From an uncultured Hyphomicrobiales bacterium (GTDB taxonomy: Bacteria; Bacteroidota; Ignavibacteria; Kapaibacteriales; UBA2268): a stretch of DNA of 64,000 nt. The DNA lies in contig CAZSHX010000004.1 in NCBI GenBank assembly GCA_964606895.1, positions 26,789 through 90,788 of the forward strand. Direction: 5' to 3'. The notes beneath the pieces are model-generated. The model did no database searches. It worked only from the letters and a program-made list of their open reading frames with translations, and was not told where the DNA came from. Below are positions 1 to 64,000 of the stretch, in pieces. Numbering within the stretch: position 1 is the stretch's first letter; each line of letters opens with the position of its first letter. Made by a program: the position numbers and the translations under genes.

Positions 1-353
1 TTTTTGCCGATTCTGTTGAATTCATGCCAGGAAATTCTGCCGTATTTGTCTGATAAGCCTCTAACGACATCAAGAGTCTTGTCGTTAGAACCATCAGAGC
101 CAACAATTATATTGATTTTTTGATAAGGATAGTCACATTTCGCAACTGATTCAATTGCATCATGAATATATTCTTCTTCGTTGTAAGCGGCGATGATTAC
201 AGTAATTTCAGGCTCAAATTCATTTTTGTAGTTAATGTCATTTTTAACTATTTTGGATATTACAGCTAAGATTATTGGATAAAGCACAGTTACGTACAGA
301 AGAAAAATAACGCAAAGAACAAATAAGAGATTTATAATAAGCAAAATATCCAT
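1..353 (-). CDS. Family 2 glycosyltransferase, N-terminal part only; the gene runs off the left edge of the window
   Basis: The minus-strand ATG at 353..351 gives MDILLIINLLFVLCVIFLLYVTVLYPIILAV... (an N-terminal TM helix), then ITVIIAAYNEEEYIHDAIESV...IVGSDGSNDKTLDVV, a GT2 (DXD-type) signature. It is absent from the ORF track because it is truncated. It lies 44 bp downstream of the 398..2548 gene on the same strand. Confidence 0.6.
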   Translation of the reverse strand, partial: MDILLIINLLFVLCVIFLLYVTVLYPIILAVISKIVKNDINYKNEFEPEITVIIAAYNEEEYIHDAIESVAKCDYPYQKINIIVGSDGSNDKTLDVVRGLSDKYGRISWHEFNRIGK

Positions 354-397
354 TAATAAATTGTATTTCAATATTGATTAATTTTAAAAATAATGTC

Positions 398-2548
398 TTA
401 CATACTTACTTTATTGGTTTCTAACCAATTCTTAGCCGGTAGAAACCCGAGCTTTGCCGCTTTTCTAATTGGTTCGATTGCTTTGTTCTTTTGTTTAAGG
501 TCCATATAGGAAAGTCCCAAATTCATCAAATAACTTGTATTGTTTGGATTGTTCTGAACAGCCTTTGAAAACATTTCGGCGGCAAGTGAGAATTTTTTCT
601 GAACAGCATAAGCAGTGCCCATGTTGTTATAAGCACGGTCGTTTGTCGGGTCAATTTCAATTGCCTTTTTTAACGCTTCAATTGATTTATCGAAAAGTCC
701 CTGCCGACCGTAAAGTTCGCCTAAAGTGATATAGTTTTCAATGTCCTTTGGATTTTTCGCTTTCTGCTTTTCAAAAGATTTAGTTGATGAGGCAATTATT
801 TCCCTTGATTTTGTTGTATCAGCAGAATTTTTGTAAACCTCGAGAAGATTTGCCGCGGCATCACGATAGTCCGGTCTGATTTCGAGTGCTTTTTTGAACA
901 TAATCACTGCCGAGTCTTTTTTATTCAAGTTCATATAAGAAGCTCCCATTGCATTATAAAGTTCATGGTCGTTCTGTCTTAAGCGGTAAGCATTCCAAAG
1001 TGAAAAGATGGCATCCTGATGCAGGTTCTTTGCACCGTACAAAACTCCGAGGAATTTCCATGCTGTATAATAATAAGCATTAACATTCAAAGCAGTTTTC
1101 AAAAGTTTGATTGCCTCATCCCTATTCCCAAGGAAATTTTCAACATCTGCCAGGTTTTGATATGCTTCAAGATAATTAGGATTTATTCTGATTGCAGTAG
1201 TAAAATATTTCTTTGCCTGAAGTGGTTTTTGCTTTTCCTTGAGATAATTTCCCATATTGTAGTTCGCAAGAGCATTTTTGGGGTCAGTCGTTATTGCTCT
1301 GCCGAAGAAAGTAAAAATTGTATTATAATTCTTCGCATTTATAAATGAATATCCCGAAAAGAAAATAATCAAAGTTGCAAAAGCCGCAAGCAGATATTCA
1401 GTTTTGATTTTTGGTTTAAAGCTTTTGTAAATTTCAATCAAGATTATAAATACTCCAATCATCGGCAAATAGGAACGATGCTCGAAATATTCATAGCCGA
1501 AATCAGCATAATTATGTCTGTATGCCATAGCAGGAACTGCAAACAATAACCACCAGCCAATTCCGAAAAGGATTAATCCGCCGGTTTTCTTGTTTTTCTT
1601 CATTATCAGAAGAATAGCAATACCAACCATTAGAATTGTGCCAATTGAGGTCACTAAAGCAGTGAATTTAGGCATTGTGGATAGGCTGACCGGAAGAATG
1701 AATTTTGCAATGATTTCAGGTAAAGTAGGAATATTTGTAATAAATGAGTTTATACTGAATGAATTATCCCCGGGATTAGTTATAATAACTTTACTTCTTG
1801 CAACCATAAAAGCAAGTATTGTGGCAATATAAACTGCAATCAAAAGAATCAGGTAAGGATTTAGCTTCTTTTTTTTCATAACAACAAGGTAATATCCGGC
1901 ATAAACCATCGGGAAAAGTACGGCGGTTTCTTTTGAAAAAACAGCAAGAATAAAACTCAAAATATTTAAAGCAAGGAATTGATACCCTCCGGTTTCAACA
2001 AATTTAACAAAACCAATAAACGAAACAATCCCGAAAAATGCTATCATTAAATCACCGCGAGATGGAACCCATGCAACGGCATGAGTGAAAATGGGATGAA
2101 CAGCATAAATCAAGGCAACAAGCAAAGCCGCTTTTTTGTCGTATTTTAGTATTTTAAACAGAAAGAAGACCGAAAAACAAGTCAGAATATGAAAAATCAG
2201 ATTTGTCAAATGGAATCCTCCGGCATTTTTACCATTGAAAACTGCATCAATCATAAACGATACATTTTGGAGAGGACGATAGAAAGCAAGACCATCCCTT
2301 GAAAAGAAAGCATCTCTTGTAAAGGCTTCCTTTAGGTTAAATACCTTTGCCTGAGAATTGATGTTCTCCACAATGATTACTTTATCATCAAGATAAGTAA
2401 AGCCAAAATTCACAGTTTGCCCATAAACGATAATAACAAGAACAGTTATCAAAGCAAAAGCTACAGGAGTTTTTGTCAGTACTTCAAGAATATTATCAAT
2501 AATATTTGTCTTTTTTTCGATTCCCGGATTCAAATTATCTTGTGTCAT
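398..2548 (-). CDS. Polytopic membrane protein with a C-terminal TPR array; TMTC/PMT-like GT-C glycosyltransferase candidate (paralog a)
   Basis: 716 aa. About 10 predicted TM helices in the N-terminal 400 aa. An acidic loop-1 motif, YLDDKVII, follows TM1. The motifs FYRPLQNVSFMIDA, FHLTNLIFHILTC and WVPSRGDLMIAFFG are shared with the two downstream paralogs. The C-terminal roughly 300 aa are TPR repeats (AxxYxNxG periodicity). Confidence 0.6.
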   Translation of the reverse strand: MTQDNLNPGIEKKTNIIDNILEVLTKTPVAFALITVLVIIVYGQTVNFGFTYLDDKVIIVENINSQAKVFNLKEAFTRDAFFSRDGLAFYRPLQNVSFMIDAVFNGKNAGGFHLTNLIFHILTCFSVFFLFKILKYDKKAALLVALIYAVHPIFTHAVAWVPSRGDLMIAFFGIVSFIGFVKFVETGGYQFLALNILSFILAVFSKETAVLFPMVYAGYYLVVMKKKKLNPYLILLIAVYIATILAFMVARSKVIITNPGDNSFSINSFITNIPTLPEIIAKFILPVSLSTMPKFTALVTSIGTILMVGIAILLIMKKNKKTGGLILFGIGWWLLFAVPAMAYRHNYADFGYEYFEHRSYLPMIGVFIILIEIYKSFKPKIKTEYLLAAFATLIIFFSGYSFINAKNYNTIFTFFGRAITTDPKNALANYNMGNYLKEKQKPLQAKKYFTTAIRINPNYLEAYQNLADVENFLGNRDEAIKLLKTALNVNAYYYTAWKFLGVLYGAKNLHQDAIFSLWNAYRLRQNDHELYNAMGASYMNLNKKDSAVIMFKKALEIRPDYRDAAANLLEVYKNSADTTKSREIIASSTKSFEKQKAKNPKDIENYITLGELYGRQGLFDKSIEALKKAIEIDPTNDRAYNNMGTAYAVQKKFSLAAEMFSKAVQNNPNNTSYLMNLGLSYMDLKQKNKAIEPIRKAAKLGFLPAKNWLETNKVSM

Positions 2549-2678
2549 TATTTTTTTAAAATTTAGTTAATGATACTTCACATCCTGTAACTTGTTTTTT
2601 ACCCGAAAAGTTTAAGTATAATCATTTCTGGATGAAAAGAAACCGAAGTCATAAGTTACAACAATACAAAAATAAGAA

Positions 2679-4691
2679 TTATTTGCAAATTTGTTTCATT
2701 AAAGATGAAGCATTCGGATTTCCCAGTGAGGCAGAAATTTTCAAATCATTGCACATCTCGTCGCTACGACCAAGGCTTTGAAACGATAAAGCCCGATAAA
2801 AGTAAGCACCATCCAGACGTGAATCAATTGAAACAGCACTCGAGAAGTCGTGAATAGCACCTTTGAAATCCTTCATCTGAAATTTTGCGGCTCCTTTATT
2901 CATGTAAATTGTTGCATCTTTTGGATTAAGCGTGATGGCTTTGTCGTAATCAGCGACAGCACCTGCAAAATCTCCGGTATTGAATTTTGTCGTAGCCCTT
3001 GAAAGCCATGCCTCAATAACATTCGGGTTAATCTGAATAGCTTTGTTGCAATCTTCAATCGCACCGTTAAAATCATTCAGTTTTCTTTTCAGTATGCCCC
3101 TATTCACATAAGCTTGTGCGTAATTGGGATTACTCTCTATAGCTTTTGCATAATCAGACATAGCTCCGGCTATGTCATTCACAGGTATTTTAGAAATTGC
3201 CCTGTTGTAGTATGCTTCATAATAATCAGCTTTAAGCTGAATGGCTTTATTATAAAATTGAATAGCCTCATTATGATTTTTCAAATCGGCGTAAACAATT
3301 CCTGCATTATTGTAAGACTCGGCATAATCGGTTTTCAGACGTATTGCCTCCATATAGTCTTCAATCGCACCTTGTTTATTACCTTTGTTATTTTTCAAAG
3401 TGCCTCTGTTGTTTAGAGCCATTGCCGACTTTGGATTTGATTCTACGGCATAATCGTAGAATGAAAGGGCATCCTTATAATTATTTGTCCGAAGAAAGCT
3501 TAAACCTGCAAAAACAATGACAATCAATAAACCGGCATAAAGAATATTTTTCTTTATCTTTTGATTAGAAGTTAACTTAGATATAATTAACCCAATTATT
3601 ACTGAAATTCCAACCGAAGGCATATAAGCTCTATGCTCGAGATACTGGTATCCATATTCACCAAAATCTCTGGAAAAGAGCATACCGGGAAAGACTCCGA
3701 TAAGAAACCAGCCAAAAGCTACGAAATACAGAAACCGCTTTTCTTTGTCAGCCTTATAAATCATATAAGCAATCATTCCAATTAATAAAATACCAATTGA
3801 AGTTGAAAGAATTGAGAATCCGGGCATAGGAGAAAGATTTACGGGTAAGAAGTATTTACCGAATAGTTCCGGAAGAGTCTGAAGATTACCTATTAGCAAA
3901 CCCAAGCCAAAGATATCTCCTCCAGGTCTGGAATTTACGAATGAGTTTCTGATAAGGAGATAAAGAATTGCAAGCGACAAATAAACACCTATTGGAAGTA
4001 AATGCTCTTCCCACTTCTTCCTTCTTGATTCATTGAGCAGTATGTAAAGTATCACTATTCCCGGAAAGACAATCGCACTTTCCTTAGATAGCATTGCCGC
4101 AAAATAAAAAATTCCGGAAAGCAATAAACTTAGATAATTCTTTTTCTGACTGAAACTAATGTAATTGATAAACCAAAAGACACCGAACATTCCAATAAGT
4201 ATATCTCCTCTTGAAGGTATCCATGCAATCGAATGAGTAAACAGTGGATTTACTGCAAAAATCAATGTTGAAAGAAAAGCTGTAAGCTCATCAAATTTTA
4301 ACTTTTTCAATAACAGAAAAACGCCAATACAAGTTAGGAGATGAAATATCAAATTGAAAAAATAAAAACCCCAAATATTTCCTCCGCTGATTTGAGCATC
4401 CAGCATAAAGGAAATATTTTGCAAGGGCCGATAAAACATTATATTAGCAGTATTAAAAAAGGCACCCCGGGTGAAAGCCTCGCCAATATTCGATAAATGA
4501 CTGATAAAAGGTAAGTTCCCTGTTATAATCGCATCTTCGTCCAGTTTACCCAAAGGGAAGCCAAGTATTCTGAAATAGAGCAGGAATATAACAACTGCAA
4601 AAATTATGTAAATGTAGGGTGATTTCAGAAAGTTCAATTTTGAATTTTCTTCCTGTTTTTTCTGATTATTTTTATTCTTATTTTTACTCAT
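2679..4691 (-). CDS. TMTC/PMT-like GT-C glycosyltransferase candidate with TPR tail (paralog b)
   Basis: 670 aa. Same architecture: acidic motif LDEDAIITGN, then FYRPLQNISFMLDA, FNLIFHLLTC and WIPSRGDILIGMFG. The C-terminal half is TPR repeats (AxxNRG...AIxDYxKAI). Confidence 0.6.
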   Translation of the reverse strand: MSKNKNKNNQKKQEENSKLNFLKSPYIYIIFAVVIFLLYFRILGFPLGKLDEDAIITGNLPFISHLSNIGEAFTRGAFFNTANIMFYRPLQNISFMLDAQISGGNIWGFYFFNLIFHLLTCIGVFLLLKKLKFDELTAFLSTLIFAVNPLFTHSIAWIPSRGDILIGMFGVFWFINYISFSQKKNYLSLLLSGIFYFAAMLSKESAIVFPGIVILYILLNESRRKKWEEHLLPIGVYLSLAILYLLIRNSFVNSRPGGDIFGLGLLIGNLQTLPELFGKYFLPVNLSPMPGFSILSTSIGILLIGMIAYMIYKADKEKRFLYFVAFGWFLIGVFPGMLFSRDFGEYGYQYLEHRAYMPSVGISVIIGLIISKLTSNQKIKKNILYAGLLIVIVFAGLSFLRTNNYKDALSFYDYAVESNPKSAMALNNRGTLKNNKGNKQGAIEDYMEAIRLKTDYAESYNNAGIVYADLKNHNEAIQFYNKAIQLKADYYEAYYNRAISKIPVNDIAGAMSDYAKAIESNPNYAQAYVNRGILKRKLNDFNGAIEDCNKAIQINPNVIEAWLSRATTKFNTGDFAGAVADYDKAITLNPKDATIYMNKGAAKFQMKDFKGAIHDFSSAVSIDSRLDGAYFYRALSFQSLGRSDEMCNDLKISASLGNPNASSLMKQICK

Positions 4692-4708
4692 AAATTTTTA
4701 GTTTCCAA

Positions 4709-6517
4709 TTATTTGCAATACTGAATAATTAATTGTTCGGCTTCTTTGTTGCCTAAAGCTACTGCAGACTTCCAGTCGGAGCAGGCTCCGGGGCTGTCTT
4801 TCAATAAATATTTAACTTTACCGCGGTTCAGAAAAGCTTCAGGATTATTCTTGTTGAGTAGAATAGCTTTGCCAAAGTCTTTCAAAGCACCGGAATTATT
4901 ACCGAGCTGTGATTTCACACTTCCCATCGTTAAATATCCGGGCGAATAATTTGGATTAAGCTTCATAGCGGCTTCGTAATCTATCAATGCGTCCTGCAAT
5001 TTTCCTAAATCCAGTTTTATATTTGCAGTGTTAAATCTGGCTTGAAACAGTCCCGGCTTTAATTTTAAAGCAGTTTCATAATCCTTCAAAGCAGCGTTTT
5101 TGTCACCCAAACTGCTTTTCAAAATACCGAGGTTCACATAAACCTGAGCATAATCGGGTTTGAGCTTGATTGCTTCTTGGTAATCAGAAATAGCACCTTG
5201 AGTGTCTTTGATTTCATTTTTTACTAAACCGCGATTATTAACAGCCATTGCAGAATTTGGATTTGCTTCAACGGCAAGATTGTAAAATGTTAATGGATTT
5301 TCGTAATTTTTTGAATACACATAAGAGTATAGTCCATAAATGAGACTCAAGCAAATAAGAATAACCGGAATGGTCGAAATTTTTCGTACCTTTGATATTT
5401 CATTCATCAAACTTCCAAGTATAATCATCATCCCTAACATCGGAAGATAGGCTCTGTGTTCAAGGTAATCATAAGCAGACCCTCCGAGTTCATGGGAGTA
5501 AAGCAAACCGGGCAAAGCAAATAGAACAAACCACAAACTTCCAAAAAGATATATTTTCCGGGATTGTCTGAATTTCATTATCCCAATGATTAGTAAGACA
5601 ATTAAAGCTATCCCGATAAAAGTATTAAGTAAAGTAAATCCTGCCATAGGAGCAAGATGAACAGGAATAAAGAATTTTCCTATAAACTCAGGCAATGTTC
5701 TTATATTATTTAAAAAAGGCATTAACCCAAACTCATTGCCCGAAGGTAATTTATGCACGACAATGCTTCTTAAATAAAAATAGAAGACAGCCACTAAAAC
5801 ATAAGAAACAACAGGAACCAACATGTCCTTCAAACTAACTCTTTTTTCTTTATCTGAAGTTAAATAGAATGCTAAAAATGTCAGAGGAATAATCATTGCT
5901 GTTTCTTTTGATAACACAGCCAAAAGAAAAAAGAGAACATTGAAAGCTAAATCCTTTGGCTTTTTGTCATTTCTATATTTGACAAAAAATATGAAGGATA
6001 AAACTCCGAACAATCCAATAAGCAAATCACCTCTGGAAGGAGCCCATGCAATAGCCTGAACAAAAAGAGGATTGGCGAGAAATAGTAAGCTTACAGAAAA
6101 GTTGATTTTTTTATTTTCATTTAATAAATTCAGGAGATAATACAAGGAACAGACAGTAGATGCATGAATTAGCATATTCGAAAGATAATATCCCCATCCC
6201 ATTGGACCACTTAAATTGGCATCGAGCATTAAAGAGAGATTCTGCAATGGACGGTAGAAGTCAACACCATTAATGCTAAAAAAAGCATCACGAAAAAATG
6301 CTTCTTTAAGATTTCCAAAATCAGTAAGGAAGGGCAGATTATCAAGTATTATCAGGTTCTCATCAAATTTCCCGGGAAAAAAACCCAATATTTGCTGATA
6401 AACAACAAAGACAAGAATAAAAAAAACAGCAAAAGATAACGGATAGTTTGTTATTTGATACCAAAAATCTCTGCTCGCATTTTTGCTTTTTTTTGAATTT
6501 GGTTTTGTTTTGCTCAT
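4709..6517 (-). CDS. TMTC/PMT-like GT-C glycosyltransferase candidate with TPR tail (paralog c)
   Basis: 602 aa. Motifs FDENLIILDN, FYRPLQNLSLMLDA, SNMLIHASTV and WAPSRGDLLIGLFG. C-terminal TPR repeats. It starts 17 bp after paralog b and ends 5 bp after the upstream T9SS gene. Confidence 0.6.
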   Translation of the reverse strand: MSKTKPNSKKSKNASRDFWYQITNYPLSFAVFFILVFVVYQQILGFFPGKFDENLIILDNLPFLTDFGNLKEAFFRDAFFSINGVDFYRPLQNLSLMLDANLSGPMGWGYYLSNMLIHASTVCSLYYLLNLLNENKKINFSVSLLFLANPLFVQAIAWAPSRGDLLIGLFGVLSFIFFVKYRNDKKPKDLAFNVLFFLLAVLSKETAMIIPLTFLAFYLTSDKEKRVSLKDMLVPVVSYVLVAVFYFYLRSIVVHKLPSGNEFGLMPFLNNIRTLPEFIGKFFIPVHLAPMAGFTLLNTFIGIALIVLLIIGIMKFRQSRKIYLFGSLWFVLFALPGLLYSHELGGSAYDYLEHRAYLPMLGMMIILGSLMNEISKVRKISTIPVILICLSLIYGLYSYVYSKNYENPLTFYNLAVEANPNSAMAVNNRGLVKNEIKDTQGAISDYQEAIKLKPDYAQVYVNLGILKSSLGDKNAALKDYETALKLKPGLFQARFNTANIKLDLGKLQDALIDYEAAMKLNPNYSPGYLTMGSVKSQLGNNSGALKDFGKAILLNKNNPEAFLNRGKVKYLLKDSPGACSDWKSAVALGNKEAEQLIIQYCK

Positions 6518-6522
6518 ATTAC

Positions 6523-7713
6523 TTATTCCTTTACAAGCATTTTTAAATGATTTTCTGTCCTGATGAAATATATTCCGTTTACTAAAGAACTCATGTTTAC
6601 TAAAGATAACAGCTCGGGAGTTCTGAATTCCATAACTTTTATTCCTTGAAGATTTAATATTTCAATTCCCTTACAGGATTCCCGATTCTCAACAATAATA
6701 TTCAAATTTTCATGAACCGGATTTGGAAAAATTTTCAAAATGTTTTGAACTTGATTTCCATAAGGAACACTTACAAGTTCGCTTAACTTTGACCTGAATA
6801 TTCCGCCACCGTTGGTTCCGGCATAAATATCGTTTCCACTAATTGCAAGAGCTGATACTAATTTATTGGATAATCCTTTGCTGATTTCCGACCAATTGTG
6901 TCCGTAATCCTTAGAAATAAAAACTCCCGAATATGTGCCGGCAATTACGATATTGCCGTAAATGGTTAACGCAGTAATTGTTGTATTGCTCAAGTCATTA
7001 TTTTTCTCAGACCAAATATTCCCTGAATCTGACGATACGAAAATACCGCTGTAGGTGCCAGCAATAATATTATCCCTGATTACAGCAACAGCACTGATAT
7101 TTGAGTCTGTTAATCCATTGTTTTTTGGAGCCCAGTATGAGCCGTTATCAGATGAAAAATAGAGTCCACTGCCGAAAGTTCCTGCGATAATAAAGTTGTT
7201 ACTTATAAAAATTGATGATACTTTTGGGTTCGAAAATCCGTTGTTCTTTTGTTCCCAATTATCACCAAAATTTGTTGACAAGTAAATACCGCCTCCATAG
7301 GTACCTGCAAAAACATGCCCTTCATATTCGGCTATACATCTGATTTCTGAAACTGTCAATCCGTTGTTCTTTTCTATCCATGTATTTCCGGAATCAGAAG
7401 ATATATATACTCCCCCTGTAAAAGTACCTGCATAAATATTATTTCCGCTGACAGCTAAAGAAGAAATATTTAATTTTTTAAACCCGTTATTTTTCTGATT
7501 CCAGTTACTCCCAAAATTTGTTGAGACAAAAATTCCGCCGTGGTCTGTACCTGCATAAATGATGTTGCCACTAACAGCAATGGCATTTATTACACCTCCG
7601 AACAAGCCGCTACTGCAAGTTTCCCATTGCGAAAATGAGGACTGAAATAAAGCAAAAAACAATATTAATATGAATTTGAGAATATAACTTTCCAATAAAA
7701 TTTCATCAATCAA
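6523..7713 (-). CDS. Secreted beta-propeller (BNR/Ycf48-like repeat) protein with a T9SS C-terminal sorting domain
   Basis: 396 aa. Signal peptide. About eight repeats of the form GT..GG(I/V)(F/Y).S.D.G.(N/S)W. C-terminal tail ...IFPNPVHENLNIIVEN...GIYFIRTENHLKMLVKE, a type-A Por_Secre_tail pattern. Confidence 0.7.
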   Translation of the reverse strand: MIDEILLESYILKFILILFFALFQSSFSQWETCSSGLFGGVINAIAVSGNIIYAGTDHGGIFVSTNFGSNWNQKNNGFKKLNISSLAVSGNNIYAGTFTGGVYISSDSGNTWIEKNNGLTVSEIRCIAEYEGHVFAGTYGGGIYLSTNFGDNWEQKNNGFSNPKVSSIFISNNFIIAGTFGSGLYFSSDNGSYWAPKNNGLTDSNISAVAVIRDNIIAGTYSGIFVSSDSGNIWSEKNNDLSNTTITALTIYGNIVIAGTYSGVFISKDYGHNWSEISKGLSNKLVSALAISGNDIYAGTNGGGIFRSKLSELVSVPYGNQVQNILKIFPNPVHENLNIIVENRESCKGIEILNLQGIKVMEFRTPELLSLVNMSSLVNGIYFIRTENHLKMLVKE

Positions 7714-7796
7714 AGAAAATCAATGCCAAAATACTCAATACTTTTGAAAGTAGCAAATTGTGTGTGCATAAATGAAAAACTTCCTGAATATTTTAC

Positions 7797-9761
7797 CTAA
7801 TACTGAGCAAAAGTCTTTGGAATAATAATCTCAACTCTTGTGCCTGAAGGAGAATTGTTCTCATCGAAAAGGTCTATAATCCGCTCACTTAATGTTCCTG
7901 TTCTTACTGAATTGAAAAGTTCAATCCTTGATTTAGTGATACTCATCCCGTAAGATTTGTGAGTATATGGAGAACGATTTTTGATTTCAAGAGCTTTTTC
8001 CCTGCCGATACCATTATCCTCGATTATACAATAATAAGAATTTTCGTCTGATGTCAGAGTAATTTTAATTAATCCGTATTCACTTTTATTAAGCAACCCA
8101 TGAACAATCGCATTTTCAACATAAGGTTGGATAAGCATTGGAGGAAACTCTTCAACATATATATTGATATTTTCAGATATGTCAATTTCATATTTGAATT
8201 TATCTGTAAATCGTAATGATTCCAAATCAAGATACAATTTTAAGGTTTCGATTTCCTGAGAAAATAATATATATTGATTATCTGAATTCTCAAGAATTTT
8301 TCTCATGAGTTTCGAAAATTTCATCAGGTACTCTTTTGCATTTTCTTCGTCTTTTTTTGAAATCAGGAAAAGAATTGAATTTATTGAATTGAAAATGAAG
8401 TGCGGATTCATTTGCAATCTTAATGACTGAAGCTGATATTCGAGGGTTTTCTTTGTGAAAATCTCCCGTCTTATAAACTCTCTTCTTCGGTATGCCATAA
8501 CGAGTATGAAAATAATCAATAATGAAGCTCCTACCATCGAAAACATCAATTTGTTCCTGTTCGCAAGTTCCAAATCCTTAATAACGTTCTTCTGTTTCAA
8601 TAACTTATTTTCTTTGTTCTTCTTTTCGGAATTGTATCTTTTTTCAAGAATATTTATTTCACTCATTTTTGAGTTAGAATAAATGTTCAATTTTATTTCA
8701 ACACATAATCTATAATATTTCAATGCTTTTTCAAAATCATTCTTTTTTTCATAGTTCTGAGAAAGTAAATTATATGTATTCTGTAGTTTGTCAAAATTCG
8801 ATAATTTAATAGCCAATTCTTCCGACATATATCCGAAATTCAGGCTCAAAGCCAAATTATTTGCAAAAAAATTAATTTTTCCCAAAGTAAAGTAACATTC
8901 CAAAAGAAGATTATTATTTTTAAGCTTTTTAGCTAATTCCATAGATTTTAGAATATTCTTTTGTGCAGATTGAATATCTTTCTTTTCCAGAAAGATTATT
9001 GCATAAGTAGAATATATTTCAGCCTGAAGCAGTGAATCATTAATGCTCTTTGCAATCGACAATGCATGATTGGCACAAGACAAGGCTGAGTCTGGATTAT
9101 AGGTTTGCGTACTTATATAATCAGAATATAATTCTGCTCTTGCAGTATTTGCTAAAGCAATCCCATGCTTGTTACCATTTTTTTGAAACAGGGTTAATGC
9201 CAGATTATAATAATTGTTGCCTTCCTTAAAAAACTCAGGTCCCTTGAAACAGATTAATTTCCCGATTTCAACATAAGTAACTCCCAGTCTGTTTTGAATT
9301 GATAAACTATCGAAAATTTCTGATGCCTCAAGAAACTCACTCATTGATTCAGCATATTTTGCAAATTGTTTGTTAATCAGCCCCAGATAAATTAGCCCTT
9401 CAGCTTCTGCACTGTCAAGACCTTTTTTAGAAATATTTTTTAAAAGTGTGCGGCATTTTTTCTCAGCATCAACAGGAGAATTGTCCATTAATGAATGTAT
9501 AGCTGTTAACTCTGAGTTAATATAGGTCTGAGTTGGAATTGCAGAAAACAATTGGACGGACAAGCAAGCTGTAAGACACAATATAATACTAAATAAACAC
9601 AGATTTATCTTTCCATTTCCTTTACTTCCAATCTTTTGCAATATGTTCTTATTCATAATCATTAAATATCTTATTGAGCAAAAATAATACCAATCAATGG
9701 AAGGATAATTTATCAGGTTTTTAATATTCGTAAGAAAAGGGACGAAAAAATTAATCTTCAT
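7797..9761 (-). CDS. TPR-containing LytS/YehU-family sensor histidine kinase
   Basis: N-terminal TM or signal, then TPR-like repeats, a single TM (FSMVGASLLIIFILVMAY), the LytS-type His_kinase motif NPHFIFNSINSI, and a C-terminal HATPase (IIEDNGIG). The true start is probably the internal MIMNKNIL near 9662. Confidence 0.75.
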   Translation of the reverse strand: MKINFFVPFLTNIKNLINYPSIDWYYFCSIRYLMIMNKNILQKIGSKGNGKINLCLFSIILCLTACLSVQLFSAIPTQTYINSELTAIHSLMDNSPVDAEKKCRTLLKNISKKGLDSAEAEGLIYLGLINKQFAKYAESMSEFLEASEIFDSLSIQNRLGVTYVEIGKLICFKGPEFFKEGNNYYNLALTLFQKNGNKHGIALANTARAELYSDYISTQTYNPDSALSCANHALSIAKSINDSLLQAEIYSTYAIIFLEKKDIQSAQKNILKSMELAKKLKNNNLLLECYFTLGKINFFANNLALSLNFGYMSEELAIKLSNFDKLQNTYNLLSQNYEKKNDFEKALKYYRLCVEIKLNIYSNSKMSEINILEKRYNSEKKNKENKLLKQKNVIKDLELANRNKLMFSMVGASLLIIFILVMAYRRREFIRREIFTKKTLEYQLQSLRLQMNPHFIFNSINSILFLISKKDEENAKEYLMKFSKLMRKILENSDNQYILFSQEIETLKLYLDLESLRFTDKFKYEIDISENINIYVEEFPPMLIQPYVENAIVHGLLNKSEYGLIKITLTSDENSYYCIIEDNGIGREKALEIKNRSPYTHKSYGMSITKSRIELFNSVRTGTLSERIIDLFDENNSPSGTRVEIIIPKTFAQY

Positions 9762-9792
9762 CCCTTCATTTTAATCCTGAACCACTTTTTAT

Positions 9793-12700
9793 TTAGTTAT
9801 GAGAACTTCCGTTAGTCTTTTTCCCATGACCATTTCCATTGCCATTTTTATGTTGTTTCAATAAACCGGCTACTCTTGCGGCTTGAAGTGCAAAGGTTTC
9901 AATCTTTGCTTCAATCACCTGAGGATAAACGTTTCCGTCGGTCTCAATAGTCAGGAAAGGAATATTTGTTTTTCCATTAAAAATAATCGGCATTTTGTAA
10001 TCCGGGTCAACCATTTGCCTTGTTTTTTCGACAGCCTCTGATTTCAGTTCGGGCATGATACAAGCTTCAGAAACCCTTGTTGGCATACAGCCGAACGGTC
10101 CAAGGTTGATAATACCGCAATAATGGTCCAGTCCTTCGTAAAGTGCCGTACCGATAGTCAATCCCGGTTCCCCTTTGTAATCAAGCGGAACAATATGCTT
10201 GCTATGGTCAAGTAAAGGTTTAATCTTGGTTAGATGGTACTCGTAATAATTACTTTTCACCAAAGCTTTTTTAATTCTTCTTTCGGCATATTCAATGTAG
10301 AAATCTCTGATGTATCTTTCTAATCTGTTTCTCCATGATACTTCGGCTTCCAGAAGTCCGATTTTTATAAGATAATCAACATACTTAATCCATTCAGAAA
10401 TATAAGCATCTTTAACAACAAATCCTTTTTTAGCAAATTGCTTATTCAGATATTTGTGCGAAAAATGGTCCCTTCTAACGAATATTTCTCCGCAAAGAGC
10501 AATGTAGTTTGATTCATGGATTGGAATCCTTGCAGGAATTTTCTTGATTTCTTTTGAAAATTGTGCTATATGCTTGTACAAATGGTCAGGATCGGAAGCA
10601 AATTTATCTGTAAGTATCCTGAATTGCTCATTAAATACATCCATTCCTTTGTCAGGGTCAACCGAATTTGCCATAATGGCTGAACGAATATCGTCAAGAA
10701 CATCGGCAGTTATAAGTGCCTGCATTCCTCTTTTAGAGAATTGAACACCAAGACCTGCATACCCGTCATCTGTGGTCAAAATAAGAACAGACACATTCTT
10801 GTATTTCTTTCTTTTAATTAAATCTCTCAAGAAGACAGGATACTGACCTAATCTGCAATTTCCTGCACTCTGAACATTAAAGAAAGCGATTTTCTGAACG
10901 CCGTCCCATCTATTTTCAAGATAATCTATAAGTGCTCCTGAGCATAAAATAAGCGGAAGACACTCTTTGCCTGTGGCAACCGTTCTGCCGTATTTCAAAA
11001 TATCGTTATTGCCTTCGGGTAAAGCAATTGCATTGTATCCTAACGTTCTAAACGTTGCGGCAAACATTGCGGCACTCAAATCACCCATCGAAGGAACAAG
11101 AATTGTTACGCTTGGGTCATCGAGCGGAATTTTTTCATTATCTGATGTATAGTAATATAATCTGTCAGTATCAAACTTGACAGTTGCCATGTTGAATTCA
11201 GAATTATCAGGGTCATGGATATTTGCAGATAGTTTTCTGTAGTTATTAATAATATCCAAAGCCGCATCAATTCTTGTATTGATACCTGCATCTGCAGTAT
11301 GACCATCGAGTTCCAAAGTCAGTGATGGTTTGGTTGCCATGATATTTCTGAAAGTAGAAATAATCATCGAATCGGGTCCGCAAGAGAAGTTGGTTATATA
11401 GGTGGCAAACAACTGGTCGTTGTTTTTGACAATATTCGCAACCTTTAAAATCTTCTTTCCGCCTTCCCAATACATATTATCTTCAATTTTCTCGTGGCGG
11501 TAGTCAAGCATATCGTAAGGAATAATATAAACACCTCTGGAAGCGAATTTCTTAGGTATTCCCTTGTTTGTAGTCTCCGTAAATGAGTTATATGGTCTTC
11601 CGACAAGAACCATAGCCATTTCTTCAGGATTAGCCGCAAGGAACTGTAAAAATTCTCTGCCGATAGTAAATAATTCGGTCTGATAGGTTTCCTGCATTTT
11701 AACTGCAAATTCGTAAGCTTCTTTTGCCGCAACTGCATCATTAAATCCCATTTGTGAGGCTATTTCAACAAATTTCACCGATTCGGCACCAAAACCGCTT
11801 GCAAAGTTCAATGCAGGAGCAAGAATTTTATCATTGATATTGAAATCTTTAAAAGCCTGTTTTAAATAGAATGGCTCGGTTATGACGAAAACACAGGTGG
11901 AATTGAAATCTATTCTGTAATGCTCTTCTTCATTGACGTGCATTTCCAAAAGGTTAGGCACGAATATGTAATCAGTATTTTTTTCTATTAAGTTATGGAA
12001 CAAACCCAAAGAAATCTGTGCCGGATAGCAGAATGAAGTCATTTCACGCTCTAATCCTTTTTCATCCACTTTATCGGACAATACAACCCGCATGCCCAAT
12101 TTTGTAAAGAAATTATAATATAAAGGATATAAAGTGTGAGTATGGAATGATTGGTTAATGCCCACCGTTGGTGCATTTTCTGGAAGTTCGGCGGCAGGTG
12201 CATACTTATTAAACGTCATATCATGACGAATTTTTACGAAGTCAAATTGGTCAGCTTCAATCTTTTTATTATTGAGCAAATTATAGTATTTATTGCATGC
12301 TCCGCCAAAAGGATGAACCTTGCCCTGAATCTCAATCATATTGATTGGGCATTTTATGTCGCATTTTTCTTTGCCACCGGCACAAATAAATGGTTTGCGG
12401 TTGATTGCTTCTCTTTCGGCAAGTTCTTTCATCGAATATTCTTTAGGTTTCATTAATCCTAAATCAATTTTATCGGAAACTTCCAGAGCAACACCAAAAG
12501 CACCCATAAGTCCGGGTTCAGGAGGGACAATAATTTCTGTTCCTGTCAGAGCCGCCATAGCAATCGGAATTGCTTTGTTGTAGCAAACACCACCCTGCAT
12601 AAATACTTTTTTGCCAACCTGACGATTACCTTTAACTCTGTTGTTGTAATTCATGCAGATAGAATAAACCAAACCTGCAACAATATCTTCACGGCTGATA

Positions 12701-14142
12701 TTTTCGTGTAATGCCGTTTTAATGTCTGAACTGATGAAAGCGGCACACTGGTCACTGAAATTCGGAGGAGACATTGCTTTTAATGCCATTCCTTCAATTT
12801 CAGTTACGGGTATTCTCAGTGATTCATAAGCTGATTCTTCAATAAAAGAGCCCGTACCTGCAGAACATGCTTCATTCATTGCATAATCCGAAGGTACGCG
12901 ATTTATGATATATGTATATTTTGCATCCTGACCGCCAATTTCGAAAATCGTATCAACCTCAGGGTCAAAATAAACTGCGGCTGTAGCATGGGCAACTATC
13001 TCGTTAATAATGCCATCGGTTAAAGCATGCAAACCTGCAATATGTCTGCCTGAGCCGGTTGTGCCTACCCCGATTATTTTAATATCTTCGGGTATTTGCT
13101 TTAATAATTCCTCGTAGCATTTTTTTGCGGCTACAATCGGATTCCCGTGAGTATATAAGTAAATTGAGCCTAATATTTTCTTGTCATTTTTTCTAAGAAC
13201 AACAGCTTTGGTTGTAGTAGAGCCAACATCCAATCCAAGGAGACAAACATCACCGTCTGAGGCTTTTCCTTTTTCCAAAGTTTTGAAACTGACTTTATCG
13301 GTGAAGTTGATTATTGGGTCAAGAAAAACAAATGAACTTTCTTTTTCTCTGTAAATATCATTTAAATTATCGAATTCCTTAATCTTATTTTTTGTTCCGT
13401 AAATTGCGGCACCTAATGCTTCAAAATAATTTGCTTCATTCGGAATATTTGAATCTTTAACGAATTCCTGAAGATATTTCATAACTGTATGATTTTGAGT
13501 GACACCACCCACAATCATAACTTTGCCGTCTTTTACTTTTTTTAGCAATTCAGAAGCTTTTTCTGCCATCATTGATGATAAACCTGAAATCACTTCACCC
13601 TTTGGTACTCCTTTGTTCAAAGCATGAGTACAATCCGATTTGCAAAATACCGAACATCTTCCGGATACTTTAAAAGGTTCTGTATCGCTGGCGATATCTT
13701 TAACTTCTTCGATATCAACATTCATTCTTTTGATTTGCTGAAGGAAAAACTCGCCGGTTCCGGAAGCACACTGATTTTTGGTTATAACATCCGAGATTTT
13801 ACCATGGTCGTCAAGGGTATAGATAAGAAATGTTTCGCCGCCTAAACTGGCAATAGCTTCATAATGTTCATTGTTTTTGTTTACAAATGAAAAAGCATGT
13901 TCGGTTGCTTCTGACTCCGAAATTTTCGAAAAGTTAACAAGATTTCTGAATTTTCTGCCTGTAACAACAACAGGGAAGAATTCCTTATTGAACTTTAATA
14001 GATTCTCATGGAAAACCTCTTTTGGATTACCATTGTGAGCTAAAGTCAGATTGTCAACTATTTTTATCTCATCTTTATTTTTTTCAATTTTTACAAAAGA
14101 TACGGAGGAGGCTCCAAGGCAAACACCTACAACATGATTCAT
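9793..14142 (-). CDS. Giant fusion protein: two BadF/BadG/BcrA/BcrD (HgdC-type) activase ATPase domains plus an HgdB/DUF2229-like dehydratase component
   Basis: 1449 aa. Two actin-fold ATPase modules: VGVCLGASSVSF...IGGETF, and LLGLDVGSTTTKAVVL...IGGQDAKYTYI...VFMQGGVCYN. These are followed by about 850 aa that are Cys-rich (CAGGKEKCDIKCP) and resemble the accessory and D-component domains of CoA-substrate-specific enzyme activases. Confidence 0.65.
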   Translation of the reverse strand: MNHVVGVCLGASSVSFVKIEKNKDEIKIVDNLTLAHNGNPKEVFHENLLKFNKEFFPVVVTGRKFRNLVNFSKISESEATEHAFSFVNKNNEHYEAIASLGGETFLIYTLDDHGKISDVITKNQCASGTGEFFLQQIKRMNVDIEEVKDIASDTEPFKVSGRCSVFCKSDCTHALNKGVPKGEVISGLSSMMAEKASELLKKVKDGKVMIVGGVTQNHTVMKYLQEFVKDSNIPNEANYFEALGAAIYGTKNKIKEFDNLNDIYREKESSFVFLDPIINFTDKVSFKTLEKGKASDGDVCLLGLDVGSTTTKAVVLRKNDKKILGSIYLYTHGNPIVAAKKCYEELLKQIPEDIKIIGVGTTGSGRHIAGLHALTDGIINEIVAHATAAVYFDPEVDTIFEIGGQDAKYTYIINRVPSDYAMNEACSAGTGSFIEESAYESLRIPVTEIEGMALKAMSPPNFSDQCAAFISSDIKTALHENISREDIVAGLVYSICMNYNNRVKGNRQVGKKVFMQGGVCYNKAIPIAMAALTGTEIIVPPEPGLMGAFGVALEVSDKIDLGLMKPKEYSMKELAEREAINRKPFICAGGKEKCDIKCPINMIEIQGKVHPFGGACNKYYNLLNNKKIEADQFDFVKIRHDMTFNKYAPAAELPENAPTVGINQSFHTHTLYPLYYNFFTKLGMRVVLSDKVDEKGLEREMTSFCYPAQISLGLFHNLIEKNTDYIFVPNLLEMHVNEEEHYRIDFNSTCVFVITEPFYLKQAFKDFNINDKILAPALNFASGFGAESVKFVEIASQMGFNDAVAAKEAYEFAVKMQETYQTELFTIGREFLQFLAANPEEMAMVLVGRPYNSFTETTNKGIPKKFASRGVYIIPYDMLDYRHEKIEDNMYWEGGKKILKVANIVKNNDQLFATYITNFSCGPDSMIISTFRNIMATKPSLTLELDGHTADAGINTRIDAALDIINNYRKLSANIHDPDNSEFNMATVKFDTDRLYYYTSDNEKIPLDDPSVTILVPSMGDLSAAMFAATFRTLGYNAIALPEGNNDILKYGRTVATGKECLPLILCSGALIDYLENRWDGVQKIAFFNVQSAGNCRLGQYPVFLRDLIKRKKYKNVSVLILTTDDGYAGLGVQFSKRGMQALITADVLDDIRSAIMANSVDPDKGMDVFNEQFRILTDKFASDPDHLYKHIAQFSKEIKKIPARIPIHESNYIALCGEIFVRRDHFSHKYLNKQFAKKGFVVKDAYISEWIKYVDYLIKIGLLEAEVSWRNRLERYIRDFYIEYAERRIKKALVKSNYYEYHLTKIKPLLDHSKHIVPLDYKGEPGLTIGTALYEGLDHYCGIINLGPFGCMPTRVSEACIMPELKSEAVEKTRQMVDPDYKMPIIFNGKTNIPFLTIETDGNVYPQVIEAKIETFALQAARVAGLLKQHKNGNGNGHGKKTNGSSHN

Positions 14143-14409
14143 TCTATATCCTAAAAGTTATGATTGCAAATTTGACTACATATTAAAATTGGCAACAAAG
14201 AAATTAGTTGCCACTAAAAAAGCAAAATTATGAAAAAATACACTAAAATCCAAGAGAAGTTATGTTTTTACACTTAATATAATATAAAGATTTCCATAAT
14301 TGTGATATTTAATCTTATGAAAACGGTTGATTATACTATTAATTTTATAGATTCTTCTTTTTAATCACTACTATAAAGTGATTTTTGTTATCATTGTGTT
14401 GTATCAAAT

Positions 14410-14445
14410 ATAACAAATCCGATAACTTAAGCTATCGGATTTGTT
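14410..14445 (-). terminator. Stem-loop immediately 3' of the 14467..15081 gene
   Basis: caaatccgata-acttaagc-tatcggatttg forms an 11-bp perfect stem. The loop contains the palindromic cttaag. Flanks are AT-rich. Confidence 0.45.
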
Positions 14446-14466
14446 AATTGAATGACTATAATAAAG

Positions 14467-15081
14467 TTATTTTGATTCCTTAGATTCTTCCGTTTTAGTC
14501 GAATCTGTTTGAATCGGAGGAGCCGCTTGATTAGTTGAATCAATAGTTGGTGCTTCAAATTGTGCAGGTTTGCCGTTAGCAGGTTCGCCAAAATTCATCA
14601 TTGCCTTTACTCCAAGTCCATGAACAAGCTGACCGCCAAGATGAGCTGTATTTGCAATCATAAGGCAACAAAATGAGTAAGCAATCAGGAAAACAATCTG
14701 AATGATAACAATCCAAAGTGTTTTGAGCTTTTCCTTAAAGAATATTGGCAGGAGCAAAACTAAAGCATTAACAATGGTGATTACTAAAAAGAAGTTCCTT
14801 GTCATCTCTGCCAGGTCTTCGTGCTGTTCAAGAATTTTTGCAATCTCAGGTGTCTTGTCAACAAGTTCTCCTGCGGCTTCACCACTGGCAACTGCCACGA
14901 AGCTTGCAATAGTACCCAGAAGCATAACAACAAAACCCGCAATAAAAAAGCATCTTGACTTCTTTTTGTAAAGCAATCCCAATAGAATCAGAAACGGAGC
15001 AACCAAAAGCAATGCAATCGGAAAATGTACAACCAGCGGATGCAAAGCATCTAAATCCTGCATAGGAGGAATATTAAACAT
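14467..15081 (-). CDS. DUF2231-like integral membrane protein
   Basis: 204 aa. N-terminal LHPLVVHFPIALLLVAPFLILLG is the HP..VHFPIAL signature. Four to five TM helices. Low-complexity C-terminal tail. Confidence 0.5.
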   Translation of the reverse strand: MFNIPPMQDLDALHPLVVHFPIALLLVAPFLILLGLLYKKKSRCFFIAGFVVMLLGTIASFVAVASGEAAGELVDKTPEIAKILEQHEDLAEMTRNFFLVITIVNALVLLLPIFFKEKLKTLWIVIIQIVFLIAYSFCCLMIANTAHLGGQLVHGLGVKAMMNFGEPANGKPAQFEAPTIDSTNQAAPPIQTDSTKTEESKESK

Positions 15082-15175
15082 ATTTGAATTCCTTATATTT
15101 TTAAATAATACAATCTTTGGTCTTTTACTGTCTTTTCATTTTCAAATAAAAAAAGTGCAATCAACTCGAACAGTA

Positions 15176-15793
15176 TTAATCTATTTTCAGGAATTTACCC
15201 TTTTCTGTGTAGCAGACAGGGCATTTGTCAAATCCAATTTTTGCAACCGTATAGCCACAAACCGGACAGACAAAATATGCGGCTTTGACTTTCATTTTAT
15301 CAAGATTCTTAATTGCACCGGCATAGAGTTTGGCATGTTCTGTCTCAGCGGCTTTAGCTCCATTAAAAGCTTTAACTGCATCTTTGTTTTTTTCAATTTT
15401 TGCCTGAGCAATAAAATCAGGATACATTTTGTCTTTTTCGTAAGTTTCTCCTGTCAAAGCATCCTGTAAGTTTTCTTTGGTTGATTTTGGTGCAGGAGTT
15501 TTAATGTCTGCTTTGGGTACGGCACCTAATTTTTTAATAAGAGTAGAGTGAGTAGTTTTATGGATTTCTTCTGCTTTTGCGGCGGCACGGAAAAGGCTGG
15601 CTACTTGTTTGTAACCTTCTTCATCTGCTTTTTTTGCATAAGCAAGGTACTTCGCATTTGCATTGCTTTCACCATTGAAAGCCGCTTGTAAGTTGTCGAG
15701 GGTCTTGCTTTTGCCTTTAGTCTCTGCGTTGAGGTTGCCCAATGAAAGGATTAGAGCAATTGCTAACACGGTTAAAGAAATTCTTCTTAACAT
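15176..15793 (-). CDS. Rubrerythrin (diiron ferritin-like domain plus C-terminal Cx2C-x12-Cx2C rubredoxin-like domain) with an N-terminal Sec signal peptide
   Basis: MLRRISLTVLAIALILSLGNLNA|E is a signal peptide. Diiron ligands are present: FNGESNANAKY, AEEIHK (ExxH), LTGETYEKDKMY, AETEHAKLY (ExxH). C-terminal CPVCGYTVAKIGFDKCPVC. Confidence 0.7.
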   Translation of the reverse strand: MLRRISLTVLAIALILSLGNLNAETKGKSKTLDNLQAAFNGESNANAKYLAYAKKADEEGYKQVASLFRAAAKAEEIHKTTHSTLIKKLGAVPKADIKTPAPKSTKENLQDALTGETYEKDKMYPDFIAQAKIEKNKDAVKAFNGAKAAETEHAKLYAGAIKNLDKMKVKAAYFVCPVCGYTVAKIGFDKCPVCYTEKGKFLKID

Positions 15794-15883
15794 AATATTT
15801 TCTCCAAAAAATTAAAACATAAATCCTGAATGCAAATATATAAATATTTATTCAAATACAAAAGCTTTTGTAAAAATTATGTG

Positions 15884-18166
15884 TTAAAAGGCATGACCCA
15901 AACCGATATTGATTTGAGTATTTGAAAATGGGGTATATACTTTATTGGGGTCATACACAGGCCATCCTATGTCTATTCTGAATGGTCCGACAGGAGTGTC
16001 GTAACGTACACCGAATCCAACGGCAAGGGCTATGCCCTGAAAATAATCGGCTATTTTATATGAAAATGGATAATTGCCATGTTCATCCACCTGAAGCCAT
16101 TGGTATGCATTACCCCAATCTATGAAACCGGTAACTCCCAGCGAAGAAATTATATCTGCGATGGTTCCTCCAACGTAAGTAGGCTTGCCAAAGCTGTAAC
16201 GAAACTCTAAGCTTCCTTCAATCAAACCGGCATTGCCCACGAAATCCTTGGCAAATTCTTCTGCCGCTCCTTTTGCAGTGCTACCGCCGGGTTTAGTATA
16301 TCTTAATTGTCTGGATTGCCAGCCTCTGATGCTGTTAGCACCCCCTGCAAAAAATTGTCTTTCAAAAGGAACATAAGATTTCGATTTATCCCACCAGTAA
16401 ATATATCCTTCCCTTTGTTTCAATGCCATAACAAGTTTTTGCTCAAGGCTCCAGAACCACAAATTTGTTAACTGAATTTTAGCATATCGGGCGGCACCTG
16501 AGATAAAGCCGGTATTTCTGTCAAATGCATAGAATATAGGATTAATTCCATCAATTGTCAGTGACGAGTATCCGCCATTGCTGGGTGAGAAAGGATTGTT
16601 TCTGGTATCACCGATAAAGGAACAACCCAGGATATTGGCTGTAAGCAATGGTTTATTAACAATTATGAAGCTGTCGAGGTTGCTGAAAATTGTCAGAGTT
16701 TCAAAAACTCTGGAAGAATCATCGTGAGTTTTTGCCTTTTTATTCATATCCTCAAGAACATTCCAAAGATTATATGGTTGCTGTCTTTCGAAAAAGAAAT
16801 CAACTGACATCTGATTGAAATAAGTCCACGACGGCAATCTTATCGGAAATTTAACCGGCAAAGAAAAACTGAGAATTTTCAAAGTATTAAAAACTGTTCT
16901 GTAGGATAGCAATATTTGTGTTGAAAAACCGATTTTTGCCACATCCCATGTCCACGCAAGAACCTGCGAATAATTAAGTCCCATCTGATATTCAAGTTCT
17001 AATTTTTTTGAATTACTCAGAAAAAGATTTACGTCTTCTACAACTAATCTGATAAATGGATTTATCATCTGTGCGGCATGGAAAATGTTCCTGTGAGTAT
17101 AAGAATATTCAACACCGATATTCACAGCACTGTTATAAATAGTTTTGTTGCTGAATAGAGCCAAACTGTAGTCCTGCTGTTTCCTGTATTGCGAAAACAC
17201 CCTAAAAGTCAAAGTTGAGTCTGAAGGTCTGCCTTTTGTTTGCACGGTGTCAATAACAACCATATCAAAAGTACCAAGAGTCAACAGATTATTGTAAGAA
17301 ATTTCTTCACTTCTTTTGCTGTACCAATCTCCCGGTCTGAGGTCCATTTGGTTGTATTTAAGATTGTAAACAACAAGTCGCTGTCCTTTTGTGCTATCAA
17401 CAAAAATGATTTCTCTAACTTTTTGTCTGATTCCGGTTGAAAATTTCACTGTAATGCTGTCTGAATTGCTTAAAGTATCTACGGTTATGATTGGTGTTGA
17501 ATAATTGGCAAAATAATAGCCATTATCCAAAAGCACTCTTCGTATATTATCAACTTCTGTAGCCAGCCTTACTTCATTAAATCCTGATTCTATTTTAACT
17601 TTTCGAACTTTTTCAATTTTTTCTCTAACGTCAGGCGGGATTCCATCAAGTCCGAGAAAATTAATATTGCTTATTTTGTATCGTTCTCTTTCAGTAATCT
17701 CAAATAGCAGGATATTCCCTGTAAAATCCTTATTCGGTTTGAATTTGAAAGTTGCAGTAGCATTATGGTATCCATGCTGATAGTAAAGCATCTGAATTCT
17801 TCTAACGTCTTCTTCGGCTTTCAGCCGGTCGTAGTAACGGATTTCATTCCACATGCCTCTGACGGCTGAACCGAGCGTTTGCTTGAATAAAGGGGGAGAT
17901 GCCCTGTTGATGGTCGTCTGCTTATAGTAATATTGCAATATCTGATGGGGATAGCTTCTGTTGGTAGATTTTGATTCCAGAATTGACAGCAGTTGGTCTT
18001 CGGTGAAAAATTTTGCTCCCGAAAACTGGATTTCGTTTATTTCATACATATCCTTCTCGGCAGTTGAAGGAACAAACCTCTGGCGAGGCACATCCTGAGA
18101 AAACAAATTAAACTGACTTAACAATAAAATTGAAATGTACAAAATAATATGTTTTCGGTTAATCAT
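15884..18166 (-). CDS. Omp85-family (BamA/TamA-like) outer-membrane beta-barrel protein
   Basis: 760 aa. Signal peptide. POTRA-like N-terminal region. The C-terminal barrel ends in ...INIGLGHAF, with a terminal aromatic residue. Confidence 0.55.
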   Translation of the reverse strand: MINRKHIILYISILLLSQFNLFSQDVPRQRFVPSTAEKDMYEINEIQFSGAKFFTEDQLLSILESKSTNRSYPHQILQYYYKQTTINRASPPLFKQTLGSAVRGMWNEIRYYDRLKAEEDVRRIQMLYYQHGYHNATATFKFKPNKDFTGNILLFEITERERYKISNINFLGLDGIPPDVREKIEKVRKVKIESGFNEVRLATEVDNIRRVLLDNGYYFANYSTPIITVDTLSNSDSITVKFSTGIRQKVREIIFVDSTKGQRLVVYNLKYNQMDLRPGDWYSKRSEEISYNNLLTLGTFDMVVIDTVQTKGRPSDSTLTFRVFSQYRKQQDYSLALFSNKTIYNSAVNIGVEYSYTHRNIFHAAQMINPFIRLVVEDVNLFLSNSKKLELEYQMGLNYSQVLAWTWDVAKIGFSTQILLSYRTVFNTLKILSFSLPVKFPIRLPSWTYFNQMSVDFFFERQQPYNLWNVLEDMNKKAKTHDDSSRVFETLTIFSNLDSFIIVNKPLLTANILGCSFIGDTRNNPFSPSNGGYSSLTIDGINPIFYAFDRNTGFISGAARYAKIQLTNLWFWSLEQKLVMALKQREGYIYWWDKSKSYVPFERQFFAGGANSIRGWQSRQLRYTKPGGSTAKGAAEEFAKDFVGNAGLIEGSLEFRYSFGKPTYVGGTIADIISSLGVTGFIDWGNAYQWLQVDEHGNYPFSYKIADYFQGIALAVGFGVRYDTPVGPFRIDIGWPVYDPNKVYTPFSNTQINIGLGHAF

Positions 18167-18253
18167 TTGATACTGTAAGGCGGTTTGACCGTATTGAAAA
18201 TAAAAGTCCCGTAAGAGTAACTAACTAACGGGACTGAATAAATAGAAACAAGT

Positions 18254-18493
18254 TTAGCAGTATTGCTCTTCTTCGTCATCATTATAAAAGTATTCGTCAC
18301 CAGCCAAATCTTCATACTCGGGCCAAAGGTCTTCGATACCTTCAATTAATTCGTCGGTTTCGTCAAGTTCGTTAATGTTGTCAATCACCTGCTGGGGTGT
18401 GCCTGAGCGGTTAACAAAATCAACTAACTCTTCCTTGGTAGCTGGCCATGGAGCATCTTCGAGATAAGCGGCTAATTCCGGTGTCCAAAACAT
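18254..18493 (-). CDS. DUF2795-like small acidic protein
   Basis: 79 aa, WPATKEELVDFVNRSGTPQQVIDNINEL, with an acidic C-terminus. Confidence 0.5.
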   Translation of the reverse strand: MFWTPELAAYLEDAPWPATKEELVDFVNRSGTPQQVIDNINELDETDELIEGIEDLWPEYEDLAGDEYFYNDDEEEQYC

Positions 18494-18685
18494 ATTTTAA
18501 AACCTTTCTATGTTAATCAAATTCTATATTATAAATACTTTTCAAATTTTCGCAAGTGCTTTTCGGCAAAAATATATATTAGCGACTAAGAAAGCAAGTA
18601 TAAATTTAAAAATGTATAAAAAATCCAAAACAAATTTATAATTAGACACTACGTCTATCATCTTTTTTTATTACGGTATTACGAA

Positions 18686-19000
18686 ATGTCTTGGTTTTTC
18701 CTGTTAATTGCGGCTGTTTTCGAAATTTCATGGGCAATTGGATTAAAATACAGCCAGGGTCTGACAAAGCTCCCAAGTTCTGCATTCACTGTTATCACCA
18801 TGCTGGCAAGTTTTTTTTTCCTGGCTTTAGCAGTCAAACAGCTACCCATTGGTACTGCTTATGCCGTATGGACAGGGATTGGCTCTTTCGGAACAGTAAT
18901 TTTGGGTATGGTATTATTTGGTGAGCCTGTGACTTTCAGCCGTATATTTTTTCTTGCTTTAATTATTACCGGAATTGTTGGACTCAGAGTTACTCATTGA
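18686..19000 (+). CDS. sugE: SMR-family small multidrug/guanidinium exporter (SugE/Gdx-like)
   Basis: 104 aa, four TM helices. MSWFFLLIAAVFEISWAIGLKYSQG contains the conserved membrane Glu. GTAYAVWTGIGSFGTVILG. Confidence 0.75.
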   Translation: MSWFFLLIAAVFEISWAIGLKYSQGLTKLPSSAFTVITMLASFFFLALAVKQLPIGTAYAVWTGIGSFGTVILGMVLFGEPVTFSRIFFLALIITGIVGLRVTH

Positions 19001-19127
19001 AGTACCTTGAAAAACAAATTATTGTCTAATCGTCTTTCCTTTTGTAATTTTGAAGTTTATACATTTGCTTATTTTATAAAAGTTTGCTGAAAATTTGCGA
19101 ACTCTAACTTATTTTTGAAACAGGACT

Positions 19128-20930
19128 ATGGAACAATTTAGAAATTTTTGCATTATTGCACATATAGACCACGGGAAATCAACTCTCGCCGATAGAATGC
19201 TTGAACTGACGGGAAGAGTTACCGAGAGAGAAATGACAATGAATCAAATTCTCGACGATAATCCTTTGGAACAGGAACGCGGCATCACTATTAAACTTCA
19301 TGCCATCCAAATGGATTATACAGCCAGGAACGGCGAAAACTATACTCTCAATTTGATTGATACTCCCGGGCATGTTGATTTCACTTATGAAGTGTCACGT
19401 TCTCTTGCCGCATGCGAAGGTGCAATTCTTGTTGTTGATGCTACTCAGGGAGTGGAAGCCCAAACAATCAGCAATCTTTATCTTGCTCTTGATGCGAACA
19501 TTGAGATTATTCCTGTTATCAACAAAATTGATTTGCCAAGTGCTCAAACAACTGTTGACGGTGTTACCCAGCAGATTATGGACCTCATCGGCTGTAAAAA
19601 AGAAGAGATTGTTTATTGTTCTGCCAAGCAGGGTATCGGCATTCAGGATATCCTTGAAAGAATTGTCGAAAAAGTTCCTCCTCCTGCCGGCGACCCTGAA
19701 GCCCCTTTAAGAGCTTTGATTTATGATTCTATTTTCGATTCTTACCGAGGTGTAATTGTCAACGTAAGAGTTCTTGACGGAGTATTAAAGGAAAAAGATA
19801 AAATTCTTTTCATGGCTCACGGCATGACTTACGACGTTGAGGAAGTTGGCGTTCTGTATATGAAACGTCAGCGTACAGGGGAACTTTCTGCCGGAAATGT
19901 TGGTTACTTTACTGCGAATATACGTAGTCTGCAGGATACTAAAGTCGGCGATACTGTTACTACTTTCCACAGACCTTGCGAAACTGCAATCGGAGGTTTT
20001 AAAATCGTTAAGCCAATGGTTTTCAGTGGTATCTATCCTGCAAATGCAGATGATTTTGAGCAACTTCGCGAATCTTTGGCAAAACTTCTACTTAACGATT
20101 CGGCAATCACCTACGAGCCTGAATCTTCTACTGCTCTTGGTTTCGGATTTCGTTGCGGATACCTTGGATTGCTCCACATGGAAATCGTTCAGGAAAGGCT
20201 CGAAAGAGAATTTAACCAGAATATTGTCACCACCGTTCCTAACGTTCGGTATAAAATTGTAAAAACAAACGGTGATGAGTTTTTCATCGAGAATCCTGCT
20301 CAGTTGCCGCCAACTGTTCAGGTGAGCGAGATTCAGGAACCTTTTATCAAAGCTCAGATTATAGCTCCCACTGAATACATCGGTGTAATTATGAAACTAT
20401 GTCTTGACCGAAGGGGAATTGTAAAGAACACAATGTATCTTTCAGCCGAAAGAGTGGATTTGTGTTATGAATTGCCGCTCTCAGAAGTTATTTTCGATTT
20501 TTATGATAAACTGAAATCCGCCACACGAGGCTATGCTTCGCTTGATTATGAAATTATTGAATATCGTGCCGAAGACCTTGAGAAACTTGATATTTTAATC
20601 AACGGCGAACCCGTAGATGCCCTTTCTTCAATCGTCCATAAATCGAAATCATTCCATTGGGGTCAGAAACTTTGCTCAAAGCTGAAAGAACTTATCCCGC
20701 GTCAAATGTTTGAAGTTGCAATCCAAGCCGCTATCGGTGCACGAATTGTATCCAGAACCAATGTTCAGGCTATGAGGAAAAACGTGCTTGCCAAATGCTA
20801 TGGCGGTGATATTTCCAGAAAGAGAAAACTTCTTGAAAAACAAAAAGAGGGCAAAAAGCGAATGAAACAGGTTGGCAGAGTTGAGATTCCTCAGGAAGCA
20901 TTCCTTGCAGTTCTATCAATTGATGATTAA
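19128..20930 (+). CDS. lepA: Translation elongation factor 4 (LepA)
   Basis: FCIIAHIDHGKSTLADRMLELTG (G1 motif), DTPGHVDF, NKIDL. The length and the C-terminal LepA-specific domain (GKKRMKQVGRVEIPQEAF) match. Confidence 0.95.
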   Translation: MEQFRNFCIIAHIDHGKSTLADRMLELTGRVTEREMTMNQILDDNPLEQERGITIKLHAIQMDYTARNGENYTLNLIDTPGHVDFTYEVSRSLAACEGAILVVDATQGVEAQTISNLYLALDANIEIIPVINKIDLPSAQTTVDGVTQQIMDLIGCKKEEIVYCSAKQGIGIQDILERIVEKVPPPAGDPEAPLRALIYDSIFDSYRGVIVNVRVLDGVLKEKDKILFMAHGMTYDVEEVGVLYMKRQRTGELSAGNVGYFTANIRSLQDTKVGDTVTTFHRPCETAIGGFKIVKPMVFSGIYPANADDFEQLRESLAKLLLNDSAITYEPESSTALGFGFRCGYLGLLHMEIVQERLEREFNQNIVTTVPNVRYKIVKTNGDEFFIENPAQLPPTVQVSEIQEPFIKAQIIAPTEYIGVIMKLCLDRRGIVKNTMYLSAERVDLCYELPLSEVIFDFYDKLKSATRGYASLDYEIIEYRAEDLEKLDILINGEPVDALSSIVHKSKSFHWGQKLCSKLKELIPRQMFEVAIQAAIGARIVSRTNVQAMRKNVLAKCYGGDISRKRKLLEKQKEGKKRMKQVGRVEIPQEAFLAVLSIDD

Positions 20931-21529
20931 TGTGACCTTACGGTAAACAGCAAAACAACAACCAATGCCGCTGTCGAGATTACAATGAACGGCTCGGCAA
21001 GCTGGCGAAAGAATGATTTCGGCGGAACTGGAACCGGAGAATTCGCAAAATCATGCTGTGCACTTTGCACAAAAGGTAAATCATTAACAGAAATTTTGTC
21101 TTTCAAAGAGGAAGAATATTCCGGCAATGGAATAATTTTTCCGTCTTTGGTTGTTAATATTCCCGAAATGCTTACGTTTATTATTCTTATAAGCGTATCA
21201 TTATCGTCAGGATAAATCTCGTAAGCCACTCCGCAATCCTTAATTGCAATTTCCATAAAAGGTAAGCCCGAATCTTTAATCTTCAGTCCTGCTTTTCTGT
21301 TTTCGGCTGACTTAGAGATTTCTTCACGGACAAGCCAAGCGGCAGGATGCCTGTTAAATTCAATCCTGAATGTGTCGTTATCCGATTGCCTGGCACTTCC
21401 AATAATTAGGTTGGAAGCCGATTTGACCAGCGAGTCAATTAAATCATAATTGCTTTTTGGAATTGCAACAGCGAAAATCCATGAGCAGAAAAAAACAAAT
21501 CCGGAAAATATGAATCTTCTTTTAGTCAT
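20927..21529 (-). CDS. Hypothetical exported protein with a C-terminal membrane anchor
   Basis: 200 aa. N-terminal hydrophobic signal, C-terminal TM (FIVISTAALVVVLLFTV). No recognisable domain. Its stop overlaps the lepA stop by 4 bp; the genes converge. Confidence 0.4.
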   Translation of the reverse strand: MTKRRFIFSGFVFFCSWIFAVAIPKSNYDLIDSLVKSASNLIIGSARQSDNDTFRIEFNRHPAAWLVREEISKSAENRKAGLKIKDSGLPFMEIAIKDCGVAYEIYPDDNDTLIRIINVSISGILTTKDGKIIPLPEYSSSLKDKISVNDLPFVQSAQHDFANSPVPVPPKSFFRQLAEPFIVISTAALVVVLLFTVRSH

Positions 21530-21541
21530 TTAACAGCATCT

Positions 21542-22033
21542 TTACTTGTTTAATGCTCTTTTTAAAATCACAATTGATGTCAGGAGTTCATTTTCATTCA
21601 GGTAGCTTGTCGGTCTGATGCGGATAATTCTTCTTCTGCCGGCAACTCTTAGTTTGATAAGTCTGAAGGAACTTTTTACATTTATTATTCTTTCCCTTCC
21701 CAAAGCTATCCTTTGGATTTCATGCAGTCCATATTTTTTTTCTTTGAAACGGGATTTGAAAATAATGAAATCCTTGCCAACGATAATTGATGCTTTTTTA
21801 TAATAATCCACCATTAAGCTGATACCCGTAACCACTATAAACAGTGCCAGCAGAATAACCACAGGGTCTTTGAAAGTAATCGTCAGTGTTCCTTCGTCAA
21901 TCGAACCTTTCAGGAAACTATAGAGCAAAAAGGCTATAAAGTAAGCGACGATGAACTGCCAGTAAAAATCAAGCCTGCGAAAAAACTCTTCATGCCTTGG
22001 CTTGGTTTCGGTTTTTGAATGTGGTGCTTGCAT
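21542..22033 (-). CDS. Small membrane protein, possibly of the bacterial PH-domain (YdbS/DUF304-like) type
   Basis: 163 aa. Two N-terminal TM helices, then a basic soluble domain (RIALGRERIINVKSSFRLIKLRVAGRRRIIRIR). Confidence 0.3.
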   Translation of the reverse strand: MQAPHSKTETKPRHEEFFRRLDFYWQFIVAYFIAFLLYSFLKGSIDEGTLTITFKDPVVILLALFIVVTGISLMVDYYKKASIIVGKDFIIFKSRFKEKKYGLHEIQRIALGRERIINVKSSFRLIKLRVAGRRRIIRIRPTSYLNENELLTSIVILKRALNK

Positions 22034-22127
22034 AATCTTTTCGGGTTAATCAGAAAAATCATTAATAATTAATTCGATTTCTAAAACTCAAATTTAATAA
22101 AAATAATATCATTTATTCAAAATAAAT

Positions 22128-23228
22128 TTACAAAAGCCATTTTAATATTTCCATAGCAGTTTCCATTGCCGCATTTGGTTTCCCGAGTTCTTTTGCTGAA
22201 CTGCCTATCAGAGCAAGTTCCGCTGTATCAAACAGGTATTCGTTAAGCAAGTCGGGGAGCACTTCTTCAATCTCTGAATCGGCTACCATTATTGAAGCTC
22301 CTTTTTCCTGAAGCAGTAAAGCGTTGTGTTCCTGATGATTATTTGCCGCATTCGGAAATGGAACAAGTATTGAAGGTTTGCCCGTAACGCAAAGCTCTGC
22401 GATTGTCGTTGCACCGGAACGGGCAACAACCAAATCCGCAACAGAATAAGCCCCTGCCATATCATCAATAAAAGTCAATGCCTTTACATTTTCCGGCAAA
22501 TTCTCCGGAATTTCAAAGTTTTTGCCGGCTTGCCAAAGGAACTGAACTTTTCCGGAATCCATTCCGGCATAAGTTGTTTGCACAGCTTTATTTATAGAGC
22601 GGGCTCCAAGACTTCCACCAAAAACGAGTACTGTTCTTTTGCCGGGACTGAGTCCGAATTTTTTGAGAGAATTGGCTTTTGATACAGGATTTAAAATATC
22701 CTGCCTGACAGGATTACCAACAAATCTCAATCTGTTCTGCAAAGGATGGGGGAAGTATTCGTTGCTGTCCTCGAATGCGGTAAAAATCACTTCGGCTTTT
22801 GAAGATAGCATCCGAATGGTTTTCCCGGGGATTACGTTGGATTCCATCAGGAACAGCGGCACGCCTGCTTTGGCGGCGGCATTTCCAGCAGGATAGCTTA
22901 TATATGCTCCGGCACAAATTACTCCATCCGGTTTGAATTTTTTAATGATGGAACGGCAAATAGCAGTTGACCGCATTATTTTAATTGGCAAAAGCATTGT
23001 TTTCAGCGACAAAATGCCTCCAAAACCTGAAATCGGCAAATTATGAAGTTTATAGCCGAGATCGGGAACAACTCTGCCTTCGATTCTGTTCGAATTTCCA
23101 ACAAATTCGGCTTCATATTCGCCGTTTGTTAATTTCGATATTTGCTCCAAAACTGCAAGAGCAGGAAACAAATGCCCTCCGGTTCCTCCTGCGGCCACCA
23201 AAAGCCTGACTTTTCTGTTAATTACCAT
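22128..23228 (-). CDS. murG: Undecaprenyldiphospho-muramoylpentapeptide beta-N-acetylglucosaminyltransferase (MurG)
   Basis: LLVAAGGTGGHLFPALAV (N-terminal G-loop), VLVFGGSLGARSIN, ARSGATTIAELCVTGKPSILVPFP, HQEHNA. Confidence 0.85.
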   Translation of the reverse strand: MVINRKVRLLVAAGGTGGHLFPALAVLEQISKLTNGEYEAEFVGNSNRIEGRVVPDLGYKLHNLPISGFGGILSLKTMLLPIKIMRSTAICRSIIKKFKPDGVICAGAYISYPAGNAAAKAGVPLFLMESNVIPGKTIRMLSSKAEVIFTAFEDSNEYFPHPLQNRLRFVGNPVRQDILNPVSKANSLKKFGLSPGKRTVLVFGGSLGARSINKAVQTTYAGMDSGKVQFLWQAGKNFEIPENLPENVKALTFIDDMAGAYSVADLVVARSGATTIAELCVTGKPSILVPFPNAANNHQEHNALLLQEKGASIMVADSEIEEVLPDLLNEYLFDTAELALIGSSAKELGKPNAAMETAMEILKWLL

Positions 23229-23360
23229 ACTTTGTACCTGAAAATCTAATTATTTTAAAAGATTCTAAACTCCAATTTGCAAGTTAACAAAATCCTGTCA
23301 TAAATTGTAACTTTGATAAATATTTTTTGATTTTCCGGAATGAATCTTTCTTTTAGTATT

Positions 23361-23989
23361 TCAAACCCTTACTTTGTAAATGAAATTCAGCATCAGTAAA
23401 TTTGGGGTATAGTCAAGATTGCTTCCGCCCAAAAGTGGTAATCCCGTTAAAAGTCTTCGGCTAATTGACACGGAATAATTATCATCTATCGTATAGTAAA
23501 AACTACAGCCAATATCCATTGAATTGTATTTATCGTTTGAGCTGAACAGCATCCAGCCAAAATGCAATGAAAATCTGAATGGAGTATTCACTTTCCCCAA
23601 ATAGAATTTGAGGACTGTAGAAATTCCCCATTGTCCATAATATTTATTTGTATATTTTATATAATTATTGTAAGCTTCGTCATCACTCTTTTTCTCAGAT
23701 ACCCAATAATGCCCGATAACCTCCAAAGCAAATTTATGAGATTTTGTGAAAGGTAATTCCAAACCATAATTTAATGCAGGACCAACAGAAAAGAGTGACT
23801 CCCAATGATCATAAGAACTACCTGTTGTCATCCCCAAACCTGTGATTGCAATTATATCCACACCACTCTTAACCCCAAGAACCGTATCTCTTTGTGTTGC
23901 CGTTGTACTGTCTTTCTCTATTGCAGAACAGCAGAAAGAAGAAAGCAGGAAGATAAGTATTAGGAATATTACTTTGCTTTTTTTCACTT
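23361..23989 (-). CDS. Secreted hypothetical protein, paralog 1 of a tandem family
   Basis: The likely start is GTG at 23989 (VKKSKVIFLILIFLLSSFCCSAIEKDSTTATQRDTV), matching the N-termini of the two upstream paralogs. The ORF-track start at 24041 overlaps paralog 2 and is probably over-extended. Confidence 0.55.
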
Positions 23990-23994
23990 TTTCC

Positions 23995-24690
23995 TTATGG
24001 TAAGAAATTAAAATTATAACCCAATGAAACAAGAATGACATTTGTTGAATAAGTAGTTACGTCAGGATCTATCTTTGCTGAATTACTGACAAAGCTATAA
24101 GATGAATTTAAATATAAATTTCCATATAATTTCAAAGTAAAGCCAAAACCGCCTTCTAACATAAAAGGAGGCAATGAGCCAAACTTTATAAAAGGATAAA
24201 GAATACCTCCAAAATCTATCGGGTAATATTTACACACAATTGAATGAAGCGATCTGATGGAAGGGTCGCTGTTAATTTTAACAACATAAGTATAGTATAA
24301 GAACTCAAAACCAAGCATTCGTTTTCCATGATTTTTAACAAATAGTTCCAAACTACAATTATAAAACTCAGCATTATTTTGAGGAAAGAAATAACCTTGT
24401 CCATTAACTTGGTCGTTAAAATGCCACCCGCCGCCAATGTTTATTACCAAATGACTAAGAAAGGACAAACTTCGTAACTTATTTTTGGAAACTGAAGTAT
24501 CAAAAGGATCCCTTACTTTCTTCAACTTGGCACCCTTTTTTGTTCTCAAAAGCATTTTTTCGGAATCCTTCTTAACCGCAGGAACCGTATCTCTTTGTAA
24601 TGCCGCTGTACTGTCTTTCTCAACTCCAAAACAGCAGAAAGAAGAAAGCAGAAAGACAAGCATTAGGAATATTACTTTGCGTTTTTTCAC
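23995..24690 (-). CDS. Secreted hypothetical protein, paralog 2 (intact)
   Basis: 231 aa. MKKRKVIFLMLVFLLSSFCCFGVEKDSTAALQRDTV signal, RTKKGAKLKKVRDPFDT, GGGWHFNDQ, and a C-terminal ...LVSLGYNFNFLP. Confidence 0.6.
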   Translation of the reverse strand: MKKRKVIFLMLVFLLSSFCCFGVEKDSTAALQRDTVPAVKKDSEKMLLRTKKGAKLKKVRDPFDTSVSKNKLRSLSFLSHLVINIGGGWHFNDQVNGQGYFFPQNNAEFYNCSLELFVKNHGKRMLGFEFLYYTYVVKINSDPSIRSLHSIVCKYYPIDFGGILYPFIKFGSLPPFMLEGGFGFTLKLYGNLYLNSSYSFVSNSAKIDPDVTTYSTNVILVSLGYNFNFLP

Positions 24691-24697
24691 TTTTTCC

Positions 24698-25477
24698 CTA
24701 TGGTAAAAAATTTAAATTATAACCCAATGAAACAAGAAAGACGTTAGTTGAACAGCTTGGTGCATAAATATTCATCTTTACTGAATTTTCTATATAGTGA
24801 TATGAGGAATTAAGATATATATTTTTATATAATTTAAAAGTTAATCCGACTCCCCCTTCAAGTGTAAACGGGAGGATACCAAATTTAACATAAGGATAAC
24901 AATATCCTTTGAAATAATCGAAATAGTACTTAAAGGCAAACGAATAAAGTTCAGGGTTGGCATTTTCTGTGTGTAATGAATGATTATTCATGTCTTTAAA
25001 CCTTGTGTCGTTCGTATTTATATATCTAAATTATGAGAACTCTATTGCTAAGCCTCGTTTTAGCAATGAACCCAATAATATTTCTAAATTTATCATGTAA
25101 CAAAAATTGTCATTGTAAAGTAGAATATTGTTACCGGTATTTGGGATTTGGTCATTGAAATGCCAGCCACCGCCAAAGTTCAGTACCAAATGACTAAGTT
25201 CGGATAGACCAAATGACCTTTTTTTAAAAGTGGTATCAAAGGGATCACGAGAGGTCTTTTTTAAATAAGTAGTGTCAAAAGGATCCCTTACTTTCTTCAA
25301 CTTGGCACCCCTTTTTGTTCTCAAAAGCATTTTTTCAGAATCTTTCTTAACCGCAGTAGCCGTATCTTTTTGTGTTGACGCTGTACTGTCCTTCTCAACT
25401 GCAAAACAGCAGAAAGAAGAAAGCAGGAAGACAAAAGCAACAATGCTTAATGCAACTGTTTTTTGGCAATTTTTCAT
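24698..25477 (-). pseudogene. Paralog 3 of the same family, interrupted by a single in-frame TAA (25031..25033)
   Basis: ORFs 25031..25477 (the N-terminal part: signal, RTKRGAKLKKVRDPFDT, GGGWHFNDQ) and 24698..24991 (the C-terminal part: ...LVSLGYNLNFLP) are in the same frame. Read-through gives ...AIEFS*FRYINTNDTRFKDMNNHSLH..., which aligns with the EFLYYTYVVKINSDPS segment of paralog 2. Confidence 0.55.
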
Positions 25478-25749
25478 AGCGACACTTATTTATTGAGAAA
25501 TATATTTTTATTCAAACAAATTCTTTATTTAAAGTCAACTATCTTTTTTTATCCGTCTAATGAAATATTTCACTAATTTTTCGTCGTCATTTTTCCTAAA
25601 CACATATTACGAAAAAAACAATACTAATACAAATATTATTTTTGATTTTGGTCGTTGGAAGATTTTCTTCGGGTGTGGGATATTGATGTCTGAACTGGGA
25701 TTTCAGGGATTTTGGGGATTAAGAGGATTTAAGAGAAGTTATTCTTATC

Positions 25750-25782
25750 AGATGTCCTACATCTGGCAGATGTAGGACATCT
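25750..25782. repeat. Perfect 15-bp inverted repeat with a 3-nt spacer
   Basis: agatgtcctacatct-ggc-agatgtaggacatct. It sits in the roughly 900-bp intergenic region between the paralog array and ssb. Confidence 0.9.
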
Positions 25783-26389
25783 TTCCAATATATCCTTGAA
25801 AATCCGTGCAATCCTTTAATCCTAACATTGACAAGCCAAAACCAAAAATAGGATTTTGAAAATCGAATAAAAACTGACAAATAGGAAAAAAAATTAAAAT
25901 GGAACTTATAGCAGAACTTAATTCTATGAGGACAAATTAAATTTTTGCCAAATATTATTAATATTTTAATCGTAAGGTAGAATAATTCCCCCAGTTCTTT
26001 GTAAGGATTTGTACTGTCTTAGCATCAGATTTATTTTGATTCTTTAGTATAAACATTGTTTGTAATTAACAATGCGACACCATTCTGCCAAATCTCTTCA
26101 TTTACATATCAATGTCCTAAATGGCATTAATTTTATTTCAAAATTGTAACGAAAAACAGAAGGAATGTTGCATCATCAATTGATAAAGCAATTCCTGCCG
26201 AAGGCGGGCTCTCAAAATAGAAAAACCCTTCAGTTTTTTTACGAAAATGAATTTTCTTTTATCTTTTTAAAAGGAAATTCATTTTTTTCTTTTTTATTCA
26301 TTAACTTCTCATTATATTTACCATAGTTCCAGATAGTACTTTTGATTTGAATAATTGAAGTTTATTGATTTGTTGTGAGAGGGATTGAT

Positions 26390-26872
26390 ATGTCAAGGAC
26401 ATTGAATAAAGTAATGCTTATCGGCAACGTTGGAAAAGAGCCTGAATTGAAGTACACACCAAGTGGTATTCCTGTTACTTCATTCCGGTTGGTTACATCC
26501 GACGTTTGGAAGGACAGGGACGGTTCTCATCAGGAGTCTGCCGATTGGCACTCGGTTGTAGCGTGGCGTGGATTGGCTGAAATTATTAACAAACTTGTAA
26601 AAAAGGGCTCCCGTGTTTATATTGAAGGAAGACTTCGTTCAAGGTCATTCGAGGATAGAAGCGGGATGAAAAAACATGTCTGCGAAATTATTGCTGACAA
26701 TATGCTCCTTTTGGATTTACGAAAAGGATACAGAGAAGAAGGTGTTGATGAGTTCGAGAAACATCTCTCAGTCGAAGGACCTTTGGATTATAATTTGGAT
26801 TTGGATTCAAAATTTTCATCTTCATTCGACGATGAACTGAATTCAGATTTAAAATCTGACTTTAGTTTTTAG
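26390..26872 (+). CDS. ssb: Single-stranded DNA-binding protein
   Basis: MSRTLNKVMLIGNVGKEPELKYTPSGIPVTSFRLVTSD...WHSVVAWRGLAE is an OB fold. The acidic C-terminal tail ends ...DFSF. A GAGGG ribosome-binding site lies upstream of this ATG. The ORF track starts 15 nt earlier. Confidence 0.85.
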   Translation: MSRTLNKVMLIGNVGKEPELKYTPSGIPVTSFRLVTSDVWKDRDGSHQESADWHSVVAWRGLAEIINKLVKKGSRVYIEGRLRSRSFEDRSGMKKHVCEIIADNMLLLDLRKGYREEGVDEFEKHLSVEGPLDYNLDLDSKFSSSFDDELNSDLKSDFSF

Positions 26873-26966
26873 GAATTCATCGGTTTTCCCGATTTCTTTT
26901 GTCTTTTTTTGTAATTATTCTTAATTTGCAAAAGCCCTTTTCGGGCTTTTCGTTTATTTATTTATT

Positions 26967-27926
26967 TTGAAAAGTATTATGCAAAATCACAGAAAAAATG
27001 AGATAAAGGTTGGACTTGTTTCGCTTATGGCGATTATTCTTCTCATTATTGGTATTACTCTCGGTAGGGACTATAGTGTCTCGGTCTCTACTCAAACTAT
27101 TAAATTTCGTTTTCCGAATTCCGGTGGAATAACCTCTTCAAGCCCCGTTGTTGTTAATGGTGTAAAGCGAGGTTCCGTTTCTTTTGTAAAAAATGATAAA
27201 TCTTCCGTACTCATCGAAGCAACAATTGATGATATCAGTGACCTCAGGCAGGATGTATCTGCAAAAATAACAATTCTTGAGATTACCGGCGGAAAGAAAA
27301 TTGAAATTAATCCGGGTAGTAAAGGTGATGTCTTTAATGTCAAGAACGAAATTCCCGGTTTTACTTCCGCTGATTTATCCGATTTGGTTTCTATCGGCGG
27401 CGAGATGGTAGGCGATTTGAAAGTTCTTTTGAAAAAACTTGACACTATTTCTACATCATTAACCGGTTTACTCAAGGATGGAAAATTTACCGGACAGATT
27501 AAGCAAATTGTTACAAATGCTGATGTCCTGATATCTGATGCCAGGAATCTGCTCGAAAACAACAAAACCGGATTGAGTGCTTCTTTGAAAAACCTTAATG
27601 TGATTAGTGAAGATGTAAAAAATATGCTCAAGAAAGATGAACCTAAGATTGATGAATTGCTCGCAAAGCTTGACAAAGCACTTGTAACAGGTCAGTCTGT
27701 TCTCGGCAAGGCAGATGTCAGCCTTGAAACAGTTGACGTACTACTTAAGGATTTAAAAAGCATAACTAATGAAATTAAAACAGGTAATGGATTTGTTTCG
27801 AAACTGCTTTATGACAAAGGTACCGCTCAAAAACTTGATTCAACTCTGGCAGGCTTAAATGAGCTTGTAGCTTTTATCAAGCAAAACGGTGTGAATGTTA
27901 ATGTACGTCTTGGAACCAGACCTTAA
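26967..27926 (+). CDS. MCE/MlaD-family protein
   Basis: N-terminal TM (VGLVSLMAIILLIIGITLG), then an MCE domain (IKFRFPNSGGITSSSPVVVNGVKRGSV), then a long helical C-terminal region. Confidence 0.65.
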   Translation: MKSIMQNHRKNEIKVGLVSLMAIILLIIGITLGRDYSVSVSTQTIKFRFPNSGGITSSSPVVVNGVKRGSVSFVKNDKSSVLIEATIDDISDLRQDVSAKITILEITGGKKIEINPGSKGDVFNVKNEIPGFTSADLSDLVSIGGEMVGDLKVLLKKLDTISTSLTGLLKDGKFTGQIKQIVTNADVLISDARNLLENNKTGLSASLKNLNVISEDVKNMLKKDEPKIDELLAKLDKALVTGQSVLGKADVSLETVDVLLKDLKSITNEIKTGNGFVSKLLYDKGTAQKLDSTLAGLNELVAFIKQNGVNVNVRLGTRP

Positions 27927-27971
27927 TAAAAATTATTATGGTAAGAAATTTTTCTTAAAAAGGAAACAACT

Positions 27972-28640
27972 ATGTCCAGAATCCCAACTCAGATAGATGA
28001 AAAAACGATTGATTATATCAGAAACCTATTCGCCCCTGAAGATGATTTTCTGAAGGATTTATTGCACCAATCGCAGAGATTGAACTTTCCTCAAATTTCA
28101 ATTGCTCCCGAACAGGCGGTTTTTTTGCAGTTCTTGATTAAGGCTTCAGGTGCAAAAAATATTTTAGAAGTCGGTTCACTTTTCGGCTATTCAGCGATAT
28201 CTATGGCTCGTGCTTTGCCCAATGGCGGGAAGCTGATTGCAGTTGAAATAGATGAAAGATTTGCAAAGTTCATCAGGAAAAAAGCTTCAGAGGCTGGTCT
28301 ATCGGATAAAATTGAAGTCGTAAATGCAAATGCTGTCGAATTTCTTGAATCTTATTCTTCTGAAACTCTATTCGATTTCGTTTTTCTTGATGCGGACAAA
28401 ACAAATTATGTAAATTATCTGAATCTTGTAACTCCTTTGCTGAAAAAAGGCGGAATACTTGCCGCAGATAATGCTCTTGCTTTCGGATTTATTGCCGATG
28501 ATGAAATAGAAATTGATGAATCACGACTTAATGACATTAAAGCTATGAGAGAATTTAATTCATATCTTGCAAATCATAAAGCTTTTCTTTCGTCATTTGT
28601 AACTTTAGGCGATGGTATCGCTATGGGAGTTAAACTTTAA
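27972..28640 (+). CDS. Class I SAM-dependent O-methyltransferase (family 3, caffeoyl-CoA OMT-like)
   Basis: ILEVGSLFGYSAISMA (SAM-binding motif I), LIAVEIDE, FDFVFLDADKTNY, KKGGILAADNAL. Confidence 0.8.
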   Translation: MSRIPTQIDEKTIDYIRNLFAPEDDFLKDLLHQSQRLNFPQISIAPEQAVFLQFLIKASGAKNILEVGSLFGYSAISMARALPNGGKLIAVEIDERFAKFIRKKASEAGLSDKIEVVNANAVEFLESYSSETLFDFVFLDADKTNYVNYLNLVTPLLKKGGILAADNALAFGFIADDEIEIDESRLNDIKAMREFNSYLANHKAFLSSFVTLGDGIAMGVKL

Positions 28641-28692
28641 GGAACAACATGAGTCTTTTTACTTTTTGTAAAAACTTTGAAAAGATAGGAAT

Positions 28693-30132
28693 ATGACAAA
28701 CAAAATATTTTCGGTTTCCGGATTAATTTTATCTGTGCTTTTTGTTGTTCTTCTGATTTCATGCTCTTCCACCGAACGGAAAACAGGCTTTGCTTTGCAG
28801 GCTGAATCCTGGGAAGATTCTGACTCAACCCAGAAACCAATCTTTCTGACGGGCACCAAACCAATTGACTCCGTGGACGAAAAGAAGCTAATCTTTGATT
28901 TTTGGCGGCTTGAAAGCGACAAATACCCCGATTCAATAAAAATATTTTCCCGTGTTTACGATTCTCTTGGTAATTTTGTTACCAACATGGCAGACCCCTA
29001 CCGCAAAGACCTGACCAAAAAGTATTTTACAACTGTTACCGAATATCTTGGTAAGGTCAGAAATATCCGAAAAGTTCCCATTGATGATTTCAAAGTACGA
29101 GAATACGGTGCTAATGACTCAATCCCATATAACATTGCTCTCACTGTTGATTATTCGGGCTCAATGTCGGGAGTTCTTGATGCTATTTTCGAAGGTACTG
29201 AACTTTTTGTCAGCATGAAACAAAAGTACGACCAGATTTCGCTCTCGTCATTCAATCAGAATTTCGATTTAAAAGTAAAGATGTCCAAAGACAAAGACTT
29301 TATACTTGCAACCTACAAAGTTAAGAGAAGTCAGAATCTTGGACTATTTTCCGCTCTTTACGATGCCGCATGGAATTGCCTCGGACTATTTGAAGGTACT
29401 TCGCCTGATGTACCGCGTGTTCTTGTAATTTTCTCTGATGGTGACGATAATTATTCAAAGACACAAATAAATGAACTTATTGATAGTGCCAAAAAGCTTA
29501 ATGTTCACGTATTTACTGTTGCTTTCGGCTATTCTGTGGATGACAATCTCCGCTATTTGGCAAAATACACAGGTGGTAAATTCTACAAGGCTTATACGAA
29601 ACAGGAACTTGTTGCGATTTTCCGCGATATCTATATGAGCTTGAGATATTTCTATCTTATTACCTATAAACCTCCAAAATTCTGGGGATACCACAAAGTT
29701 ATTGCTACGGTTAATACTCCGAACAGGGCTGATTCGCTATATGCAGAAGGTGAATACGATTCATCAGATTTATTCCCGTGGGATTCGCTGAATAAAGCGT
29801 TTACCCGACCGATACTTTTTGACTTCGATTCGGCAATTGTCAAATTTGAGTCTTTCCCAATATTGGACGAGATTGCGGATGCTATGCTGTCGAGACCTCA
29901 GTTGAAACTTGAAATTCAAGGGCATACTGATAATGTTGGTAGAATAGATTACAACCAGAATCTTTCGGATGCAAGGGCTAAAGCGGTTATGGATGCCATT
30001 ATTTCACGCGGTGTTGATGGCAGGAGACTTCGCTACCGTGGGTTTGGTATGTCCCAGCCTATAGTCCCCAACGATACACCCGAAGGCAGGGCAAAAAACC
30101 GAAGAACTCAATTTGTAATTATTGCGAAGTGA
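28693..30132 (+). CDS. Lipoprotein with a von Willebrand factor A (vWA) domain and a C-terminal OmpA-like domain
   Basis: LLISCSS lipobox. MIDAS motif DYSGSMSG in LTVDYSGSMSG...VIFSDGDDN. C-terminal OmpA domain: LEIQGHTDNVGRIDYNQNLSDARAKAV...RRLRYRGFGMSQP. Confidence 0.75.
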   Translation: MTNKIFSVSGLILSVLFVVLLISCSSTERKTGFALQAESWEDSDSTQKPIFLTGTKPIDSVDEKKLIFDFWRLESDKYPDSIKIFSRVYDSLGNFVTNMADPYRKDLTKKYFTTVTEYLGKVRNIRKVPIDDFKVREYGANDSIPYNIALTVDYSGSMSGVLDAIFEGTELFVSMKQKYDQISLSSFNQNFDLKVKMSKDKDFILATYKVKRSQNLGLFSALYDAAWNCLGLFEGTSPDVPRVLVIFSDGDDNYSKTQINELIDSAKKLNVHVFTVAFGYSVDDNLRYLAKYTGGKFYKAYTKQELVAIFRDIYMSLRYFYLITYKPPKFWGYHKVIATVNTPNRADSLYAEGEYDSSDLFPWDSLNKAFTRPILFDFDSAIVKFESFPILDEIADAMLSRPQLKLEIQGHTDNVGRIDYNQNLSDARAKAVMDAIISRGVDGRRLRYRGFGMSQPIVPNDTPEGRAKNRRTQFVIIAK

Positions 30133-30528
30133 CGGTCTAACAGTTAATTTTTTCCTCAATGCAGGTGATCCCTCCTGCCGTCTTGCAAATTAAGAGGCAA
30201 GGAGGGAACTCCTGACCTAAGAATAATATATTTTACCTCATTACCATAGCAATAAATAATCCTTATATTCGTTTATATCTTGTGTATCGTACATTGATAT
30301 TTAGTCAACCTCACTCTCTCATTATTGGAGTGGGCAGTAAGAATTGCATCTTTTGCATCTTTTTGCATGCAATGATGCAAATGCTCAAAAACCGTTTTAT
30401 GTAATAGTATCAATGGTTTAGATGGAAATTACATCGCATTTTTTTCAAAATAAATTAAAGACGCAATTTAGGGAAAAAAAATCCAATTTCGTAGCGATTA
30501 CTCTAAAGGACACAAATGTGCTCTAATT

Positions 30529-31173
30529 TCATAGAATAGAATATTTAATCAATGCTTTGGATTTGAAAAGTATATAGGTCTCAGTATTAGGTTTGACATT
30601 ATAGGTTACTCTTTTAATGATTCCTTTGCCTGGTGTAATGTAAAACTCTAATTTCAGTTTAGGAGAAACAGCTTCATATTTATAGCAGAAAAATGTTCCT
30701 GCAGAAGTACTGACAACTATACTGGTTTGGATTACAGTAATTTGGAAAGTTTCGTTGAAGTCGGGTATAAAGATTGAATATTTATCGTTTATATTGCAAG
30801 GATACTTAAAGAATAGTGAATTCACGAAAACACCATCATTATTTTTGTAAGTTACATAATATCCATCGGTCGAATTACTCGAGAAATAGGAATTGTTGGC
30901 ACTATTTGAAAACCATTTTGTAGCGGAAATTGTTGTATCAACAGTTATGGATTCATGCAAAGTATCGAAAGCAACTTCACTTTGATAGTCAGGGTCGTAT
31001 TCCACATCTTCATAAGTCCAACTATTGCCGATTTTCAAAGGAATAATCTCCTGAGACTTCGCTGGCGGTGGAGTATCGGTAGTTCCGGCACAGGAAATAA
31101 GCATAATGGCAACTAATGCTAAAATTACAAATCCGGTTAAACCGGAGGAAAAATATTTCTTATTCGTTGCCAT
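30529..31173 (-). CDS. Hypothetical lipoprotein
   Basis: 214 aa, VILALVAIMLISCAGTT lipobox. It overlaps the upstream T9SS gene by 14 bp, so the two are probably co-transcribed. Confidence 0.45.
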   Translation of the reverse strand: MATNKKYFSSGLTGFVILALVAIMLISCAGTTDTPPPAKSQEIIPLKIGNSWTYEDVEYDPDYQSEVAFDTLHESITVDTTISATKWFSNSANNSYFSSNSTDGYYVTYKNNDGVFVNSLFFKYPCNINDKYSIFIPDFNETFQITVIQTSIVVSTSAGTFFCYKYEAVSPKLKLEFYITPGKGIIKRVTYNVKPNTETYILFKSKALIKYSIL

Positions 31174-32458
31174 TTAATTTTACAAATTTTCCAAAATGAG
31201 TACTACTGCCATTAATGATTTTATAGAAATAAATACCGGCTGAAATATCTTTTAAATCGAAACTTTTTGATAAATCAGGCATCACTTCATTAGCAATTGT
31301 TTTGCCAAAAATATCAGTAATTGTAATTTTTGAATTAGTCAGCAAATTTTTATTAAAGGAGAATTCAATGTAATCAGAACATGGATTAGGATAGACAACA
31401 ATGTCATTCCCGGAATCAGGTATTTCATCAACATCAAGGATAACACCGCCTTTCCTGAAAACGGACATTCCGCCCCATGATGTACCAATCCACTTGTTAT
31501 TGAGTTTATCTGCGGCTATTGTCCATACCCTGTTTGCTGAAAGCAGAGAATTGTTGATGTCGAAAGTCTCCCATTTATTTCCATCAAATGAAGTAAGTCC
31601 TGAAATTGAACCGAACCATAGTATTCCGTTGCTGTCCAAGGCTATAGCAACCACCTCATTTGAAGGCAGACCTGCATTCAGGGAATCGAAAATGGTCCAT
31701 TTGCTTCCATCGAATTTTGCAACTCCGCCGCCTAAAGTTGCAAGCCACTTGTTGTTGCTTTTATCAACAAGAATTGAACGTACCCGGTTGTTCGGGAGTT
31801 CTGAATTGGATGTGTCGTAAACGGTTAGCTTTTTCCCGTCATATTTGAGCAGTCCACTGCCGTCAGTGCCAATCCAAATAATTTCATCTTTATCCTCGGC
31901 AAAGGAAATGATACACTTCCGTTGGATTTGAGTCAGCAGAGAATCGAAATTATGCCATTTCCCGTCAAATTTAAAGAATCCATCGCACCAGCTACCTGCC
32001 CAAATATTCTGTTTGGAATCCACAAAAGCTGAAAAGATATAATTATTACTAATTGCAGAATTTGATTTATTAAAGGACATCCATGACGAGCCGTCAAACT
32101 TCACTAACCCGTTTTCCATGGTGCCTGCCCATAGATTGCTTGCTTCATCCAATTGCAGAGAGAAGACCGTATTGTCAGTGAGACCAGAATTCTTAGAATT
32201 ATAAGTAACAAAATGCTTGCCGTCAAATTTGGCAATACCTCCTCCGTTGGTTCCTATCCACTTATTTAGATTATTATCAATAATAATACTCCAAACAACA
32301 TCGTGGGGAATCATTGAATTGCGGGTATTGAAAGTCACCCAGTCATTAATCTGTGAATAAAGCAGATTGACCGAAATAAAAAAGAAGGCAAAAGCTATTT
32401 TCCAAATATCAATTTTGGTTTTCATTAATAAACCTGTATCAAGAAACAACCAATACAA
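31160..32458 (-). CDS. Beta-propeller repeat protein (two-component-regulator-propeller-like repeats) with a T9SS C-terminal sorting domain
   Basis: 432 aa. Repeats W(I/L)GT..GGG(I/V)(A/S)KFDG..W. C-terminal VVYPNPCSDYIEFSF...GIYFYKIINGSSTHFGKFVKLNGNE. Confidence 0.65.
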   Translation of the reverse strand: MYWLFLDTGLLMKTKIDIWKIAFAFFFISVNLLYSQINDWVTFNTRNSMIPHDVVWSIIIDNNLNKWIGTNGGGIAKFDGKHFVTYNSKNSGLTDNTVFSLQLDEASNLWAGTMENGLVKFDGSSWMSFNKSNSAISNNYIFSAFVDSKQNIWAGSWCDGFFKFDGKWHNFDSLLTQIQRKCIISFAEDKDEIIWIGTDGSGLLKYDGKKLTVYDTSNSELPNNRVRSILVDKSNNKWLATLGGGVAKFDGSKWTIFDSLNAGLPSNEVVAIALDSNGILWFGSISGLTSFDGNKWETFDINNSLLSANRVWTIAADKLNNKWIGTSWGGMSVFRKGGVILDVDEIPDSGNDIVVYPNPCSDYIEFSFNKNLLTNSKITITDIFGKTIANEVMPDLSKSFDLKDISAGIYFYKIINGSSTHFGKFVKLNGNE

Positions 32459-32615
32459 TGTTAAGAAATTTTAAGTTCATTAGCAAGAAAATTGATGTAT
32501 TTTCAGAAGATTTCTTGACCAAATTTGAAAATATTTCTGGAATTAGTGTAAGTATTTGGCTACAGTGTTAAATATATTCTACTCCTTAGGTGGATTGATT
32601 CAGAAATCCAGTTTT

Positions 32616-33464
32616 TTAGAAACTGATTGTCTTAAAATAATCTTCAAGGCTTTTCTGCCATTCGGGGAATTCCATTTTTAGTTCGCTTGAAAGCAGAAGA
32701 TTGCTCATTGCCGAAAAATCAGGACGTTTGGCTGGAAGATTAAAAATATTCTTTGAGACGGGAATGATTTTGTTCGGAAGGTTGGCAATTCTTGCTATTT
32801 CCTTTGCCCATTCAAATCGCGAGCAATGTCCTGTATTGGTCAAATGATAAAGGCCTGACAGCCCGCGGGCAAGAGATTTCAAAGTACAATCTGCGACTAA
32901 TCCAGTGTACGTTGGTATTGAAATTTCATCATCGGCAATTTGTAATTCATTATTGTTTTTTGCCCATTGGAGCATCTTGGCAATAAAGTTTTGGTTGCCG
33001 TCTCCGTAAAGCCAGCTGACTCTGAAAATCAGGAATTTTTTAGTTTCATCTTCCAAAGCCATTTCGCCTAATAGTTTGCTTTTCCCATAAACATTGAGAG
33101 GGTTGGGTTCTTCTGTCTCAAAATACGGTTCGCCTTTTGTACCGTCGAATACATAATCTGTGCTGTAATGAACAACATAGCCGCCGAATTTTTCAGCGGC
33201 AATGGCAAGATTGCGGATACCGAGCACATTTGCTTTGTAAGCATCGTATTCACTTCTTTCGGCAATGTCAACCTGATTGTAGGCGGCACAGTTAATCACA
33301 AAGTCAGGTTTTACCTGTTCGTAAACATTTAAAACCTGATCAATACTTGCAATATCAACGGTATCGAAATCAAAGCCGAAAAATTCTTCTCCTTTTTCCT
33401 CGAGCTTTTTGGAAAATTCCTTGCCAAGTTGTCCTTTATTTCCTGCTATAAGGTATTTTTTCAT
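32616..33464 (-). CDS. rmlD: dTDP-4-dehydrorhamnose reductase
   Basis: AGNKGQLGKEF (NAD(P)-binding), VINCAAYNQVDIAE, HYSTDYVFDG, NVYGKSKLLGE (catalytic YxxxK). Confidence 0.85.
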   Translation of the reverse strand: MKKYLIAGNKGQLGKEFSKKLEEKGEEFFGFDFDTVDIASIDQVLNVYEQVKPDFVINCAAYNQVDIAERSEYDAYKANVLGIRNLAIAAEKFGGYVVHYSTDYVFDGTKGEPYFETEEPNPLNVYGKSKLLGEMALEDETKKFLIFRVSWLYGDGNQNFIAKMLQWAKNNNELQIADDEISIPTYTGLVADCTLKSLARGLSGLYHLTNTGHCSRFEWAKEIARIANLPNKIIPVSKNIFNLPAKRPDFSAMSNLLLSSELKMEFPEWQKSLEDYFKTISF

Positions 33465-33474
33465 GCCCGAAAGA

Positions 33475-34581
33475 TTATTCCTGCGTCAGTTGATTTTTCA
33501 ACTTGCTGATTAATGGAATAGGTGTGGGATCAACTCCATTTAAAATTGCCATAAAATAACTAACCCAATCACCGAGGTAAATCAGGTCGAACATTCTGGT
33601 TAATAAATTTTCGCCATCACCTTTGATTTCAATAACATGCTTCACACTGCTTTCGATTAGCGAATGAAGTGCATTAAAACGTATTTTTACTCTTGGATGG
33701 TCATAAGGGTCACGCATGAAAATCACTGAGAATCTCGTTGTTAAATCTTCAGGATAACTCCATGAATTTATTTCGTTATGATTCATTTCGGGAAGTAAAT
33801 TGCCGAAAGCAAGTTGTTTGGCATTTTCCTGAATCTGACAGCGCCATCTGAGGTTTACCGAGTCCAGTCTTTCTGCAGGAGAATAAATAACAGGAACCGA
33901 ATTGTAGAGCTTTTCAGCCAGTTGGAATGCAACATTTCTGCCGTTTTCCAAATCGGTATAAGCATCGGCTTTGATAAAAAGTAAATCCAAAAGCTCATTC
34001 ATGCAAAATTGTATATTTGAATCAGTTTTGAATGCAGAGCTTTTTTGAAGAAGATAAAGCATTGGAACAAATGAATAACCAAGAGCACATCTTGGCTGTA
34101 ATCCACCAGGAACTTTTATAACAGGATAGCCATACTTGAGGGCAAGCTCTTCGAGTTTGCCGCCTGTGGTGATGCAAATAATTCTGTCTGTATATTTTCG
34201 GGCATCTTCAAATGCCGAGATAGTTTCTTCAGTATTCCCCGAATAGGAACTTGCAATAACATTCGTATTTTCATTTATCGAAGCAGGAACTGAGTAGCCC
34301 CTGTTAGTTCTGATTAAAAGATGATTTGCCCAGGGTGTTGCACTGCAGAAAGAAGCAAGCAGGTCGCCACCGATTGCAGAACCGCCCATGCCGAGAATCA
34401 GGTATTCATTTGATACAGGCTTACTGTTGAAACCCGCGGCATCTTTGCCGATTTCAATTGCTTCCTTCACCTGCATAGGAAAATTCTTCAATATTTCGAA
34501 CATGTTTTGAGAGTCTGATTTTTCAATATTCTCTCTGTAAATCTTAGCCATTATTAAATCCTTAAATAACAATTTTAACAT
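33475..34581 (-). CDS. SIS-domain bifunctional phosphoglucose/phosphomannose isomerase-like protein
   Basis: LILGMGGSAIGGDLL (SIS motif), IASSYSGNTEET, ITTGGKL. About 340 aa if it starts at MAKIYRE. Confidence 0.6.
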   Translation of the reverse strand: MLKLLFKDLIMAKIYRENIEKSDSQNMFEILKNFPMQVKEAIEIGKDAAGFNSKPVSNEYLILGMGGSAIGGDLLASFCSATPWANHLLIRTNRGYSVPASINENTNVIASSYSGNTEETISAFEDARKYTDRIICITTGGKLEELALKYGYPVIKVPGGLQPRCALGYSFVPMLYLLQKSSAFKTDSNIQFCMNELLDLLFIKADAYTDLENGRNVAFQLAEKLYNSVPVIYSPAERLDSVNLRWRCQIQENAKQLAFGNLLPEMNHNEINSWSYPEDLTTRFSVIFMRDPYDHPRVKIRFNALHSLIESSVKHVIEIKGDGENLLTRMFDLIYLGDWVSYFMAILNGVDPTPIPLISKLKNQLTQE

Positions 34582-34759
34582 TTGCTTTTAAAAGCTTTGC
34601 AAAAATGCCAAATATTTTTTAATTTGACAACGTAATGAAGTGGATTTACTTTTATTATAGGTTTTAATTTTTTCTAAGGCAATAATAAAAATGAAAAAAT
34701 GATTTTTCTTTTAGTCCCTGTTCGTAATTATTATGAAATATTTTTGATACAAAAAGCCA

Positions 34760-35467
34760 ATGAATAAAGATAATACTTACATAGTTGTTTGTGCCTACAA
34801 CGAAGAAAAAGCCATTGCTTCAGTCATTAACGGACTGAATGAAATGGGTTTCAGAAAAATCGTTGTTGTAAACGACGGAAGTTCAGACGAGACAGGAAAT
34901 GTTGTCCGCAATTTTCCTGTAGTGCTGATTGAACATATAATTAACCGAGGGCAGGGAGCCGCTATCGCAACAGGATTGGAATATTGTTCCCGTCTGGAGG
35001 ACTGTAAATTTATTGCTACATTTGATGCAGACAGTCAACACAGACCCGAAGACCTTGAAAAAATGGCAGAAATGATTTTCAATTCTGATTCCGATATTGT
35101 TCTTGGTTCAAGATTTTTGGATTTAAAAAGTGAATCAATGCCATTCGGCAGAAAATTCATCCTGAAATGTGCCGCTTTATTTATTCGTTTCATGTACGGT
35201 TTGAAGTTCACCGATGCCCACAACGGTTTGAGAATTATGAAAAAGGAAGTTTGCCGAAAAATAATGCCTTTTACGGATGGGATGCTTCACGCTTCGGAAA
35301 TGATATATTTAATCAAGAAAAACCGTTTGAAATACCTTGAATCACCTGTGAAGATAAATTACACTGAGTATTCCATTTCCAAAGGTCAGAAATCTTCAGG
35401 TTTTGCCTATCTTGGTTTTTTGACAATTTATCATAAAATAATTCTGCTTCTGTTTGAAAAGGACTAA
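34760..35467 (+). CDS. GT2 glycosyltransferase, DPM1/GtrB-like (polyprenyl-phosphate sugar synthase type)
   Basis: YIVVCAYNEEKAI, VVNDGSSDET, FDADSQHRPEDL (DXD), FTDAHNGLRIM. Confidence 0.75.
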   Translation: MNKDNTYIVVCAYNEEKAIASVINGLNEMGFRKIVVVNDGSSDETGNVVRNFPVVLIEHIINRGQGAAIATGLEYCSRLEDCKFIATFDADSQHRPEDLEKMAEMIFNSDSDIVLGSRFLDLKSESMPFGRKFILKCAALFIRFMYGLKFTDAHNGLRIMKKEVCRKIMPFTDGMLHASEMIYLIKKNRLKYLESPVKINYTEYSISKGQKSSGFAYLGFLTIYHKIILLLFEKD

Positions 35468-35470
35468 CCA

Positions 35471-35815
35471 ATGACTGTTTTCGAAATTGTTATTATATGC
35501 CTGATTCAGGCTTTCTTCCTGCCGATTCTATTTTTTAAAATAAAGAATCGGACACTAAGCATATTTGATTTTTCATTTATCCTGATTCTGGATACAGTGT
35601 TAAGTTTATTTTTGGTTTACCCGTCATTATTTACATATATCTCAGGTTTTTTTGGCATTGCAAGAGGCGTGGATATATTTATTTACTTTTCAATAATTGC
35701 TTTGTTTTATATCGTTTTCAGAATATATTTCAAGATGGAAAAATTGAAACAAGACTTAACAAAACTAAACAGGGAAATGAGCATCAGAATGATGGAAAAT
35801 AAGAATCCGGAATAG
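35471..35815 (+). CDS. DUF2304-like small membrane protein partnered with the GT2
   Basis: 114 aa. Three TM helices. A helical C-terminus (KMEKLKQDLTKLNREMSI). It starts 4 bp after the GT2 stop. Confidence 0.5.
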   Translation: MTVFEIVIICLIQAFFLPILFFKIKNRTLSIFDFSFILILDTVLSLFLVYPSLFTYISGFFGIARGVDIFIYFSIIALFYIVFRIYFKMEKLKQDLTKLNREMSIRMMENKNPE

Positions 35816-35960
35816 CCTTGCAAATGAGTGATGCACTTGGCAAACCTCTCAATGAATCGTTGTACTAACCCCATGCTTTAGCGTGGGGCATTAAAAAAAA
35901 CTGCATTATCAACAGACTCGTAACAATGCAGATTAATCTTTTTGGAAAACTCTAACCAAC

Positions 35961-37490
35961 CTAAATCCCATTTTCAGGGACAGGAAAAGTAACATAGAAA
36001 CAAGAACCCTTTCCCACTTCGCTTTCAATATGCATTTCGCCTCCGTGGAATGTAATAAATTCTTTGCAAAGAATCAATCCGAGTCCCGAACCTTCTTCAC
36101 CGCTTGTTCCATGTGTTGAGGTTTTTGAATCAATTTTGAAAAGCTGGTTCAACACACTCTCGGAAATACCGACACCATTATCGGAAATTTTTACCGTGAT
36201 AAACTTGTCCTCAGCATAAGCATCAATGGTAATTATGCCATTGGTATCAGAGAATTTTATAGAATTATGAATGAGATTTCTGAAAATCGAATCTGCCATA
36301 TTTACATCAGCAAATACAAGAATATCATCGGAAATGTTATTTATAATTGTTATGCTTTTCTCTTTGGCAGTTTCATCAAAATAGTCCAAAATCAAACGTA
36401 TAATATCGCTCAACACATATTCACTTGGATGAAAAGTCATCTTCCCACGTTGAATCTGCGACCATTGAAGAAGATTGCTCAGCAATTTATAAAGCTTTTT
36501 GGCAGATTTGTTCAAGCTGAAAAGTGTAGCATTGAGTTCAGAAAGAGTAAATCTACTGAAATCTTTGATGACTATTTCTGTTAAATTCAAAAAAGATGAG
36601 AATGGATTCTTCAGGTCGTGGGAAATAATTGAAAAGAACTTATCCTTGCTCGCATTAAGTTCTCGGAGCATTTCTTCGGATTTTTTCAGCTTTTCTTCTG
36701 CCACTTTTTTCTCAGTAATATCCTTGACAGAACTGAGAAGTTTGTGTTTGCCCATTTTCTCATCAAAATAAGCATGAACGGTGTTGTTAATCCATTTTAT
36801 TGCACCTTGTTTAGTAATGATTCTCAAATCTACTGAAACTTTTCCCGACTTTTTGAAAGATTCCAGTGCTGTTCTGAATATTGTTAAATCATCGGGATGA
36901 ACAATAGTTGCCCATTTATCAAAAGTATCTATGTCATCATAAGAATAACCATATTCTTTGATTAGTTTATCTGTTGACCACTCTCTTTTCAGAGTGCCGT
37001 CAGGTTCAACAATCACACTCGATGCCGCATCTGAAATAAGTTCCGAAAGAAGTCTGTATTTTTCTTGATTGCTGTATAATTCATTCTCTCTGTTATATTG
37101 TTCAGTCACATCCTGAATTATGGAAAGAACGAATCTTTCATCATTTATGGCAAGAGATTTTGCACGTAAATCGGTTATTATAAGATTCCCGTTTAAGTCA
37201 ATTAATTTGATGTTTTTAACTGAAATATGGTAGTCAGCCATTTCCACTTCAAGCATCTTAGCCGCCAATTCAGGTAGAGAATCGGGGTGTACAATCATTC
37301 TGACAGACTTCCCGATAATCTGAGTATCAGATTCGGCACCGATTAACTCCAATCCATGTTTATTCATGTACATAAATTCTGAATTCTTGTGAATTGAAAC
37401 AGGAAAAGGGACTAATTCAGCAAGCTGATAGAACAGCGACTCGCTGATTTCGGGAATTTTGTCTATTTGTATAAAATCGAAATTATTCAT
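35961..37490 (-). CDS. Cytoplasmic PAS-domain sensor histidine kinase
   Basis: No TM helices. Two or three PAS-like modules. HisKA H-box FFSIISHDLKNPF. HATPase motifs NLIHNSIKF, DNGVGI, GSGLGL. Confidence 0.8.
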   Translation of the reverse strand: MNNFDFIQIDKIPEISESLFYQLAELVPFPVSIHKNSEFMYMNKHGLELIGAESDTQIIGKSVRMIVHPDSLPELAAKMLEVEMADYHISVKNIKLIDLNGNLIITDLRAKSLAINDERFVLSIIQDVTEQYNRENELYSNQEKYRLLSELISDAASSVIVEPDGTLKREWSTDKLIKEYGYSYDDIDTFDKWATIVHPDDLTIFRTALESFKKSGKVSVDLRIITKQGAIKWINNTVHAYFDEKMGKHKLLSSVKDITEKKVAEEKLKKSEEMLRELNASKDKFFSIISHDLKNPFSSFLNLTEIVIKDFSRFTLSELNATLFSLNKSAKKLYKLLSNLLQWSQIQRGKMTFHPSEYVLSDIIRLILDYFDETAKEKSITIINNISDDILVFADVNMADSIFRNLIHNSIKFSDTNGIITIDAYAEDKFITVKISDNGVGISESVLNQLFKIDSKTSTHGTSGEEGSGLGLILCKEFITFHGGEMHIESEVGKGSCFYVTFPVPENGI

Positions 37491-37599
37491 TATTAATATT
37501 TAACACATTTCTAATTAACAAAAAACAAATATATGAAAAAAATCAGAGTAATTTATTGAGAATATTAGATTAAAGAAAAATTAACACATCCTGAGCAAT

Positions 37600-38940
37600 C
37601 TAAAGTTCACCCATTAGGAGTTTCAGCCGGGTTTCTGCTGATTTAAGATTATAATAAATCGTGCTTAACCGACTTAAAGAGTTCTCGTAGGATACCTGAG
37701 CGTCACGAACTTCGATTGCCGTAGTTTGAGAAAGTTTCAGTCTTTCCATCGCCAAATACAGATTCTCCTTGGCTAATGCTTTGGTGGAACTTTCGATTTC
37801 GAGCAGTTGCAGATTTGTTCTGAATAAATGCAATGAGCTAAGGAATTGAGTCCTGACTTGTTTAATTTGAGCAGATAATTCGATTTCGGTTGAATAGGAG
37901 GAGATTTCAGCAAGCTGAATCTGTCTTGAAATATTTCCTCCCTGAAAAATAGGATACGTTAGATTCAGTCCAAAATTTGCACCATTGGTTTGATTGACAT
38001 TAATTTGCCCGACCGGACTTTCGGTAAGATTAAATCCATATCCGGCAGTCAAATAAATATAAGGCAGATTAAGCGATTGATACTCTTTTGCTGAAAGTTT
38101 GGATATTTCGAGTTGTTTTTGAAGAATCTGAACGGAGGGATTAGCTTCCATGATTTTTTTTTCTGCTGAAAGGCTGTCAATCTCGGAATAAGATATTAAA
38201 TCAATAACTTCATAATTCTCTGAAATTTCTCTGTTAATTATCTTGTTGAGATTTCTTTTTGATTCGGCAATAACATTTAACTGCTGAATTTCATTTTGTG
38301 ATTGGGTGTTAAAATCAATCTGAGCCTGAAGCAACTCGGTTTTTGCAGATAATCCGGCATTAAATCTTGTTTCTCCGATTGTCATTCTTTCTTTGCTCAG
38401 AGCCTTAATTTCACGGATTGCATTATATATTTGTTTCTGTTTGACAATTTCATAGTAAGCATTGATAATTTCGGCTATGCTTTGCTGTAGCTGAGCTTTA
38501 TATTTGATTTCGCCTGATTTTTCAATTTCTTCGAGTCTGCTTTTGCTTGTAAACATCTTAAACCCATCGAATACAGTCCAGTTCAAAGCTATACCGGCAT
38601 TATATATTCTTGTTACAGCGGCGGATTTATCAAGGACTGAACCAGTTGAATATTCGAGATGAGCATTATTTATGGAAGCATTGACACTGGCATTCAGATT
38701 GATATTTGGTAACATTCCTGCATTCCCCGATGTATTATTTTCTTTGCTAATCAGAGCTTCATTTTTGCTTAACTGTATGTCATAGTTATTCTTTAAGCCG
38801 ATTGAAATGGCATCCTCAAGTTTTAATAATTCCTGTGAAAATACTTTAGAATTACAGAATAAACTCAATACCATCATTAACAAAAGTAATCGAATAACAT
38901 CACTTAACCTATTGATTAAACTATATTTCACACTTTTCAT
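37600..38940 (-). CDS. TolC-family outer-membrane efflux protein
   Basis: 446 aa. Signal peptide. Tandem helical-repeat organisation typical of outer membrane factor (OMF) proteins. Operon position next to the RND and MFP genes. Confidence 0.75.
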   Translation of the reverse strand: MKSVKYSLINRLSDVIRLLLLMMVLSLFCNSKVFSQELLKLEDAISIGLKNNYDIQLSKNEALISKENNTSGNAGMLPNINLNASVNASINNAHLEYSTGSVLDKSAAVTRIYNAGIALNWTVFDGFKMFTSKSRLEEIEKSGEIKYKAQLQQSIAEIINAYYEIVKQKQIYNAIREIKALSKERMTIGETRFNAGLSAKTELLQAQIDFNTQSQNEIQQLNVIAESKRNLNKIINREISENYEVIDLISYSEIDSLSAEKKIMEANPSVQILQKQLEISKLSAKEYQSLNLPYIYLTAGYGFNLTESPVGQINVNQTNGANFGLNLTYPIFQGGNISRQIQLAEISSYSTEIELSAQIKQVRTQFLSSLHLFRTNLQLLEIESSTKALAKENLYLAMERLKLSQTTAIEVRDAQVSYENSLSRLSTIYYNLKSAETRLKLLMGEL

Positions 38941-38941
38941 A

Positions 38942-41900
38942 TTATTTTACCGTTTGGTTTTTTGGTTGCTTTATCTTAGCTAAATATATGTAAAATACGG
39001 GAACAACATAGAGAGTCAGCACCAAAGCAAACAGCATACCGCCTACAATTACTATTCCCATAGGCATCCTGCTTTTAGCTCCCGCTCCAAGTGCAAGAGC
39101 AATCGGCAAAGCACCGAGAACAGTAGCAAGCGAGGTCATAAGGATTGGTCTGAGCCTGGAAGTTGCGGCTTCGACAGAGGATGTTATTTTATCAAGTCCG
39201 GTCAATTGCTTTTGATTTGCAAACTCAACTATTAGTATGCCGTTTTTCGTAACCAATCCGATTAACATTATCATACCAATTTCTGAAAAGATATTCAATG
39301 TCTGTCCAAATATCCATAATGACAGCATTGCTCCTGCAATAGCCAATGGAACTGTCATCATGATGATAAACGGGTCTCTGAAACTTTCAAACTGGAACGC
39401 AAGAATCAAATAAATCAGAATCAATGCAAGAATCAGAGCAAATGATGTATTACTGCCGCTCTCAATGAAATCACGACTCGGACCCGACAAATCAGTTCTG
39501 AATGAATCATCAAGCATACTGCCTGCAATTTTCTGCATTGTTTCTATTCCTTCACCAAGAGTTTTCCCAGGAGCTAAAGATGCGGAAATGGTTGCGGCTT
39601 TGAATCTGTTATAATGATAAAGCGAAGGAGGATTGCTTGCTTCAACTAATTCAACAAGATTACTCAATTGGATCATTTCGCCTTTATTGCTCCTGACATA
39701 TAACGCCGTCAAATCCAGAGGTTTATCCCTGTTGCTTCTGTCCACCTGCCCGATAACCTGATATTGCTTGCCGTTACGGAGAAAATAGCCGAATCTTTTG
39801 CCGCTCATCGCAAGTTGGAGTGTATTAGAAATATCAAGTACACTCACTCCCAAATCAGTAGATTTCAATCTGTTGATACGAACCTGAAGCTCAGGTTTAT
39901 TAAATTTCAAATTAACGTCAACATTTCCAAAAGTGGGGTCTTTTCTTGCTGTTTCAAGAAACTTAGGTAAAGCTTTCTCGATTTTAGAAAAGTCAAGATT
40001 CTGAATCACGAATTGAACCGGAAGTGCAGAACCTGAACTCATAGAAGTTGAAATCGTTTGTTCCTGAACTGACATAACTCTTGCGGCAGGCCTTTTCTTC
40101 ATTATCCGGGTAATCCTGTCGTAAATCTCCTGCTGACTTTGTTCCCTGTCCTCAGGGTCAGTTAGCATAACGTTAACCGAGCCGGTATTTGTGACTCCCT
40201 GCGAACTTGAACCGGATGGAGCTGTTATACCATAAATCAACCTTGCTTCAGGCACACTATCCATCAGAACTTGTGTATAACTATCAATTAGTTCGAGAGT
40301 TTTATCAAAATCAGTTCCTTCCGGTGCAGTAAGCGGATTTCGAATCATACTCCTGTCCTCGAGAGGTGCTAACTCTGTTTTTAGAACAGAGGAAAACACA
40401 TAAATAAATCCAAAGCAAATTGCTACAATTACAAGAGCAAACCAACGATTATGTGTAACAAATTTCAATGAAGTGCTGTATAACTCTTCCATTTTTTGAA
40501 AAAATGGCTCGGTCATTTTATAGAATTTAGAATCTGTATGCTTTTTCTTACCTAAGAAAACATTTAAGACAGGAGTCAGCGATAGTGAAACGAATGCTGA
40601 AACAAGAACAGCTCCGGCTACAACAATCCCGAATTCTCTGAAAAGTCTTCCCGTAAATCCCTGTAAAAACATTATTGGCAGAAAGACAACTGCAAGGGTT
40701 ATTGAAGTAGAAATAACTGCAAAATATATTTCCCGCGTTCCCTCTCTTGCGGCTCGATGTTTCTCCATCCCGGATTCTATCTTTTTAAATATATTCTCCG
40801 TAACAACTATTCCGTCGTCAACAACTAAACCCGTTGCGAGAATAACCGCAAGCATTGTGAGTATATTTATCGAAAAGCCGAAAATATACATTATAAAAAA
40901 AGTAGCAATAAGTGAAACAGGTATATCTATCAAAGGTCTGATTGCAATTACCCAGTTCCTGAAAAAAAGATACACAATCAGAACCACTAAAAGTATAGCA
41001 ACAAGAAGCGTTTCCTGTACTTCCAATATTGATTTTTTTACAAATTTTGTTTTGTCAATACCTATGTCAATAGCCATTCCTTCGGGAAGATTTTTTTTGA
41101 CTTCTTCGAGCCTTCTGTAAAATTCATCGGCAATATCAACATAATTGGCACCGGGCTGGGGTATGATGGACAAAGAAACACCGACAATCCCATTCATCTT
41201 GATGGATGTTTCCTCGTTCTCCGGTCCAATCATCGCTTCGCCTACGTCATTGAAACGAACAATCCTATTGTCCGTCTGTTTGATAATTAGATTATTGAAA
41301 TCTAATTCTGAGGTAAGCCGTCCGAAAGTTTTAATCGTAAGTTCGGTTTCATTTCCTCTGACTTTACCACCCGGCAAATCAACATTTTCTCGGTTAAGTG
41401 CCAGGAAAATATCCTGAACCGTCAGATTGTTAGCCGCTAATCTTGCAGGGTCAATCCACAGCCTCATTGAAGGGCGTTTCTGACCGAACATGCTAACCTG
41501 ACTGACTCCGGGTATTGTTTGAAGTTTTTCCATCAGAACATTTTCTACATAATCACTCAATTCGGTTACAGTCATTTTACTGCTGACAACTGGCATGAAA
41601 ATTATCGGGTCGCTGTTTGCATCTGCTTTTGAAACTATTGGCGGTGCATCAATATCCTGAGGTAATGACCTTATTGCCTGGCTGACTTTGTCCCGAACAT
41701 CATTCGCTGATTTTTCCATGTCGGAACCAAGTGTAAATTCAACAGTTATGTTGCTGTTTCCCAATGAAGACACTGAGGAAATTGTCCTGATGCTTTCAAT
41801 CCCGTTAATTGCTTTTTCGAGAGGTTCCGTAATTTGTGATTCAACGATTTCAGCATTAGCACCGGTGTAAGATGTTCTTACATTAATCGTTGGTGGGTCA

Positions 41901-42019
41901 ATAGCAGGATAGAGTCTTACACCAAGAAAAGTATAACCGACAATCCCGAAAATTACAATCAGGATGTTCAGAACAATAGCTCCAATAGGTCTGTCTAAAG
42001 AAAAATCCGATAGGTTCAT
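38942..42019 (-). CDS. RND-family efflux transporter (AcrB/HAE1-like)
   Basis: 1025 aa. Twelve TM helices with two large periplasmic loops. N-terminal MNLSDFSLDRPIGAIVLNILIVIFG... Conserved TM4 and TM10 regions. Confidence 0.9.
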   Translation of the reverse strand: MNLSDFSLDRPIGAIVLNILIVIFGIVGYTFLGVRLYPAIDPPTINVRTSYTGANAEIVESQITEPLEKAINGIESIRTISSVSSLGNSNITVEFTLGSDMEKSANDVRDKVSQAIRSLPQDIDAPPIVSKADANSDPIIFMPVVSSKMTVTELSDYVENVLMEKLQTIPGVSQVSMFGQKRPSMRLWIDPARLAANNLTVQDIFLALNRENVDLPGGKVRGNETELTIKTFGRLTSELDFNNLIIKQTDNRIVRFNDVGEAMIGPENEETSIKMNGIVGVSLSIIPQPGANYVDIADEFYRRLEEVKKNLPEGMAIDIGIDKTKFVKKSILEVQETLLVAILLVVLIVYLFFRNWVIAIRPLIDIPVSLIATFFIMYIFGFSINILTMLAVILATGLVVDDGIVVTENIFKKIESGMEKHRAAREGTREIYFAVISTSITLAVVFLPIMFLQGFTGRLFREFGIVVAGAVLVSAFVSLSLTPVLNVFLGKKKHTDSKFYKMTEPFFQKMEELYSTSLKFVTHNRWFALVIVAICFGFIYVFSSVLKTELAPLEDRSMIRNPLTAPEGTDFDKTLELIDSYTQVLMDSVPEARLIYGITAPSGSSSQGVTNTGSVNVMLTDPEDREQSQQEIYDRITRIMKKRPAARVMSVQEQTISTSMSSGSALPVQFVIQNLDFSKIEKALPKFLETARKDPTFGNVDVNLKFNKPELQVRINRLKSTDLGVSVLDISNTLQLAMSGKRFGYFLRNGKQYQVIGQVDRSNRDKPLDLTALYVRSNKGEMIQLSNLVELVEASNPPSLYHYNRFKAATISASLAPGKTLGEGIETMQKIAGSMLDDSFRTDLSGPSRDFIESGSNTSFALILALILIYLILAFQFESFRDPFIIMMTVPLAIAGAMLSLWIFGQTLNIFSEIGMIMLIGLVTKNGILIVEFANQKQLTGLDKITSSVEAATSRLRPILMTSLATVLGALPIALALGAGAKSRMPMGIVIVGGMLFALVLTLYVVPVFYIYLAKIKQPKNQTVK

Positions 42020-42022
42020 TTT

Positions 42023-43087
42023 TTATTTAACCTTAGAAAATTTAATTGGACTATTTGGTTTCACAAATAATATACCGGATACAACAAGAGTATCACCTTC
42101 AGCAAGTCCTGAAATCACTTCGATTGCTTCAGCCTGCCTAACCCCTGTTTTAATCACAACAGATTTGGCTATGCCGTTCTTCGCAACAAAAACCTTTTTT
42201 GTATTTGCCTGGGGTACTACTGCAGATGTTGGAATCATAATTGCATTTGCTTTGTCTCCGAGATTAGCTTTAACTTTAGCAAATGAACCGGGAATCAGTT
42301 CTTTTACGTTGCCGGAGATAAGTGCTCTAACATTTAAGTTTCTCGATTCAGACTCAATACTCGCCTCGTTAGCGATAACTTTTGCTTCATAAATCCTGTC
42401 ACTGCCACCTACCGTAAACTGAATGTTTGTGCCGGGAACCATTTTTGAACCATATTTTTCAGGAATACTGAAATCGAGTTTCAGGGTATTGACTGCCCTT
42501 ATGGTTATTATTTGTGTTGAGGGAGTGACATACTGCCCCAAACTGATTTTCCTTAGCCCAAGGACACCATCAAAAGGAGCTTTAATTTGTGTTTTTCCAA
42601 TATTTACCTTCAATATTTCAATCTGAGCTTTCAAATTACTTACCTGAAGAAAACTTGCATCGTATTCCTGTTGGCTTGTACCTTTAACATCGAAAAGTGT
42701 TTTCATCCTCTGTTCGTTATTCTCGGCAATTTTCAGTTGAACCTCAAGCATTTTCATCTGTGCCTGAAGGTCATCATCAAATAGTTTGAGCAGTTGAGTT
42801 CCCTTCTTGACAAATCTACCCTCTTCAAGATTCAAATTGACGACCTTGCCTGATACTTCGGACATAATAATGGTTTCGTCAAAAGGAAGTATCGAGCCTG
42901 AAACCTCAATTTCCTGCTGTAGCAGTGAAGTGGTAACTATCTGTCCTTCCAGATTGCTTATCAGAGAGCTGAAACTTTTATTGTTAGTATTATTTTCTTT
43001 CTTATTACCCTGAAATTTTACGAAATAGATAATAAGCCCGACAATAATAATTACGATAAATATCAATAATACTTTTGTTTTCTTCAT
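42023..43087 (-). CDS. RND efflux periplasmic adaptor (membrane fusion protein, AcrA-like)
   Basis: 354 aa. N-terminal TM anchor, coiled-coil hairpin (QAQMKMLEVQLKIAENN...), lipoyl and beta-barrel domains. It ends 4 bp before the RND gene. Confidence 0.8.
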   Translation of the reverse strand: MKKTKVLLIFIVIIIVGLIIYFVKFQGNKKENNTNNKSFSSLISNLEGQIVTTSLLQQEIEVSGSILPFDETIIMSEVSGKVVNLNLEEGRFVKKGTQLLKLFDDDLQAQMKMLEVQLKIAENNEQRMKTLFDVKGTSQQEYDASFLQVSNLKAQIEILKVNIGKTQIKAPFDGVLGLRKISLGQYVTPSTQIITIRAVNTLKLDFSIPEKYGSKMVPGTNIQFTVGGSDRIYEAKVIANEASIESESRNLNVRALISGNVKELIPGSFAKVKANLGDKANAIMIPTSAVVPQANTKKVFVAKNGIAKSVVIKTGVRQAEAIEVISGLAEGDTLVVSGILFVKPNSPIKFSKVK

Positions 43088-43532
43088 TTCAATTTAAATA
43101 TTTTTTTCGAAATCATTAGTATTTCCTAAAAATTAATGATGAGAATAATATCAAAGAATAACCTATAATCCTATTATAAAATTATCCTCTGCAATCATTA
43201 ACAAATTTCGGAAATATATATATATCATGGTTAAAAATTATATTCAAAATTTACAACCAATAAGCATTTGTAGTCGTAAGTTATTCTTTATTATTGTTAT
43301 CAAGGAATAATTTGCAGTGTTATTTTAGGGTGTCATTCCGGAAAATTATGATGAAATTAATCGTCAATTTATACTTATTCTGAATTTTGGATGCAAAGTT
43401 ATCTGTACTTTTCCACAATTCTTAAAAATATATCTATAATAAATTTAAAAAAATATTTATCTTTGTAGTTCTTTAAATGTTAAAATGAAAAAAACTATAA
43501 AAGATAATAATATTTTTGAAAGGTAGAATAAA

Positions 43533-43688
43533 ATGAAAAGAACATTTCAGCCAAGCAGAAGGAAAAGACTGAACAAACATGGCTTTAGATTGCGCATGTC
43601 CACAAAGAACGGGAGAAAAACTCTTGCCGCTCGCCGTGCCAAAGGACGTTTCAAACTGACAGTGAGCGACGAAAGAAAGAAAGCATAA
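43533..43688 (+). CDS. rpmH: 50S ribosomal protein L34
   Basis: Not in the ORF track (51 aa). [51 protein letters not shown] is the canonical L34 sequence. rnpA lies immediately downstream. Confidence 0.9.
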
Positions 43689-43730
43689 TTTTCCTTATTT
43701 CGCCGGAAATTTTTTAAGCAGGTTTTGGCG

Positions 43731-44153
43731 ATGGAATTCAAACTCAATACAATTAAAGGCAAAAAGGCATTTTCTTATGTTTTTGAAAATGGCAAAAAGT
43801 TCTTTGAAGAAAACTCAATGGCGGTTTTTTATTTTGCCGCAAATGATTTGGGTAGAGCAGTCTCATTGGACTGTTTGGACATAACTTATTCAGTTTCAGT
43901 ACCGAAAAAGTCAGCAAAAAAAGCAGTTGTCAGGAATAGAATAAAACGTCTGATGCGGGAAAGTATCAGACATTTTTTTTTGGAATACAACCATTCTAAA
44001 TTTCCCTGCCATACACTTACTGTTGCTCTGGTTTGGAGAAATGCACCTAAGCATCCGATGCTTATTGGTTTAAATGATGTTTCTCCCGAAATATACAGAT
44101 TGCTTTCAAGAGGTTTGGACTTTTACCGAAAGAACAATCCGAATAGGATATAA
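43731..44153 (+). CDS. rnpA: RNase P protein component
   Basis: Position directly after rpmH. Basic protein (KKAVVRNRIKRLMRE = RNR-like motif). ATG at 43731; the ORF track extends to TTG at 43725. Confidence 0.75.
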   Translation: MEFKLNTIKGKKAFSYVFENGKKFFEENSMAVFYFAANDLGRAVSLDCLDITYSVSVPKKSAKKAVVRNRIKRLMRESIRHFFLEYNHSKFPCHTLTVALVWRNAPKHPMLIGLNDVSPEIYRLLSRGLDFYRKNNPNRI

Positions 44154-44182
44154 CTGATTAATTTAGTTTTCGAAAATGTATT

Positions 44183-44392
44183 TTGAAATATTTACTTAAG
44201 TGGCTGATTAAGGGCTATCAAGTTCTTTTATCACCTGTTTTGCCCGATTCCTGCCGATTTTATCCGACCTGTTCCAATTATGCTATTGAAGCATTAGAAA
44301 AACATGGTGCGATAAAAGGCGGATTTTTGGCAGTTAAACGTATTCTTCGTTGCCATCCGTTTCACCCCGGAGGTTACGACCCTGTTCCTTGA
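44183..44392 (+). CDS. yidD: Membrane protein insertion efficiency factor YidD
   Basis: [64 protein letters not shown] start. Confidence 0.85.
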
Positions 44393-44424
44393 TTTTTGAA
44401 ATTTTTTTAAATATAAATACTACT

Positions 44425-46290
44425 ATGGATAAACGCTCGATTTTAGCTTTAGCTCTGATGGCTGTTCTGATTACAGCCTGGATGTTTTACCTTTCAATGA
44501 CACAAAAACCCGAGCCACAGCAGAAAAAAACGGTTGCTACTCAGGAAGTCGAGAAAAAAGATACCGTAAAACCTGACGAATCTGCTCATGAAAAAGCAAT
44601 TTTGGCTGACTCGGTTAAAAATATGGACAAATTCGGTCCAACTTTTCTTCCATTTTCAGTCGGTAATGAAGAAGTCATTACTATCGAAAATGATTTGGTG
44701 ATTGCCAAATTAAGTTCCAAAGGCGGAACACTTTTGGAATGGACTCTGAAAAAATTCAATTCGTGGAATAAATATCCTTCACAAATGATTTGGAACAAAG
44801 GAGGAGAGCTTTTCCTTACTTTTGCAACCCGCGACAATTACAGGATTGACACACGCGACCTGTTCTTCAAATTTGACAATACCCAGTCATCTTATAGATT
44901 AAAGGGCAATGATTCGCTTGTTCTGCATGCGAAATTATCTCCTGAACCCGGCAAAGAGATTAATAGAAAATTCGTTTTCTATGGAAATAAATACCATATA
45001 TCAACTGATGTTTCTTTAGTTGACATGGAAACCATCATCCCCGTTAAGGGATACAAATTCAATTGGAGCGACGGTTTGCGTTATATGGAGGCAAGTTCGG
45101 TTGACGAATCCTCAGATGCTCTTGCAATGACTTCAATGAACAAAGAACTCGAAGACATTGATGCTTCAGGCAACGACCCAGTTGAGAAAAATGCGACTGG
45201 CAGAATTGATTTTTCTGCAATTAAATCCAAATACTTCACTGTTGGTATCATTCCTCAGCCTCATGGCAGTTTCGACGGAACTGTCAATATGACCGGGAGC
45301 AGGACTCATGTTGAGAATGAAGGTGTGATTGAGAAATACAATATCGCTTTTCTTGTTCCTTATCGCGGCGGCAGACTTGATAAATCATTCGAAGTATATA
45401 TCGGACCTGTAGATTACGATTTAGTATCGGAATACGGACTTGGTGCAACTGTGAATTTAGGCTGGAAATGGCTTATCAGACCTATCAGTGAATTTTTCAT
45501 GCTTCCGTTTTTCAAGTTGATTTATCATTTCATCGGCAACTTCGGAATTTCGATTATCATCTTTTCAATATTCCTTAAGATCATTTTATACCCGCTTTCA
45601 GTCGGTCAGATGCGTTCAGCTCAGAAAATGAAACTGATTCAGCCCGAGATGAACAAACTTCGCGAGAAATACAAAGACGACAATGCAACAATGCAGAAAG
45701 AGACGATGTCGCTCTATTCCAAGTACGGTATAAATCCCGCAGGCGGGTGTCTGCCTTTGCTTTTGCAGATGCCTATCATGTATGCACTATGGTCTGTTTT
45801 GCGTTCGGCAATTGATTTGCGGCAATCATATTTCGGCTTGTGGATTACAGATTTATCGCAACCTGATATTTTGTTCAGCTTGCCTTTTTCTCTACTGGGA
45901 ATCAAGCATATATCCGGTTTGGCTTTGCTGATGGGTGCAACTATGTTTGTCCAGCAGAAAATGACAGTTACAGACCCCAGACAGAAAAGTATGGTTTACG
46001 TAATGCCCATCATGTTTACTTTTATGTTCTCGAATTTCCCGGCAGGTTTGAACCTCTATTATTTCATGTTCAACCTTTTAAGTATAGCTAATCAGTACTA
46101 CATCAATAACTTCTCCAAGAAGAAGATTACTCTTGAAGAAATGAGAAAATCTCCCAAAAAAGAAGGCTGGATGCAGAAGAAAATGCGTGAAGCTCAGGAA
46201 ATAGCTCATTCTCAGGGTAGAACCGTTCCGGGACAAACCACACAAAAAACTTTACCGGGTCAGAAACCTTTCCAGAAGAAGAAAAAGTAA
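44425..46290 (+). CDS. yidC: Membrane protein insertase YidC
   Basis: Start at MDKRSILALALMAVLITAWMF (TM1). Large periplasmic domain. Conserved C-terminal five-TM core (GGCLPLLLQMPIMYALW...). Lys-rich tail. The ORF track extends upstream into yidD. Confidence 0.9.
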   Translation: MDKRSILALALMAVLITAWMFYLSMTQKPEPQQKKTVATQEVEKKDTVKPDESAHEKAILADSVKNMDKFGPTFLPFSVGNEEVITIENDLVIAKLSSKGGTLLEWTLKKFNSWNKYPSQMIWNKGGELFLTFATRDNYRIDTRDLFFKFDNTQSSYRLKGNDSLVLHAKLSPEPGKEINRKFVFYGNKYHISTDVSLVDMETIIPVKGYKFNWSDGLRYMEASSVDESSDALAMTSMNKELEDIDASGNDPVEKNATGRIDFSAIKSKYFTVGIIPQPHGSFDGTVNMTGSRTHVENEGVIEKYNIAFLVPYRGGRLDKSFEVYIGPVDYDLVSEYGLGATVNLGWKWLIRPISEFFMLPFFKLIYHFIGNFGISIIIFSIFLKIILYPLSVGQMRSAQKMKLIQPEMNKLREKYKDDNATMQKETMSLYSKYGINPAGGCLPLLLQMPIMYALWSVLRSAIDLRQSYFGLWITDLSQPDILFSLPFSLLGIKHISGLALLMGATMFVQQKMTVTDPRQKSMVYVMPIMFTFMFSNFPAGLNLYYFMFNLLSIANQYYINNFSKKKITLEEMRKSPKKEGWMQKKMREAQEIAHSQGRTVPGQTTQKTLPGQKPFQKKKK

Positions 46291-46317
46291 GCACAACTTT
46301 GCTTGAAATATTAAAAA

Positions 46318-46349
46318 CGAAAAACCCCACGATATTGTGGGTTTTTTCG
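46318..46349 (+). terminator. Rho-independent terminator after yidC
   Basis: aaaacccac-gatatt-gtgggtttttt is a GC-core stem followed by a T-tract. Confidence 0.6.
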
Positions 46350-46454
46350 TTATATAGCAGGTATCATCTTTTGTATTCCACTAAATTTTATCAATTTTCG
46401 TTTTGATAAACTTTTGCTTTAAGTTAAAAACCAGAAATTACATATTAATTGAAA

Positions 46455-48143
46455 ATGAATCAAAAATTCTTTAAAATCAGCATCAATAGAACAAATAAAT
46501 TCGAATCCGGAAGACAATATTTTCCACCTACAGTTAGATTCTATCTGCTGATTTCTATTTTATTGTTCTCTTTTTCCTTTACCAATTTAAAAGCTGAAAA
46601 TCCCGTTAATCCTACTGATGCTGAGATTACCGCCCAAGCTCAGAAATTCCAGACAATCCTCCAAATGATTAGTAAATACTATAAAGACAGCGTTAATATA
46701 AGAAAAGTTAGTGAAGTGGCATTCACTGCCATGCTCAAAGATCTTGACCAATTTTCTGATTACTTTAGCACAGAACAGTACAAATCAATTAATGATAATT
46801 ATAAGGGAAGTACTTTGAGTACGGGTATAACCCTAATTTCTTTGAATGATACAATCACGGTTACAGGCGTTACAAAAGGCAGTCCGGCAGATTCTTTGGG
46901 AATATTTTCCGGAGATAAAATACTTTTTATAAATGGGCAAAATGCTATCAAAATGCCGGGGCAGGAAGCTGTTCAAAAGATTAACCAAAATCCTGATACT
47001 GCTGTTACTATTATCATCAAAAGAGGGTATTCGAGTTCACTTCAGGAGTTTCGAATAGTTAAAACCGAAGTTTTGATAACAACTATTTCCTCATTCTTTA
47101 TAATCCCGAAAACAGATATCGGATATCTCAAATTTGTTAAATTCTCTTCAATTGCAGATAAAGAATTCCTCGAAACTCTCGACAAACTTCACGACAAAGG
47201 AATGAAAAGTGTAATTATTGACCTTCGCGGCAATGCCGGAGGCTATCTGGAGCAGGTTTCACTGATGTGCGACGAGATTCTTCCCGGAAACGACACAATA
47301 ACATATACTCAGACGCGACACCCCGATTTTCTGCAAACCCATATTTCAAAAAACGGGCAAAAATATGAAGATTTACCCGTTGTGGTCATTATGGATGGTT
47401 CGTCAGCCTCGGCAAGCGAGATTCTCGCCGGAGCTGTTCAGGACTTAGACCGCGGTTTGGTCATCGGCACAATTTCATTCGGCAAAGGTTCCGTTCAAAA
47501 GCTATGGGAATTCAAAGACGGTTCGGCTTTTAGAATTACGGTAGCAGGGTATTGCACTCCCTCGGGAAGAAGCATCCAGAAATACACTTCCAAAGACCAG
47601 ATAGACCTGAGCCCTTCTGCTAAACTTGCAATGGGCGGAAATTCTCAAAAAGTAATTGACGAAATAAATAAAAAAGGCGGCGGCAAAGCTCAGCTACCTG
47701 TTTTCAAGACTTCAAAAGGAAGAACTGTTCTCGGCGGTGGTGGAATTTTCCCTGATTATTTCGTTAAGGACGACACAACCACTTTACTTACGCAGATACT
47801 GAGAACAAATGGATTATTTCTTGAGTTCTCATATATTTATCTTGCAGTCCAAAGGGAAGAAATAAATAAAAAATACGGTAAAGACTTTTTGCGATTTTTT
47901 AACGAATTTACTGTTGATGATAAGTTGATGCAGGATTTCATTCAATATGCCAAGAAAAAGAAAGTTTGGAATGAAAAAATGTACGAAACTGATAAAAATG
48001 TAATACAGGGATATGTAAAAGCTTATATATCTTATGCTCTTTGGGGCGACCCTGCTTATTTTCTTTCTTTGATGCCTTTTGATAAGCAAATTCAAAAAGC
48101 AGTTGAAGTTATGCCTGAAGCTAAAAAATTTGTTGGTAAATAA
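46455..48143 (+). CDS. C-terminal processing peptidase (S41 family, Ctp/Prc-like) with a PDZ domain
   Basis: PDZ domain: ITVTGVTKGSPADSLGIFSGDKILFINGQ. S41 core: VIIDLRGNAGGYLEQ, MDGSSASASEILAGA (catalytic Ser), FGKGSVQK (catalytic Lys). The likely ATG is at 46455. Confidence 0.8.
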   Translation: MNQKFFKISINRTNKFESGRQYFPPTVRFYLLISILLFSFSFTNLKAENPVNPTDAEITAQAQKFQTILQMISKYYKDSVNIRKVSEVAFTAMLKDLDQFSDYFSTEQYKSINDNYKGSTLSTGITLISLNDTITVTGVTKGSPADSLGIFSGDKILFINGQNAIKMPGQEAVQKINQNPDTAVTIIIKRGYSSSLQEFRIVKTEVLITTISSFFIIPKTDIGYLKFVKFSSIADKEFLETLDKLHDKGMKSVIIDLRGNAGGYLEQVSLMCDEILPGNDTITYTQTRHPDFLQTHISKNGQKYEDLPVVVIMDGSSASASEILAGAVQDLDRGLVIGTISFGKGSVQKLWEFKDGSAFRITVAGYCTPSGRSIQKYTSKDQIDLSPSAKLAMGGNSQKVIDEINKKGGGKAQLPVFKTSKGRTVLGGGGIFPDYFVKDDTTTLLTQILRTNGLFLEFSYIYLAVQREEINKKYGKDFLRFFNEFTVDDKLMQDFIQYAKKKKVWNEKMYETDKNVIQGYVKAYISYALWGDPAYFLSLMPFDKQIQKAVEVMPEAKKFVGK

Positions 48144-48162
48144 ACTTAATCGGAGAAACATT

Positions 48163-48972
48163 ATGAAAACATCTACCCGCTCAATCATGTTCTGGATATT
48201 ATCATTTGTGCTTATGGCACTTTTTGCAGTATATCAAAGAACAACAGGACCCACCTATCCCGTTAGTGGTAGTGTGGAAATCAATGCTCAAAAAATTAAA
48301 TATACTCTACCCAGATCCCACGGAGGTGATGGAGGAGAATGGGTGAAAATTACTGTACCCGACAAAACCGTAACGGGCACCATAACTCTCAAGAGGTTTA
48401 AAAGTGCAGATGAATGGAAAACGGTCGGTTTAATCCGCGAAGGTGATGTTCTGAAAGCTGAACTTCCTCATCAGGAACCTGCCGGAAAAGTCATCTATCA
48501 CATTGCACTTGCAGGGAAAGACGGAAATAAACAATTCTTATCCGAGCAACCCGTGGTCATCAGATTCAAGGGCGATGTCCCGATTTATTTCATTTTGCCT
48601 CATGTTATTTTCATTTTTGCGGCAATGTGGTTTTCAACCAGAACGGGATTGGAAGCAATTGCAAAAGGAGCAAATACTTACAAACTTGCAATGTGGACAA
48701 CTATTTTCTTCTTTATTTCAGGGCTGATTCTTGGTCCCATTGTTCAAAAATATGCTTTTGGAGCCTATTGGACGGGCTGGCCCTTCGGTCATGACCTTAC
48801 GGACAATAAAACTTTACTTGCTTTAATCATGTGGATTATAGCTCTTTGGAGGATTAAGAAGAATGGCTCTACAGTTTGGACACTTGTTGCGGCAGTAGTC
48901 TTATTCGTAATTTTTCTTATCCCGCACAGTGTGCTTGGTTCCGAAATTGACTATACCAAGTTACCGAAATAG
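48163..48972 (+). CDS. Hypothetical integral membrane protein
   Basis: ATG at 48163 (MKTSTRSIMFWILSFVLMALFAVY). Five to six TM helices and an extracytoplasmic roughly 110-aa domain. The ORF-track start at 48079 overlaps the ctp gene. Confidence 0.5.
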   Translation: MKTSTRSIMFWILSFVLMALFAVYQRTTGPTYPVSGSVEINAQKIKYTLPRSHGGDGGEWVKITVPDKTVTGTITLKRFKSADEWKTVGLIREGDVLKAELPHQEPAGKVIYHIALAGKDGNKQFLSEQPVVIRFKGDVPIYFILPHVIFIFAAMWFSTRTGLEAIAKGANTYKLAMWTTIFFFISGLILGPIVQKYAFGAYWTGWPFGHDLTDNKTLLALIMWIIALWRIKKNGSTVWTLVAAVVLFVIFLIPHSVLGSEIDYTKLPK

Positions 48973-48993
48973 TTTTAAGAGATTCATTCTTAA

Positions 48994-49030
48994 CAAAGTG
49001 CTTTTTCATACTGTATGAAAAAGCACTTTG
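48994..49030 (+). terminator. Strong hairpin terminator with a perfect 17-bp stem
   Basis: caaagtgctttttcata-ctg-tatgaaaaagcactttg, followed by tttattcc. Confidence 0.7.
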
Positions 49031-49087
49031 TTTATTCCATCTGTTCACTATAAATCTGAACAGCTAAAGTAAATTGCTTAAAAAAAT

Positions 49088-49120
49088 ATCCCTTCGCCAA
49101 AAAGTGAAGGGATTTTTTTC
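49088..49120. terminator. Bidirectional hairpin terminator between convergent genes
   Basis: atcccttc-gccaaaaagt-gaagggat is flanked by A7 upstream and T7 downstream, so either strand would produce a U-tract. It lies 25 bp beyond the stop of the 49145..51169 minus-strand gene. Confidence 0.6.
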
Positions 49121-49144
49121 TTATTATTCATATAATCAAGATAT

Positions 49145-51169
49145 TTATATCTTTACAAACTTCATTACTTTATCCCCAACTCGCACAAAATACATTCCCG
49201 ATGGCAAACCCGAAATGTCAATTCTTAAGCCCTCTCCTTCGGGGAGGGTTTGGGTGGGGTTCTTCAGGGTTTCACCGAAAACGTTGAAGATCCGGATGTC
49301 TGTTTTGGTCAAGGCATGCCTTGACCCTACAGAGATTTCTATATAATACTCTGCAGGATTGGGCGAGATTTGAAAATCATTATTGCTGAATTTTGGGTTA
49401 TCTTCAATATATGCGATATCGAAATCACTTATATCTGCTCTGAAGGCACCCCTGCCGGTTGTACCAGCAAAGACATGATTACCTGTTTTTAAAATCGAAC
49501 TTATCGTTGTCTTGTTCAAACCGTAATTCTTTTCTGTCCAAAAATCTTCATTGTCATTTGAGAAATAGACTCCTTCATTAGTGCCGGCAAAAATATTTTT
49601 CCCTTCAACAATAATGCACTTTACTACTAAATTATTAAGACCATTATTTTTTGTGACCCAATGGTCTCCAAAATCTGTTGAATAGAACAAACCACCGCCG
49701 TCAGTTCCTGCATAAATGTTTTTTCCCCGAACAGCAATGGAAAGAACACCTTGGGAAGTAAATCCCTCATATTTTGAGAACCAATCAATTCCATTGTTTG
49801 AAGAAACAAATACTCCATTTTCTGTAGTACCTGCGACAACAGAATTACCTTCGGCACAAATCGCCCTTACATCTCCCATATTCTTTGATTTCCAGTTTAT
49901 CCCGTTGTCATTCGAAATATAAATACCACCTGAAAAACCTGCAAAAATATTTTTTCCGTTAGCCTCAAGCCCAAGTATAAAGCTACTATTCAAAGTATCG
50001 CTAATCGTCCAGTTTATGCAGTTATCAACAGAATGAAATAATCCTCGGGATGTACCGGCAAATGTAAAATCATCATTTTCAGCAAGTTTATAAACGTGCT
50101 TGTTAGTTAATGTTTGATTACTTGTTAAATTCCAAGTCTCACCGTTATCAGATGATGAAAAAATTCCGTTACCAAGTGTACCGGCTTTTAAGTTTGTCCC
50201 ATCATATAAAAATGCAGTAACAGTTGTTGAACTTAATCCGTTGTTTTTTTCAGTCCAACTATCTCCAAAATCCTTCGAGAGGAATACCCCCCCACCGCCC
50301 ATAGCCGCAAAAATGTTATCATCTTTAAAGGCAATGTTGCGAATATTCGTATTTGACATGATTTCTGATTTTTCAACCCAGCTATCACCGTTATTTGTTG
50401 ATATGAAAATCTTACCGGATGACATGCCTGCAATTATTTTTTTATCTTTAATAGCCATCCATCCGACGGTTAGATCAGTTAAACCGATATTCTTTGAAAC
50501 CCATGTATTTGAACTATCAGCCAAGAAAAATACCCCAAGCATTGTCGCCGCAAAAACATTCTTTCCTTCAGTAACAATTTGCATAACTATTGGGAAATTG
50601 ATGCCATTATTATTCTGTACCCAGTTTTCCCCGCTGTCGGTCGAAATAAAAATCCCTCTGTCACGGGTAGCGGCAAAAACATTATTTCCCGAAAATGCTA
50701 CATTCAGAACCCAATTCGTAGAAAGACCATTACTTTTGTCCTGCCAGTTAACGCCGGAATCAGTTGAAACGAATATTCCGGTAGGAGTACCTGCATAAAC
50801 GGTATTTCCGTCGAAGGCAATACAATTAACCCTGTGGTCAAGCAATCCTGTATTTTTTGGGGTCCAGCTGTTCCCACTATCATTTGAAGAAAAGATGCCG
50901 TCACCCCACGTTCCTGCTAAGATAATATTCTGCCGAATTGCAACAGATTTGAGAAAAAGGTTTGTTAATCCTGTGTTTTTTTCAATCCAACTGTCGCCAT
51001 TGTCAGTTGAAAGAAAAACGCCTCCCCCCCAGGTTCCGCAAAATATATTGTTCTCCCTGAAAGCAATTGAATTTATTGTCCCTCCGTTCAATCCGGAATT
51101 GTGTGGCTCCCATTTGGAATATAAATGCTGAATCATGATTAAAAGCAAAATAATAATAATTTTTTTCAT
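49145..51169 (-). CDS. BNR/Ycf48-like beta-propeller repeat protein with a T9SS C-terminal sorting domain
   Basis: 674 aa. Signal peptide. More than 12 repeats of GT..(G/R)G(I/V)F.S.(D/N).G..W. C-terminal ISPNPAEYYIEISVG...GMYFVRVGDKVMKFVKI. Confidence 0.7.
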   Translation of the reverse strand: MKKIIIILLLIMIQHLYSKWEPHNSGLNGGTINSIAFRENNIFCGTWGGGVFLSTDNGDSWIEKNTGLTNLFLKSVAIRQNIILAGTWGDGIFSSNDSGNSWTPKNTGLLDHRVNCIAFDGNTVYAGTPTGIFVSTDSGVNWQDKSNGLSTNWVLNVAFSGNNVFAATRDRGIFISTDSGENWVQNNNGINFPIVMQIVTEGKNVFAATMLGVFFLADSSNTWVSKNIGLTDLTVGWMAIKDKKIIAGMSSGKIFISTNNGDSWVEKSEIMSNTNIRNIAFKDDNIFAAMGGGGVFLSKDFGDSWTEKNNGLSSTTVTAFLYDGTNLKAGTLGNGIFSSSDNGETWNLTSNQTLTNKHVYKLAENDDFTFAGTSRGLFHSVDNCINWTISDTLNSSFILGLEANGKNIFAGFSGGIYISNDNGINWKSKNMGDVRAICAEGNSVVAGTTENGVFVSSNNGIDWFSKYEGFTSQGVLSIAVRGKNIYAGTDGGGLFYSTDFGDHWVTKNNGLNNLVVKCIIVEGKNIFAGTNEGVYFSNDNEDFWTEKNYGLNKTTISSILKTGNHVFAGTTGRGAFRADISDFDIAYIEDNPKFSNNDFQISPNPAEYYIEISVGSRHALTKTDIRIFNVFGETLKNPTQTLPEGEGLRIDISGLPSGMYFVRVGDKVMKFVKI

Positions 51170-51180
51170 GTTTTTTATCC

Positions 51181-53625
51181 TTATATCTTCACAAATTTCC
51201 CAACTTTTTCCCCCACCCTCACAAAATATATTCCAGGAGACAAACCCGAAACATCAATTTTTTCTTTCCATTCCGTTTCAAAAACTTTTAAGCCGAGAGT
51301 AGAAAAGATTTGAATTGTTTTGATATTCTTTAAAGTATGTAAATAAAGATGATCGACAGCGGGATTAGGACTTAACTGTGATGAAAAATCAGATTGTCGG
51401 ATATCTTCATTCACATCAGTGATTATATCTAATTTTGCTACAAATACATCACCATCGACATACTCGTGATTAGGTTTACCGATAGGCTCATAAGCATTTG
51501 GAGTTGTGGGAAAATCTGTAGAATTTGTTGCGCCAGCTATTATTATTGAACCGGCATCATCTATATCAATTAATGAACCTTCCTCCCATGCGATTCCTCC
51601 AAGATATGTTGAAAATAACAATTTCGATAAATCAGGATTCATTTTGCTGATGAAAGCATCCCCGAATGCACCAATATCTAAATTTGTTCCGTTGTTTTGG
51701 GTTTGGATAGCATCTTTTGTCAAAGGAAAATCGTCTGTCCATGTATTACCGATTAAAAAAACATTGTTTAAACTGTCGAGTATCATATCGTGACAATCCG
51801 AATCCCATCTCCCGCCTAATAAAGTAGAACTTATTAAAGCAGAGCAATCTTTATTAAATTTAGATATGAAAAGCATCCCGTCCCCGAAATATTTTCTTTG
51901 ATATGCATTTGGTGTAGTCGGAAAATCTTCCTGTGGTGTAGTTCCGGCTATGTATGGATTCCCTTCAGTATCTAGTTTTATTTTATTGATTGACATGCCT
52001 CTTTTAGGATTGCCAAAATATGTTGAAAATAATAATTTTTCGCAATTAGAATCAAATTTACTTATGAATCCTGAAACGGGAAAATCGTTATTTGTGTTGA
52101 TTTTTTTTTGATAGGCATTAGTTGAAATTTGGAAATCTTTGGATTCTGTTGCACCTGTGATATATATATTCTTATCCTTATCAATTATCATACTTTTTGG
52201 TGAATCCCAACCGGAACCTCCAAAAAATGAAGAAAATACAATTCCTGATAAATCAGGTTTAAACTTTGTGATGAATGCATCTGTCTGTCCGGATATTTTC
52301 TTTTGATATGCTCTGGAAGTTATCGGAAAATCAACAATATTCGAATCTGCCGGTTTAATATATCCTAAGACATAAGAATATCCTTCGTCATCAATAAAAG
52401 AATCATATAATTCATATGTGCCGGGACTATTTAAATTTGTATCACAGCCGAATAAGGTTGAATTAATAATTTTTGTTCCTGAACTATCGAATTGAGTTAT
52501 GAATATATTGTTATTACCATGAGGAATTCCTTTGAGTTTTTTTTGATAAGCATTTAATGTTGTAGGAAAGTCGTCTGCAGCTAAGTCGTAACTAATAGCT
52601 GTACCAATAACATTGATTTTGTTATTATGTATAATTATTTTATATGGATGCGTACCCAGATTTGATGAATCTCCGCCAAAATAACTTGAATAAATTAACT
52701 TTGAACCATCAGCTGAAAGAACTGAAAAGAAACCTGTTCCATTATTTTTTTTCATCGCATTTTCAGTAATTGGATAATCTTTTGAGTTAGTATATCCAGT
52801 AATAAATATATTCCCTGCTTTATCATGTGTAATAGAATTAGGGTGGTCATCTCTATAGCCATGTATATAAGTTGAAAAAACTAATGGGTCAATAATTAAA
52901 TCGTATGTTTTATCGTATTGATTTGCATCAAAACTTAAAAGGTCGTTGTTAAATTGGATTTTTGCAGGAATATCTTTCTTTTGATTTTGTATTAACTGGT
53001 ATGAGAATAAGTCCTTATGCTCAATTGTTCCTAATATTGTCGATATAAGCACTTTCCCATTATTCAACCAAATCGAGTCTGCACCCTCAAAATTTATTTT
53101 TATTTCAGAAATATTAGCTCCCGGATGAACAATAAAATCATATCTGAATTGATTTTGCTGGAAATACAGCCGCATATCAATTCCATCATATAGATTATCA
53201 ATGAGAACTTCTTTGAAGTGTGAAACATTTGTTGCCCATTTTAATTTATCACTGCCAATAAAATAATTATAGTATGAAGAAAGTTTATTGACTCCTGAAA
53301 TATTTTTTCTTTCCAAATTAAAATTTGAATTTGCAAACTGCATCTTTATGACTTGACTCAGAACCTCTCTTTCCTGATTGTTTATCCCTTTATCTTTAAT
53401 ATCATAATCAATTTTATTTCGAGTGAAACATTTTGGATCAGGATTACACTCATTTTGATAATAATCGAAAACAATATCTCTATCAGTTACCCATATATTG
53501 CAGCCAGGAAGATTAGCAAAGAATTTTACTTCCGAATTCCACTGACCTTTGTTTTCAACGAAAAAACTCTCTTTTGCAAAAGCAAAATTGGATAAAATTA
53601 AAACCACTAATAATATTTTTCTCAT
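51181..53625 (-). CDS. SBBP beta-propeller repeat protein with a T9SS C-terminal sorting domain
   Basis: 814 aa. Signal peptide. Repeats (F/Y)S(S/T)(Y/F)(F/L)GG...D......D..GN(I/V)(Y/F)(I/L)(T/A)G.T.S.DFP.T. C-terminal LSPNPAVDHLYLHTL...GIYFVRVGEKVGKFVKI. Confidence 0.7.
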   Translation of the reverse strand: MRKILLVVLILSNFAFAKESFFVENKGQWNSEVKFFANLPGCNIWVTDRDIVFDYYQNECNPDPKCFTRNKIDYDIKDKGINNQEREVLSQVIKMQFANSNFNLERKNISGVNKLSSYYNYFIGSDKLKWATNVSHFKEVLIDNLYDGIDMRLYFQQNQFRYDFIVHPGANISEIKINFEGADSIWLNNGKVLISTILGTIEHKDLFSYQLIQNQKKDIPAKIQFNNDLLSFDANQYDKTYDLIIDPLVFSTYIHGYRDDHPNSITHDKAGNIFITGYTNSKDYPITENAMKKNNGTGFFSVLSADGSKLIYSSYFGGDSSNLGTHPYKIIIHNNKINVIGTAISYDLAADDFPTTLNAYQKKLKGIPHGNNNIFITQFDSSGTKIINSTLFGCDTNLNSPGTYELYDSFIDDEGYSYVLGYIKPADSNIVDFPITSRAYQKKISGQTDAFITKFKPDLSGIVFSSFFGGSGWDSPKSMIIDKDKNIYITGATESKDFQISTNAYQKKINTNNDFPVSGFISKFDSNCEKLLFSTYFGNPKRGMSINKIKLDTEGNPYIAGTTPQEDFPTTPNAYQRKYFGDGMLFISKFNKDCSALISSTLLGGRWDSDCHDMILDSLNNVFLIGNTWTDDFPLTKDAIQTQNNGTNLDIGAFGDAFISKMNPDLSKLLFSTYLGGIAWEEGSLIDIDDAGSIIIAGATNSTDFPTTPNAYEPIGKPNHEYVDGDVFVAKLDIITDVNEDIRQSDFSSQLSPNPAVDHLYLHTLKNIKTIQIFSTLGLKVFETEWKEKIDVSGLSPGIYFVRVGEKVGKFVKI

Positions 53626-53634
53626 AATTAATCT

Positions 53635-55161
53635 CTATATTTTAATGAATTTACTTACTTGATTACCTACCCACACAAAATATACCCCCGACGGCAAATC
53701 CGAAACGTCAATTCTTTGTCCTCCGCTGGCGGAGGTGTCTGCGGAGCAGACGGAGGTGGACTCTTCCTGCCCAAACACATTGTAAATCCTAAGAACTGGA
53801 TTCCTCACTTCGTGCGGAATGACGGTTAGGTTGAATGATATTACAATAAAATCTTCTGCAGGGTTCGGTTGAATGGAAAAATTATCCAAGGCCTTAATTT
53901 CTTGTTGCTCATTTATCCCATCGGGTTTCTCGATTTCTATGGCACCAATGGAACGTGATGTAATTGAAAATTGATTGCCGTAAAAATCGGTGGTTGGCTC
54001 TGTCTCGGTCATGCCCTTTCCTAAAGCAGGACTGCCCACAACGAGATGAAAGTCATTGCCCGAACCATCAGCGAAGATTTGCGTTCCTGAGCCATAAATC
54101 ATTGGATTTTGGTCCTTTATGGCATCCAAATCCGGAGTATCCCAATATGGTCCTTTAAATGACGGATTCGTTATGCCATAATAAATATTTTTCCCGAAGC
54201 TTGCCGCCCCCGCCGGCTGTATTCCTCCATTAATATAAGCTGAAGAACCAAAAGCAAATATATTATTTTCAATTCTGTTTCCTGATAATGACGGGTACAG
54301 ACTGCTCGTGGTAAGAAAACGCATGGTTGCCTGTCCGCAATTGTAAAAAGTATTGTTAATCACTTTGCAATCAACAGCCGAAGACAGAGCTAATCCCCGA
54401 TAGCCGCCAATGATTATGTTAGAATAAAATTTAAGATTTTTGACTTCAAATTTATCTTCGGGGCAGTAGAACTCTGCACCGGTGTCGCCACCAAGTTCAA
54501 ACGCAACCCATGGGTCTTTCGAGGCGTTAATGAAAATATTTCGTTCCATGGTAATATTGGATGCACCGCCCTTGATATGCCCCCCGGTCAGGCAATTTTC
54601 AAATCGGTTAAGGCGTATAATCCCATTCCGGCAAACATTATAATCCATAGTTGAAAGTCCCGACATATCTTTGAAAATGCAATTCGTCACTTCGAAGCTG
54701 TCCACACCGCCAAATTTAAAAGCGGCTATTGCTTTCGGGTCAGTCGCATTTGAAAAGACGCAACTGTCCACCTTGATAAATTTTGACTGAGTTTCACAGC
54801 TACCGCTATTGTCAACGCTGAAGAGCCTTCCCGGATATTTGGCATTACCTTTGAAATTCAGATTAAGGAACTTAATATACTCACAACTCATAAACTGCCA
54901 GCAACCTGAAATATCTATTTCATCATTTTCAAACCGGCTGATAACTATCGGGTTGGATTTATTGCCCTTTAATTTGGATATACCCTGATAGCCGCCGTAA
55001 GAACCAGCATGCAGAAAAACCGTATCGCCCGGATGAATTGCCACGGCATTCACAGCGGCTTCAATATTCGGATACGTCTGCCCGGGACCAAGGTGGACAT
55101 TGCCCAAGCAAGACATTGAAAATAAAAAGATAGACAACAATGCTATAAATAAAGCTTTCAT
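53635..55161 (-). CDS. Right-handed parallel beta-helix (pectate-lyase-fold) protein with a T9SS C-terminal sorting domain
   Basis: 508 aa. Signal peptide. Repeated NxxF(x)N/G-rich coil motifs (INNTFYNCGQ, IENNIFAFGS). C-terminal IQPNPAEDFIVISFN...GVYFVWVGNQVSKFIKI. Confidence 0.6.
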   Translation of the reverse strand: MKALFIALLSIFLFSMSCLGNVHLGPGQTYPNIEAAVNAVAIHPGDTVFLHAGSYGGYQGISKLKGNKSNPIVISRFENDEIDISGCWQFMSCEYIKFLNLNFKGNAKYPGRLFSVDNSGSCETQSKFIKVDSCVFSNATDPKAIAAFKFGGVDSFEVTNCIFKDMSGLSTMDYNVCRNGIIRLNRFENCLTGGHIKGGASNITMERNIFINASKDPWVAFELGGDTGAEFYCPEDKFEVKNLKFYSNIIIGGYRGLALSSAVDCKVINNTFYNCGQATMRFLTTSSLYPSLSGNRIENNIFAFGSSAYINGGIQPAGAASFGKNIYYGITNPSFKGPYWDTPDLDAIKDQNPMIYGSGTQIFADGSGNDFHLVVGSPALGKGMTETEPTTDFYGNQFSITSRSIGAIEIEKPDGINEQQEIKALDNFSIQPNPAEDFIVISFNLTVIPHEVRNPVLRIYNVFGQEESTSVCSADTSASGGQRIDVSDLPSGVYFVWVGNQVSKFIKI

Positions 55162-55529
55162 AATGTTTACTGCTAATCATTTTACGAATTACTCAATTCC
55201 AAAAATACTAAACTTTTTGTGGAGTTTTTAAAATAATTGTAAAACTGAAAATAATTCATAAATTTATAGTAAAAAGTTTGATAAAAAAATATGAATTTGT
55301 TAGATTGAAATTTAGCAGTATCGTCTATAATATTATATCATTTATTAGGTTACTTTTGTATTATGCAAAATTACTATTTTGCATATAGTACAAGTAAGTA
55401 AGACAAATTGGGATATAAGCTAAGACAAAGCAGAATTTACTGTTTTGTTCGCTTTCTGATGAAAAATATACCGAAATAATTTCGGGAAATTAATCGAACT
55501 AATAAGTATTATTAATAAATGGAGACATC

Positions 55530-55988
55530 ATGAAATTACTAACCGGAATTATTGCCCTCATTTTCGCATTAAGTATGAACTTAAAAGCGGAAAGCGACAC
55601 TTTGCTCATTAACATGAAAGACGGCAAAGTAGAAAAATTCGCAATTACTCAAATTCAAAAAATCAAATTTGAGAATATAACCAAAGTTGAAGACCAAATC
55701 CTGAAACCGCAAAACCTTTCCGTAACAGGGAATTTCCCTAATCCTTTCACAGATAAAACTGAAATCGAGTTTGAGACGAAAGACTTCGGAAGTGTTGAAA
55801 TCGTAATTTTCGATAACTCAGGTAAACAAATTCAAAATCTTGAATGCCTGAATTGTACAGCCGGCAAAAATACTCTGATTTGGAACTGTTTGGATAAAAA
55901 TAATAATCGCGTACAGAATGGAACTTATTTCTACGAAGTACGATTCGGTAAAGAAGTGCTTTTACGGAAAATGATTTTAGTAAAATAA
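55530..55988 (+). CDS. Small secreted protein: one copy of a roughly 28-aa N-terminal repeat plus a T9SS C-terminal sorting domain
   Basis: 152 aa. Signal peptide. DTLLINMKDGKVEKFAITQIQKIKFEN. Then GNFPNPFTDKTEIEFETKD...GTYFYEVRFGKEVLLRKMILVK. Confidence 0.6.
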   Translation: MKLLTGIIALIFALSMNLKAESDTLLINMKDGKVEKFAITQIQKIKFENITKVEDQILKPQNLSVTGNFPNPFTDKTEIEFETKDFGSVEIVIFDNSGKQIQNLECLNCTAGKNTLIWNCLDKNNNRVQNGTYFYEVRFGKEVLLRKMILVK

Positions 55989-56048
55989 ATGCTATAAATC
56001 ATTTGAATGATTAATTTTATATAATTCAAATAAATAAAGGAAAATAAC

Positions 56049-58910
56049 ATGAAAAAATATTTACTCTTTTTAGTGGTTTTAGTGCTGTCGGTTCCCCTTT
56101 TTGCTCAACAGCCTAAGGTTAATTTATTTCTGAACGACGGAACAACCAAACAGCTAAATCTCTCGGACATTGAAGATTTGAAATTCATTATTGGAAGCAG
56201 TGCCTGCTTTATTAAAATATTCTATGAAGATTCTCTAATAGAAAATTACCAAACAAAGAATATCGAGAAAATGAAATTTGAAACTGATGCAAACAAATTT
56301 CAGGTACTGAATATTTACATTGATGGTTCGGCAAATAGTTTCAAATTAGCTGACCTCGACAGCATTAATTTCTTCATCGCTGAAACTCCCGTACCTCAAA
56401 TTGCGAGTATAAATCCTACTTCCGGAAAAATCGGGATTGAAGTAACATTGGTTGGTAAGAATTTTGGAGAAACACAAGGAACAAGTATTGTTTCTTTCAA
56501 AGGGAAAAATGCAATTGATTACAAAAAATGGAGCGATACACTGATTAAAATCAATGTTCCAGCCGGAGCCACAACCGGAAAAGTTTCCGTTACCGTCAAA
56601 GGAATTAAAAGCAATGAAGTGGATTTCACGATTCCATCGGAATTACTGACTTTAACACCAACTTCAGGCAAAATTGGAGATATAATCACAATCGCCGGGA
56701 CAGCATTTGGTACTGTTCAAGCCGGCAGTTTAATAACATTTAATGATACCAATGCAACAGAATATTCCTCCTGGAGCGATAATCAAATCAAGGTAAAAGT
56801 TCCAAAAGGTGCTATGTCCGGCAATGTTAATTTAATTATTAATGGACAAAAAACCAATGGGCTTAATTTTACTGTTTTGCCAAAATTTGAGAGTATAACT
56901 CCTTCATCAGGAAAAATCGGGGATACTGTCATACTTGCCGGCTCAGGATTCGGAATACTTAAAGATACAAGTTTTGTTTTCTTCACCGGAAAGAAAGCTG
57001 TTGACTATATAAGTAAAACCACTACTGAAATAAAATTAAAAGTTCCGGTTGGAGCTAAAACGGGTGCTGTTTATATATCATCAGGAGGAAATAAAAGCAA
57101 CGAACTGAATTTTAGTATTTTCCCCCAGATTACAAAAATTGCTCCCGATTCAGCCGGTGTTGCCGATGAAGTAACAATCACCGGAACCGGTTTTGGAGAC
57201 AAAGCAGGTGCAAGTTTTGTAACTTTTAACGATATCAAAGCAAATGAAGTTACAAGCTGGAGCGATATCAAGATAGTATTAAAAGTTCCTGCCGGGGCTG
57301 TTTCCGGTACTGTTTGGATTAACATGTCGGATATTAAAAGCAATGAAGTGAAATTTACGGTTATACAACACCTCCTGAGCGTTTCGCCAAATGCTTTAAA
57401 AATCGGAGACCAGATGACAATCACAGGCACAAACTTTGGTGCAAACAGGGAAACAAATACAGTTTTATTCAACAACATAACGGCTATAAATTATGATTCA
57501 TGGACTGATACAGAAATAAAATTGAAAATTCCTGAAAATGTCGTTAGCGGCAAACTCTATGTGTTGATTGGCACAAAGAAAAGTAATCCGGGGGATTATT
57601 CAATTATACCTGAATTTTTTGGTATCAGCCCAACATCCGGAAGATTAGGGAATTTAGTCAATATTACAGGCAAAGGTTTTGGTGATGTTCAGGGTTCGGG
57701 ATATGTTTCCTTTACCGGAGGAAATGCGACCGAGATTCTCAGTTGGTCAAATACAGCTATTAGCCTGAAAGTTCCGGCATCTGCTAAGACCGGTAAAGTT
57801 TCTGTGAACGCAAGCGGACAAAAAAGCAATGAATTGGACTTTTCGATTTTACCAACAGTTTTCAGTATCTTACCTTATGTCGGATTGCCCGGAGATCAGG
57901 TTACTTTAACAGGTGTAAGCTTTGGAGCAAATCGTGATGCAAGTTTTGTGTCATTTAAAAATGCAAATGCCGTTAGCTACACCAGCTGGACAGATACCGA
58001 AATTAAAGTAATTCTGCCTGTGGGTGCTGAAACCGGAAAAGTTTCAGTAACTGTTGGGACAGAAAAAAGCAACGAAGTTGATTTCTATTTGACACCGGTT
58101 ATATCCGGAATTTCGCCTAACAGCGGGAAAATTGGAGATCAGGTAACAATTTCAGGTAGTAACTTTGGAGCTACAAGAGGCACAAGTACGATGACTTTCA
58201 ATACTGCAAGTGTAACTACTTTTAATAGTTGGAGCAATACCTCAATTACGGTTGTTGTTCCGGTTGGGACGAGGACCGGGAAAGTTTCAGTTGTTGTGAA
58301 TAATATAAAAAGCAATGAAGTTGATTTCACTGATACAGACATCTTTTATGAAACTGTTACCATAGGCACTCAGGAGTGGATGCTTAAAAATCTTGATTCG
58401 GCAAGATACCGCAATGGTGATGCTATCCCGCAAGTTACCGATGCAACTGAGTGGGCAAATTTAACAACCGGTGCATGGTGCTATTATAACAATAGTTCAG
58501 CTAACAATGAGCCTTACGGCAAACTGTATAATTGGTATGCCGTTAATGATTCCCGCGGTATTGGTCCATCTGGGTTTCACATCCCTACGGATACTGAGTT
58601 GCAGACATTAATTGATTACCTGGGCGGTGGTACAATTGCCGGTGGAAAAATGAAAGAATCCGGAACAAGTCATTGGGCAAATCCAAATACCGGTGCTACA
58701 AATGAAAGCGGGTTTACTGCGGTTGGAGGTGGTTATCGTATAGGAACAGGTGCATTTCAGCAATTCAACAATGCAGGTTCTTACTGGTCACGAACAGAAG
58801 CCGACACATACAATGGTTATCACAGAGTGATGTATTATAATAATGCGACTATAGCAAGATATGCCAATGGAAAAGTTATCGGTTTTTCAGTTCGTTTAAT
58901 AAAAGATTAA
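56049..58910 (+). CDS. Large secreted protein: three N-terminal short repeats, eight tandem IPT/TIG-like 81-aa repeats, and a C-terminal FISUMP domain
   Basis: 953 aa. Signal peptide. The repeat P.I.SI.P.SGKIGD.VTI.G..FG...G.S.V.F........SWSD..I.V.VP.GA.TG.V.V...G.KSNE.DF occurs eight times. C-terminal TIGTQEWMLKNLD...AWCYYNNSSANNEPYGKLYNWYAV...GFHIPTDTELQTLIDYLGG...AGGKMKESGTSHW...ESGFTAVGGGYRIG matches the TIGR02145-type pattern. Confidence 0.7.
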   Translation: MKKYLLFLVVLVLSVPLFAQQPKVNLFLNDGTTKQLNLSDIEDLKFIIGSSACFIKIFYEDSLIENYQTKNIEKMKFETDANKFQVLNIYIDGSANSFKLADLDSINFFIAETPVPQIASINPTSGKIGIEVTLVGKNFGETQGTSIVSFKGKNAIDYKKWSDTLIKINVPAGATTGKVSVTVKGIKSNEVDFTIPSELLTLTPTSGKIGDIITIAGTAFGTVQAGSLITFNDTNATEYSSWSDNQIKVKVPKGAMSGNVNLIINGQKTNGLNFTVLPKFESITPSSGKIGDTVILAGSGFGILKDTSFVFFTGKKAVDYISKTTTEIKLKVPVGAKTGAVYISSGGNKSNELNFSIFPQITKIAPDSAGVADEVTITGTGFGDKAGASFVTFNDIKANEVTSWSDIKIVLKVPAGAVSGTVWINMSDIKSNEVKFTVIQHLLSVSPNALKIGDQMTITGTNFGANRETNTVLFNNITAINYDSWTDTEIKLKIPENVVSGKLYVLIGTKKSNPGDYSIIPEFFGISPTSGRLGNLVNITGKGFGDVQGSGYVSFTGGNATEILSWSNTAISLKVPASAKTGKVSVNASGQKSNELDFSILPTVFSILPYVGLPGDQVTLTGVSFGANRDASFVSFKNANAVSYTSWTDTEIKVILPVGAETGKVSVTVGTEKSNEVDFYLTPVISGISPNSGKIGDQVTISGSNFGATRGTSTMTFNTASVTTFNSWSNTSITVVVPVGTRTGKVSVVVNNIKSNEVDFTDTDIFYETVTIGTQEWMLKNLDSARYRNGDAIPQVTDATEWANLTTGAWCYYNNSSANNEPYGKLYNWYAVNDSRGIGPSGFHIPTDTELQTLIDYLGGGTIAGGKMKESGTSHWANPNTGATNESGFTAVGGGYRIGTGAFQQFNNAGSYWSRTEADTYNGYHRVMYYNNATIARYANGKVIGFSVRLIKD
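56388..58331 (+). repeat. Array of eight 243-bp (81-codon) in-frame tandem repeats encoding IPT/TIG-like domains
   Basis: Repeat boundaries recur at ...NEVDFTI / PSELLTLTPTSGKIGD..., ...NFTV / LPKFESITPSSGKIGD... and so on. The copies are diverged at the nucleotide level. Confidence 0.7.
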
Positions 58911-58936
58911 TCAGGATTTTAAGAAAATCAAGGGGT

Positions 58937-58966
58937 TTGTCATCCCTGCGTTCGCTGGGATGACAA
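58937..58966 (+). terminator. Hairpin terminator after the 56049..58910 gene
   Basis: ttgtcatccc-tgcgttcgct-gggatgacaa forms a 10-bp perfect stem, with a T-rich stretch (ttatataaatttgcttttttt) downstream. Confidence 0.5.
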
Positions 58967-59044
58967 TTATATAAATTTGCTTTTTTTAAAAGCCGATTAT
59001 TAATGATGTAACTTTGGAATAATGTTTTTTTAATTAAAATTAAC

Positions 59045-60463
59045 ATGACAATAAAAAAGAAAATTCTTTTATCAATATTTCTACTTTTTTTCTTTGTTAT
59101 GGAGGATAATTCCTCTGTCCTCTTTGGTGCTTATCCGCCCGAAGTGGAAGAAAGAATTAAACAGGTAGAAGCTAATTTATCTAACGGCCTTCGTGATACA
59201 TTAAAATGGTCTTTGGATAAGCGGATGTATTATTACAATATGCAAGGGCTGAGCATTGCTGTTGTTCACAATTATGAAATTGAATGGGCAAAAGGTTATG
59301 GTTGGGCAGACAAAGCAGATAAACGTCCTGTAACTCCCGAAACTCTTTTTCAGGCGGCATCTGTGAGCAAGTCATTAAATGCTGTCGGGGTTATGAAATT
59401 AGTTCAGGAAAATCAGTTGGACCTGTATTCTGATATCAATAATTTTCTGACTTTATGGAAATTTCCCTACGATTCATTGGCAAAGAACAAGAAGATTTCG
59501 ATTGCAAATCTATTGAGTCATACTGCAGGACTGGGGATTCATGGTTTTGTCGGGTATAAATTACAGGATACTTTACCAACTATTCCCCAAATTCTTGATG
59601 GAAAGAAACCTGCTAATACTCCACCGGTAAGATCCGAGTTCGAACCCGGCATCAAATATCAGTATTCCGGGGGTGGCGTGATGATTTCCCAGCAGATTGT
59701 CATGGAAACTACAAAGCTTCCTTATGAACAATATATGCAAGAGAATGTACTCAACCCAATGGGTATGACAAGTAGTTTTTACAATCAACCGCCGCCATCA
59801 GATAGACTTAAATCCCTGGCAACTGCATATTATCAGAGCACTCCGCTTGAGGGGAACTATGTTATATATCCTGAGCAAGCCGCCGCAGGTTTATGGACTA
59901 CCCCAACTGATTTGTGCAAATTTATTATTGAAATTCAATTGTCGTTGCAAGGTAAATCAAATAAGGTATTGTCAAAGGAAACTGCACAGAAGATGCTAAC
60001 TCCATATATTGATAAGGTTGCGGCTCTTGGAGTTTTTATTGATAACAACGGAATTGCAAAATATTTTATGCATTCCGGAGCTAACGATGGATTCAGGTCG
60101 CTCTATTATGGAAGTCTTGAAGACGGTAACGGAGTGGCAATGATGGTAAATTCATACAATAGCAACATAATGTATGAACTTCTTAATAGTGTTCTTAATG
60201 TTTATCAATGGAAAGGTTACTACAAACCAACCGAGATTACAGAATTTCCAATTGAAAAAGTTAATCCGATTGTGCCGAATCCTGCAACTGATTTCATAGA
60301 ATTAATTGAGGATATTGGTAACGGGCGAATTGAGATTTTCAATTCAATCGGTGTGCGAATTATGAATTTCGACAAAACAAACAAAATAGATGTTAGTATG
60401 CTTTCTGATGGGCTGTATTTTCTTCGGGCAGGAGACAAAGTTTATAGTTTCATCAAAAAATGA
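59045..60463 (+). CDS. Beta-lactamase/transpeptidase-fold serine hydrolase (class C / PBP-like) with a T9SS C-terminal sorting domain
   Basis: Signal peptide. The catalytic SxxK is present in FQAASVSKSLNAVGVMKLV, with YSGGG nearby. C-terminal IVPNPATDFIELIED...GLYFLRAGDKVYSFIKK. Confidence 0.65.
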   Translation: MTIKKKILLSIFLLFFFVMEDNSSVLFGAYPPEVEERIKQVEANLSNGLRDTLKWSLDKRMYYYNMQGLSIAVVHNYEIEWAKGYGWADKADKRPVTPETLFQAASVSKSLNAVGVMKLVQENQLDLYSDINNFLTLWKFPYDSLAKNKKISIANLLSHTAGLGIHGFVGYKLQDTLPTIPQILDGKKPANTPPVRSEFEPGIKYQYSGGGVMISQQIVMETTKLPYEQYMQENVLNPMGMTSSFYNQPPPSDRLKSLATAYYQSTPLEGNYVIYPEQAAAGLWTTPTDLCKFIIEIQLSLQGKSNKVLSKETAQKMLTPYIDKVAALGVFIDNNGIAKYFMHSGANDGFRSLYYGSLEDGNGVAMMVNSYNSNIMYELLNSVLNVYQWKGYYKPTEITEFPIEKVNPIVPNPATDFIELIEDIGNGRIEIFNSIGVRIMNFDKTNKIDVSMLSDGLYFLRAGDKVYSFIKK

Positions 60464-60508
60464 TGCTGAGTTTTAAAAGAATATTTTTAAAATAAATATG
60501 GATAAATA

Positions 60509-61402
60509 ATGAAAAAATTGATACTTCTAATAGGGATTTTCTTGTGTGTGAATGTGCTCTATTCTGCAAATCCGTTAATTAAATTCTACCTAAAAGATGC
60601 TACTTTCAAATCCTATGATATAGATAATATTAATGTGATGAGTTTAGTTAAAATTCAAAACAATTCAACCATGAAAATCTATTATCAAAAATCTCAATCC
60701 GTGTCTTATGCTTCAAAAGACATCGACTCGATAAGATTTGAAAAAACCGACAATCTGATTGTTTACATTAATGGTGTTCAACCTACTAAGTATGAATTAG
60801 CTGAAATTGACAGCATTCTTTTTCTGCCTTCATCAGCTAATGAATCTGTCGTAATTGGGGGACAGGTGTGGATGCTGAAAAATCTGGATGTATCGGAATA
60901 CCGCAATGGAGACCCAATCCCGGAATGCACCGACTCTGCAACATGGATGACTCTAAAGACAGGTGCATGGTGCTATTACAACAATGATCCCGCAAATAAT
61001 ACAGTTTATGGAAAGCTTTACAACTGGTATGCAATAAATGATCCAAGAGGCATAGCCCCTGTTGGCTGGCGTGTGGGAAACGATTCCGACTGGACAGTAT
61101 TAACAGATTTTGTTAAAGGTGAAATTAACGGCGGAGGTAAGTTGAAAGAAGCCGGTACGAGTCATTGGTCGGCTCCGAACACGAGTGCAACTAACGAAAG
61201 CGGTTTTACGGCACTTCCCGGAGGCTACCGTATTGGTAATGGTTTTGGCAGAATAAAGGATGCCGCAGCATTTTGGATGGCTACCGAAGTGGATAATGAT
61301 AATGCATGGTCAAGATACTTGTTCTCATTTAAAGCCAGTATTTCGAAAAATCCGAATTACAAAGGAACAGGTTTTTCGGTAAGGTGTATCAAGGATGAAT
61401 AG
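60509..61402 (+). CDS. Secreted FISUMP-domain protein with three N-terminal short repeats
   Basis: 297 aa. Signal peptide. Repeats LIKFYLKDATFKSYDIDNINVMSLVKI / MKIYYQKSQSVSYASKDIDSIRFE / LIVYINGVQPTKYELAEIDSILFL. Then VIGGQVWMLKNLD...AWCYYNNDPANNTVYGKLYNWYAIND...VGWRV..DSDW..L...GGKLKEAGTSHW...ESGFTALPGGYRIG. Confidence 0.7.
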   Translation: MKKLILLIGIFLCVNVLYSANPLIKFYLKDATFKSYDIDNINVMSLVKIQNNSTMKIYYQKSQSVSYASKDIDSIRFEKTDNLIVYINGVQPTKYELAEIDSILFLPSSANESVVIGGQVWMLKNLDVSEYRNGDPIPECTDSATWMTLKTGAWCYYNNDPANNTVYGKLYNWYAINDPRGIAPVGWRVGNDSDWTVLTDFVKGEINGGGKLKEAGTSHWSAPNTSATNESGFTALPGGYRIGNGFGRIKDAAAFWMATEVDNDNAWSRYLFSFKASISKNPNYKGTGFSVRCIKDE

Positions 61403-61446
61403 ATTACTCCCCGAAGCAAAATATTGTAATAGTTATATAAAACAAA

Positions 61447-61478
61447 AAAGCAGGTTTGAAACTTGCTTTTTTTTTATT
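61447..61478 (+). terminator. Rho-independent terminator after the FISUMP gene
   Basis: aagcagg-tttgaaa-cttgctt (one G.U pair) followed by T9. Confidence 0.55.
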
Positions 61479-61576
61479 CCTTCAAATTTCAAATTGAAAA
61501 AGGCAAACCGTAGTCTGCCTTTTCGAAATCAGGAATGGGAGGGTAGTTAAGGGATGCACCGAAAAAGTAAAACTTA

Positions 61577-61930
61577 TCAATAATTTAGCTGGTACCCATA
61601 GTTGATTTCAAATATGTTGGAAGGTAAACTTTTGCGATCTTCAATTTGGGCAATTATTCTGAATTTTATAGGGATGCCGTTCCTGTGCCCTGTGTACAGA
61701 TAGCTGGGACGCGAAACTCTGTCCAGCTCCAGCCAATTTAAGGAGTTGCTGGCTTGAATTTCGATAACGTATTCGGTTTCATACGGATTCCCGTTACGGT
61801 TCCAGGATAGCCTGATTTCACCGCCGATTAGGATTTCTCCGAATAATTGAACCGGTATTCTCGGTATAAAGTCGGGCAGTGTCCTGCTTGGGAAAATGCC
61901 CTGCATCGTATTCATCATTGTCGCTACCAT
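61577..61930 (-). CDS. Hypothetical small protein (possible Ig/FN3-like fold)
   Basis: 117 aa. GEIRLSWNRNGNPYETEYVIEIQASNSLNWLELD. No recognisable catalytic motifs. Confidence 0.35.
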   Translation of the reverse strand: MVATMMNTMQGIFPSRTLPDFIPRIPVQLFGEILIGGEIRLSWNRNGNPYETEYVIEIQASNSLNWLELDRVSRPSYLYTGHRNGIPIKFRIIAQIEDRKSLPSNIFEINYGYQLNY

Positions 61931-62167
61931 ATTTGCCTCCGCAAATTTTTCTTAAGTTCATTTTTACTTACAACAAATATAACGTATTTATATATATAGT
62001 AGTTGTCATTGGAGTTACTAATCTGAAGTCAATAAAACTCACAAAATTCAATCAAACTTTTTACTATAAAACGATATGTATATTGAAAATCAAAAATTTA
62101 TCTTTCTTTATAAAAGAAATAAGTTGTAAATTTGTGATGATATAGAAGATTAACTAAAAAATGATTT

Positions 62168-64000
62168 ATGAAAACGAAATTTTTTACTTGTATTGTCATT
62201 CTGATTTTTGTTTCGTGTGGTGCTGTTTTCTCCCAGACAGTCAATTTTGATTCTTTGAAAAAGGAAATCAATCAGACAACTGATGAGAAAAACAAAGCAA
62301 AACTACTCAATAAAATCGGACATCTCTATCATGCCGTCAATCCTCAGGAGGGCATGGCTTTAGCACGTCAGGCATTGAACCTTGCCCACAAAATTGATTT
62401 GAAAATCGAAATTGCAAATGCCTATCTTGTTTTGGGTGAATGCTACTACATTTTGAGTGATTATCCCAAATCAATTGATAACTACCAGAAGGCTCTCAAA
62501 ATTCACGAGGAAAACGGGCACGACAAAGGTATTGCCACAAGCCTTATCAACATTGCAGTTATCTACGAAGCACAGCAGAATTTTCCGAAAGCTACCGAAT
62601 ACTATAAAAAGGCATTGAATATTTACGAGAAAATGCAGGATATAGCAGGAATGGCATTGATTCAGGGTAACCTGGGAATCCTTTACGGAAGTCAGGGAAA
62701 TGATGCCCAGGCTTTGCAGTATTTCCAGAAAGCCCTTGAAATGTACGAAAAATTAGCCGACAAAGAGGGAATTGCCCGAAATTTAGTAAATTTGGGCGAA
62801 ATTTATAAAAATGAAAATAACTTTCAGAAAGCTTTGGATTACTACAATAAAGCTCTGAAGATGAACCTCGAACTTTCGGACAAAAGAGGTTTGGCGATTA
62901 TTTATCTGAACATAGGTGAAACTTTCAGCAAGCAGAAAAAGTTCAAGGATGCAAACGAGTATTTCGAAAAGTCTTTGGTGGCATCCAAAGAACTGGATTA
63001 CAAAGAAGCCATGATTTATGCCTACAAGAACCTCTCCGACGGCTATACAGGTCTTGGAGAATATAAAAATGCTCTGGATTATTACAGCAAATATGTGAAG
63101 CTGAAAGACTCAGTTTTCAGCGAAGAAAACGAAAGAAAAATTTCAAATTTAACAGCAAGCTATCTTGCCGAAAAGCAGGAGAAAGAAAACGAAGCCCTTC
63201 GCGAAAAGAATAATTTGCAGATGAAGTATTTCTTCGTGATTCTGATTTTGATTTTTGTTATCTTTATTTTTATGTATCTGAGGTACAGAATCAAGCAGAA
63301 GTCGTTGAAACTGATAACCGAAAAGAATTTTCAAATCGAGCATGCCAACTCCGAGCTCGAAAATCTTAACCATGAACTTTCCGAAACAAATGCTTCCAAG
63401 GATAAATTCTTTCAAATCATTTCTCATGAGCTGATGAATCCTATCCGATGGATGAGCAACGTGGCAGAAATGCTTCCAAAGAGAATTAACTCGATGAGTC
63501 CGCAGGAACTCAAAGAGCTTGCCGATGTTCTAAGCCAGACCACATCCCAATCGAACAAACTTCTGGAAAATCTTCTCCATTGGGCAAGACTGCACACAGG
63601 AAGAGTTGATTTCAGTCCGCAGACAATCAATCTGCTTGAAATTGTTAACGAGATTTTGTCATTGGTCGAACCACAGGTGAACGACAAAAAGCAAAGCGTT
63701 GATGTTGATATTCCCGAGAGTACGGTTGTTTTTGCAGATAGAAACATGCTTGGTGCAATTCTGAGGAATTTGATTGAGAATGCTGTCAAATTCACAAATC
63801 TGAATGGCATCATAACTATTAAAGCCGAAACCGATGCAAAACGCGTAAATATTTCAATCGGTGACAACGGAATCGGCATTTCTGCAAACAATCTGGAAAA
63901 GCTTTTCAGGATAGATATTCACCACACAACCACAGGAACAGCCAAGGAAAAAGGAACAGGATTCGGGCTGATTCTCTGCAAGGAATATATTGAAAAGCAT
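62168..64000 (+). CDS. TPR-repeat sensor histidine kinase (5' portion; the gene continues beyond the window)
   Basis: ATG at 62168: MKTKFFTCIVILIFVSCGAVFSQ signal. About eight TPR units (AxxYxxLGxxY, ALxxYxKAL). A single TM (YFFVILILIFVIFIFMYL). A coiled coil. HisKA H-box FFQIISHELMNPI. HATPase N-box (IENAVKF) and G-box (DNGIGI, GTGFGL). It is open to the window end. The minus-strand ORFs 63149..63891 in the track are the spurious opposite strand. Confidence 0.8.
   Translation, partial: MKTKFFTCIVILIFVSCGAVFSQTVNFDSLKKEINQTTDEKNKAKLLNKIGHLYHAVNPQEGMALARQALNLAHKIDLKIEIANAYLVLGECYYILSDYPKSIDNYQKALKIHEENGHDKGIATSLINIAVIYEAQQNFPKATEYYKKALNIYEKMQDIAGMALIQGNLGILYGSQGNDAQALQYFQKALEMYEKLADKEGIARNLVNLGEIYKNENNFQKALDYYNKALKMNLELSDKRGLAIIYLNIGETFSKQKKFKDANEYFEKSLVASKELDYKEAMIYAYKNLSDGYTGLGEYKNALDYYSKYVKLKDSVFSEENERKISNLTASYLAEKQEKENEALREKNNLQMKYFFVILILIFVIFIFMYLRYRIKQKSLKLITEKNFQIEHANSELENLNHELSETNASKDKFFQIISHELMNPIRWMSNVAEMLPKRINSMSPQELKELADVLSQTTSQSNKLLENLLHWARLHTGRVDFSPQTINLLEIVNEILSLVEPQVNDKKQSVDVDIPESTVVFADRNMLGAILRNLIENAVKFTNLNGIITIKAETDAKRVNISIGDNGIGISANNLEKLFRIDIHHTTTGTAKEKGTGFGLILCKEYIEKH

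Follow-up and report, generated by a model that had tools for sequence, protein, structure and literature searches.

The closest known systems to the locus described here are the small 8-stranded outer membrane (OM) beta-barrels, such as the OmpA transmembrane domain/OprF-N, OmpX, NspA, OmpW, and PagL (PF13505). In Neisseria, the Opa proteins are multicopy 8-stranded OM barrels that exchange sequence by recombination; the opa genes are dispersed in the genome and are turned on and off via CTCTT pentamers repeated in the DNA that encodes the leader. Paralog families with conserved leaders are also known in Borrelia (the Erp/OspE-F "upstream homology box"), Mycoplasma (vlp/vsp), and Helicobacter (5' conversion of hop/bab). 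These families are large, consist of lipoproteins or large porin-like OM proteins, and belong to host-associated pathogens in which variation has been documented. PorP/SprF proteins, FadL-like barrels with 14 strands, are paired with type IX secretion system (T9SS) cargo bearing a type B CTD (PMC9143113).

The window, i.e., the whole 64,000-nt stretch of DNA analyzed, carries three consecutive co-directional ORFs on the minus strand, here called C, B, and A (Table 1), which were found where the original prediction had placed them. As a multicopy set of putative 8-stranded barrels with recombination between genes, the array resembles the Opa system, but it is arranged in tandem, has no functional repeat tract, and has a copy inactivated by a nonsense substitution. 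With the Borrelia, Mycoplasma, and Helicobacter families it shares near-identical 5'/signal peptide DNA, divergent mature regions, and recombination between paralogs; it differs from them in comprising three genes, in originating from an environmental metagenome-assembled genome, and in showing no variation. In the explanation that we favor and consider probable, three genes for small Sec-exported 8-stranded OM barrels would form a lineage-specific tandem array of old paralogs in an uncultured Bacteroidota/Kapabacteria-like host, A coming from a sister family recognizable only at the profile level. The 5' ends, including the last codons of the preceding gene and the 7-nt spacer, would have been homogenized recently as the head-to-tail units underwent gene conversion or exchanged DNA unequally; in strand 3 of the C barrel, a Tyr codon would then have mutated to TAA, the nonsense substitution leaving a fixed pseudogene.

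Table 1. Coordinates of the array and its elements in the window
Feature	Position	Strand	Description
Gene C	24698..25477	-	Leads the array and runs from ATG to TAG; predicted Sec signal peptide, Lys-rich linker (~70 aa), and putative barrel body
Gene B	23995..24690	-	231 aa, intact; begins with GTG 7 nt past the C stop; predicted signal peptide, Lys-rich linker (KLKKVRDPFDT), and putative barrel body (GGGWHFNDQ ... LVSLGYNFNFLP)
Gene A	23361..23987	-	Intact, 208 aa counted from the GTG at 23987, 7 nt past the B stop; leader as in B/C, no Lys-rich linker, predicted 8-stranded barrel body of other sequence
Homogenized junction tract, copy 1	23871..24050	-	From ~18 codons before the TAA of B, across GGAAAAA and GTG, to codon ~40 of A
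Homogenized junction tract, copy 2	24574..24753	-	From ~18 codons before the TAG of C, across GGAAAAA and GTG, to codon ~40 of B
B/C 5' block, B copy	24482..24659	-	Leader and Lys-rich linker; 89% identical to 25257..25434; dS, 0.19
B/C 5' block, C copy	25257..25434	-	Partner of 24482..24659
In-frame TAA of C	25031..25033	-	Followed by T; opposite Tyr in the alignment with B (TAC) and with the relative P0008; predicted barrel strand 3
Linker motif duplication within C	25229..25288	-	RDPFDTT(Y/F)xKK; 12-residue insertion relative to B in the alignment
Gene-free region	25478..26374		~900 nt, upstream of C; unique to C, outside the repeat

The motifs first attributed to all three proteins are only partly common to them. 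The signal peptide and EKDST..QRDTV are present in A, B, and C, whereas KLKKVRDPFDT, GGGWHFNDQ, and the LVSLGYN(F/L)NFLP C terminus are found in B and C only; the description of the three as paralogs with the same motifs was thus wrong for A. B and C are 56% identical in amino acid sequence over their full length when C is read through its stop. A shares sequence with B and C only in the first ~40 codons (signal peptide, EKDST..QRDTV..VK), beyond which it has a different sequence that ends in ...LLMLNFIYKVRV and to which B could not be aligned pairwise. The GTG at 23987, which sits in the same type of stop-GGAAAAA-GTG junction as the start of B, is a more likely start for A than the ATG at 24041 given by ORF callers. 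The array promoter presumably lies in the gene-free region upstream of C. Promoter and terminator scans performed no better than on shuffled sequence, and an Rfam search of positions 22000 to 27000 returned nothing credible. A perfect palindrome is located at 25750 to 25782 in the gene-free region.

Near-identical DNA around the starts had been reported, and this was borne out. Each of the three genes has a single exact copy of the leader 22-mer CTGCTTTCTTCTTTCTGCTGTT, for a total of three (chance expectation, 0), the two copies of the B/C 5' block form a direct repeat over 178 nt, and a second direct repeat (23867 to 24166 and 24570 to 24869) is 80% identical over 300 nt. The longest identical run between B and C is 36 nt and includes the 30-mer ggatcccttactttcttcaacttggcaccc named in the original prediction. 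Between -63 and +116, a stretch that crosses the stop, the spacer, and the start, the two junction tracts are 83% to 97% identical per 30-nt segment, with the peak of 97% at the stop/GGAAAAA/GTG. Two further matches were discarded: a fourth leader-like match (34341 to 34362; 3 mismatches), which was taken as a chance match and lies in a 368-aa ORF unlike the array, and a weak tblastn match to B/C at 54015 to 54179 on the plus strand, which is spurious and lies in an antisense frame with a stop.

Synonymous divergence in the array is mosaic. Between B and C, dS is 0.19 in codons ~12 to 69 and 1.0 to 2.3 elsewhere, and in codons 12 to 40 all three gene pairs have a dS of ~0.10 and a dN of 0.11 to 0.17, the 5'-block dS estimates being based on few sites (2 to 7 synonymous differences); the deficit of synonymous differences is significant (Fisher p = 3e-4). 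Since the low dS in codons 12 to 40 stands beside a dN of this size, the near-identity there reflects recency and not protein constraint. The leader DNA is near-identical and yet the bodies are saturated, which suggests recent homogenization of the 5' ends only. The low-dS tract is not bounded by coding features but spans the stop, spacer, and start, as in concerted evolution. Together, the mosaic dS and the identical tract crossing this junction point to homogenization of the leaders via gene conversion. Of the two origins initially offered, recent duplication or gene conversion, the latter is therefore favored, whereas a recent duplication of whole genes does not agree with saturated bodies, that of A being unrecognizable pairwise.

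Alternatively, the 5'-block near-identity could be due to selection on the nucleotides, for instance if each junction held a regulatory RNA, a structured mRNA element, or an element for translational coupling. The conserved tract does center on the junction where identity peaks, and the GTG starts of B and A, 7 nt past the upstream stop and behind a purine-rich spacer, would fit coupled translation. However, the B/C block is 89% identical ~200 nt into the coding region, well past any ribosome-binding element, and it is common to B and C from codon ~16 onward even though the start region of C differs from that of B. In addition, the substitutions in the 5' block are mostly nonsynonymous (dN/dS of ~1 or higher), as predicted by recent homogenization followed by drift, and such selection is in our view unlikely.

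The assignment to an OM protein family, also part of the original prediction, gained support from structure prediction. The AF2 model of A is an OM beta-barrel with 8 strands (pLDDT, 66; pTM, 0.60). The AF2 model of B, made from a 3-row alignment, was unusable (pLDDT, 34), and a barrel fold of B and C is suggested by a moderate profile link to the A family: in hhalign, the B/C-family profile (4 sequences) matched the A-family profile (2 sequences) with 84% probability and an E value of 7e-6 over 121 barrel columns. When A, B, C, and their relatives were scanned against Pfam and NCBIfam, no family scored above threshold. Of these proteins, C alone (C-terminal half) scored with PF13505 (OMP_b-brl; 14.1 bits, E = 0.054; gathering threshold, 28.7 bits), A, B, and the relatives having no score at all; neither A, B, nor P0006 had an NCBIfam match at E values up to 10, and a PDB search with the B/C profile gave none at E values up to 10. 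The array proteins thus resemble the PF13505-type barrels without belonging to them at the sequence level, and they also differ in that B and C have an additional 55- to 70-residue Lys-rich N-terminal extension with RDPFDT and in that the C termini do not end in Phe. A ends in IYKVRV, and B, C, and the relative P0009 end in NF(N/D)FLP, so that A and B/C lack a terminal aromatic residue, while the relatives P0004/P0006 have the canonical YYKF.

By inspection, the signal peptide consists of an n-region (KKRK/KKSK), a VIFL.L.FLLSSF core, and C-x-A/G at -3/-1 before (V/I)EKD, and signal peptidase I is predicted to cleave after CC(F/S)(A/G). An OM location of the three proteins is probable. A lipoprotein or surface export signal was considered for FCC..EKD and rejected: the lipobox [LVI][ASTVI][GAS]C fails, position -1 of LLSSFCC being F or C, and the relatives P0006, P0008, and P0012 also have no Cys there.

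The failure of A and B to align pairwise past codon 40 could also mean that A is unrelated to B and C and gained their leader by illegitimate recombination (module shuffling), and the small profiles indeed scored only a 14-residue N-terminal motif. Against such grafting, the barrel bodies do align when the 4-sequence B/C profile is used, and P0004/P0006 from another organism, 35% identical to A, already bear a similar leader (LILIFLL...FG(F)VEKSES...NDSTT..DT), which indicates that this leader type is native to the A family. We find this origin of A quite improbable.

The third copy was described as carrying a single nonsense codon with the downstream frame kept, and this is correct. The TAA is the sole interruption of C; the frame runs 13 codons on into a 97-aa ORF (24698 to 24991) that corresponds in alignment to the C-terminal half of B. 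As interrupted, C would yield a 148-aa product with the signal peptide, the linker, and ~2.5 strands, and the orphan 97-aa ORF has no signal peptide. Stop codon reassignment was ruled out: B, C, and A end in TAA, TAG, and TGA, respectively, and the neighboring genes use ordinary stops. The same TAA is present in ENA assemblies ERZ4223250 and ERZ4201038, which differ from the window by 1 to 2 SNPs elsewhere; the assemblies covering it are near-clonal, and "fixed" here means fixed in one sampled population. No intact C-like protein was found among ~15 billion public proteins by word-index, exhaustive, and profile searches, and a 36-nt pattern across the stop, with that codon free to vary, had no match in metagenome_contigs and so added no further population. 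C resembles an ordinary pseudogene and is presumably nonfunctional, in agreement with the simple decay proposed for this copy.

On/off or antigenic variation had been proposed for the array as well. In a contingency locus of this kind, the TAA of C would be one switch state or a silent donor cassette. Such a locus would suit a multicopy family of probable surface-exposed barrels with DNA exchange between copies, and the leader-coding DNA is CT-rich with an imperfect 7-nt periodicity, superficially similar to the CTCTT repeats in the opa leaders of Neisseria. However, the periodic tracts comprise only 2 to 4 imperfect copies (78% to 86% matches; TRF), and a leader 20-mer is invariant in every assembly covering the array (exact matches: L001, 3; L003, 3; L004, 1; L005, 3). 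No perfect simple-sequence repeat or other hypermutable repeat, no long convincing inverted repeats bracketing the promoter region, no convincing invertible promoter, and no alternative allele among the assemblies or in public data were found. The stop arose by base substitution and not by a frameshift in a repeat, and it lies ~240 nt past the homogenized block, where B and C are only ~50% identical, which makes repair by conversion unlikely. A nonsense substitution in a UAA-U context in such a region is no readily reversible switch. Phase or antigenic variation is therefore unsupported, and we regard it as very unlikely. That the TAA is a sequencing or assembly artifact and C an intact third gene is hardly credible, since three independently assembled data sets differing at other positions share it and the site is outside any homopolymer or repeat, although the ENA contigs have low coverage (~4.7 to 5.5 by the cov values in their names) and the C-B dN/dS is not raised downstream of the stop (~0.38) compared to upstream (~0.34), as would also be expected if the mutation is recent and the B-C branch long.

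The family is tiny, with ~5 relatives in public data; P0010 and P0011, obtained by exhaustive search, were rejected as low-complexity repeat proteins. Searched with the B/C alignment, genome_contigs and metagenome_contigs yielded no relatives, and none of 80 murG loci of GTDB species representatives contained a relative of A, B, or C, the closest MurG among the representatives scanned being 51% identical (Candidatus Kapaibacterium), in keeping with the host proposed here. Relatives of both barrel types are located in apparent operons with T9SS cargo genes: P0006, P0008, and P0012 abut or overlap Por_Secre_tail genes, and the cargo beside the relatives has the type A tail (PF18962). This adjacency (3/4) is only suggestive, because ~10% to 20% of the called genes in those few loci have that tail. 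The window contains T9SS cargo and BamA-like genes, which likewise fits that host, yet no cargo gene adjoins the array.

An OM barrel gene next to a T9SS cargo gene, as in these three relatives, is reminiscent of PorP/SprF. However, PorP/SprF proteins are of ~300 aa with 14 strands (PMC9143113), and the array proteins are of ~200 aa, 8-stranded as predicted, and have no NCBIfam or Pfam match; the cargo neighboring the relatives is of type A and not type B, and the array itself lacks adjacent cargo. By analogy with the 14-stranded PorP/SprF barrels that anchor type B cargo, the A and B/C families might represent an undescribed class of small barrels (~200 aa, 8-stranded) that are dedicated partners of type A-CTD cargo and could act as anchors, receptors, or assembly factors, a reading that we put forward as speculative and rather doubtful.

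Starts copied by conversion and one dead gene are nothing unusual. Alone, the array is of little import: a clean small case of concerted evolution confined to the leader/junction of old tandem paralogs, together with a recent pseudogene, from a Kapabacteria-like lineage with poor sampling. Its practical use is in annotation, where the three hypothetical proteins may be named as probable small OM beta-barrel proteins, with C marked as a pseudogene, and where GTG can be entered as the corrected start in two cases. Of wider reach is only the apparent translational coupling of the relatives, of both barrel types, to T9SS cargo genes. If the small barrels were indeed T9SS partners, the array, with its homogenized leader and expanded, putatively periplasmic Lys-rich linkers, would be a lineage-specific elaboration, and if the coupling holds across more genomes, they may constitute an unrecognized accessory component for type A cargo.

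Genes C, B, and A lie on the minus strand between ssb and murG and are transcribed in that order (see the table below). The C/B and B/A junctions are identical, TTACCATA(A/G)GGAAAAAGTGAAAAAA, and this conservation of stop codon, GGAAAAA, and GTG argues for GTG as a likelier start of both A and B than those in the public gene calls, which place A at an upstream ATG (24041; 226 aa, 47-nt overlap with B) and B at Met10 (222 aa; window 24664-24690). Each gene contains exactly one copy of the leader 22-mer CTGCTTTCTTCTTTCTGCTGTT, with 0 copies expected by chance; a fourth match at 34341 (3 mismatches) is within an unrelated 368-aa ORF. Searching the entire window in all six frames revealed no further array copies. 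A and murG are separated by 132 nt, and consensus promoter and terminator scans at the array were uninformative.

Features of the array, of the window, and of the contigs carrying relatives
Feature	Location	Strand	Details
ssb	26375-26872	+	
Gene C	25477-24698	-	ATG start, TAG stop
Gene B	24690-23995	-	GTG start 7 nt past TAG of C; TAA stop; 231 aa
Gene A	23987-23361	-	GTG start 7 nt past TAA of B; 208 aa
murG	23228-22128	-	
In-frame TAA of C	25033-25031	-	
Direct repeat	24482-24659 and 25257-25434		178 nt, 89% identity
Direct repeat	23867-24166 and 24570-24869		300 nt, 80% identity
Linker duplication in C	25229-25288	-	RDPFDTT(Y/F)xKK, tandem
Gene-free region upstream of C	25478-26374		~900 nt, belonging to the array alone
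Palindrome part of that region	25697-25782		
Fusion gene	9793-14142	-	1449 aa
Cargo gene and downstream gene	30529-32458	-	432 aa and 214 aa, overlapping
Barrel relatives adjoining or overlapping cargo genes	L094 439-2456; L096 8001-11105; L086 7997-10705		
Por_Secre_tail-only ORF	L096 10938-11105		55 aa
P0008 and transposase gene	L093 1214-2557		~600 nt apart

The direct repeats and the single in-frame TAA of the original prediction are real, and the motifs said to be common to all three proteins are present in B and C. However, A lacks KLKKVRDPFDT, GGGWHFNDQ, and the LVSLGYNxNFLP terminus; it resembles B and C in the first ~40 codons only (signal peptide and (V/I)EKDST..Q(R/K)DT..VK) and differs in sequence thereafter. 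With its stop read through, C matches B at 56% identity. The signal peptide would fit SPase I cleavage after CC(F/S)(A/G); a lipobox reading did not fit, and relatives are without the Cys. B and C also carry an expanded Lys-rich N-terminal linker of 55 to 70 residues. The tandem duplication of RDPFDTT(Y/F)xKK in the linker of C is missing from B, suggesting that the linker is expanding through internal duplication.

None of the Pfam or NCBIfam models exceeded the threshold for the array proteins; the top score was that of OMP_b-brl on the C-terminal half of C (14 bits, E 0.054, below threshold). The relatives of A form a single cluster, P0004/P0006 (35% identity), and an AlphaFold2 model of A based on this alignment was moderate (pLDDT 66, pTM 0.60), with eight long strands. 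An exhaustive search with B and C recovered two distant relatives, P0008 (JGI lake metagenomes) and P0009 (Logan), at ~32% identity, and a profile search added a third, P0012; LSxLSH-x4-GxGxH, YPxVKxG, NxxLNxSY, and an NFL C terminus are common to these relatives. When the four-sequence B/C profile was aligned to the A-family profile with hhalign, the barrel body matched over 121 columns (probability 84%, E 7e-6), and a similar leader, LILIFLL...FGF(V/G)EK.ES...NDS(T/A)T..DT, is already present in an A relative of another organism. On these two grounds, A, B, and C are read as putative old paralogs within a single superfamily of small outer-membrane barrels. The suggested outer-membrane character is thus supported for A by the model and for B and C through the match to the A family, but the model of B itself, with C alone as the alignment, was unusable (pLDDT 34).

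Synonymous divergence (Nei-Gojobori dS on the B-C codon alignment) is a mosaic: 0.19 in columns 30 to 75, 1.1 in columns 75 to 115, 2.3 in columns 115 to 148, 1.8 in columns 149 to 200, and 0.77 in columns 200 to 260. The 5' block has significantly fewer synonymous differences than the rest (Fisher p = 3e-4). In codons 12 to 40, which are common to A, B, and C, dS is ~0.10 and dN is 0.11 to 0.17 for every pair; as the few changes are mostly amino acid changes, identity there reflects recency and not protein constraint. Counting from the GTG, the two junction units are 83 to 97% identical between positions -63 and +116, a tract that takes in the last ~18 upstream codons, stop, spacer, and the initial ~40 downstream codons. 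Since this homogenised tract ignores gene boundaries while the bodies are saturated, the pattern points to old tandem paralogs that underwent gene conversion or unequal exchange. Recent duplication of whole genes, the other origin originally proposed, is not supported, as the bodies are saturated at synonymous sites.

The TAA of C is aligned to a Tyr codon (TAC) in B and is located in predicted barrel strand 3. The base after it is T, and UAAU terminates translation efficiently in E. coli. Thirteen codons on, the frame enters a 97-aa ORF that aligns to the C-terminal half of B. Stop codon reassignment is not indicated, as other genes here terminate with TAA, TAG, and TGA. A sequencing error is rejected: exact-protein look-ups recovered the same locus from other assemblies, and the TAA was read in both of those that cover the site, ENA ERZ4223250 (contig of 12,954 nt; two substitutions relative to the window, outside the array) and ERZ4201038 (4,000 nt; one substitution, outside the array), which cross the entire array with identical structure. 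The Logan sequence SRR12676969 (4,162 nt; no substitutions) ends within B at window position 24535, inside the B/C 5' repeat block (~180 nt), as expected of a unitig assembler at such a repeat. No intact C-like protein was found in the public protein collection of ~15 billion sequences by word-index, exhaustive HMMER, or profile searches, and a stop-spanning pattern with the codon left free had no match in JGI metagenomes. The TAA is fixed in the single known population, to which the statement is confined because the sampled populations are nearly clonal. Repair through conversion is unlikely, since the TAA is ~240 nt past the homogenised block and B-C nucleotide identity there is only ~50%. 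The predicted product of C comprises leader, linker, and ~2.5 strands; a signal peptide is missing from the ORF downstream, and C is classed as a predicted pseudogene.

On/off or antigenic variation, also proposed originally, found no support: the assemblies showed no heterogeneity, and no switch could be recognised, because the repeats in the leader DNA are imperfect (Tandem Repeats Finder; 7- or 14-nt units in two to four copies only), a leader 20-mer is invariant across all assemblies covering the array, and the upstream inverted repeats are short and AT-rich except for one local palindrome. This perfect 16+16-nt palindrome, AGATGTCCTACATCTG c CAGATGTAGGACATCT, forms a 15-bp hairpin (z = -6.1 versus shuffles), occurs once in the window, and adjoins ~2.7 copies of the 9-nt unit GGGATTTCA; the region has no Rfam match.

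Among the GTDB species representatives scanned, the nearest MurG (51% identity) came from Candidatus Kapaibacterium and Bacteroidota MAGs. Array relatives were absent from all 80 murG loci fetched. Type IX secretion cargo and BamA-like genes lie in the window, consistent with a diderm host of the FCB group. The fusion gene elsewhere in the window encodes BcrAD/BadFG-type ATPase domains and DUF2229 (CoA-enzyme activase).

Three of the four relatives have type IX secretion cargo genes as neighbours. In the A family, 27 nt separate the start of P0006 from the preceding gene, whose beta-helix product carries Por_Secre_tail; in the B/C family, P0008 shares the ATGA at its true ATG with the stop of a gene for a Por_Secre_tail protein, and P0012 has a 4-nt overlap with a 760-aa BNR-like gene; P0009, on a short contig, is preceded by a PMT_2/TMEM260-like glycosyltransferase gene. 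The overlaps would imply co-translation, and the arrangement suggests that small barrels and secreted cargo are paired in operons, although it is only suggestive because Por_Secre_tail genes are frequent at these loci (~10 to 20% of called genes). The Por_Secre_tail-only ORF 22 nt past the BNR-like gene may represent part of a cargo gene broken up by a frameshift, a stop, or an assembly error. In one metagenome contig, P0008 is upstream of an IS110-family transposase gene. A known counterpart is found in the PorP/SprF proteins, 14-stranded barrels paired with type B cargo (PMC9143113). The small barrels described here have eight predicted strands, show no sequence relationship to PorP/SprF, and stand beside type A tails, and the array in the window has no adjacent cargo gene. 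We consider it improbable that these barrels serve type IX cargo as dedicated partners. Elsewhere in the window, the 432-aa cargo gene (Reg_prop repeats and Por_Secre_tail) overlaps a gene whose product bears a lipoprotein-like signal (..MLISC AGT) but is unmatched in Pfam, a further cargo-plus-small-partner pair of a different type from the barrel pairs.

In the proposed history, old tandem paralogs would encode small outer-membrane barrels, conversion would keep the leaders and junctions of the array genes alike, and a recent nonsense mutation would have killed one copy, C. The array is an ordinary phenomenon within a very small, unannotated protein family.

Follow-up and report, generated by a model that had tools for sequence, protein, structure and literature searches.

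A conserved and possibly new two-protein cassette within an ordinary T9SS cargo neighborhood

Seven consecutive genes, A to G, at positions 49145 to 61402 of the window (the whole 64-kb stretch of DNA analyzed) were characterized by domain searches and by comparison with related loci. The reading we favor, and judge on balance probable, is that of an ordinary neighborhood of T9SS cargo genes in two divergent units that also holds a conserved cassette, in which a small sorting-domain protein, D, acts with the larger proteins E and G. The conserved functional unit is this D + E/G cassette, not A, B, C, and F; the cargo cluster is ordinary, the cassette possibly new. Within the FCB group, the uncultured host bacterium would fall in the Ignavibacteria/Kapabacteria part, with A, B, C, and F as standard cargo (propeller, propeller, beta-helix, and serine hydrolase) and as lineage-variable neighbors of the cassette.

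Gene content and organization

ORF calling recovered all seven ORFs in the span 49145-61402. They are listed here with the two outlying cargo genes, X and Y, and the intergenic features.

X, 6523-7713, minus strand: 396 aa; Sortilin/BNR propeller; type-A sorting domain (PF18962, 38.7 bits); outlying cargo gene
Y, 31160-32458, minus strand: 432 aa; Reg_prop beta-propeller; type-A sorting domain (PF18962, 47.1 bits); outlying cargo gene
Two hairpins, 48992-49113, no strand assigned: between A and the convergent gene 48079-48972 (plus strand)
A, 49145-51169, minus strand: 674 aa; Sortilin/BNR-type beta-propeller; predicted signal peptide; T9SS type-A sorting domain, aa 601-672
B, 51181-53625, minus strand: 814 aa; DUF7948 plus SBBP beta-propeller; type-A sorting domain, aa 752-812; 11 bp upstream of A
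C, 53635-55161, minus strand: 508 aa; right-handed beta-helix; type-A sorting domain, aa 432-507; 9 bp upstream of B; heads the C-B-A unit
C-D intergenic region, 55162-55529, no strand assigned: 368 bp, AT-rich, divergent; imperfect palindrome at 55350-55397
D, 55530-55988, plus strand: 152-aa mini-protein; predicted signal peptide 1-20, ~30-aa beta unit 22-50, linker, sorting domain 69-149
E, 56049-58910, plus strand: 953 aa; predicted signal peptide; three-unit module, aa 21-112; 8 IPT/TIG repeats; C-terminal FISUMP (C-type-lectin-fold) domain, aa 766-953; 60 bp downstream of D
E-F hairpin, 58937-58966, plus strand: GTCATCCC...GGGATGAC; -22.1 kcal/mol, z -3.7; no adjacent U-run
F, 59045-60463, plus strand: 472 aa; serine hydrolase, beta-lactamase/PBP (S12-like) fold; type-A sorting domain, aa 410-472
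G, 60509-61402, plus strand: 297 aa; predicted signal peptide; three-unit module, aa 20-110; FISUMP domain, aa 114-296; 45 bp downstream of F
Hairpin after G, 61444-61472, plus strand: terminator-like, with a T-run

The cargo passengers matched familiar families. A matches PF15902 (3.2e-17), with an F510_1955-like glycosylhydrolase model below its cut-off; it is a paralogue of X (40% identical), and a sequence search of the PDB returned a weak BNR match only. B matches PF25778 (2.4e-59) and PF06739 (2.2e-26), C matches PF13229 (1.3e-09), and F matches PF00144 (3.4e-48), its best solved relatives being 2qmi, Flp, and alkaline D-peptidase. Two FISUMP proteins had been described as interleaved with the cargo genes, and this stands: against cut-offs of 33.9 bits for PF09603 and 41.65 bits for TIGR02145, E scores 145.2 (3.5e-42) and 101 bits and G 157.6 (5.6e-46) and 97.4 bits. 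Both domains were assigned to the C-type-lectin/FGE-sulfatase-like fold, and E carries TIG matches across 8 stretches (1.5e-71). A PDB sequence search with G gave no match. An AF2 model of G from an 87-sequence alignment reached a pLDDT of 88, whereas an earlier one from 15 sequences (pLDDT 50) was unusable.

By eye, the N termini of A to G show a basic residue and, after it, a hydrophobic segment; the public calls of A, C, and F begin 11 to 18 codons later, without that segment. A lipoprotein assignment for G was rejected, as the cysteine in its h-region lacks a lipobox context and is unconserved in the family alignment; the signal peptide of E contains no cysteine and hence no lipoprotein signal.

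A, B, and C, previously called convergent, in fact all point the same way, 9 and 11 bp apart, and diverge from D-G across 368 bp. The gaps of 9, 11, 60, and 45 bp are operon-like, and the genes fall into at least two divergent units of this kind: C-B-A (minus strand) and D-E-(F)-G (plus strand). The palindrome between them has a perfect core, ATGCAAAAT-TACT-ATTTTGCAT (55363-55384), present in a single copy in the window against 0.02 chance matches expected, and is a candidate for a regulatory role. Strong terminators had been proposed at three sites. Hairpins were indeed found at all three, and that at 49088-49113 is likely a bidirectional terminator, since it has T-runs on both strands; its neighbor at 48992-49032 folds at -23.5 kcal/mol (z -8.5). 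The E-F hairpin, however, lacks a U-run and was not called in the terminator scan, and is possibly a weak or partial terminator. A sigma-70 promoter scan was uninformative (55 sites versus 57 expected).

Sorting domains and the question of a T9SS in the host

PF18962 (Por_Secre_tail; gathering cut-off, 27 bits) scores above its cut-off at the extreme C terminus of A (40.5 bits), B (36.0), C (34.2), D (32.6), and F (33.6), with matches that stop 0 to 6 residues from the end. TIGR04183 (cut-off, 23 bits) is passed by A to D at 29 to 33 bits (A, 30.8; B, 31.4; C, 29.2; D, 32.8); for F, it was not among the 25 families listed. D also matches PF13860 (31.9 bits), and its sorting domain is PorU/FlgD_ig-like, with three conserved cysteines. 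No match to PF18962 or TIGR04183 was found in E or G. The sequence-only reading had thus been right that the curated models would be passed and that X and Y are further cargo genes, but it counted six type-A sorting-domain proteins in the span where there are five, the number its own text lists. With X and Y, the window encodes seven.

Are these domains evidence of T9SS export? They might instead be generic Ig-like domains of the FlgD_ig type in a bacterium with no working T9SS, the proteins being periplasmic or exported otherwise. Consistent with this, no core T9SS gene (SprA/Sov, PorK/L/M/N, PorU/V) lies within the 64-kb window, D also matches FlgD_ig, flagellar genes are present in these lineages, and an older survey, as cited in PMC5837995, limited T9SS to Bacteroidetes. 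We regard this explanation as highly improbable, given that the 64 kb encode seven proteins whose extreme C terminus passes TIGR04183 and/or PF18962 and whose N terminus has a predicted signal peptide. Moreover, TIGR04183 is reported to occur in the FCB superphylum alone and in large numbers in lineages related to Ignavibacteria (PMC4737851), CAZymes of M. roseus bear such tails (PMC3534657), and there is BLAST evidence of T9SS in Ignavibacteriae (PMC5837995). The cargo would then follow the usual route: Sec would export the proteins, the T9SS would recognize their C-terminal beta-sandwich domain and translocate them, and they would be released or attached to the surface.

The tails fall into subtypes. 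A common consensus had been claimed for all five; it fits A, B, C, and, more loosely, F, but not D, which ends in ...GTYFYEVRFGKEVLLRKMILVK. Over 85 aa, the A, B, C, and F tails are 35 to 49% identical to one another and 23 to 35% identical to those of X and Y. The tails had been termed near-identical; over the last 25 aa, those of A, B, and C are similar rather than near-identical (64 to 76% protein identity, 72 to 79% DNA identity) and follow the pattern RIDVSGLxxGMYFVR[VI]GD[KR]VxKF[VI]K[IL]. The third-codon positions of these tails differ, and recent gene conversion or DNA homogenization among them was therefore rejected. In another genome, unrelated cargo proteins (L011, 15296-16678 and 16785-18125) end in a tail of the same type, as does a 698-aa protein, P0233, and the subtype is thus lineage-wide. 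In the D family, by comparison, the sorting domain matches both the C-terminal part of the PorU model and FlgD_ig in 27 of 27 members, whereas A, B, and C match neither; judged by these matches, the D tail is a separate, PorU-like subtype.

FISUMP proteins elsewhere show that such domains need care. Some carry sorting-domain-like Ig domains at internal positions (L044, below threshold at 23.9 bits; L050, 4443-5771), which indicates that a PF18962-like fold is not always a secretion signal. Others end in a sorting domain of their own (L050, 5905-6819; P0223), so that FISUMP proteins can be T9SS cargo.

The cargo cluster is not a conserved island

Sorting-domain genes make up 5 of the 7 consecutive genes here, against roughly 5 to 8% in related loci; by a rough binomial estimate, this density is borderline when all windows of a genome are taken into account, and clustering is common among T9SS cargo genes. 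The sequence-only reading had gone further and proposed a co-evolving, probably co-regulated island of surface proteins, marked as one set by their tails; such an island would be gained or lost as a unit. The mutual closeness of the A, B, C, and F tails relative to X and Y speaks for such an island, as do the tight spacing of C-B-A and the same gene order in two further metagenome assemblies (L001, L002, L004, L005). These loci, however, encode identical B, D (P0121), E, and G proteins and therefore represent the same population, not independent cases.

Most of the evidence points the other way. The A/B/C tail subtype also occurs on unrelated cargo (L011, P0233), the D tail is of the other subtype, and the diverged third-codon positions show no homogenization. 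The genes lie in at least two divergent transcription units, and a hairpin separates E from F within one of them. Nor does the span resemble a genomic island: GC is 0.32 to 0.39, like the rest of the window, the borders lack tRNA and mobility genes, and only D-E-G is common to relatives, where it is kept in wholly different neighborhoods without A, B, C, and F. The window contains no tRNA genes, Rfam matches, or integrase; one integrase lies ~6.5 kb past the window end (L004). When contigs were scanned with the flanking Ctp protease, the one relative recovered was distant (36% identity) and lay in an Ignavibacteriales MAG; the ORF layout downstream of it, compared by lengths and strands only, is unlike A, B, C. 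With A, B, C, and F not conserved as neighbors in relatives and their tail subtype lineage-wide, we consider the island reading already largely refuted and its being correct improbable.

D and a rare three-unit module

The D family comprises 28 clusters, 49 to 65% identical and nearly all exactly 152 aa long, and its best-conserved part is the N-terminal unit. The passenger of D is essentially this one ~30-aa beta unit, while the N termini of E and G consist of three related units. The similarity between them is modest: with an HMM built without D, the D unit scored 12.5 bits (E = 0.004 among window ORFs), and it is closest to unit 2, at 9.5 bits only. An NCBIfam Lepto_7_Nterm match on D (19.7 bits versus a cut-off of 43, in 1 of 27 family members) was set aside as chance or very remote similarity.

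The three-unit module is not covered by any Pfam or NCBIfam model scanned; DUF8237 (PF26707), considered as a candidate identity for it, gave a faint match on one homologue. A search with the module profile, in which E was the second-best match (114 bits), showed the module to be rare, with 168 representatives (clusters) among 1.84 billion proteins. It always occupies residues ~20 to 113, directly after a predicted signal peptide. The C-terminal heads vary: FISUMP in 90 of 150, FGE-sulfatase in 12, and also Lcl_C, LamG, LRR, and CBM96. Only 3 of the 123 module proteins of at least 250 aa have a C-terminal sorting domain of their own.

The D + E/G cassette recurs across loci

In all nine D-like loci with readable downstream DNA (the window and eight further independent contexts: L009, L016, L033, L094, L095, L096, L098, and L103/L104), the D-family gene is followed directly, on the same strand, by a gene whose product begins with the module and lacks a sorting domain. 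The gap between the two runs from -4 to +89 bp, and the sequences diverge by 46 to 60% across loci. The flanks differ each time (UvrA, RuvC, ATP synthase, GH3, and others). One D can be accompanied by several module proteins, as in D-E-[F]-G in the window, D-E-[HicAB]-G in L009, and D-G-G' in L103; F is missing from the cassette in L009, L094, and L103 and looks like a variable insert in a D-E-G array. The partner in L096 carries Big_7 and Laminin_G_3 domains but still has the three units (E = 1e-7 with G), which indicates that the association tracks the module and not the tip.

The same order emerges when FISUMP genes are taken as the starting point. A same-strand sorting-domain gene lies directly upstream in 18 of 84 cases versus directly downstream in 2 of 91 (Fisher p = 6e-5), and 10 of 11 small (<200 aa) sorting-domain ORFs are directly upstream of FISUMP genes (p = 1.5e-7), though these figures are not phylogenetically independent, because the loci were retrieved by their homology to FISUMP or D, and related sequences are among them. 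All 9 small sorting-domain ORFs tested pass the PF18962 gathering score.

How might D and its partners work together? E and G are untagged, D is tagged, and an N-terminal motif is common to both, which suggests that the tag or anchor may come from a separate protein. The single unit of D may dock onto the N-terminal module of E or G, and its sorting domain could then give them T9SS access, cell-surface anchorage, or both, in trans. E and G would be held by their N termini with the C-terminal lectin tip outward and, optionally, an IPT/TIG stalk between, and one D would serve several tip proteins. Extended to the whole D family, this would make its members trans-acting T9SS adaptors: the unit of D would complement the three-unit module, the complex would hitchhike through the T9SS and/or be tethered via the D sorting domain, and the tips would be exchangeable. 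We offer this extension tentatively, as a minority prospect. The T9SS moves folded proteins via the very large SprA barrel (PMC9251779), making co-transport of a complex physically conceivable. A literature search for T9SS piggyback or hitchhiker export, for cargo without a sorting domain, and for FISUMP with T9SS found nothing relevant.

D and E/G could also be merely co-transcribed and independent, with D a small cargo protein that has a role of its own (for example, a surface peptide or a PorA-like regulatory ligand), E/G periplasmic or exported otherwise, e.g., in vesicles, and the N-terminal likeness due to common descent or to a periplasmic folding or quality-control element. The similarity between the D unit and the E/G units is indeed weak, and some G-like genes have no adjoining D-like gene (L006, L011, L014, L015), the upstream gene there encoding a multicopper-oxidase cargo protein or Omp28. 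PorA of P. gingivalis is a known small protein that is mostly sorting domain and has a non-cargo role (PMC7712824, PMC12152298), and vesicles have been given as the explanation for extracellular proteins that lack a sorting domain in T9SS organisms (PMC6247017). What makes independence unlikely in our view is the strict order of D and module protein in 9 of 9 loci, with small gaps despite the divergence and in unrelated neighborhoods. In addition, the association follows the module, as L096 shows, and module and in-cis sorting domain are near-mutually exclusive (3/123) despite an architecture of stalk and lectin tip typical of surface adhesins. Our preferred reading remains that D acts with E/G.

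Comparison with known systems

A, B, C, F, X, and Y resemble canonical T9SS type-A cargo (P. gingivalis RgpB and HBP35; Ignavibacteria CAZymes with a "Por" tail) in having a predicted signal peptide, a passenger, and a ~70-aa C-terminal beta-sandwich that passes PF18962. Their one unusual feature is a tail subtype with a short hairpin (...GMYFVRVGDKVxKFVKI), which is characteristic of this lineage. D, on the other hand, recalls PorU and PorZ, since its C-terminal domain matches the C-terminal region of the PorU model in 27 of 27 members and that of PorZ in 6, and it recalls PorA of P. gingivalis in being small and mostly sorting domain. Its passenger is dissimilar to theirs, however, and D has a conserved 30-aa unit, three conserved cysteines, and module-bearing lectin proteins as constant neighbors.

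A cargo-specific helper encoded beside a large adhesin has a precedent in Flavobacterium type-B cargo, where SprB has the neighboring accessory protein SprF (PorP-like). In the D cassette, by contrast, the large protein lacks a sorting domain, and its neighbor is small, soluble, and sorting-domain-bearing rather than a PorP-like outer-membrane barrel. Hitchhiker (piggyback) export is known from the Tat pathway and from peroxisomal import. The logic proposed for D would be alike, a signal-less partner being carried by a signal-bearing one through a translocon that takes folded proteins (PMC9251779), but it has not been described for T9SS in the literature searched and is drawn here from gene context. 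E and G also differ from other FISUMP and C-type-lectin-fold variable proteins (TvpA, Mtd, LdtA, the Lcl C-terminal domain) in having a distinctive N-terminal three-unit module and no lipoprotein signal, a signal reported for many FISUMP proteins (PMC5758913). No reverse-transcriptase domain, as expected of a diversity-generating retroelement, was found among the window ORFs scanned with Pfam or NCBIfam.

Implications

The cargo cluster amounts to routine annotation for an FCB-group bacterium; it is the embedded cassette that merits attention. To our knowledge, all known T9SS substrates carry the sorting domain in cis. If D and E/G act together, the rules for recognizing T9SS substrates would widen, since export could extend to proteins now classed as non-cargo; the right-way-round display of lectin-tipped proteins with a C-terminal binding site would also be explained. 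Should the more tentative adaptor reading prove true, it would be the first T9SS signal supplied in trans, with N-terminal anchoring for adhesins that have a C-terminal binding site. Two further products of this work are the definition of a rare N-terminal module and, in D + E/G, a simple and testable two-protein system for T9SS laboratories.

Composition and layout of the gene cluster

A sequence-only reading had proposed that seven consecutive genes, A to G (49145-61402), form an island of T9SS cargo, and all seven ORFs have exactly the coordinates assigned to them there. They are listed here with two outlying cargo genes, X and Y.

Genes A to G and the outlying genes X and Y (window positions, strand, product)
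A: 49145-51169, minus strand; 674 aa; Sortilin/BNR-type propeller and sorting domain
B: 51181-53625, minus strand; 814 aa; DUF7948, SBBP propeller, and sorting domain
C: 53635-55161, minus strand; 508 aa; right-handed beta-helix and sorting domain
D: 55530-55988, plus strand; 152 aa; one ~30-aa unit and sorting domain
E: 56049-58910, plus strand; 953 aa; eight IPT/TIG repeats, then FISUMP; no sorting domain
F: 59045-60463, plus strand; 472 aa; serine hydrolase of beta-lactamase fold and sorting domain
G: 60509-61402, plus strand; 297 aa; FISUMP; no sorting domain
X: 6523-7713; outlying sorting-domain gene, confirmed
Y: 31160-32458; outlying sorting-domain gene, confirmed

The T9SS type-A C-terminal domain (sorting domain) is recognized by PF18962 above the gathering score at the extreme C-terminus of A, B, C, D, and F, and by TIGR04183 above cut-off in A-D. 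Six such proteins had been announced for the span, which contains these five; with X and Y, the two further cargo genes, the window total is seven. E and G are indeed FISUMP proteins, passing both PF09603 and TIGR02145, and neither has a sorting domain. The passenger types first read from the sequence (propellers, beta-helix, and hydrolase) agree with the domain matches, the nearest solved relatives of F being a PBP-related peptidase, Flp, and alkaline D-peptidase. E and G are paralogous, sharing 50% identity in the FISUMP domain and a match at E = 4e-11 in the N-terminal ~110 residues. The Sortilin/BNR propellers of X and A, 42 kb apart, are also paralogous and align over ~300 aa with about 40% identity in several repeat registers; the two proteins differ in sorting-domain subtype. 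Public annotations of the matching metagenome contigs place the starts of A, C, and F 11, 15, and 18 codons further in, giving proteins of 663, 493, and 454 aa that lack the hydrophobic N-terminal segment; with the longer ORFs a putative signal peptide is regained, as T9SS cargo requires.

A, B, and C, previously described as convergent, share one orientation and are separated by 9 and 11 bp; a 368-bp intergenic region lies between C and the divergently oriented D. An imperfect palindrome with 22-nt arms (55350-55397; perfect core ATGCAAAAT-TACT-ATTTTGCAT at 55363-55384) occurs there, with one copy in the window where 0.02 is expected, and might act as an operator; no equivalent was seen by eye upstream of the D-like genes of other loci. 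Hairpins are real at all three sites proposed as strong terminators, but the one between E and F has no adjacent U-run. A 117-aa ORF 3' of G (61577-61930, minus strand) is a called gene in the annotation of one matching locus (L005), while that of another (L004) calls a 47-aa ORF in its place.

Two subtypes of sorting-domain tail

The tail consensus put forward for the island fits A, B, C, and F and does not fit D. Over 85 residues, the A, B, C, and F tails are mutually 35-49% identical, compared with 23-35% against X and Y. The last 25 residues of A, B, and C share 64-76% identity as protein and 72-79% as DNA; at conserved amino acids, only 56-68% of third-codon positions agree, which rules out recent homogenisation of these tails. 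The ending RIDVSGLxPGMYFVRIGD[KR]VxKF[VI]KL is also found on two unrelated cargo proteins of a different genome (L011) and on a 698-aa protein (P0233). The A/B/C/F-type tail is a lineage-wide subtype, not an island signature.

The D-type tail is a separate subtype. All 27 of 27 D-family members hit FlgD_ig and, in its C-terminal part, the PorU model; PorZ is matched by six of the 27; a curated-model scan gave no PorU C-terminal or FlgD_ig matches in the A, B, and C tails. The D family is tight (28 clusters, nearly all exactly 152 aa), and its most conserved parts are the N-terminal unit SDTLVIxLKNxQxEKIAISQIQKIxFENIT and three cysteines within the sorting domain. These cysteines (C-x2-C ... 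C in the family alignment, A5; residues 106, 109, and 120 of D), which we did not expect in a T9SS sorting domain, are possibly a disulfide or metal site.

D and a module protein form a recurring cassette

The N-terminal region of E and G is a module in which a ~30-aa unit, following the pattern h-x-h-x-h-x-D-G-x(4)-h-x-h-x-x-I-x-x-h-x-F, occurs three times; D carries a single copy, placed after the signal peptide and before the sorting domain. No window ORF beyond D, E, and G contains the unit; when its HMM was built without D, D still ranked top among the remaining ORFs, if modestly (12.5 bits, E = 0.004). Members of the G family (~300 aa) share 47-57% identity from end to end.

A survey of gene context was begun independently from G homologues and from D homologues, the named ones coming from "Ignavibacteria", "Candidatus Kapabacteria", and "Bacteroidota" MAGs. 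Directly after every D-like gene with readable 3' DNA comes a module gene in the same orientation, at a distance of -4 to +89 bp, and none of the module proteins encoded in this position has a sorting domain.

Gene order at D-like genes in the window and in related metagenome loci (L-numbers)
Window: D, then E
L009 (Kapabacteria MAG): D, 959-aa E-like gene, two HicAB pairs, G-like gene
L016: D-like gene, then module gene
L033: D-like gene and partner overlap by 4 nt; partner 1052 aa
L094: D, 300-aa G-like gene, toxin-antitoxin genes, gene identified by TIG and FGE-sulfatase domains
L095 (Ignavibacteria MAG): partner 1183 aa, TIG and FISUMP
L096: partner 944 aa, Big_7 and Laminin_G_3; three units present, FISUMP absent
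L098: partner begins with the module and runs off the contig end
L103/L104: D, G-like gene, second G-like gene

The flanking genes differ each time (UvrA, RuvC, ATP synthase, GH3, and others), and A, B, C, and F never recur beside D-like genes in the loci examined; the conserved unit is therefore D plus at least one module protein, a conserved variant that appears to be undescribed. Since D also has a different tail and the A/B/C/F subtype is lineage-wide, the idea of a co-evolving island is not upheld. The five tagged proteins (A, B, C, D, and F) are further members of a known cargo kind, and the cluster is ordinary. F looks like an insert in the D-E-G array, like the toxin-antitoxin genes elsewhere. 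Such pairs lie inside or beside cassettes at L009 8412-9538, L094 11655-12844, and L103 388-836 (HicAB twice; YoeB and PemK types; RelB/ParE), in the first two loci in the slot that F has in the window. Some G-like genes with no adjoining D-like gene (L006 7810-9903 and 9989-10945; L011 7140-9683) follow other secreted proteins, either a multicopper-oxidase cargo that bears a sorting domain, across a gap of 85 bp, or a DUF6029 and Omp28 pair. The L009 cassette, too, has an Omp28 neighbour, one that carries a sorting domain.

The composition of the A-G region is unremarkable relative to the window, within which there are no tRNA genes, Rfam matches, or mobility genes. Two other ENA metagenome assemblies encode identical proteins in the same order on contigs, and so represent the same population and no independent evidence of conservation. 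The flanking Ctp protease finds its closest species representative in an Ignavibacteriales MAG, with an identity of only 36%; there, the region downstream of the protease is unlike the island, as judged by ORF lengths and strands alone. Flagellar genes are present in related loci. These genes and the named homologues of D and G place the organism within the FCB group, in its Ignavibacteria/Kapabacteria part. About 6.5 kb past the 3' end of the window, L004 encodes a tyrosine recombinase (17447-18760; Arm-DNA-bind_5 and Phage_integrase), preceded by a TPR-HisKA kinase, an HDOD/HD protein, and another kinase; a 65-aa ORF fragment in L004 (14357-14554) has a sorting-domain-like tail.

Distribution of the module and of FISUMP pairing

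A profile of the three-unit module (alignment A2), searched against 1.84 billion representative proteins at E <= 1e-3, matched only 168 representatives, in every case right behind the signal peptide, at residues ~20-113. Among the best 150 of the 168, 90 have a C-terminal FISUMP domain and 12 a C-terminal FGE-sulfatase domain, usually behind TIG repeats; other ends are Lcl_C, Laminin_G_3, LRR, and CBM96, and a C-terminal PF18962 domain occurs in only three, P0223, P0233, and P0299.

The loci surveyed for pairing of FISUMP and sorting-domain genes were 80 from metagenomes, collected by way of the FISUMP domain, and four more; the sorting-domain HMM was home-made and checked against Pfam. A same-strand sorting-domain gene lies immediately upstream of 18/84 FISUMP genes and immediately downstream of 2/91 (p = 6e-5, from loci that are not phylogenetically independent). 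Small sorting-domain ORFs (<200 aa) were immediately upstream of a FISUMP gene in 10 of 11 cases (p = 1.5e-7, again from related loci), and all nine tested exceed the Pfam threshold. By eye, a DTxYI...G....I.SI.F-type unit is present in both partners of the divergent pairs at L017, L064, and L022/L026/L042 and is not common to both at L049, L051, and L092. Two FISUMP proteins (L050 5905-6819 and P0223) carry their own C-terminal sorting domain. Two others (L044 283-1548, at 23.9 bits, below the Pfam cut-off; L050 4443-5771) have an internal sorting-domain-like Ig domain between the N-terminal motif and the lectin domain; these could represent the split arrangement in fused form, or the Ig domains could be mere spacers.

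Other genes in the window

A very large 1449-aa fusion (9793-14142, minus strand) combines two BcrAD/BadFG-type ATPase domains with DUF2229 (CoA-enzyme activase type) and adjoins genes for a DUF2231 membrane protein and rubrerythrin. Directly upstream of X and a TPR/His_kinase sensor, three genes in tandem (398-6517, minus strand) encode TPR-rich proteins of about 600-720 aa, two of which have an N-terminal PMT_2 (dolichyl-phosphate-mannose-type glycosyltransferase) domain.

A possible role for D in trans

T9SS substrates cross in the folded state, through a barrel of very large size (PMC9251779). From established knowledge of the system, we infer that A, B, C, F, X, and Y would be exported by Sec, recognized by T9SS through the C-terminal beta-sandwich, translocated, and then released or attached to the surface.

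For E and G, the domain content, operon-like spacing, D-then-module order, and rarity and fixed position of the module, which is nearly exclusive of a sorting domain in the same protein, suggest that D probably acts functionally with them. The most economical model from this gene context, offered tentatively as a specific role that we hold to be rather unlikely, is trans-targeting or anchoring: the D unit would dock onto the E/G module, and the D sorting domain would lend E and G access to T9SS and/or tether both by the N-terminus. The C-terminal lectin tip would be left free, whereas a sorting domain fused to the tip's own C-terminus would place it against the membrane. The main rival reading of the same spacing and order, which we consider doubtful, is that D and E/G are merely co-expressed and independent, with E and G located in the periplasm or reaching the outside in some other way.

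D is comparable to PorA in its small size and in consisting mostly of sorting domain, and to PorU/PorZ in its sorting-domain subtype and in nothing else. In SprB-SprF, a type-B cargo system, a dedicated helper gene lies beside a large adhesin; that cargo, however, keeps its sorting domain, and its helper forms a barrel in the outer membrane. Export of the hitchhiker type is well known from the Tat pathway and peroxisomes; our literature searches found neither its counterpart in T9SS nor a link between FISUMP and T9SS. The cassette of D and a module protein merits experimental test.

Follow-up and report, generated by a model that had tools for sequence, protein, structure and literature searches.

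A CTD-tagged mini-protein gene paired with genes for CTD-less proteins of a new repeat module family: a candidate T9SS sorting or anchoring adaptor acting in trans

The window, by which we mean the whole stretch of 64,000 nucleotides that was analysed, contains three ORFs, here called A, B, and C (Table 1), for which the original prediction had described a short repeat directly after the signal peptide, with three units each in B and C and a single unit in A. The three ORFs are present as claimed, and the repeat peptides lie where they had been placed. The CTD of A matches both PF18962 (Por_Secre_tail, residues 69-149, 32.6 bits with a cut-off of 27) and TIGR04183 (32.8 bits with a cut-off of 23), and A combines this above-cut-off CTD with a Sec signal peptide, the two features that mark a type A sorting-domain protein. 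B and C both terminate within a FISUMP domain (PF09603, 187-position profile, cut-off 33.9; also TIGR02145), which scores 145.2 bits at residues 770-952 of B and 157.6 bits at residues 114-295 of C, and neither protein gave any match to PF18962, TIGR04183, or CHU_C. Read by eye, the signals of B, C, and their homologues look like those of signal peptidase I substrates and have no canonical lipobox. The eight IPT/TIG stretches of B (PF01833, 236.9 bits summed) give rise to a 243-nt periodicity in the DNA. A diversity-generating retroelement (DGR) acting on the FISUMP genes was considered and rejected, as the region from 52 to 64 kb contains no template/variable repeat pair and shows only this TIG periodicity.

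Table 1. Genes and sequence features of the A-B-hydrolase-C locus; positions are those of the window.
Feature	Position	Strand	Description
Gene A	55530..55988	+	152 aa: signal peptide, single unit, linker, T9SS type A CTD
Unit of A	55596..55676	+	aa 23-49, DTLLINMKDGKVEKFAITQIQKIKFEN
Linker of A	55680..55727	+	aa 51-66; variable, predicted disordered
CTD of A (T9SS type A sorting)	55728..55985	+	aa 67-152
Gene B	56049..58910	+	953 aa: signal peptide, three-unit module, eight IPT/TIG, FISUMP; CTD absent
Three-unit module of B	56106..56384	+	aa 20-112; units 23-48, 55-78, 87-110
Hydrolase gene between B and C	59045..60463	+	beta-lactamase-fold, own CTD, unit absent
Gene C	60509..61402	+	297 aa: signal peptide, three-unit module, FISUMP; CTD absent
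Three-unit module of C	60566..60844	+	aa 20-112; units 23-49, 55-78, 83-106
Terminator-like hairpin 3' of C	61444..61472	+	consensus scan only

The stop codon of A and the start codon of B are separated by 60 nt, and this intergenic region holds five in-frame stop codons and, by consensus scan, no terminator-like site. Scanned in the same way from the start of A to the end of C, the plus strand yielded a single strong terminator-like site, the hairpin 3' of C, an arrangement that would fit a single transcription unit made up of A, B, the hydrolase gene, and C. The beta-lactamase-fold hydrolase within the cluster is an ordinary T9SS cargo, and the arrangement with a hydrolase gene in the cluster recurs on independent contigs.

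N-terminally, B and C share 29.5% identity over 88 aa (E = 3e-13). The similarity of the units, which are about 30 aa long and which had been proposed for scoring against shuffled sequences, proved significant by two approaches that both exceeded their shuffled controls. With leave-one-out HMMs, every unit scored above at least 999 of 1000 of its own shuffles, the unit of A reaching 16.0 bits where its best shuffle had 10.3, and all remaining ORFs of the 64-kb window scored 4 bits or less for the unit. We also compared by hhalign the family profiles built from 19 module homologues (one profile per unit, U1, U2, and U3) and from 26 A homologues (UA). The module units align to one another in register (U1-U2 P = 3e-6, U1-U3 P = 2e-7, U2-U3 P = 4e-8), and the unit of A aligns in register to all three (UA-U2 P = 9e-7, UA-U1 P = 1e-4, UA-U3 P = 6e-3), with each of the six profile comparisons scoring above 120 of 120 column-shuffled controls (z from 3.9 to 13.1). 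Judged by these comparisons, the A unit and the module units are homologous.

The unit had been put forward as not belonging to a described domain, and indeed it is not covered by any entry of Pfam, NCBIfam, or the PDB. Isolated modules (residues 20-112) retrieved nothing from Pfam-A at E <= 10, the precomputed hits of module-bearing homologues in a newer Pfam release consisted of PF09603 only, and searching the PDB by sequence and by fold yielded nothing, a pilin-like fold included. The best NCBIfam match was to NF047433 (Lepto_7_Nterm, the N-terminal domain of LA_0442/LA_0875), which resembles the unit in consisting of about 30 residues directly after a signal peptide and to whose positions 32-62 the A unit aligns. 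However, this match was found for A only and its 22.1 bits fall below the curated cut-off of 43; E <= 0.01 was reached in 6 of the 26 A-family members, the B and C modules gave zero matches, and Leptospira is without a T9SS. Other candidates were tried and set aside. PF26707 (DUF8237) is found in module-less homologues and comes after PF09603 in the listed domain order, and PF26696 is likewise found in homologues without the module. Dockerin type I (PF00404) had zero matches in the module; dockerins are present in other FISUMP homologues, in the same N-terminal slot that the module takes here. We conclude that the three-unit module, and with it the unit, is a new repeat domain family.

The unit is beta-rich, in agreement with its description as beta-hairpin-like, and structure prediction of the C module alone, as had been suggested, yielded an AlphaFold model of moderate confidence with nine strands, three per unit (pLDDT 80.5, pTM 0.67). 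Modelled by itself, A shows a hydrophobic helix at residues 2-16, a hairpin with strands 24-28 and 34-38 within the unit, whose third strand is unformed, a linker with pLDDT below 50 at residues 52-60 and 65-72, and a beta-sandwich CTD with pLDDT of about 90. The 26 A orthologues are about 152 aa long and 47-63% identical, and TIGR04183 matches 25 of them. Across this family, the majority residue has a frequency of 0.76 in the unit, 0.77 in the CTD, and 0.43 in the linker; that is, the unit is conserved about as well as the CTD, although by itself it is predicted as an incomplete hairpin, tethered by a disordered stretch.

Database searching with an HMM, which had also been proposed, was run as an exhaustive HMMER search, beside searches with full-length queries. 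The family proved small, with 173 representatives among 1.84 billion. Two hits of the exhaustive search with 8 and 6 internal matches (P0249 and P0282) are helical TPR/CHAT-type repeat proteins and were dismissed as false positives. In keeping with the extent of the B module, residues 20-112 of P0151 align to profile positions 1-93, and about 15 full-length orthologues of C share its module.

Gene order was surveyed for 33 A-family genes (loci L007-L038) in about 19 species-level Ignavibacteria and Kapabacteria genomes, every one of them a MAG. A module gene follows A on the same strand within 200 nt for 26 of the 33 genes, this number being the 25 of the systematic count plus L034 with a gap of 9 nt. 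The commonest gap is 12 nt, two pairs overlap by 4 nt, and the genes otherwise flanking the pairs vary from locus to locus. At three divergent loci, weak module matches occupy the same position downstream of A, and at L016, L019, and L020 two or three module genes lie behind a single A gene. The adjacency is not universal: the orthologous loci L009 and L012 each have an orphan A gene, and at least two module genes, in addition to C in the window, have no directly adjoining A. As such, A would have to act in trans, or one A would have to serve several partners.

The proteins that carry the module are diverse. Among the 72 larger representatives, TIG domains occur in 46, FISUMP in 41, FGE-sulfatase in 14, LamG and LRR in 2 each, and NlpC/P60 in 1. 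The module is not confined to FISUMP proteins but also stands in front of FGE-sulfatase, LamG, LRR, and beta-propeller ones, and what sets the partner of A is, to judge by these domain architectures, the module and not the cargo domain. The original prediction had linked the CTD-less FISUMP proteins to the T9SS mini-protein, and this link is made stronger by the adjacency across about 19 genomes and by the fused forms described below, but its other half needs amending, as the partner appears to be the module and not FISUMP.

A CTD is missing from all 36 partner ORFs of the cassettes and is present in only 4 of the 72 larger module representatives. In all five CTD-bearing module proteins, an A-like unit stands immediately N-terminal to the CTD, by HMM match in P0283, P0288, P0229, and P0221 and by eye only in P0294. 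A sixth protein, P0156, has an A-like unit C-terminal to FISUMP and a C-terminus without a CTD match. We considered whether a C-terminal extension might be incompatible with FISUMP, and this is not an absolute rule, since P0221 has the order FISUMP, unit, CTD. Neither of the two fused genes checked has a separate A gene beside it, and one fused gene shares its MAG with several split cassettes; A-unit and module genes exist both split and fused. The unit is absent from all 68 large module-less CTD proteins and from all three ordinary CTD cargo proteins of the window.

Drawing on the synteny, the fusions, and the CTD-less partners, we propose that A may be a trans-acting T9SS sorting or anchoring adaptor for CTD-less module proteins, a reading to which we give somewhat less than an even chance. 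The passenger of A would be essentially one beta unit of ~30 aa, joined by a flexible linker to a type A CTD, and B, C, and their relatives would be Sec-exported binding proteins without a CTD whose three homologous units form a compact nine-strand domain. The A unit would bind the module directly, most likely as a fourth unit whose strands join those of the module (a 3+1 geometry), and the resulting heterodimer would use the CTD of A for T9SS passage and/or surface retention, with the partner held by its N-terminus and the TIG stalk and C-terminal lectin-type binding domain facing outward. The two proteins may be exported together, as opposed to being tethered after export. The T9SS passes folded proteins via a very large barrel (PMC9251779), and FISUMP/DUF1566-type proteins are in many cases held at the surface by an N-terminal lipid anchor, with the C-terminal binding face exposed (PMC5758913). 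Since a fused protein has its CTD in place, the unit must have some further function besides tagging, which tethering or domain completion fits better than pure piggyback export. Tethering of the module proteins to a T9SS-displayed partner is the leading explanation. A more specific version, which we regard as possible but doubtful, is that the cassette represents a first case of T9SS export in trans, in which the unit of the mini-protein would complete the partner's domain in the periplasm, and the folded heterodimer would cross the SprA/Sov translocon on the mini-protein's CTD and, after CTD processing, be retained at the surface by its N-terminus. The literature that we searched contains no description of T9SS co-export, and searches on T9SS piggyback or hitchhiker export, FISUMP, and LA_0442/LA_0875 gave nothing relevant to the cassette.

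In the canonical T9SS, PorU removes the CTD, and the cargo is released or joined to anionic LPS. A resembles canonical type A cargo (PF18962/TIGR04183) in its Sec signal peptide and bona fide type A CTD, and genes close by in the window code for ordinary cargo that also ends in this tail. Canonical cargo, however, has its CTD and its functional passenger on one polypeptide, whereas the passenger of A is only about 45 residues long and the functional parts are other polypeptides, which have A's repeat and no CTD. The Flavobacterium johnsoniae SprB/SprF system, in which cargo with a type B CTD adjoins a cognate PorP/SprF-like gene and which comes in many paralogous pairs per genome, would be comparable in that export of a T9SS cargo depends on a dedicated, neighbour-encoded partner; there the SprF-like partner is an outer-membrane beta-barrel and the cargo owns the CTD, whereas here a soluble mini-protein partner bears it. 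In cohesin-dockerin pairing in the cellulosome, too, a small terminal docking module is found on diverse catalytic and binding proteins and a separate protein does the anchoring, but our module has neither a sequence nor a fold relationship to that pair, and the A and module units are homologous to each other whereas dockerin and cohesin are unrelated. Another analogy is the Tat hitchhiker cited in PMC9251779 (Rodrigue et al. 1999), a hydrogenase small subunit that carries a signal-less large subunit. In both cases, one subunit has the signal for a folded-protein transporter and would take along a partner that has none; the two cases differ in membrane, machinery, and signal, and the pairing proposed here would be by homologous beta units. 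Lastly, the Legionella LdtA-type lipid-anchored FISUMP/DUF1566 proteins with a C-type-lectin fold (PMC5758913) share the exposed C-terminal binding domain and N-terminal attachment, but where they have a lipid anchor, B, C, and their homologues have the three-unit module.

We would like to note four other explanations. An unlikely one, though the best of the four, is that A and the module each bind a common third partner independently, such as an outer-membrane protein, anionic LPS, a glycan, or a T9SS subunit like PorV. Homologous repeats frequently share a ligand, the strong conservation of the A unit is expected for contact with conserved machinery, A genes and module genes each occur as orphans, and the weak likeness to an N-terminal domain from Leptospira, a genus without a T9SS, hints at a broader role. 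A third partner would nevertheless leave unexplained the tight coupling of A and module genes (typically 12 nt), the A-like unit that always precedes the CTD of module proteins, and the absence of a separate A gene beside the fused genes checked, and it would give the module proteins no route across the outer membrane.

We find it improbable that the unit acts as donor and the module as acceptor in a head-to-tail assembly resembling donor-strand exchange in pili, with A as the anchored base and the fused proteins as chain formers. In its favour are the N-terminal acceptor and C-terminal donor of the fused proteins, the unpaired third strand of A in the monomer model, and the three loci named above, where one A gene heads a series of two or three module genes. 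Against it, the donor unit is absent from most module proteins, so that chains would end after a single step, fused forms are scarce (about 6 of the 173 representatives), and the fold searches turned up no pilin-like fold. It is more improbable still that A is a periplasmic chaperone or cap, transiently covering the module against misfolding or aggregation or regulating its partner, with a CTD that merely disposes of A. Such a role would suit translationally coupled A and module genes and a small protein whose unit is modelled as partly unfolded alone, but in the fused forms the unit stays next to the CTD for good, and the domains of the partners are binding modules of typically extracellular kinds for which no periplasmic role is known. 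Only the shortness of the unit speaks for a functionless link, i.e., A as a degenerating copy of a module gene's 5' end that by chance became fused to a CTD, and this is scarcely credible given 26 A orthologues at 47-63% identity with a unit conserved like the CTD, synteny kept across about 19 genomes, and unit comparisons scoring above every shuffle.

T9SS substrates are today recognised solely by a CTD in cis, on the same polypeptide. If A is indeed an adaptor that escorts or anchors CTD-less proteins, secretome predictions for Ignavibacteria, Kapabacteria, and possibly other groups are incomplete; the T9SS tag would be a detachable, reusable module, and CTD-based prediction would miss a whole class of substrates. 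The T9SS would then join Tat and peroxisomal import as a transporter that accepts hitchhiking partners, and the 30-aa unit, together with the 90-aa module, would make up a compact, genetically encoded docking pair usable for surface display in Bacteroidota-type hosts. The adaptor reading would also give tiny proteins of the A type a concrete role that is open to testing. At present, such proteins are annotated as "Por secretion tail only" or, wrongly, as "FlgD".

The original prediction had drawn together three genes of the window, here called A (a mini T9SS protein) and B and C (both FISUMP proteins), by a short repeat unit shared among their products, three copies each in B and C and one in A, and we found the three ORFs and the peptides it quoted exactly where it had placed them. 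The T9SS type A sorting domain (CTD) of A scored 32.6 bits on PF18962 (cut-off 27) and 32.8 bits on TIGR04183 (cut-off 23), and searches of B and C with these two profiles found no CTD in either, in line with the claim that both lack a T9SS tail. A is a bona fide type A CTD family member, and both B and C are true FISUMP proteins.

Features of the A, B and C cluster and its surroundings, in window coordinates
Feature	Position (nt)	Strand	Content
Ordinary T9SS cargo gene	51181-53625	-	
Ordinary T9SS cargo gene	53635-55161	-	
A	55530-55988	+	152 aa: signal peptide, one unit (residues 23-49), type A T9SS CTD
Sub-threshold NF047433 match	55584-55676		A residues 19-49
B	56049-58910	+	953 aa: signal peptide, units 23-48, 55-78 and 87-110, eight IPT/TIG, FISUMP
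IPT/TIG repeats of B	56567-58327		Eight repeats, 243-nt DNA periodicity
Hydrolase between B and C	59045-60463	+	Serine hydrolase of the beta-lactamase fold, carrying a T9SS CTD
C	60509-61402	+	297 aa: signal peptide, units 23-49, 55-78 and 83-106, FISUMP
Strong terminator-like site	61444-61472	+	
ORF past the cluster	61577-61930	-	117 aa

The N-terminal regions of B and C are 29.5% identical over 88 residues (E = 3e-13), and each of the seven units outscored at least 999 of 1000 shuffles of itself in a leave-one-out test. On a model built from the six units of B and C alone, A's unit reached 16.0 bits against 10.3 for its best shuffle, and all other ORFs in the window scored 4 bits or less on the unit model. 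Family profiles drawing on 17 further proteins with the B/C-type N-terminal region and on 25 A orthologues were then compared pairwise for units 1, 2 and 3 of the module and the single unit of A. Each of the six comparisons was in register (P 4e-8 to 6e-3), unit 2 being the closest to A's unit (P = 9e-7), and each outdid the full set of 120 column-shuffled controls (z 3.9 to 13.1). This is a genuine repeat, to which the unit of A belongs.

The unit and the three-unit module that follows the signal peptide in B, C and their relatives lie outside every curated family tested. The isolated N-terminal regions had no Pfam match even at E <= 10, the precomputed annotations of module-bearing homologues in a newer Pfam release list PF09603 alone, and a profile search of PDB sequences returned nothing (best E 0.087). 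In NCBIfam, A's unit has one sub-threshold match of 22 bits (cut-off 43), to NF047433, Lepto_7_Nterm, seen in only 6 of 26 A-family members. This family is the N-terminal domain of Leptospira LA_0442/LA_0875, from a genus not known to have a T9SS, and the match could reflect a distant relative or chance. With no above-threshold match in Pfam, NCBIfam or PDB sequences, and with a similarity that is significant against both shuffled sequences and column-shuffled profiles, the unit proved to be neither of the two things named beforehand as fatal to the proposal, a known annotated domain or a non-significant resemblance.

AlphaFold predicts nine strands, three per unit, for the module of C alone (pLDDT 80.5, pTM 0.67). 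For A it predicts a hairpin (24-28 and 34-38) whose third strand does not form alone, a disordered linker, with pLDDT <50 over residues 52-60 and 65-72, and a confidently modelled CTD sandwich. Conservation over 26 A orthologues is concentrated in the unit (0.76) and the CTD (0.77), against 0.45 for the signal peptide and 0.43 for the linker. With signal peptide and CTD removed, mature A would be reduced to some 45 residues, a peptide too small for a conventional passenger. Four A orthologues (P0123, P0125, P0129 and P0139) are called 'flagellar hook assembly protein FlgD' by JGI, a systematic misannotation that arises from cross-matching between the CTD and the Ig-like model of FlgD.

Three A orthologues on long contigs each have a module gene 12-14 nt downstream on the same strand, encoding a 300-aa FISUMP protein, a 1183-aa TIG and FISUMP protein, and a 944-aa Big_7 and LamG protein, respectively; the remaining neighbours differ among these loci. 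A scan of one genome per species gave 32 loci with full-length A relatives in about 19 MAGs. A module gene lies within 200 nt downstream of 26 of 33 A genes (25 of the 32 counted, plus L034 with a gap of 9 nt), most commonly at 12 nt and with a 4-nt overlap in two pairs. The exceptions comprise one locus with the partner 1.3 kb off beyond a two-gene insertion, one with the partner immediately upstream, three divergent loci with a weak module match downstream, and two orthologous loci with an orphan A gene. Several genomes hold three to five such cassettes, in some of which, the window's included, a single A gene precedes two or three module genes, and no CTD was found in any of the 36 partner ORFs. 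In the reverse direction, an A gene stood upstream of one of three independently chosen module genes, the other two being in a MAG with an orphan A gene.

Small genes of a mobile or selfish kind break up some cassettes: at L003 9655-10844, toxin genes of the YoeB and PemK types stand, together with small flanking ORFs, between two module genes, and at L017 6461-7703 an insertion of two genes lies between A and its partner. The MAG CAYXFU01 (L009, L024, L087, L090), in which orphan A and orphan module genes both occur, carries A-family, module-FISUMP and Por_Secre_tail cargo genes. Because this content is typical of Ignavibacteria and Kapabacteria, its label 'uncultured Hyphomicrobiales' is probably wrong.

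The two parts are also found joined in single proteins. All five module-bearing representatives with a CTD have an A-like unit directly before it: P0283 (unit 580-612, i-Evalue 9e-11 on the A-unit model), P0229 (2e-7), P0221 (2e-6, in the order module, FISUMP, unit, CTD), P0288 (1e-3) and P0294, recognised by eye only. In P0156 an A-like unit lies past the FISUMP domain, and its C-terminus has no CTD match. These fusions contain no signal peptide internally and arrange their domains in the reverse of the gene order, which rules out read-through artefacts. No separate A gene lies beside either of the two fused genes looked up, and one fused gene shares an Ignavibacteria MAG with several split cassettes. 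The unit was absent from all 68 large CTD proteins without a module and from the window's three ordinary CTD cargo proteins, and it is not a general pre-CTD element. Split and fused forms are classic evidence of two parts working together, and with the conserved adjacency they substantially strengthen the link first proposed between FISUMP proteins and a T9SS mini-protein. The repeats of P0283, P0288 and P0229 resemble by eye the SBBP beta-propeller repeats of an 814-aa window neighbour, with no Pfam SBBP match.

An exhaustive HMMER search with the module profile, over 1.84 billion representative proteins, gave only 173 matches at E <= 1e-3 and 107 at E <= 1e-10, nearly all at residues 20-112, straight after the signal peptide, in proteins of about 280-1500 aa; two of the 173 are false positives, helical repeat proteins. 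Named sources of module and A proteins are Ignavibacteria and Candidatus Kapabacteria MAGs, and the window's own DNA derives from metagenome assemblies. The size class around 300 aa is module plus FISUMP almost throughout, whereas the 72 larger representatives carry TIG (46), FISUMP (41), FGE-sulfatase (14), LamG (2), LRR (2) or NlpC/P60 (1) domains, with a T9SS CTD in only four. Given this variety, the module is a portable N-terminal element of extracellular binding proteins and no FISUMP accessory. FISUMP and FGE-sulfatase are C-type-lectin-fold binding domains with a C-terminal binding face, elsewhere in bacteria often found in N-terminally lipid-anchored surface proteins (PMC5758913). In FISUMP homologues from other organisms (P0008, P0023, P0053, P0054) a dockerin, PF00404, stands where the module stands, which suggests that the N-terminal slot of FISUMP proteins generally serves docking. 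A more distant, differently organised relative, the metagenomic P0295 (1033 aa), has four units xxVWIxNxxxYxAxVxxIDSI(S/T)F as two pairs, then three FISUMP-like repeats.

It is very probable that A and the module proteins share a pathway. The most economical reading, which we hold tentatively and at a little under even odds, is of A as an adaptor. Its unit would pair with the three-unit module, probably adding a fourth unit to it, and binding proteins that lack a CTD would in this way be linked to the CTD of A. The T9SS moves folded proteins (PMC9251779), and a periplasmic complex may be co-exported through it; instead or in addition, surface-attached A may serve as a tether for the partner. 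In both cases the partner's attachment point would be its N-terminus, with TIG stalk and lectin-type domain outward. The fused forms show that tagging is not the unit's only role, which favours domain completion or tethering. Binding of A's unit and the module to a shared third partner is rather unlikely, head-to-tail assembly more doubtful, and a role for A as periplasmic cap or chaperone improbable. A complete lack of functional link is scarcely credible.

In function the cassette comes closest to Tat hitchhiker export, to cohesin-dockerin anchoring and to the cognate partner genes that accompany type B CTD cargo, but it is a member of none of the three. No trans-acting CTD adaptor was described in the literature searched. 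As a variant of T9SS cargo organisation, the system is internally consistent, taxonomically narrow and undescribed, and the cassette is worth experimental follow-up.

The order A, B, hydrolase, C recurs on the independent metagenome contigs L001 and L002, and a Kapaibacterium MAG (L023) is arranged similarly, with A and a 959-aa module gene followed, after a gap, by a 302-aa module gene. A consensus scan for plus-strand terminator-like sites gave none between A and B; the only strong one lies after C, a pattern weakly consistent with a single transcript. The region around A is an island of secreted proteins. The two cargo genes just upstream are divergent from A, one encoding DUF7948, SBBP beta-propeller and CTD, the other a right-handed beta-helix and CTD. 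Within B's TIG region a 60-nt segment occurs in six copies, 63-72% identical. The 117-aa ORF just past the cluster lacks both a Pfam match and an obvious signal peptide, and its sequence resembles part of an Fn3-like beta domain. The predicted signal-peptidase sites of A, B and homologues often expose Gln (LFA|QQP, xxA|QSD), in agreement with the Bacteroidetes 'Q-rule' (PMC5837995).
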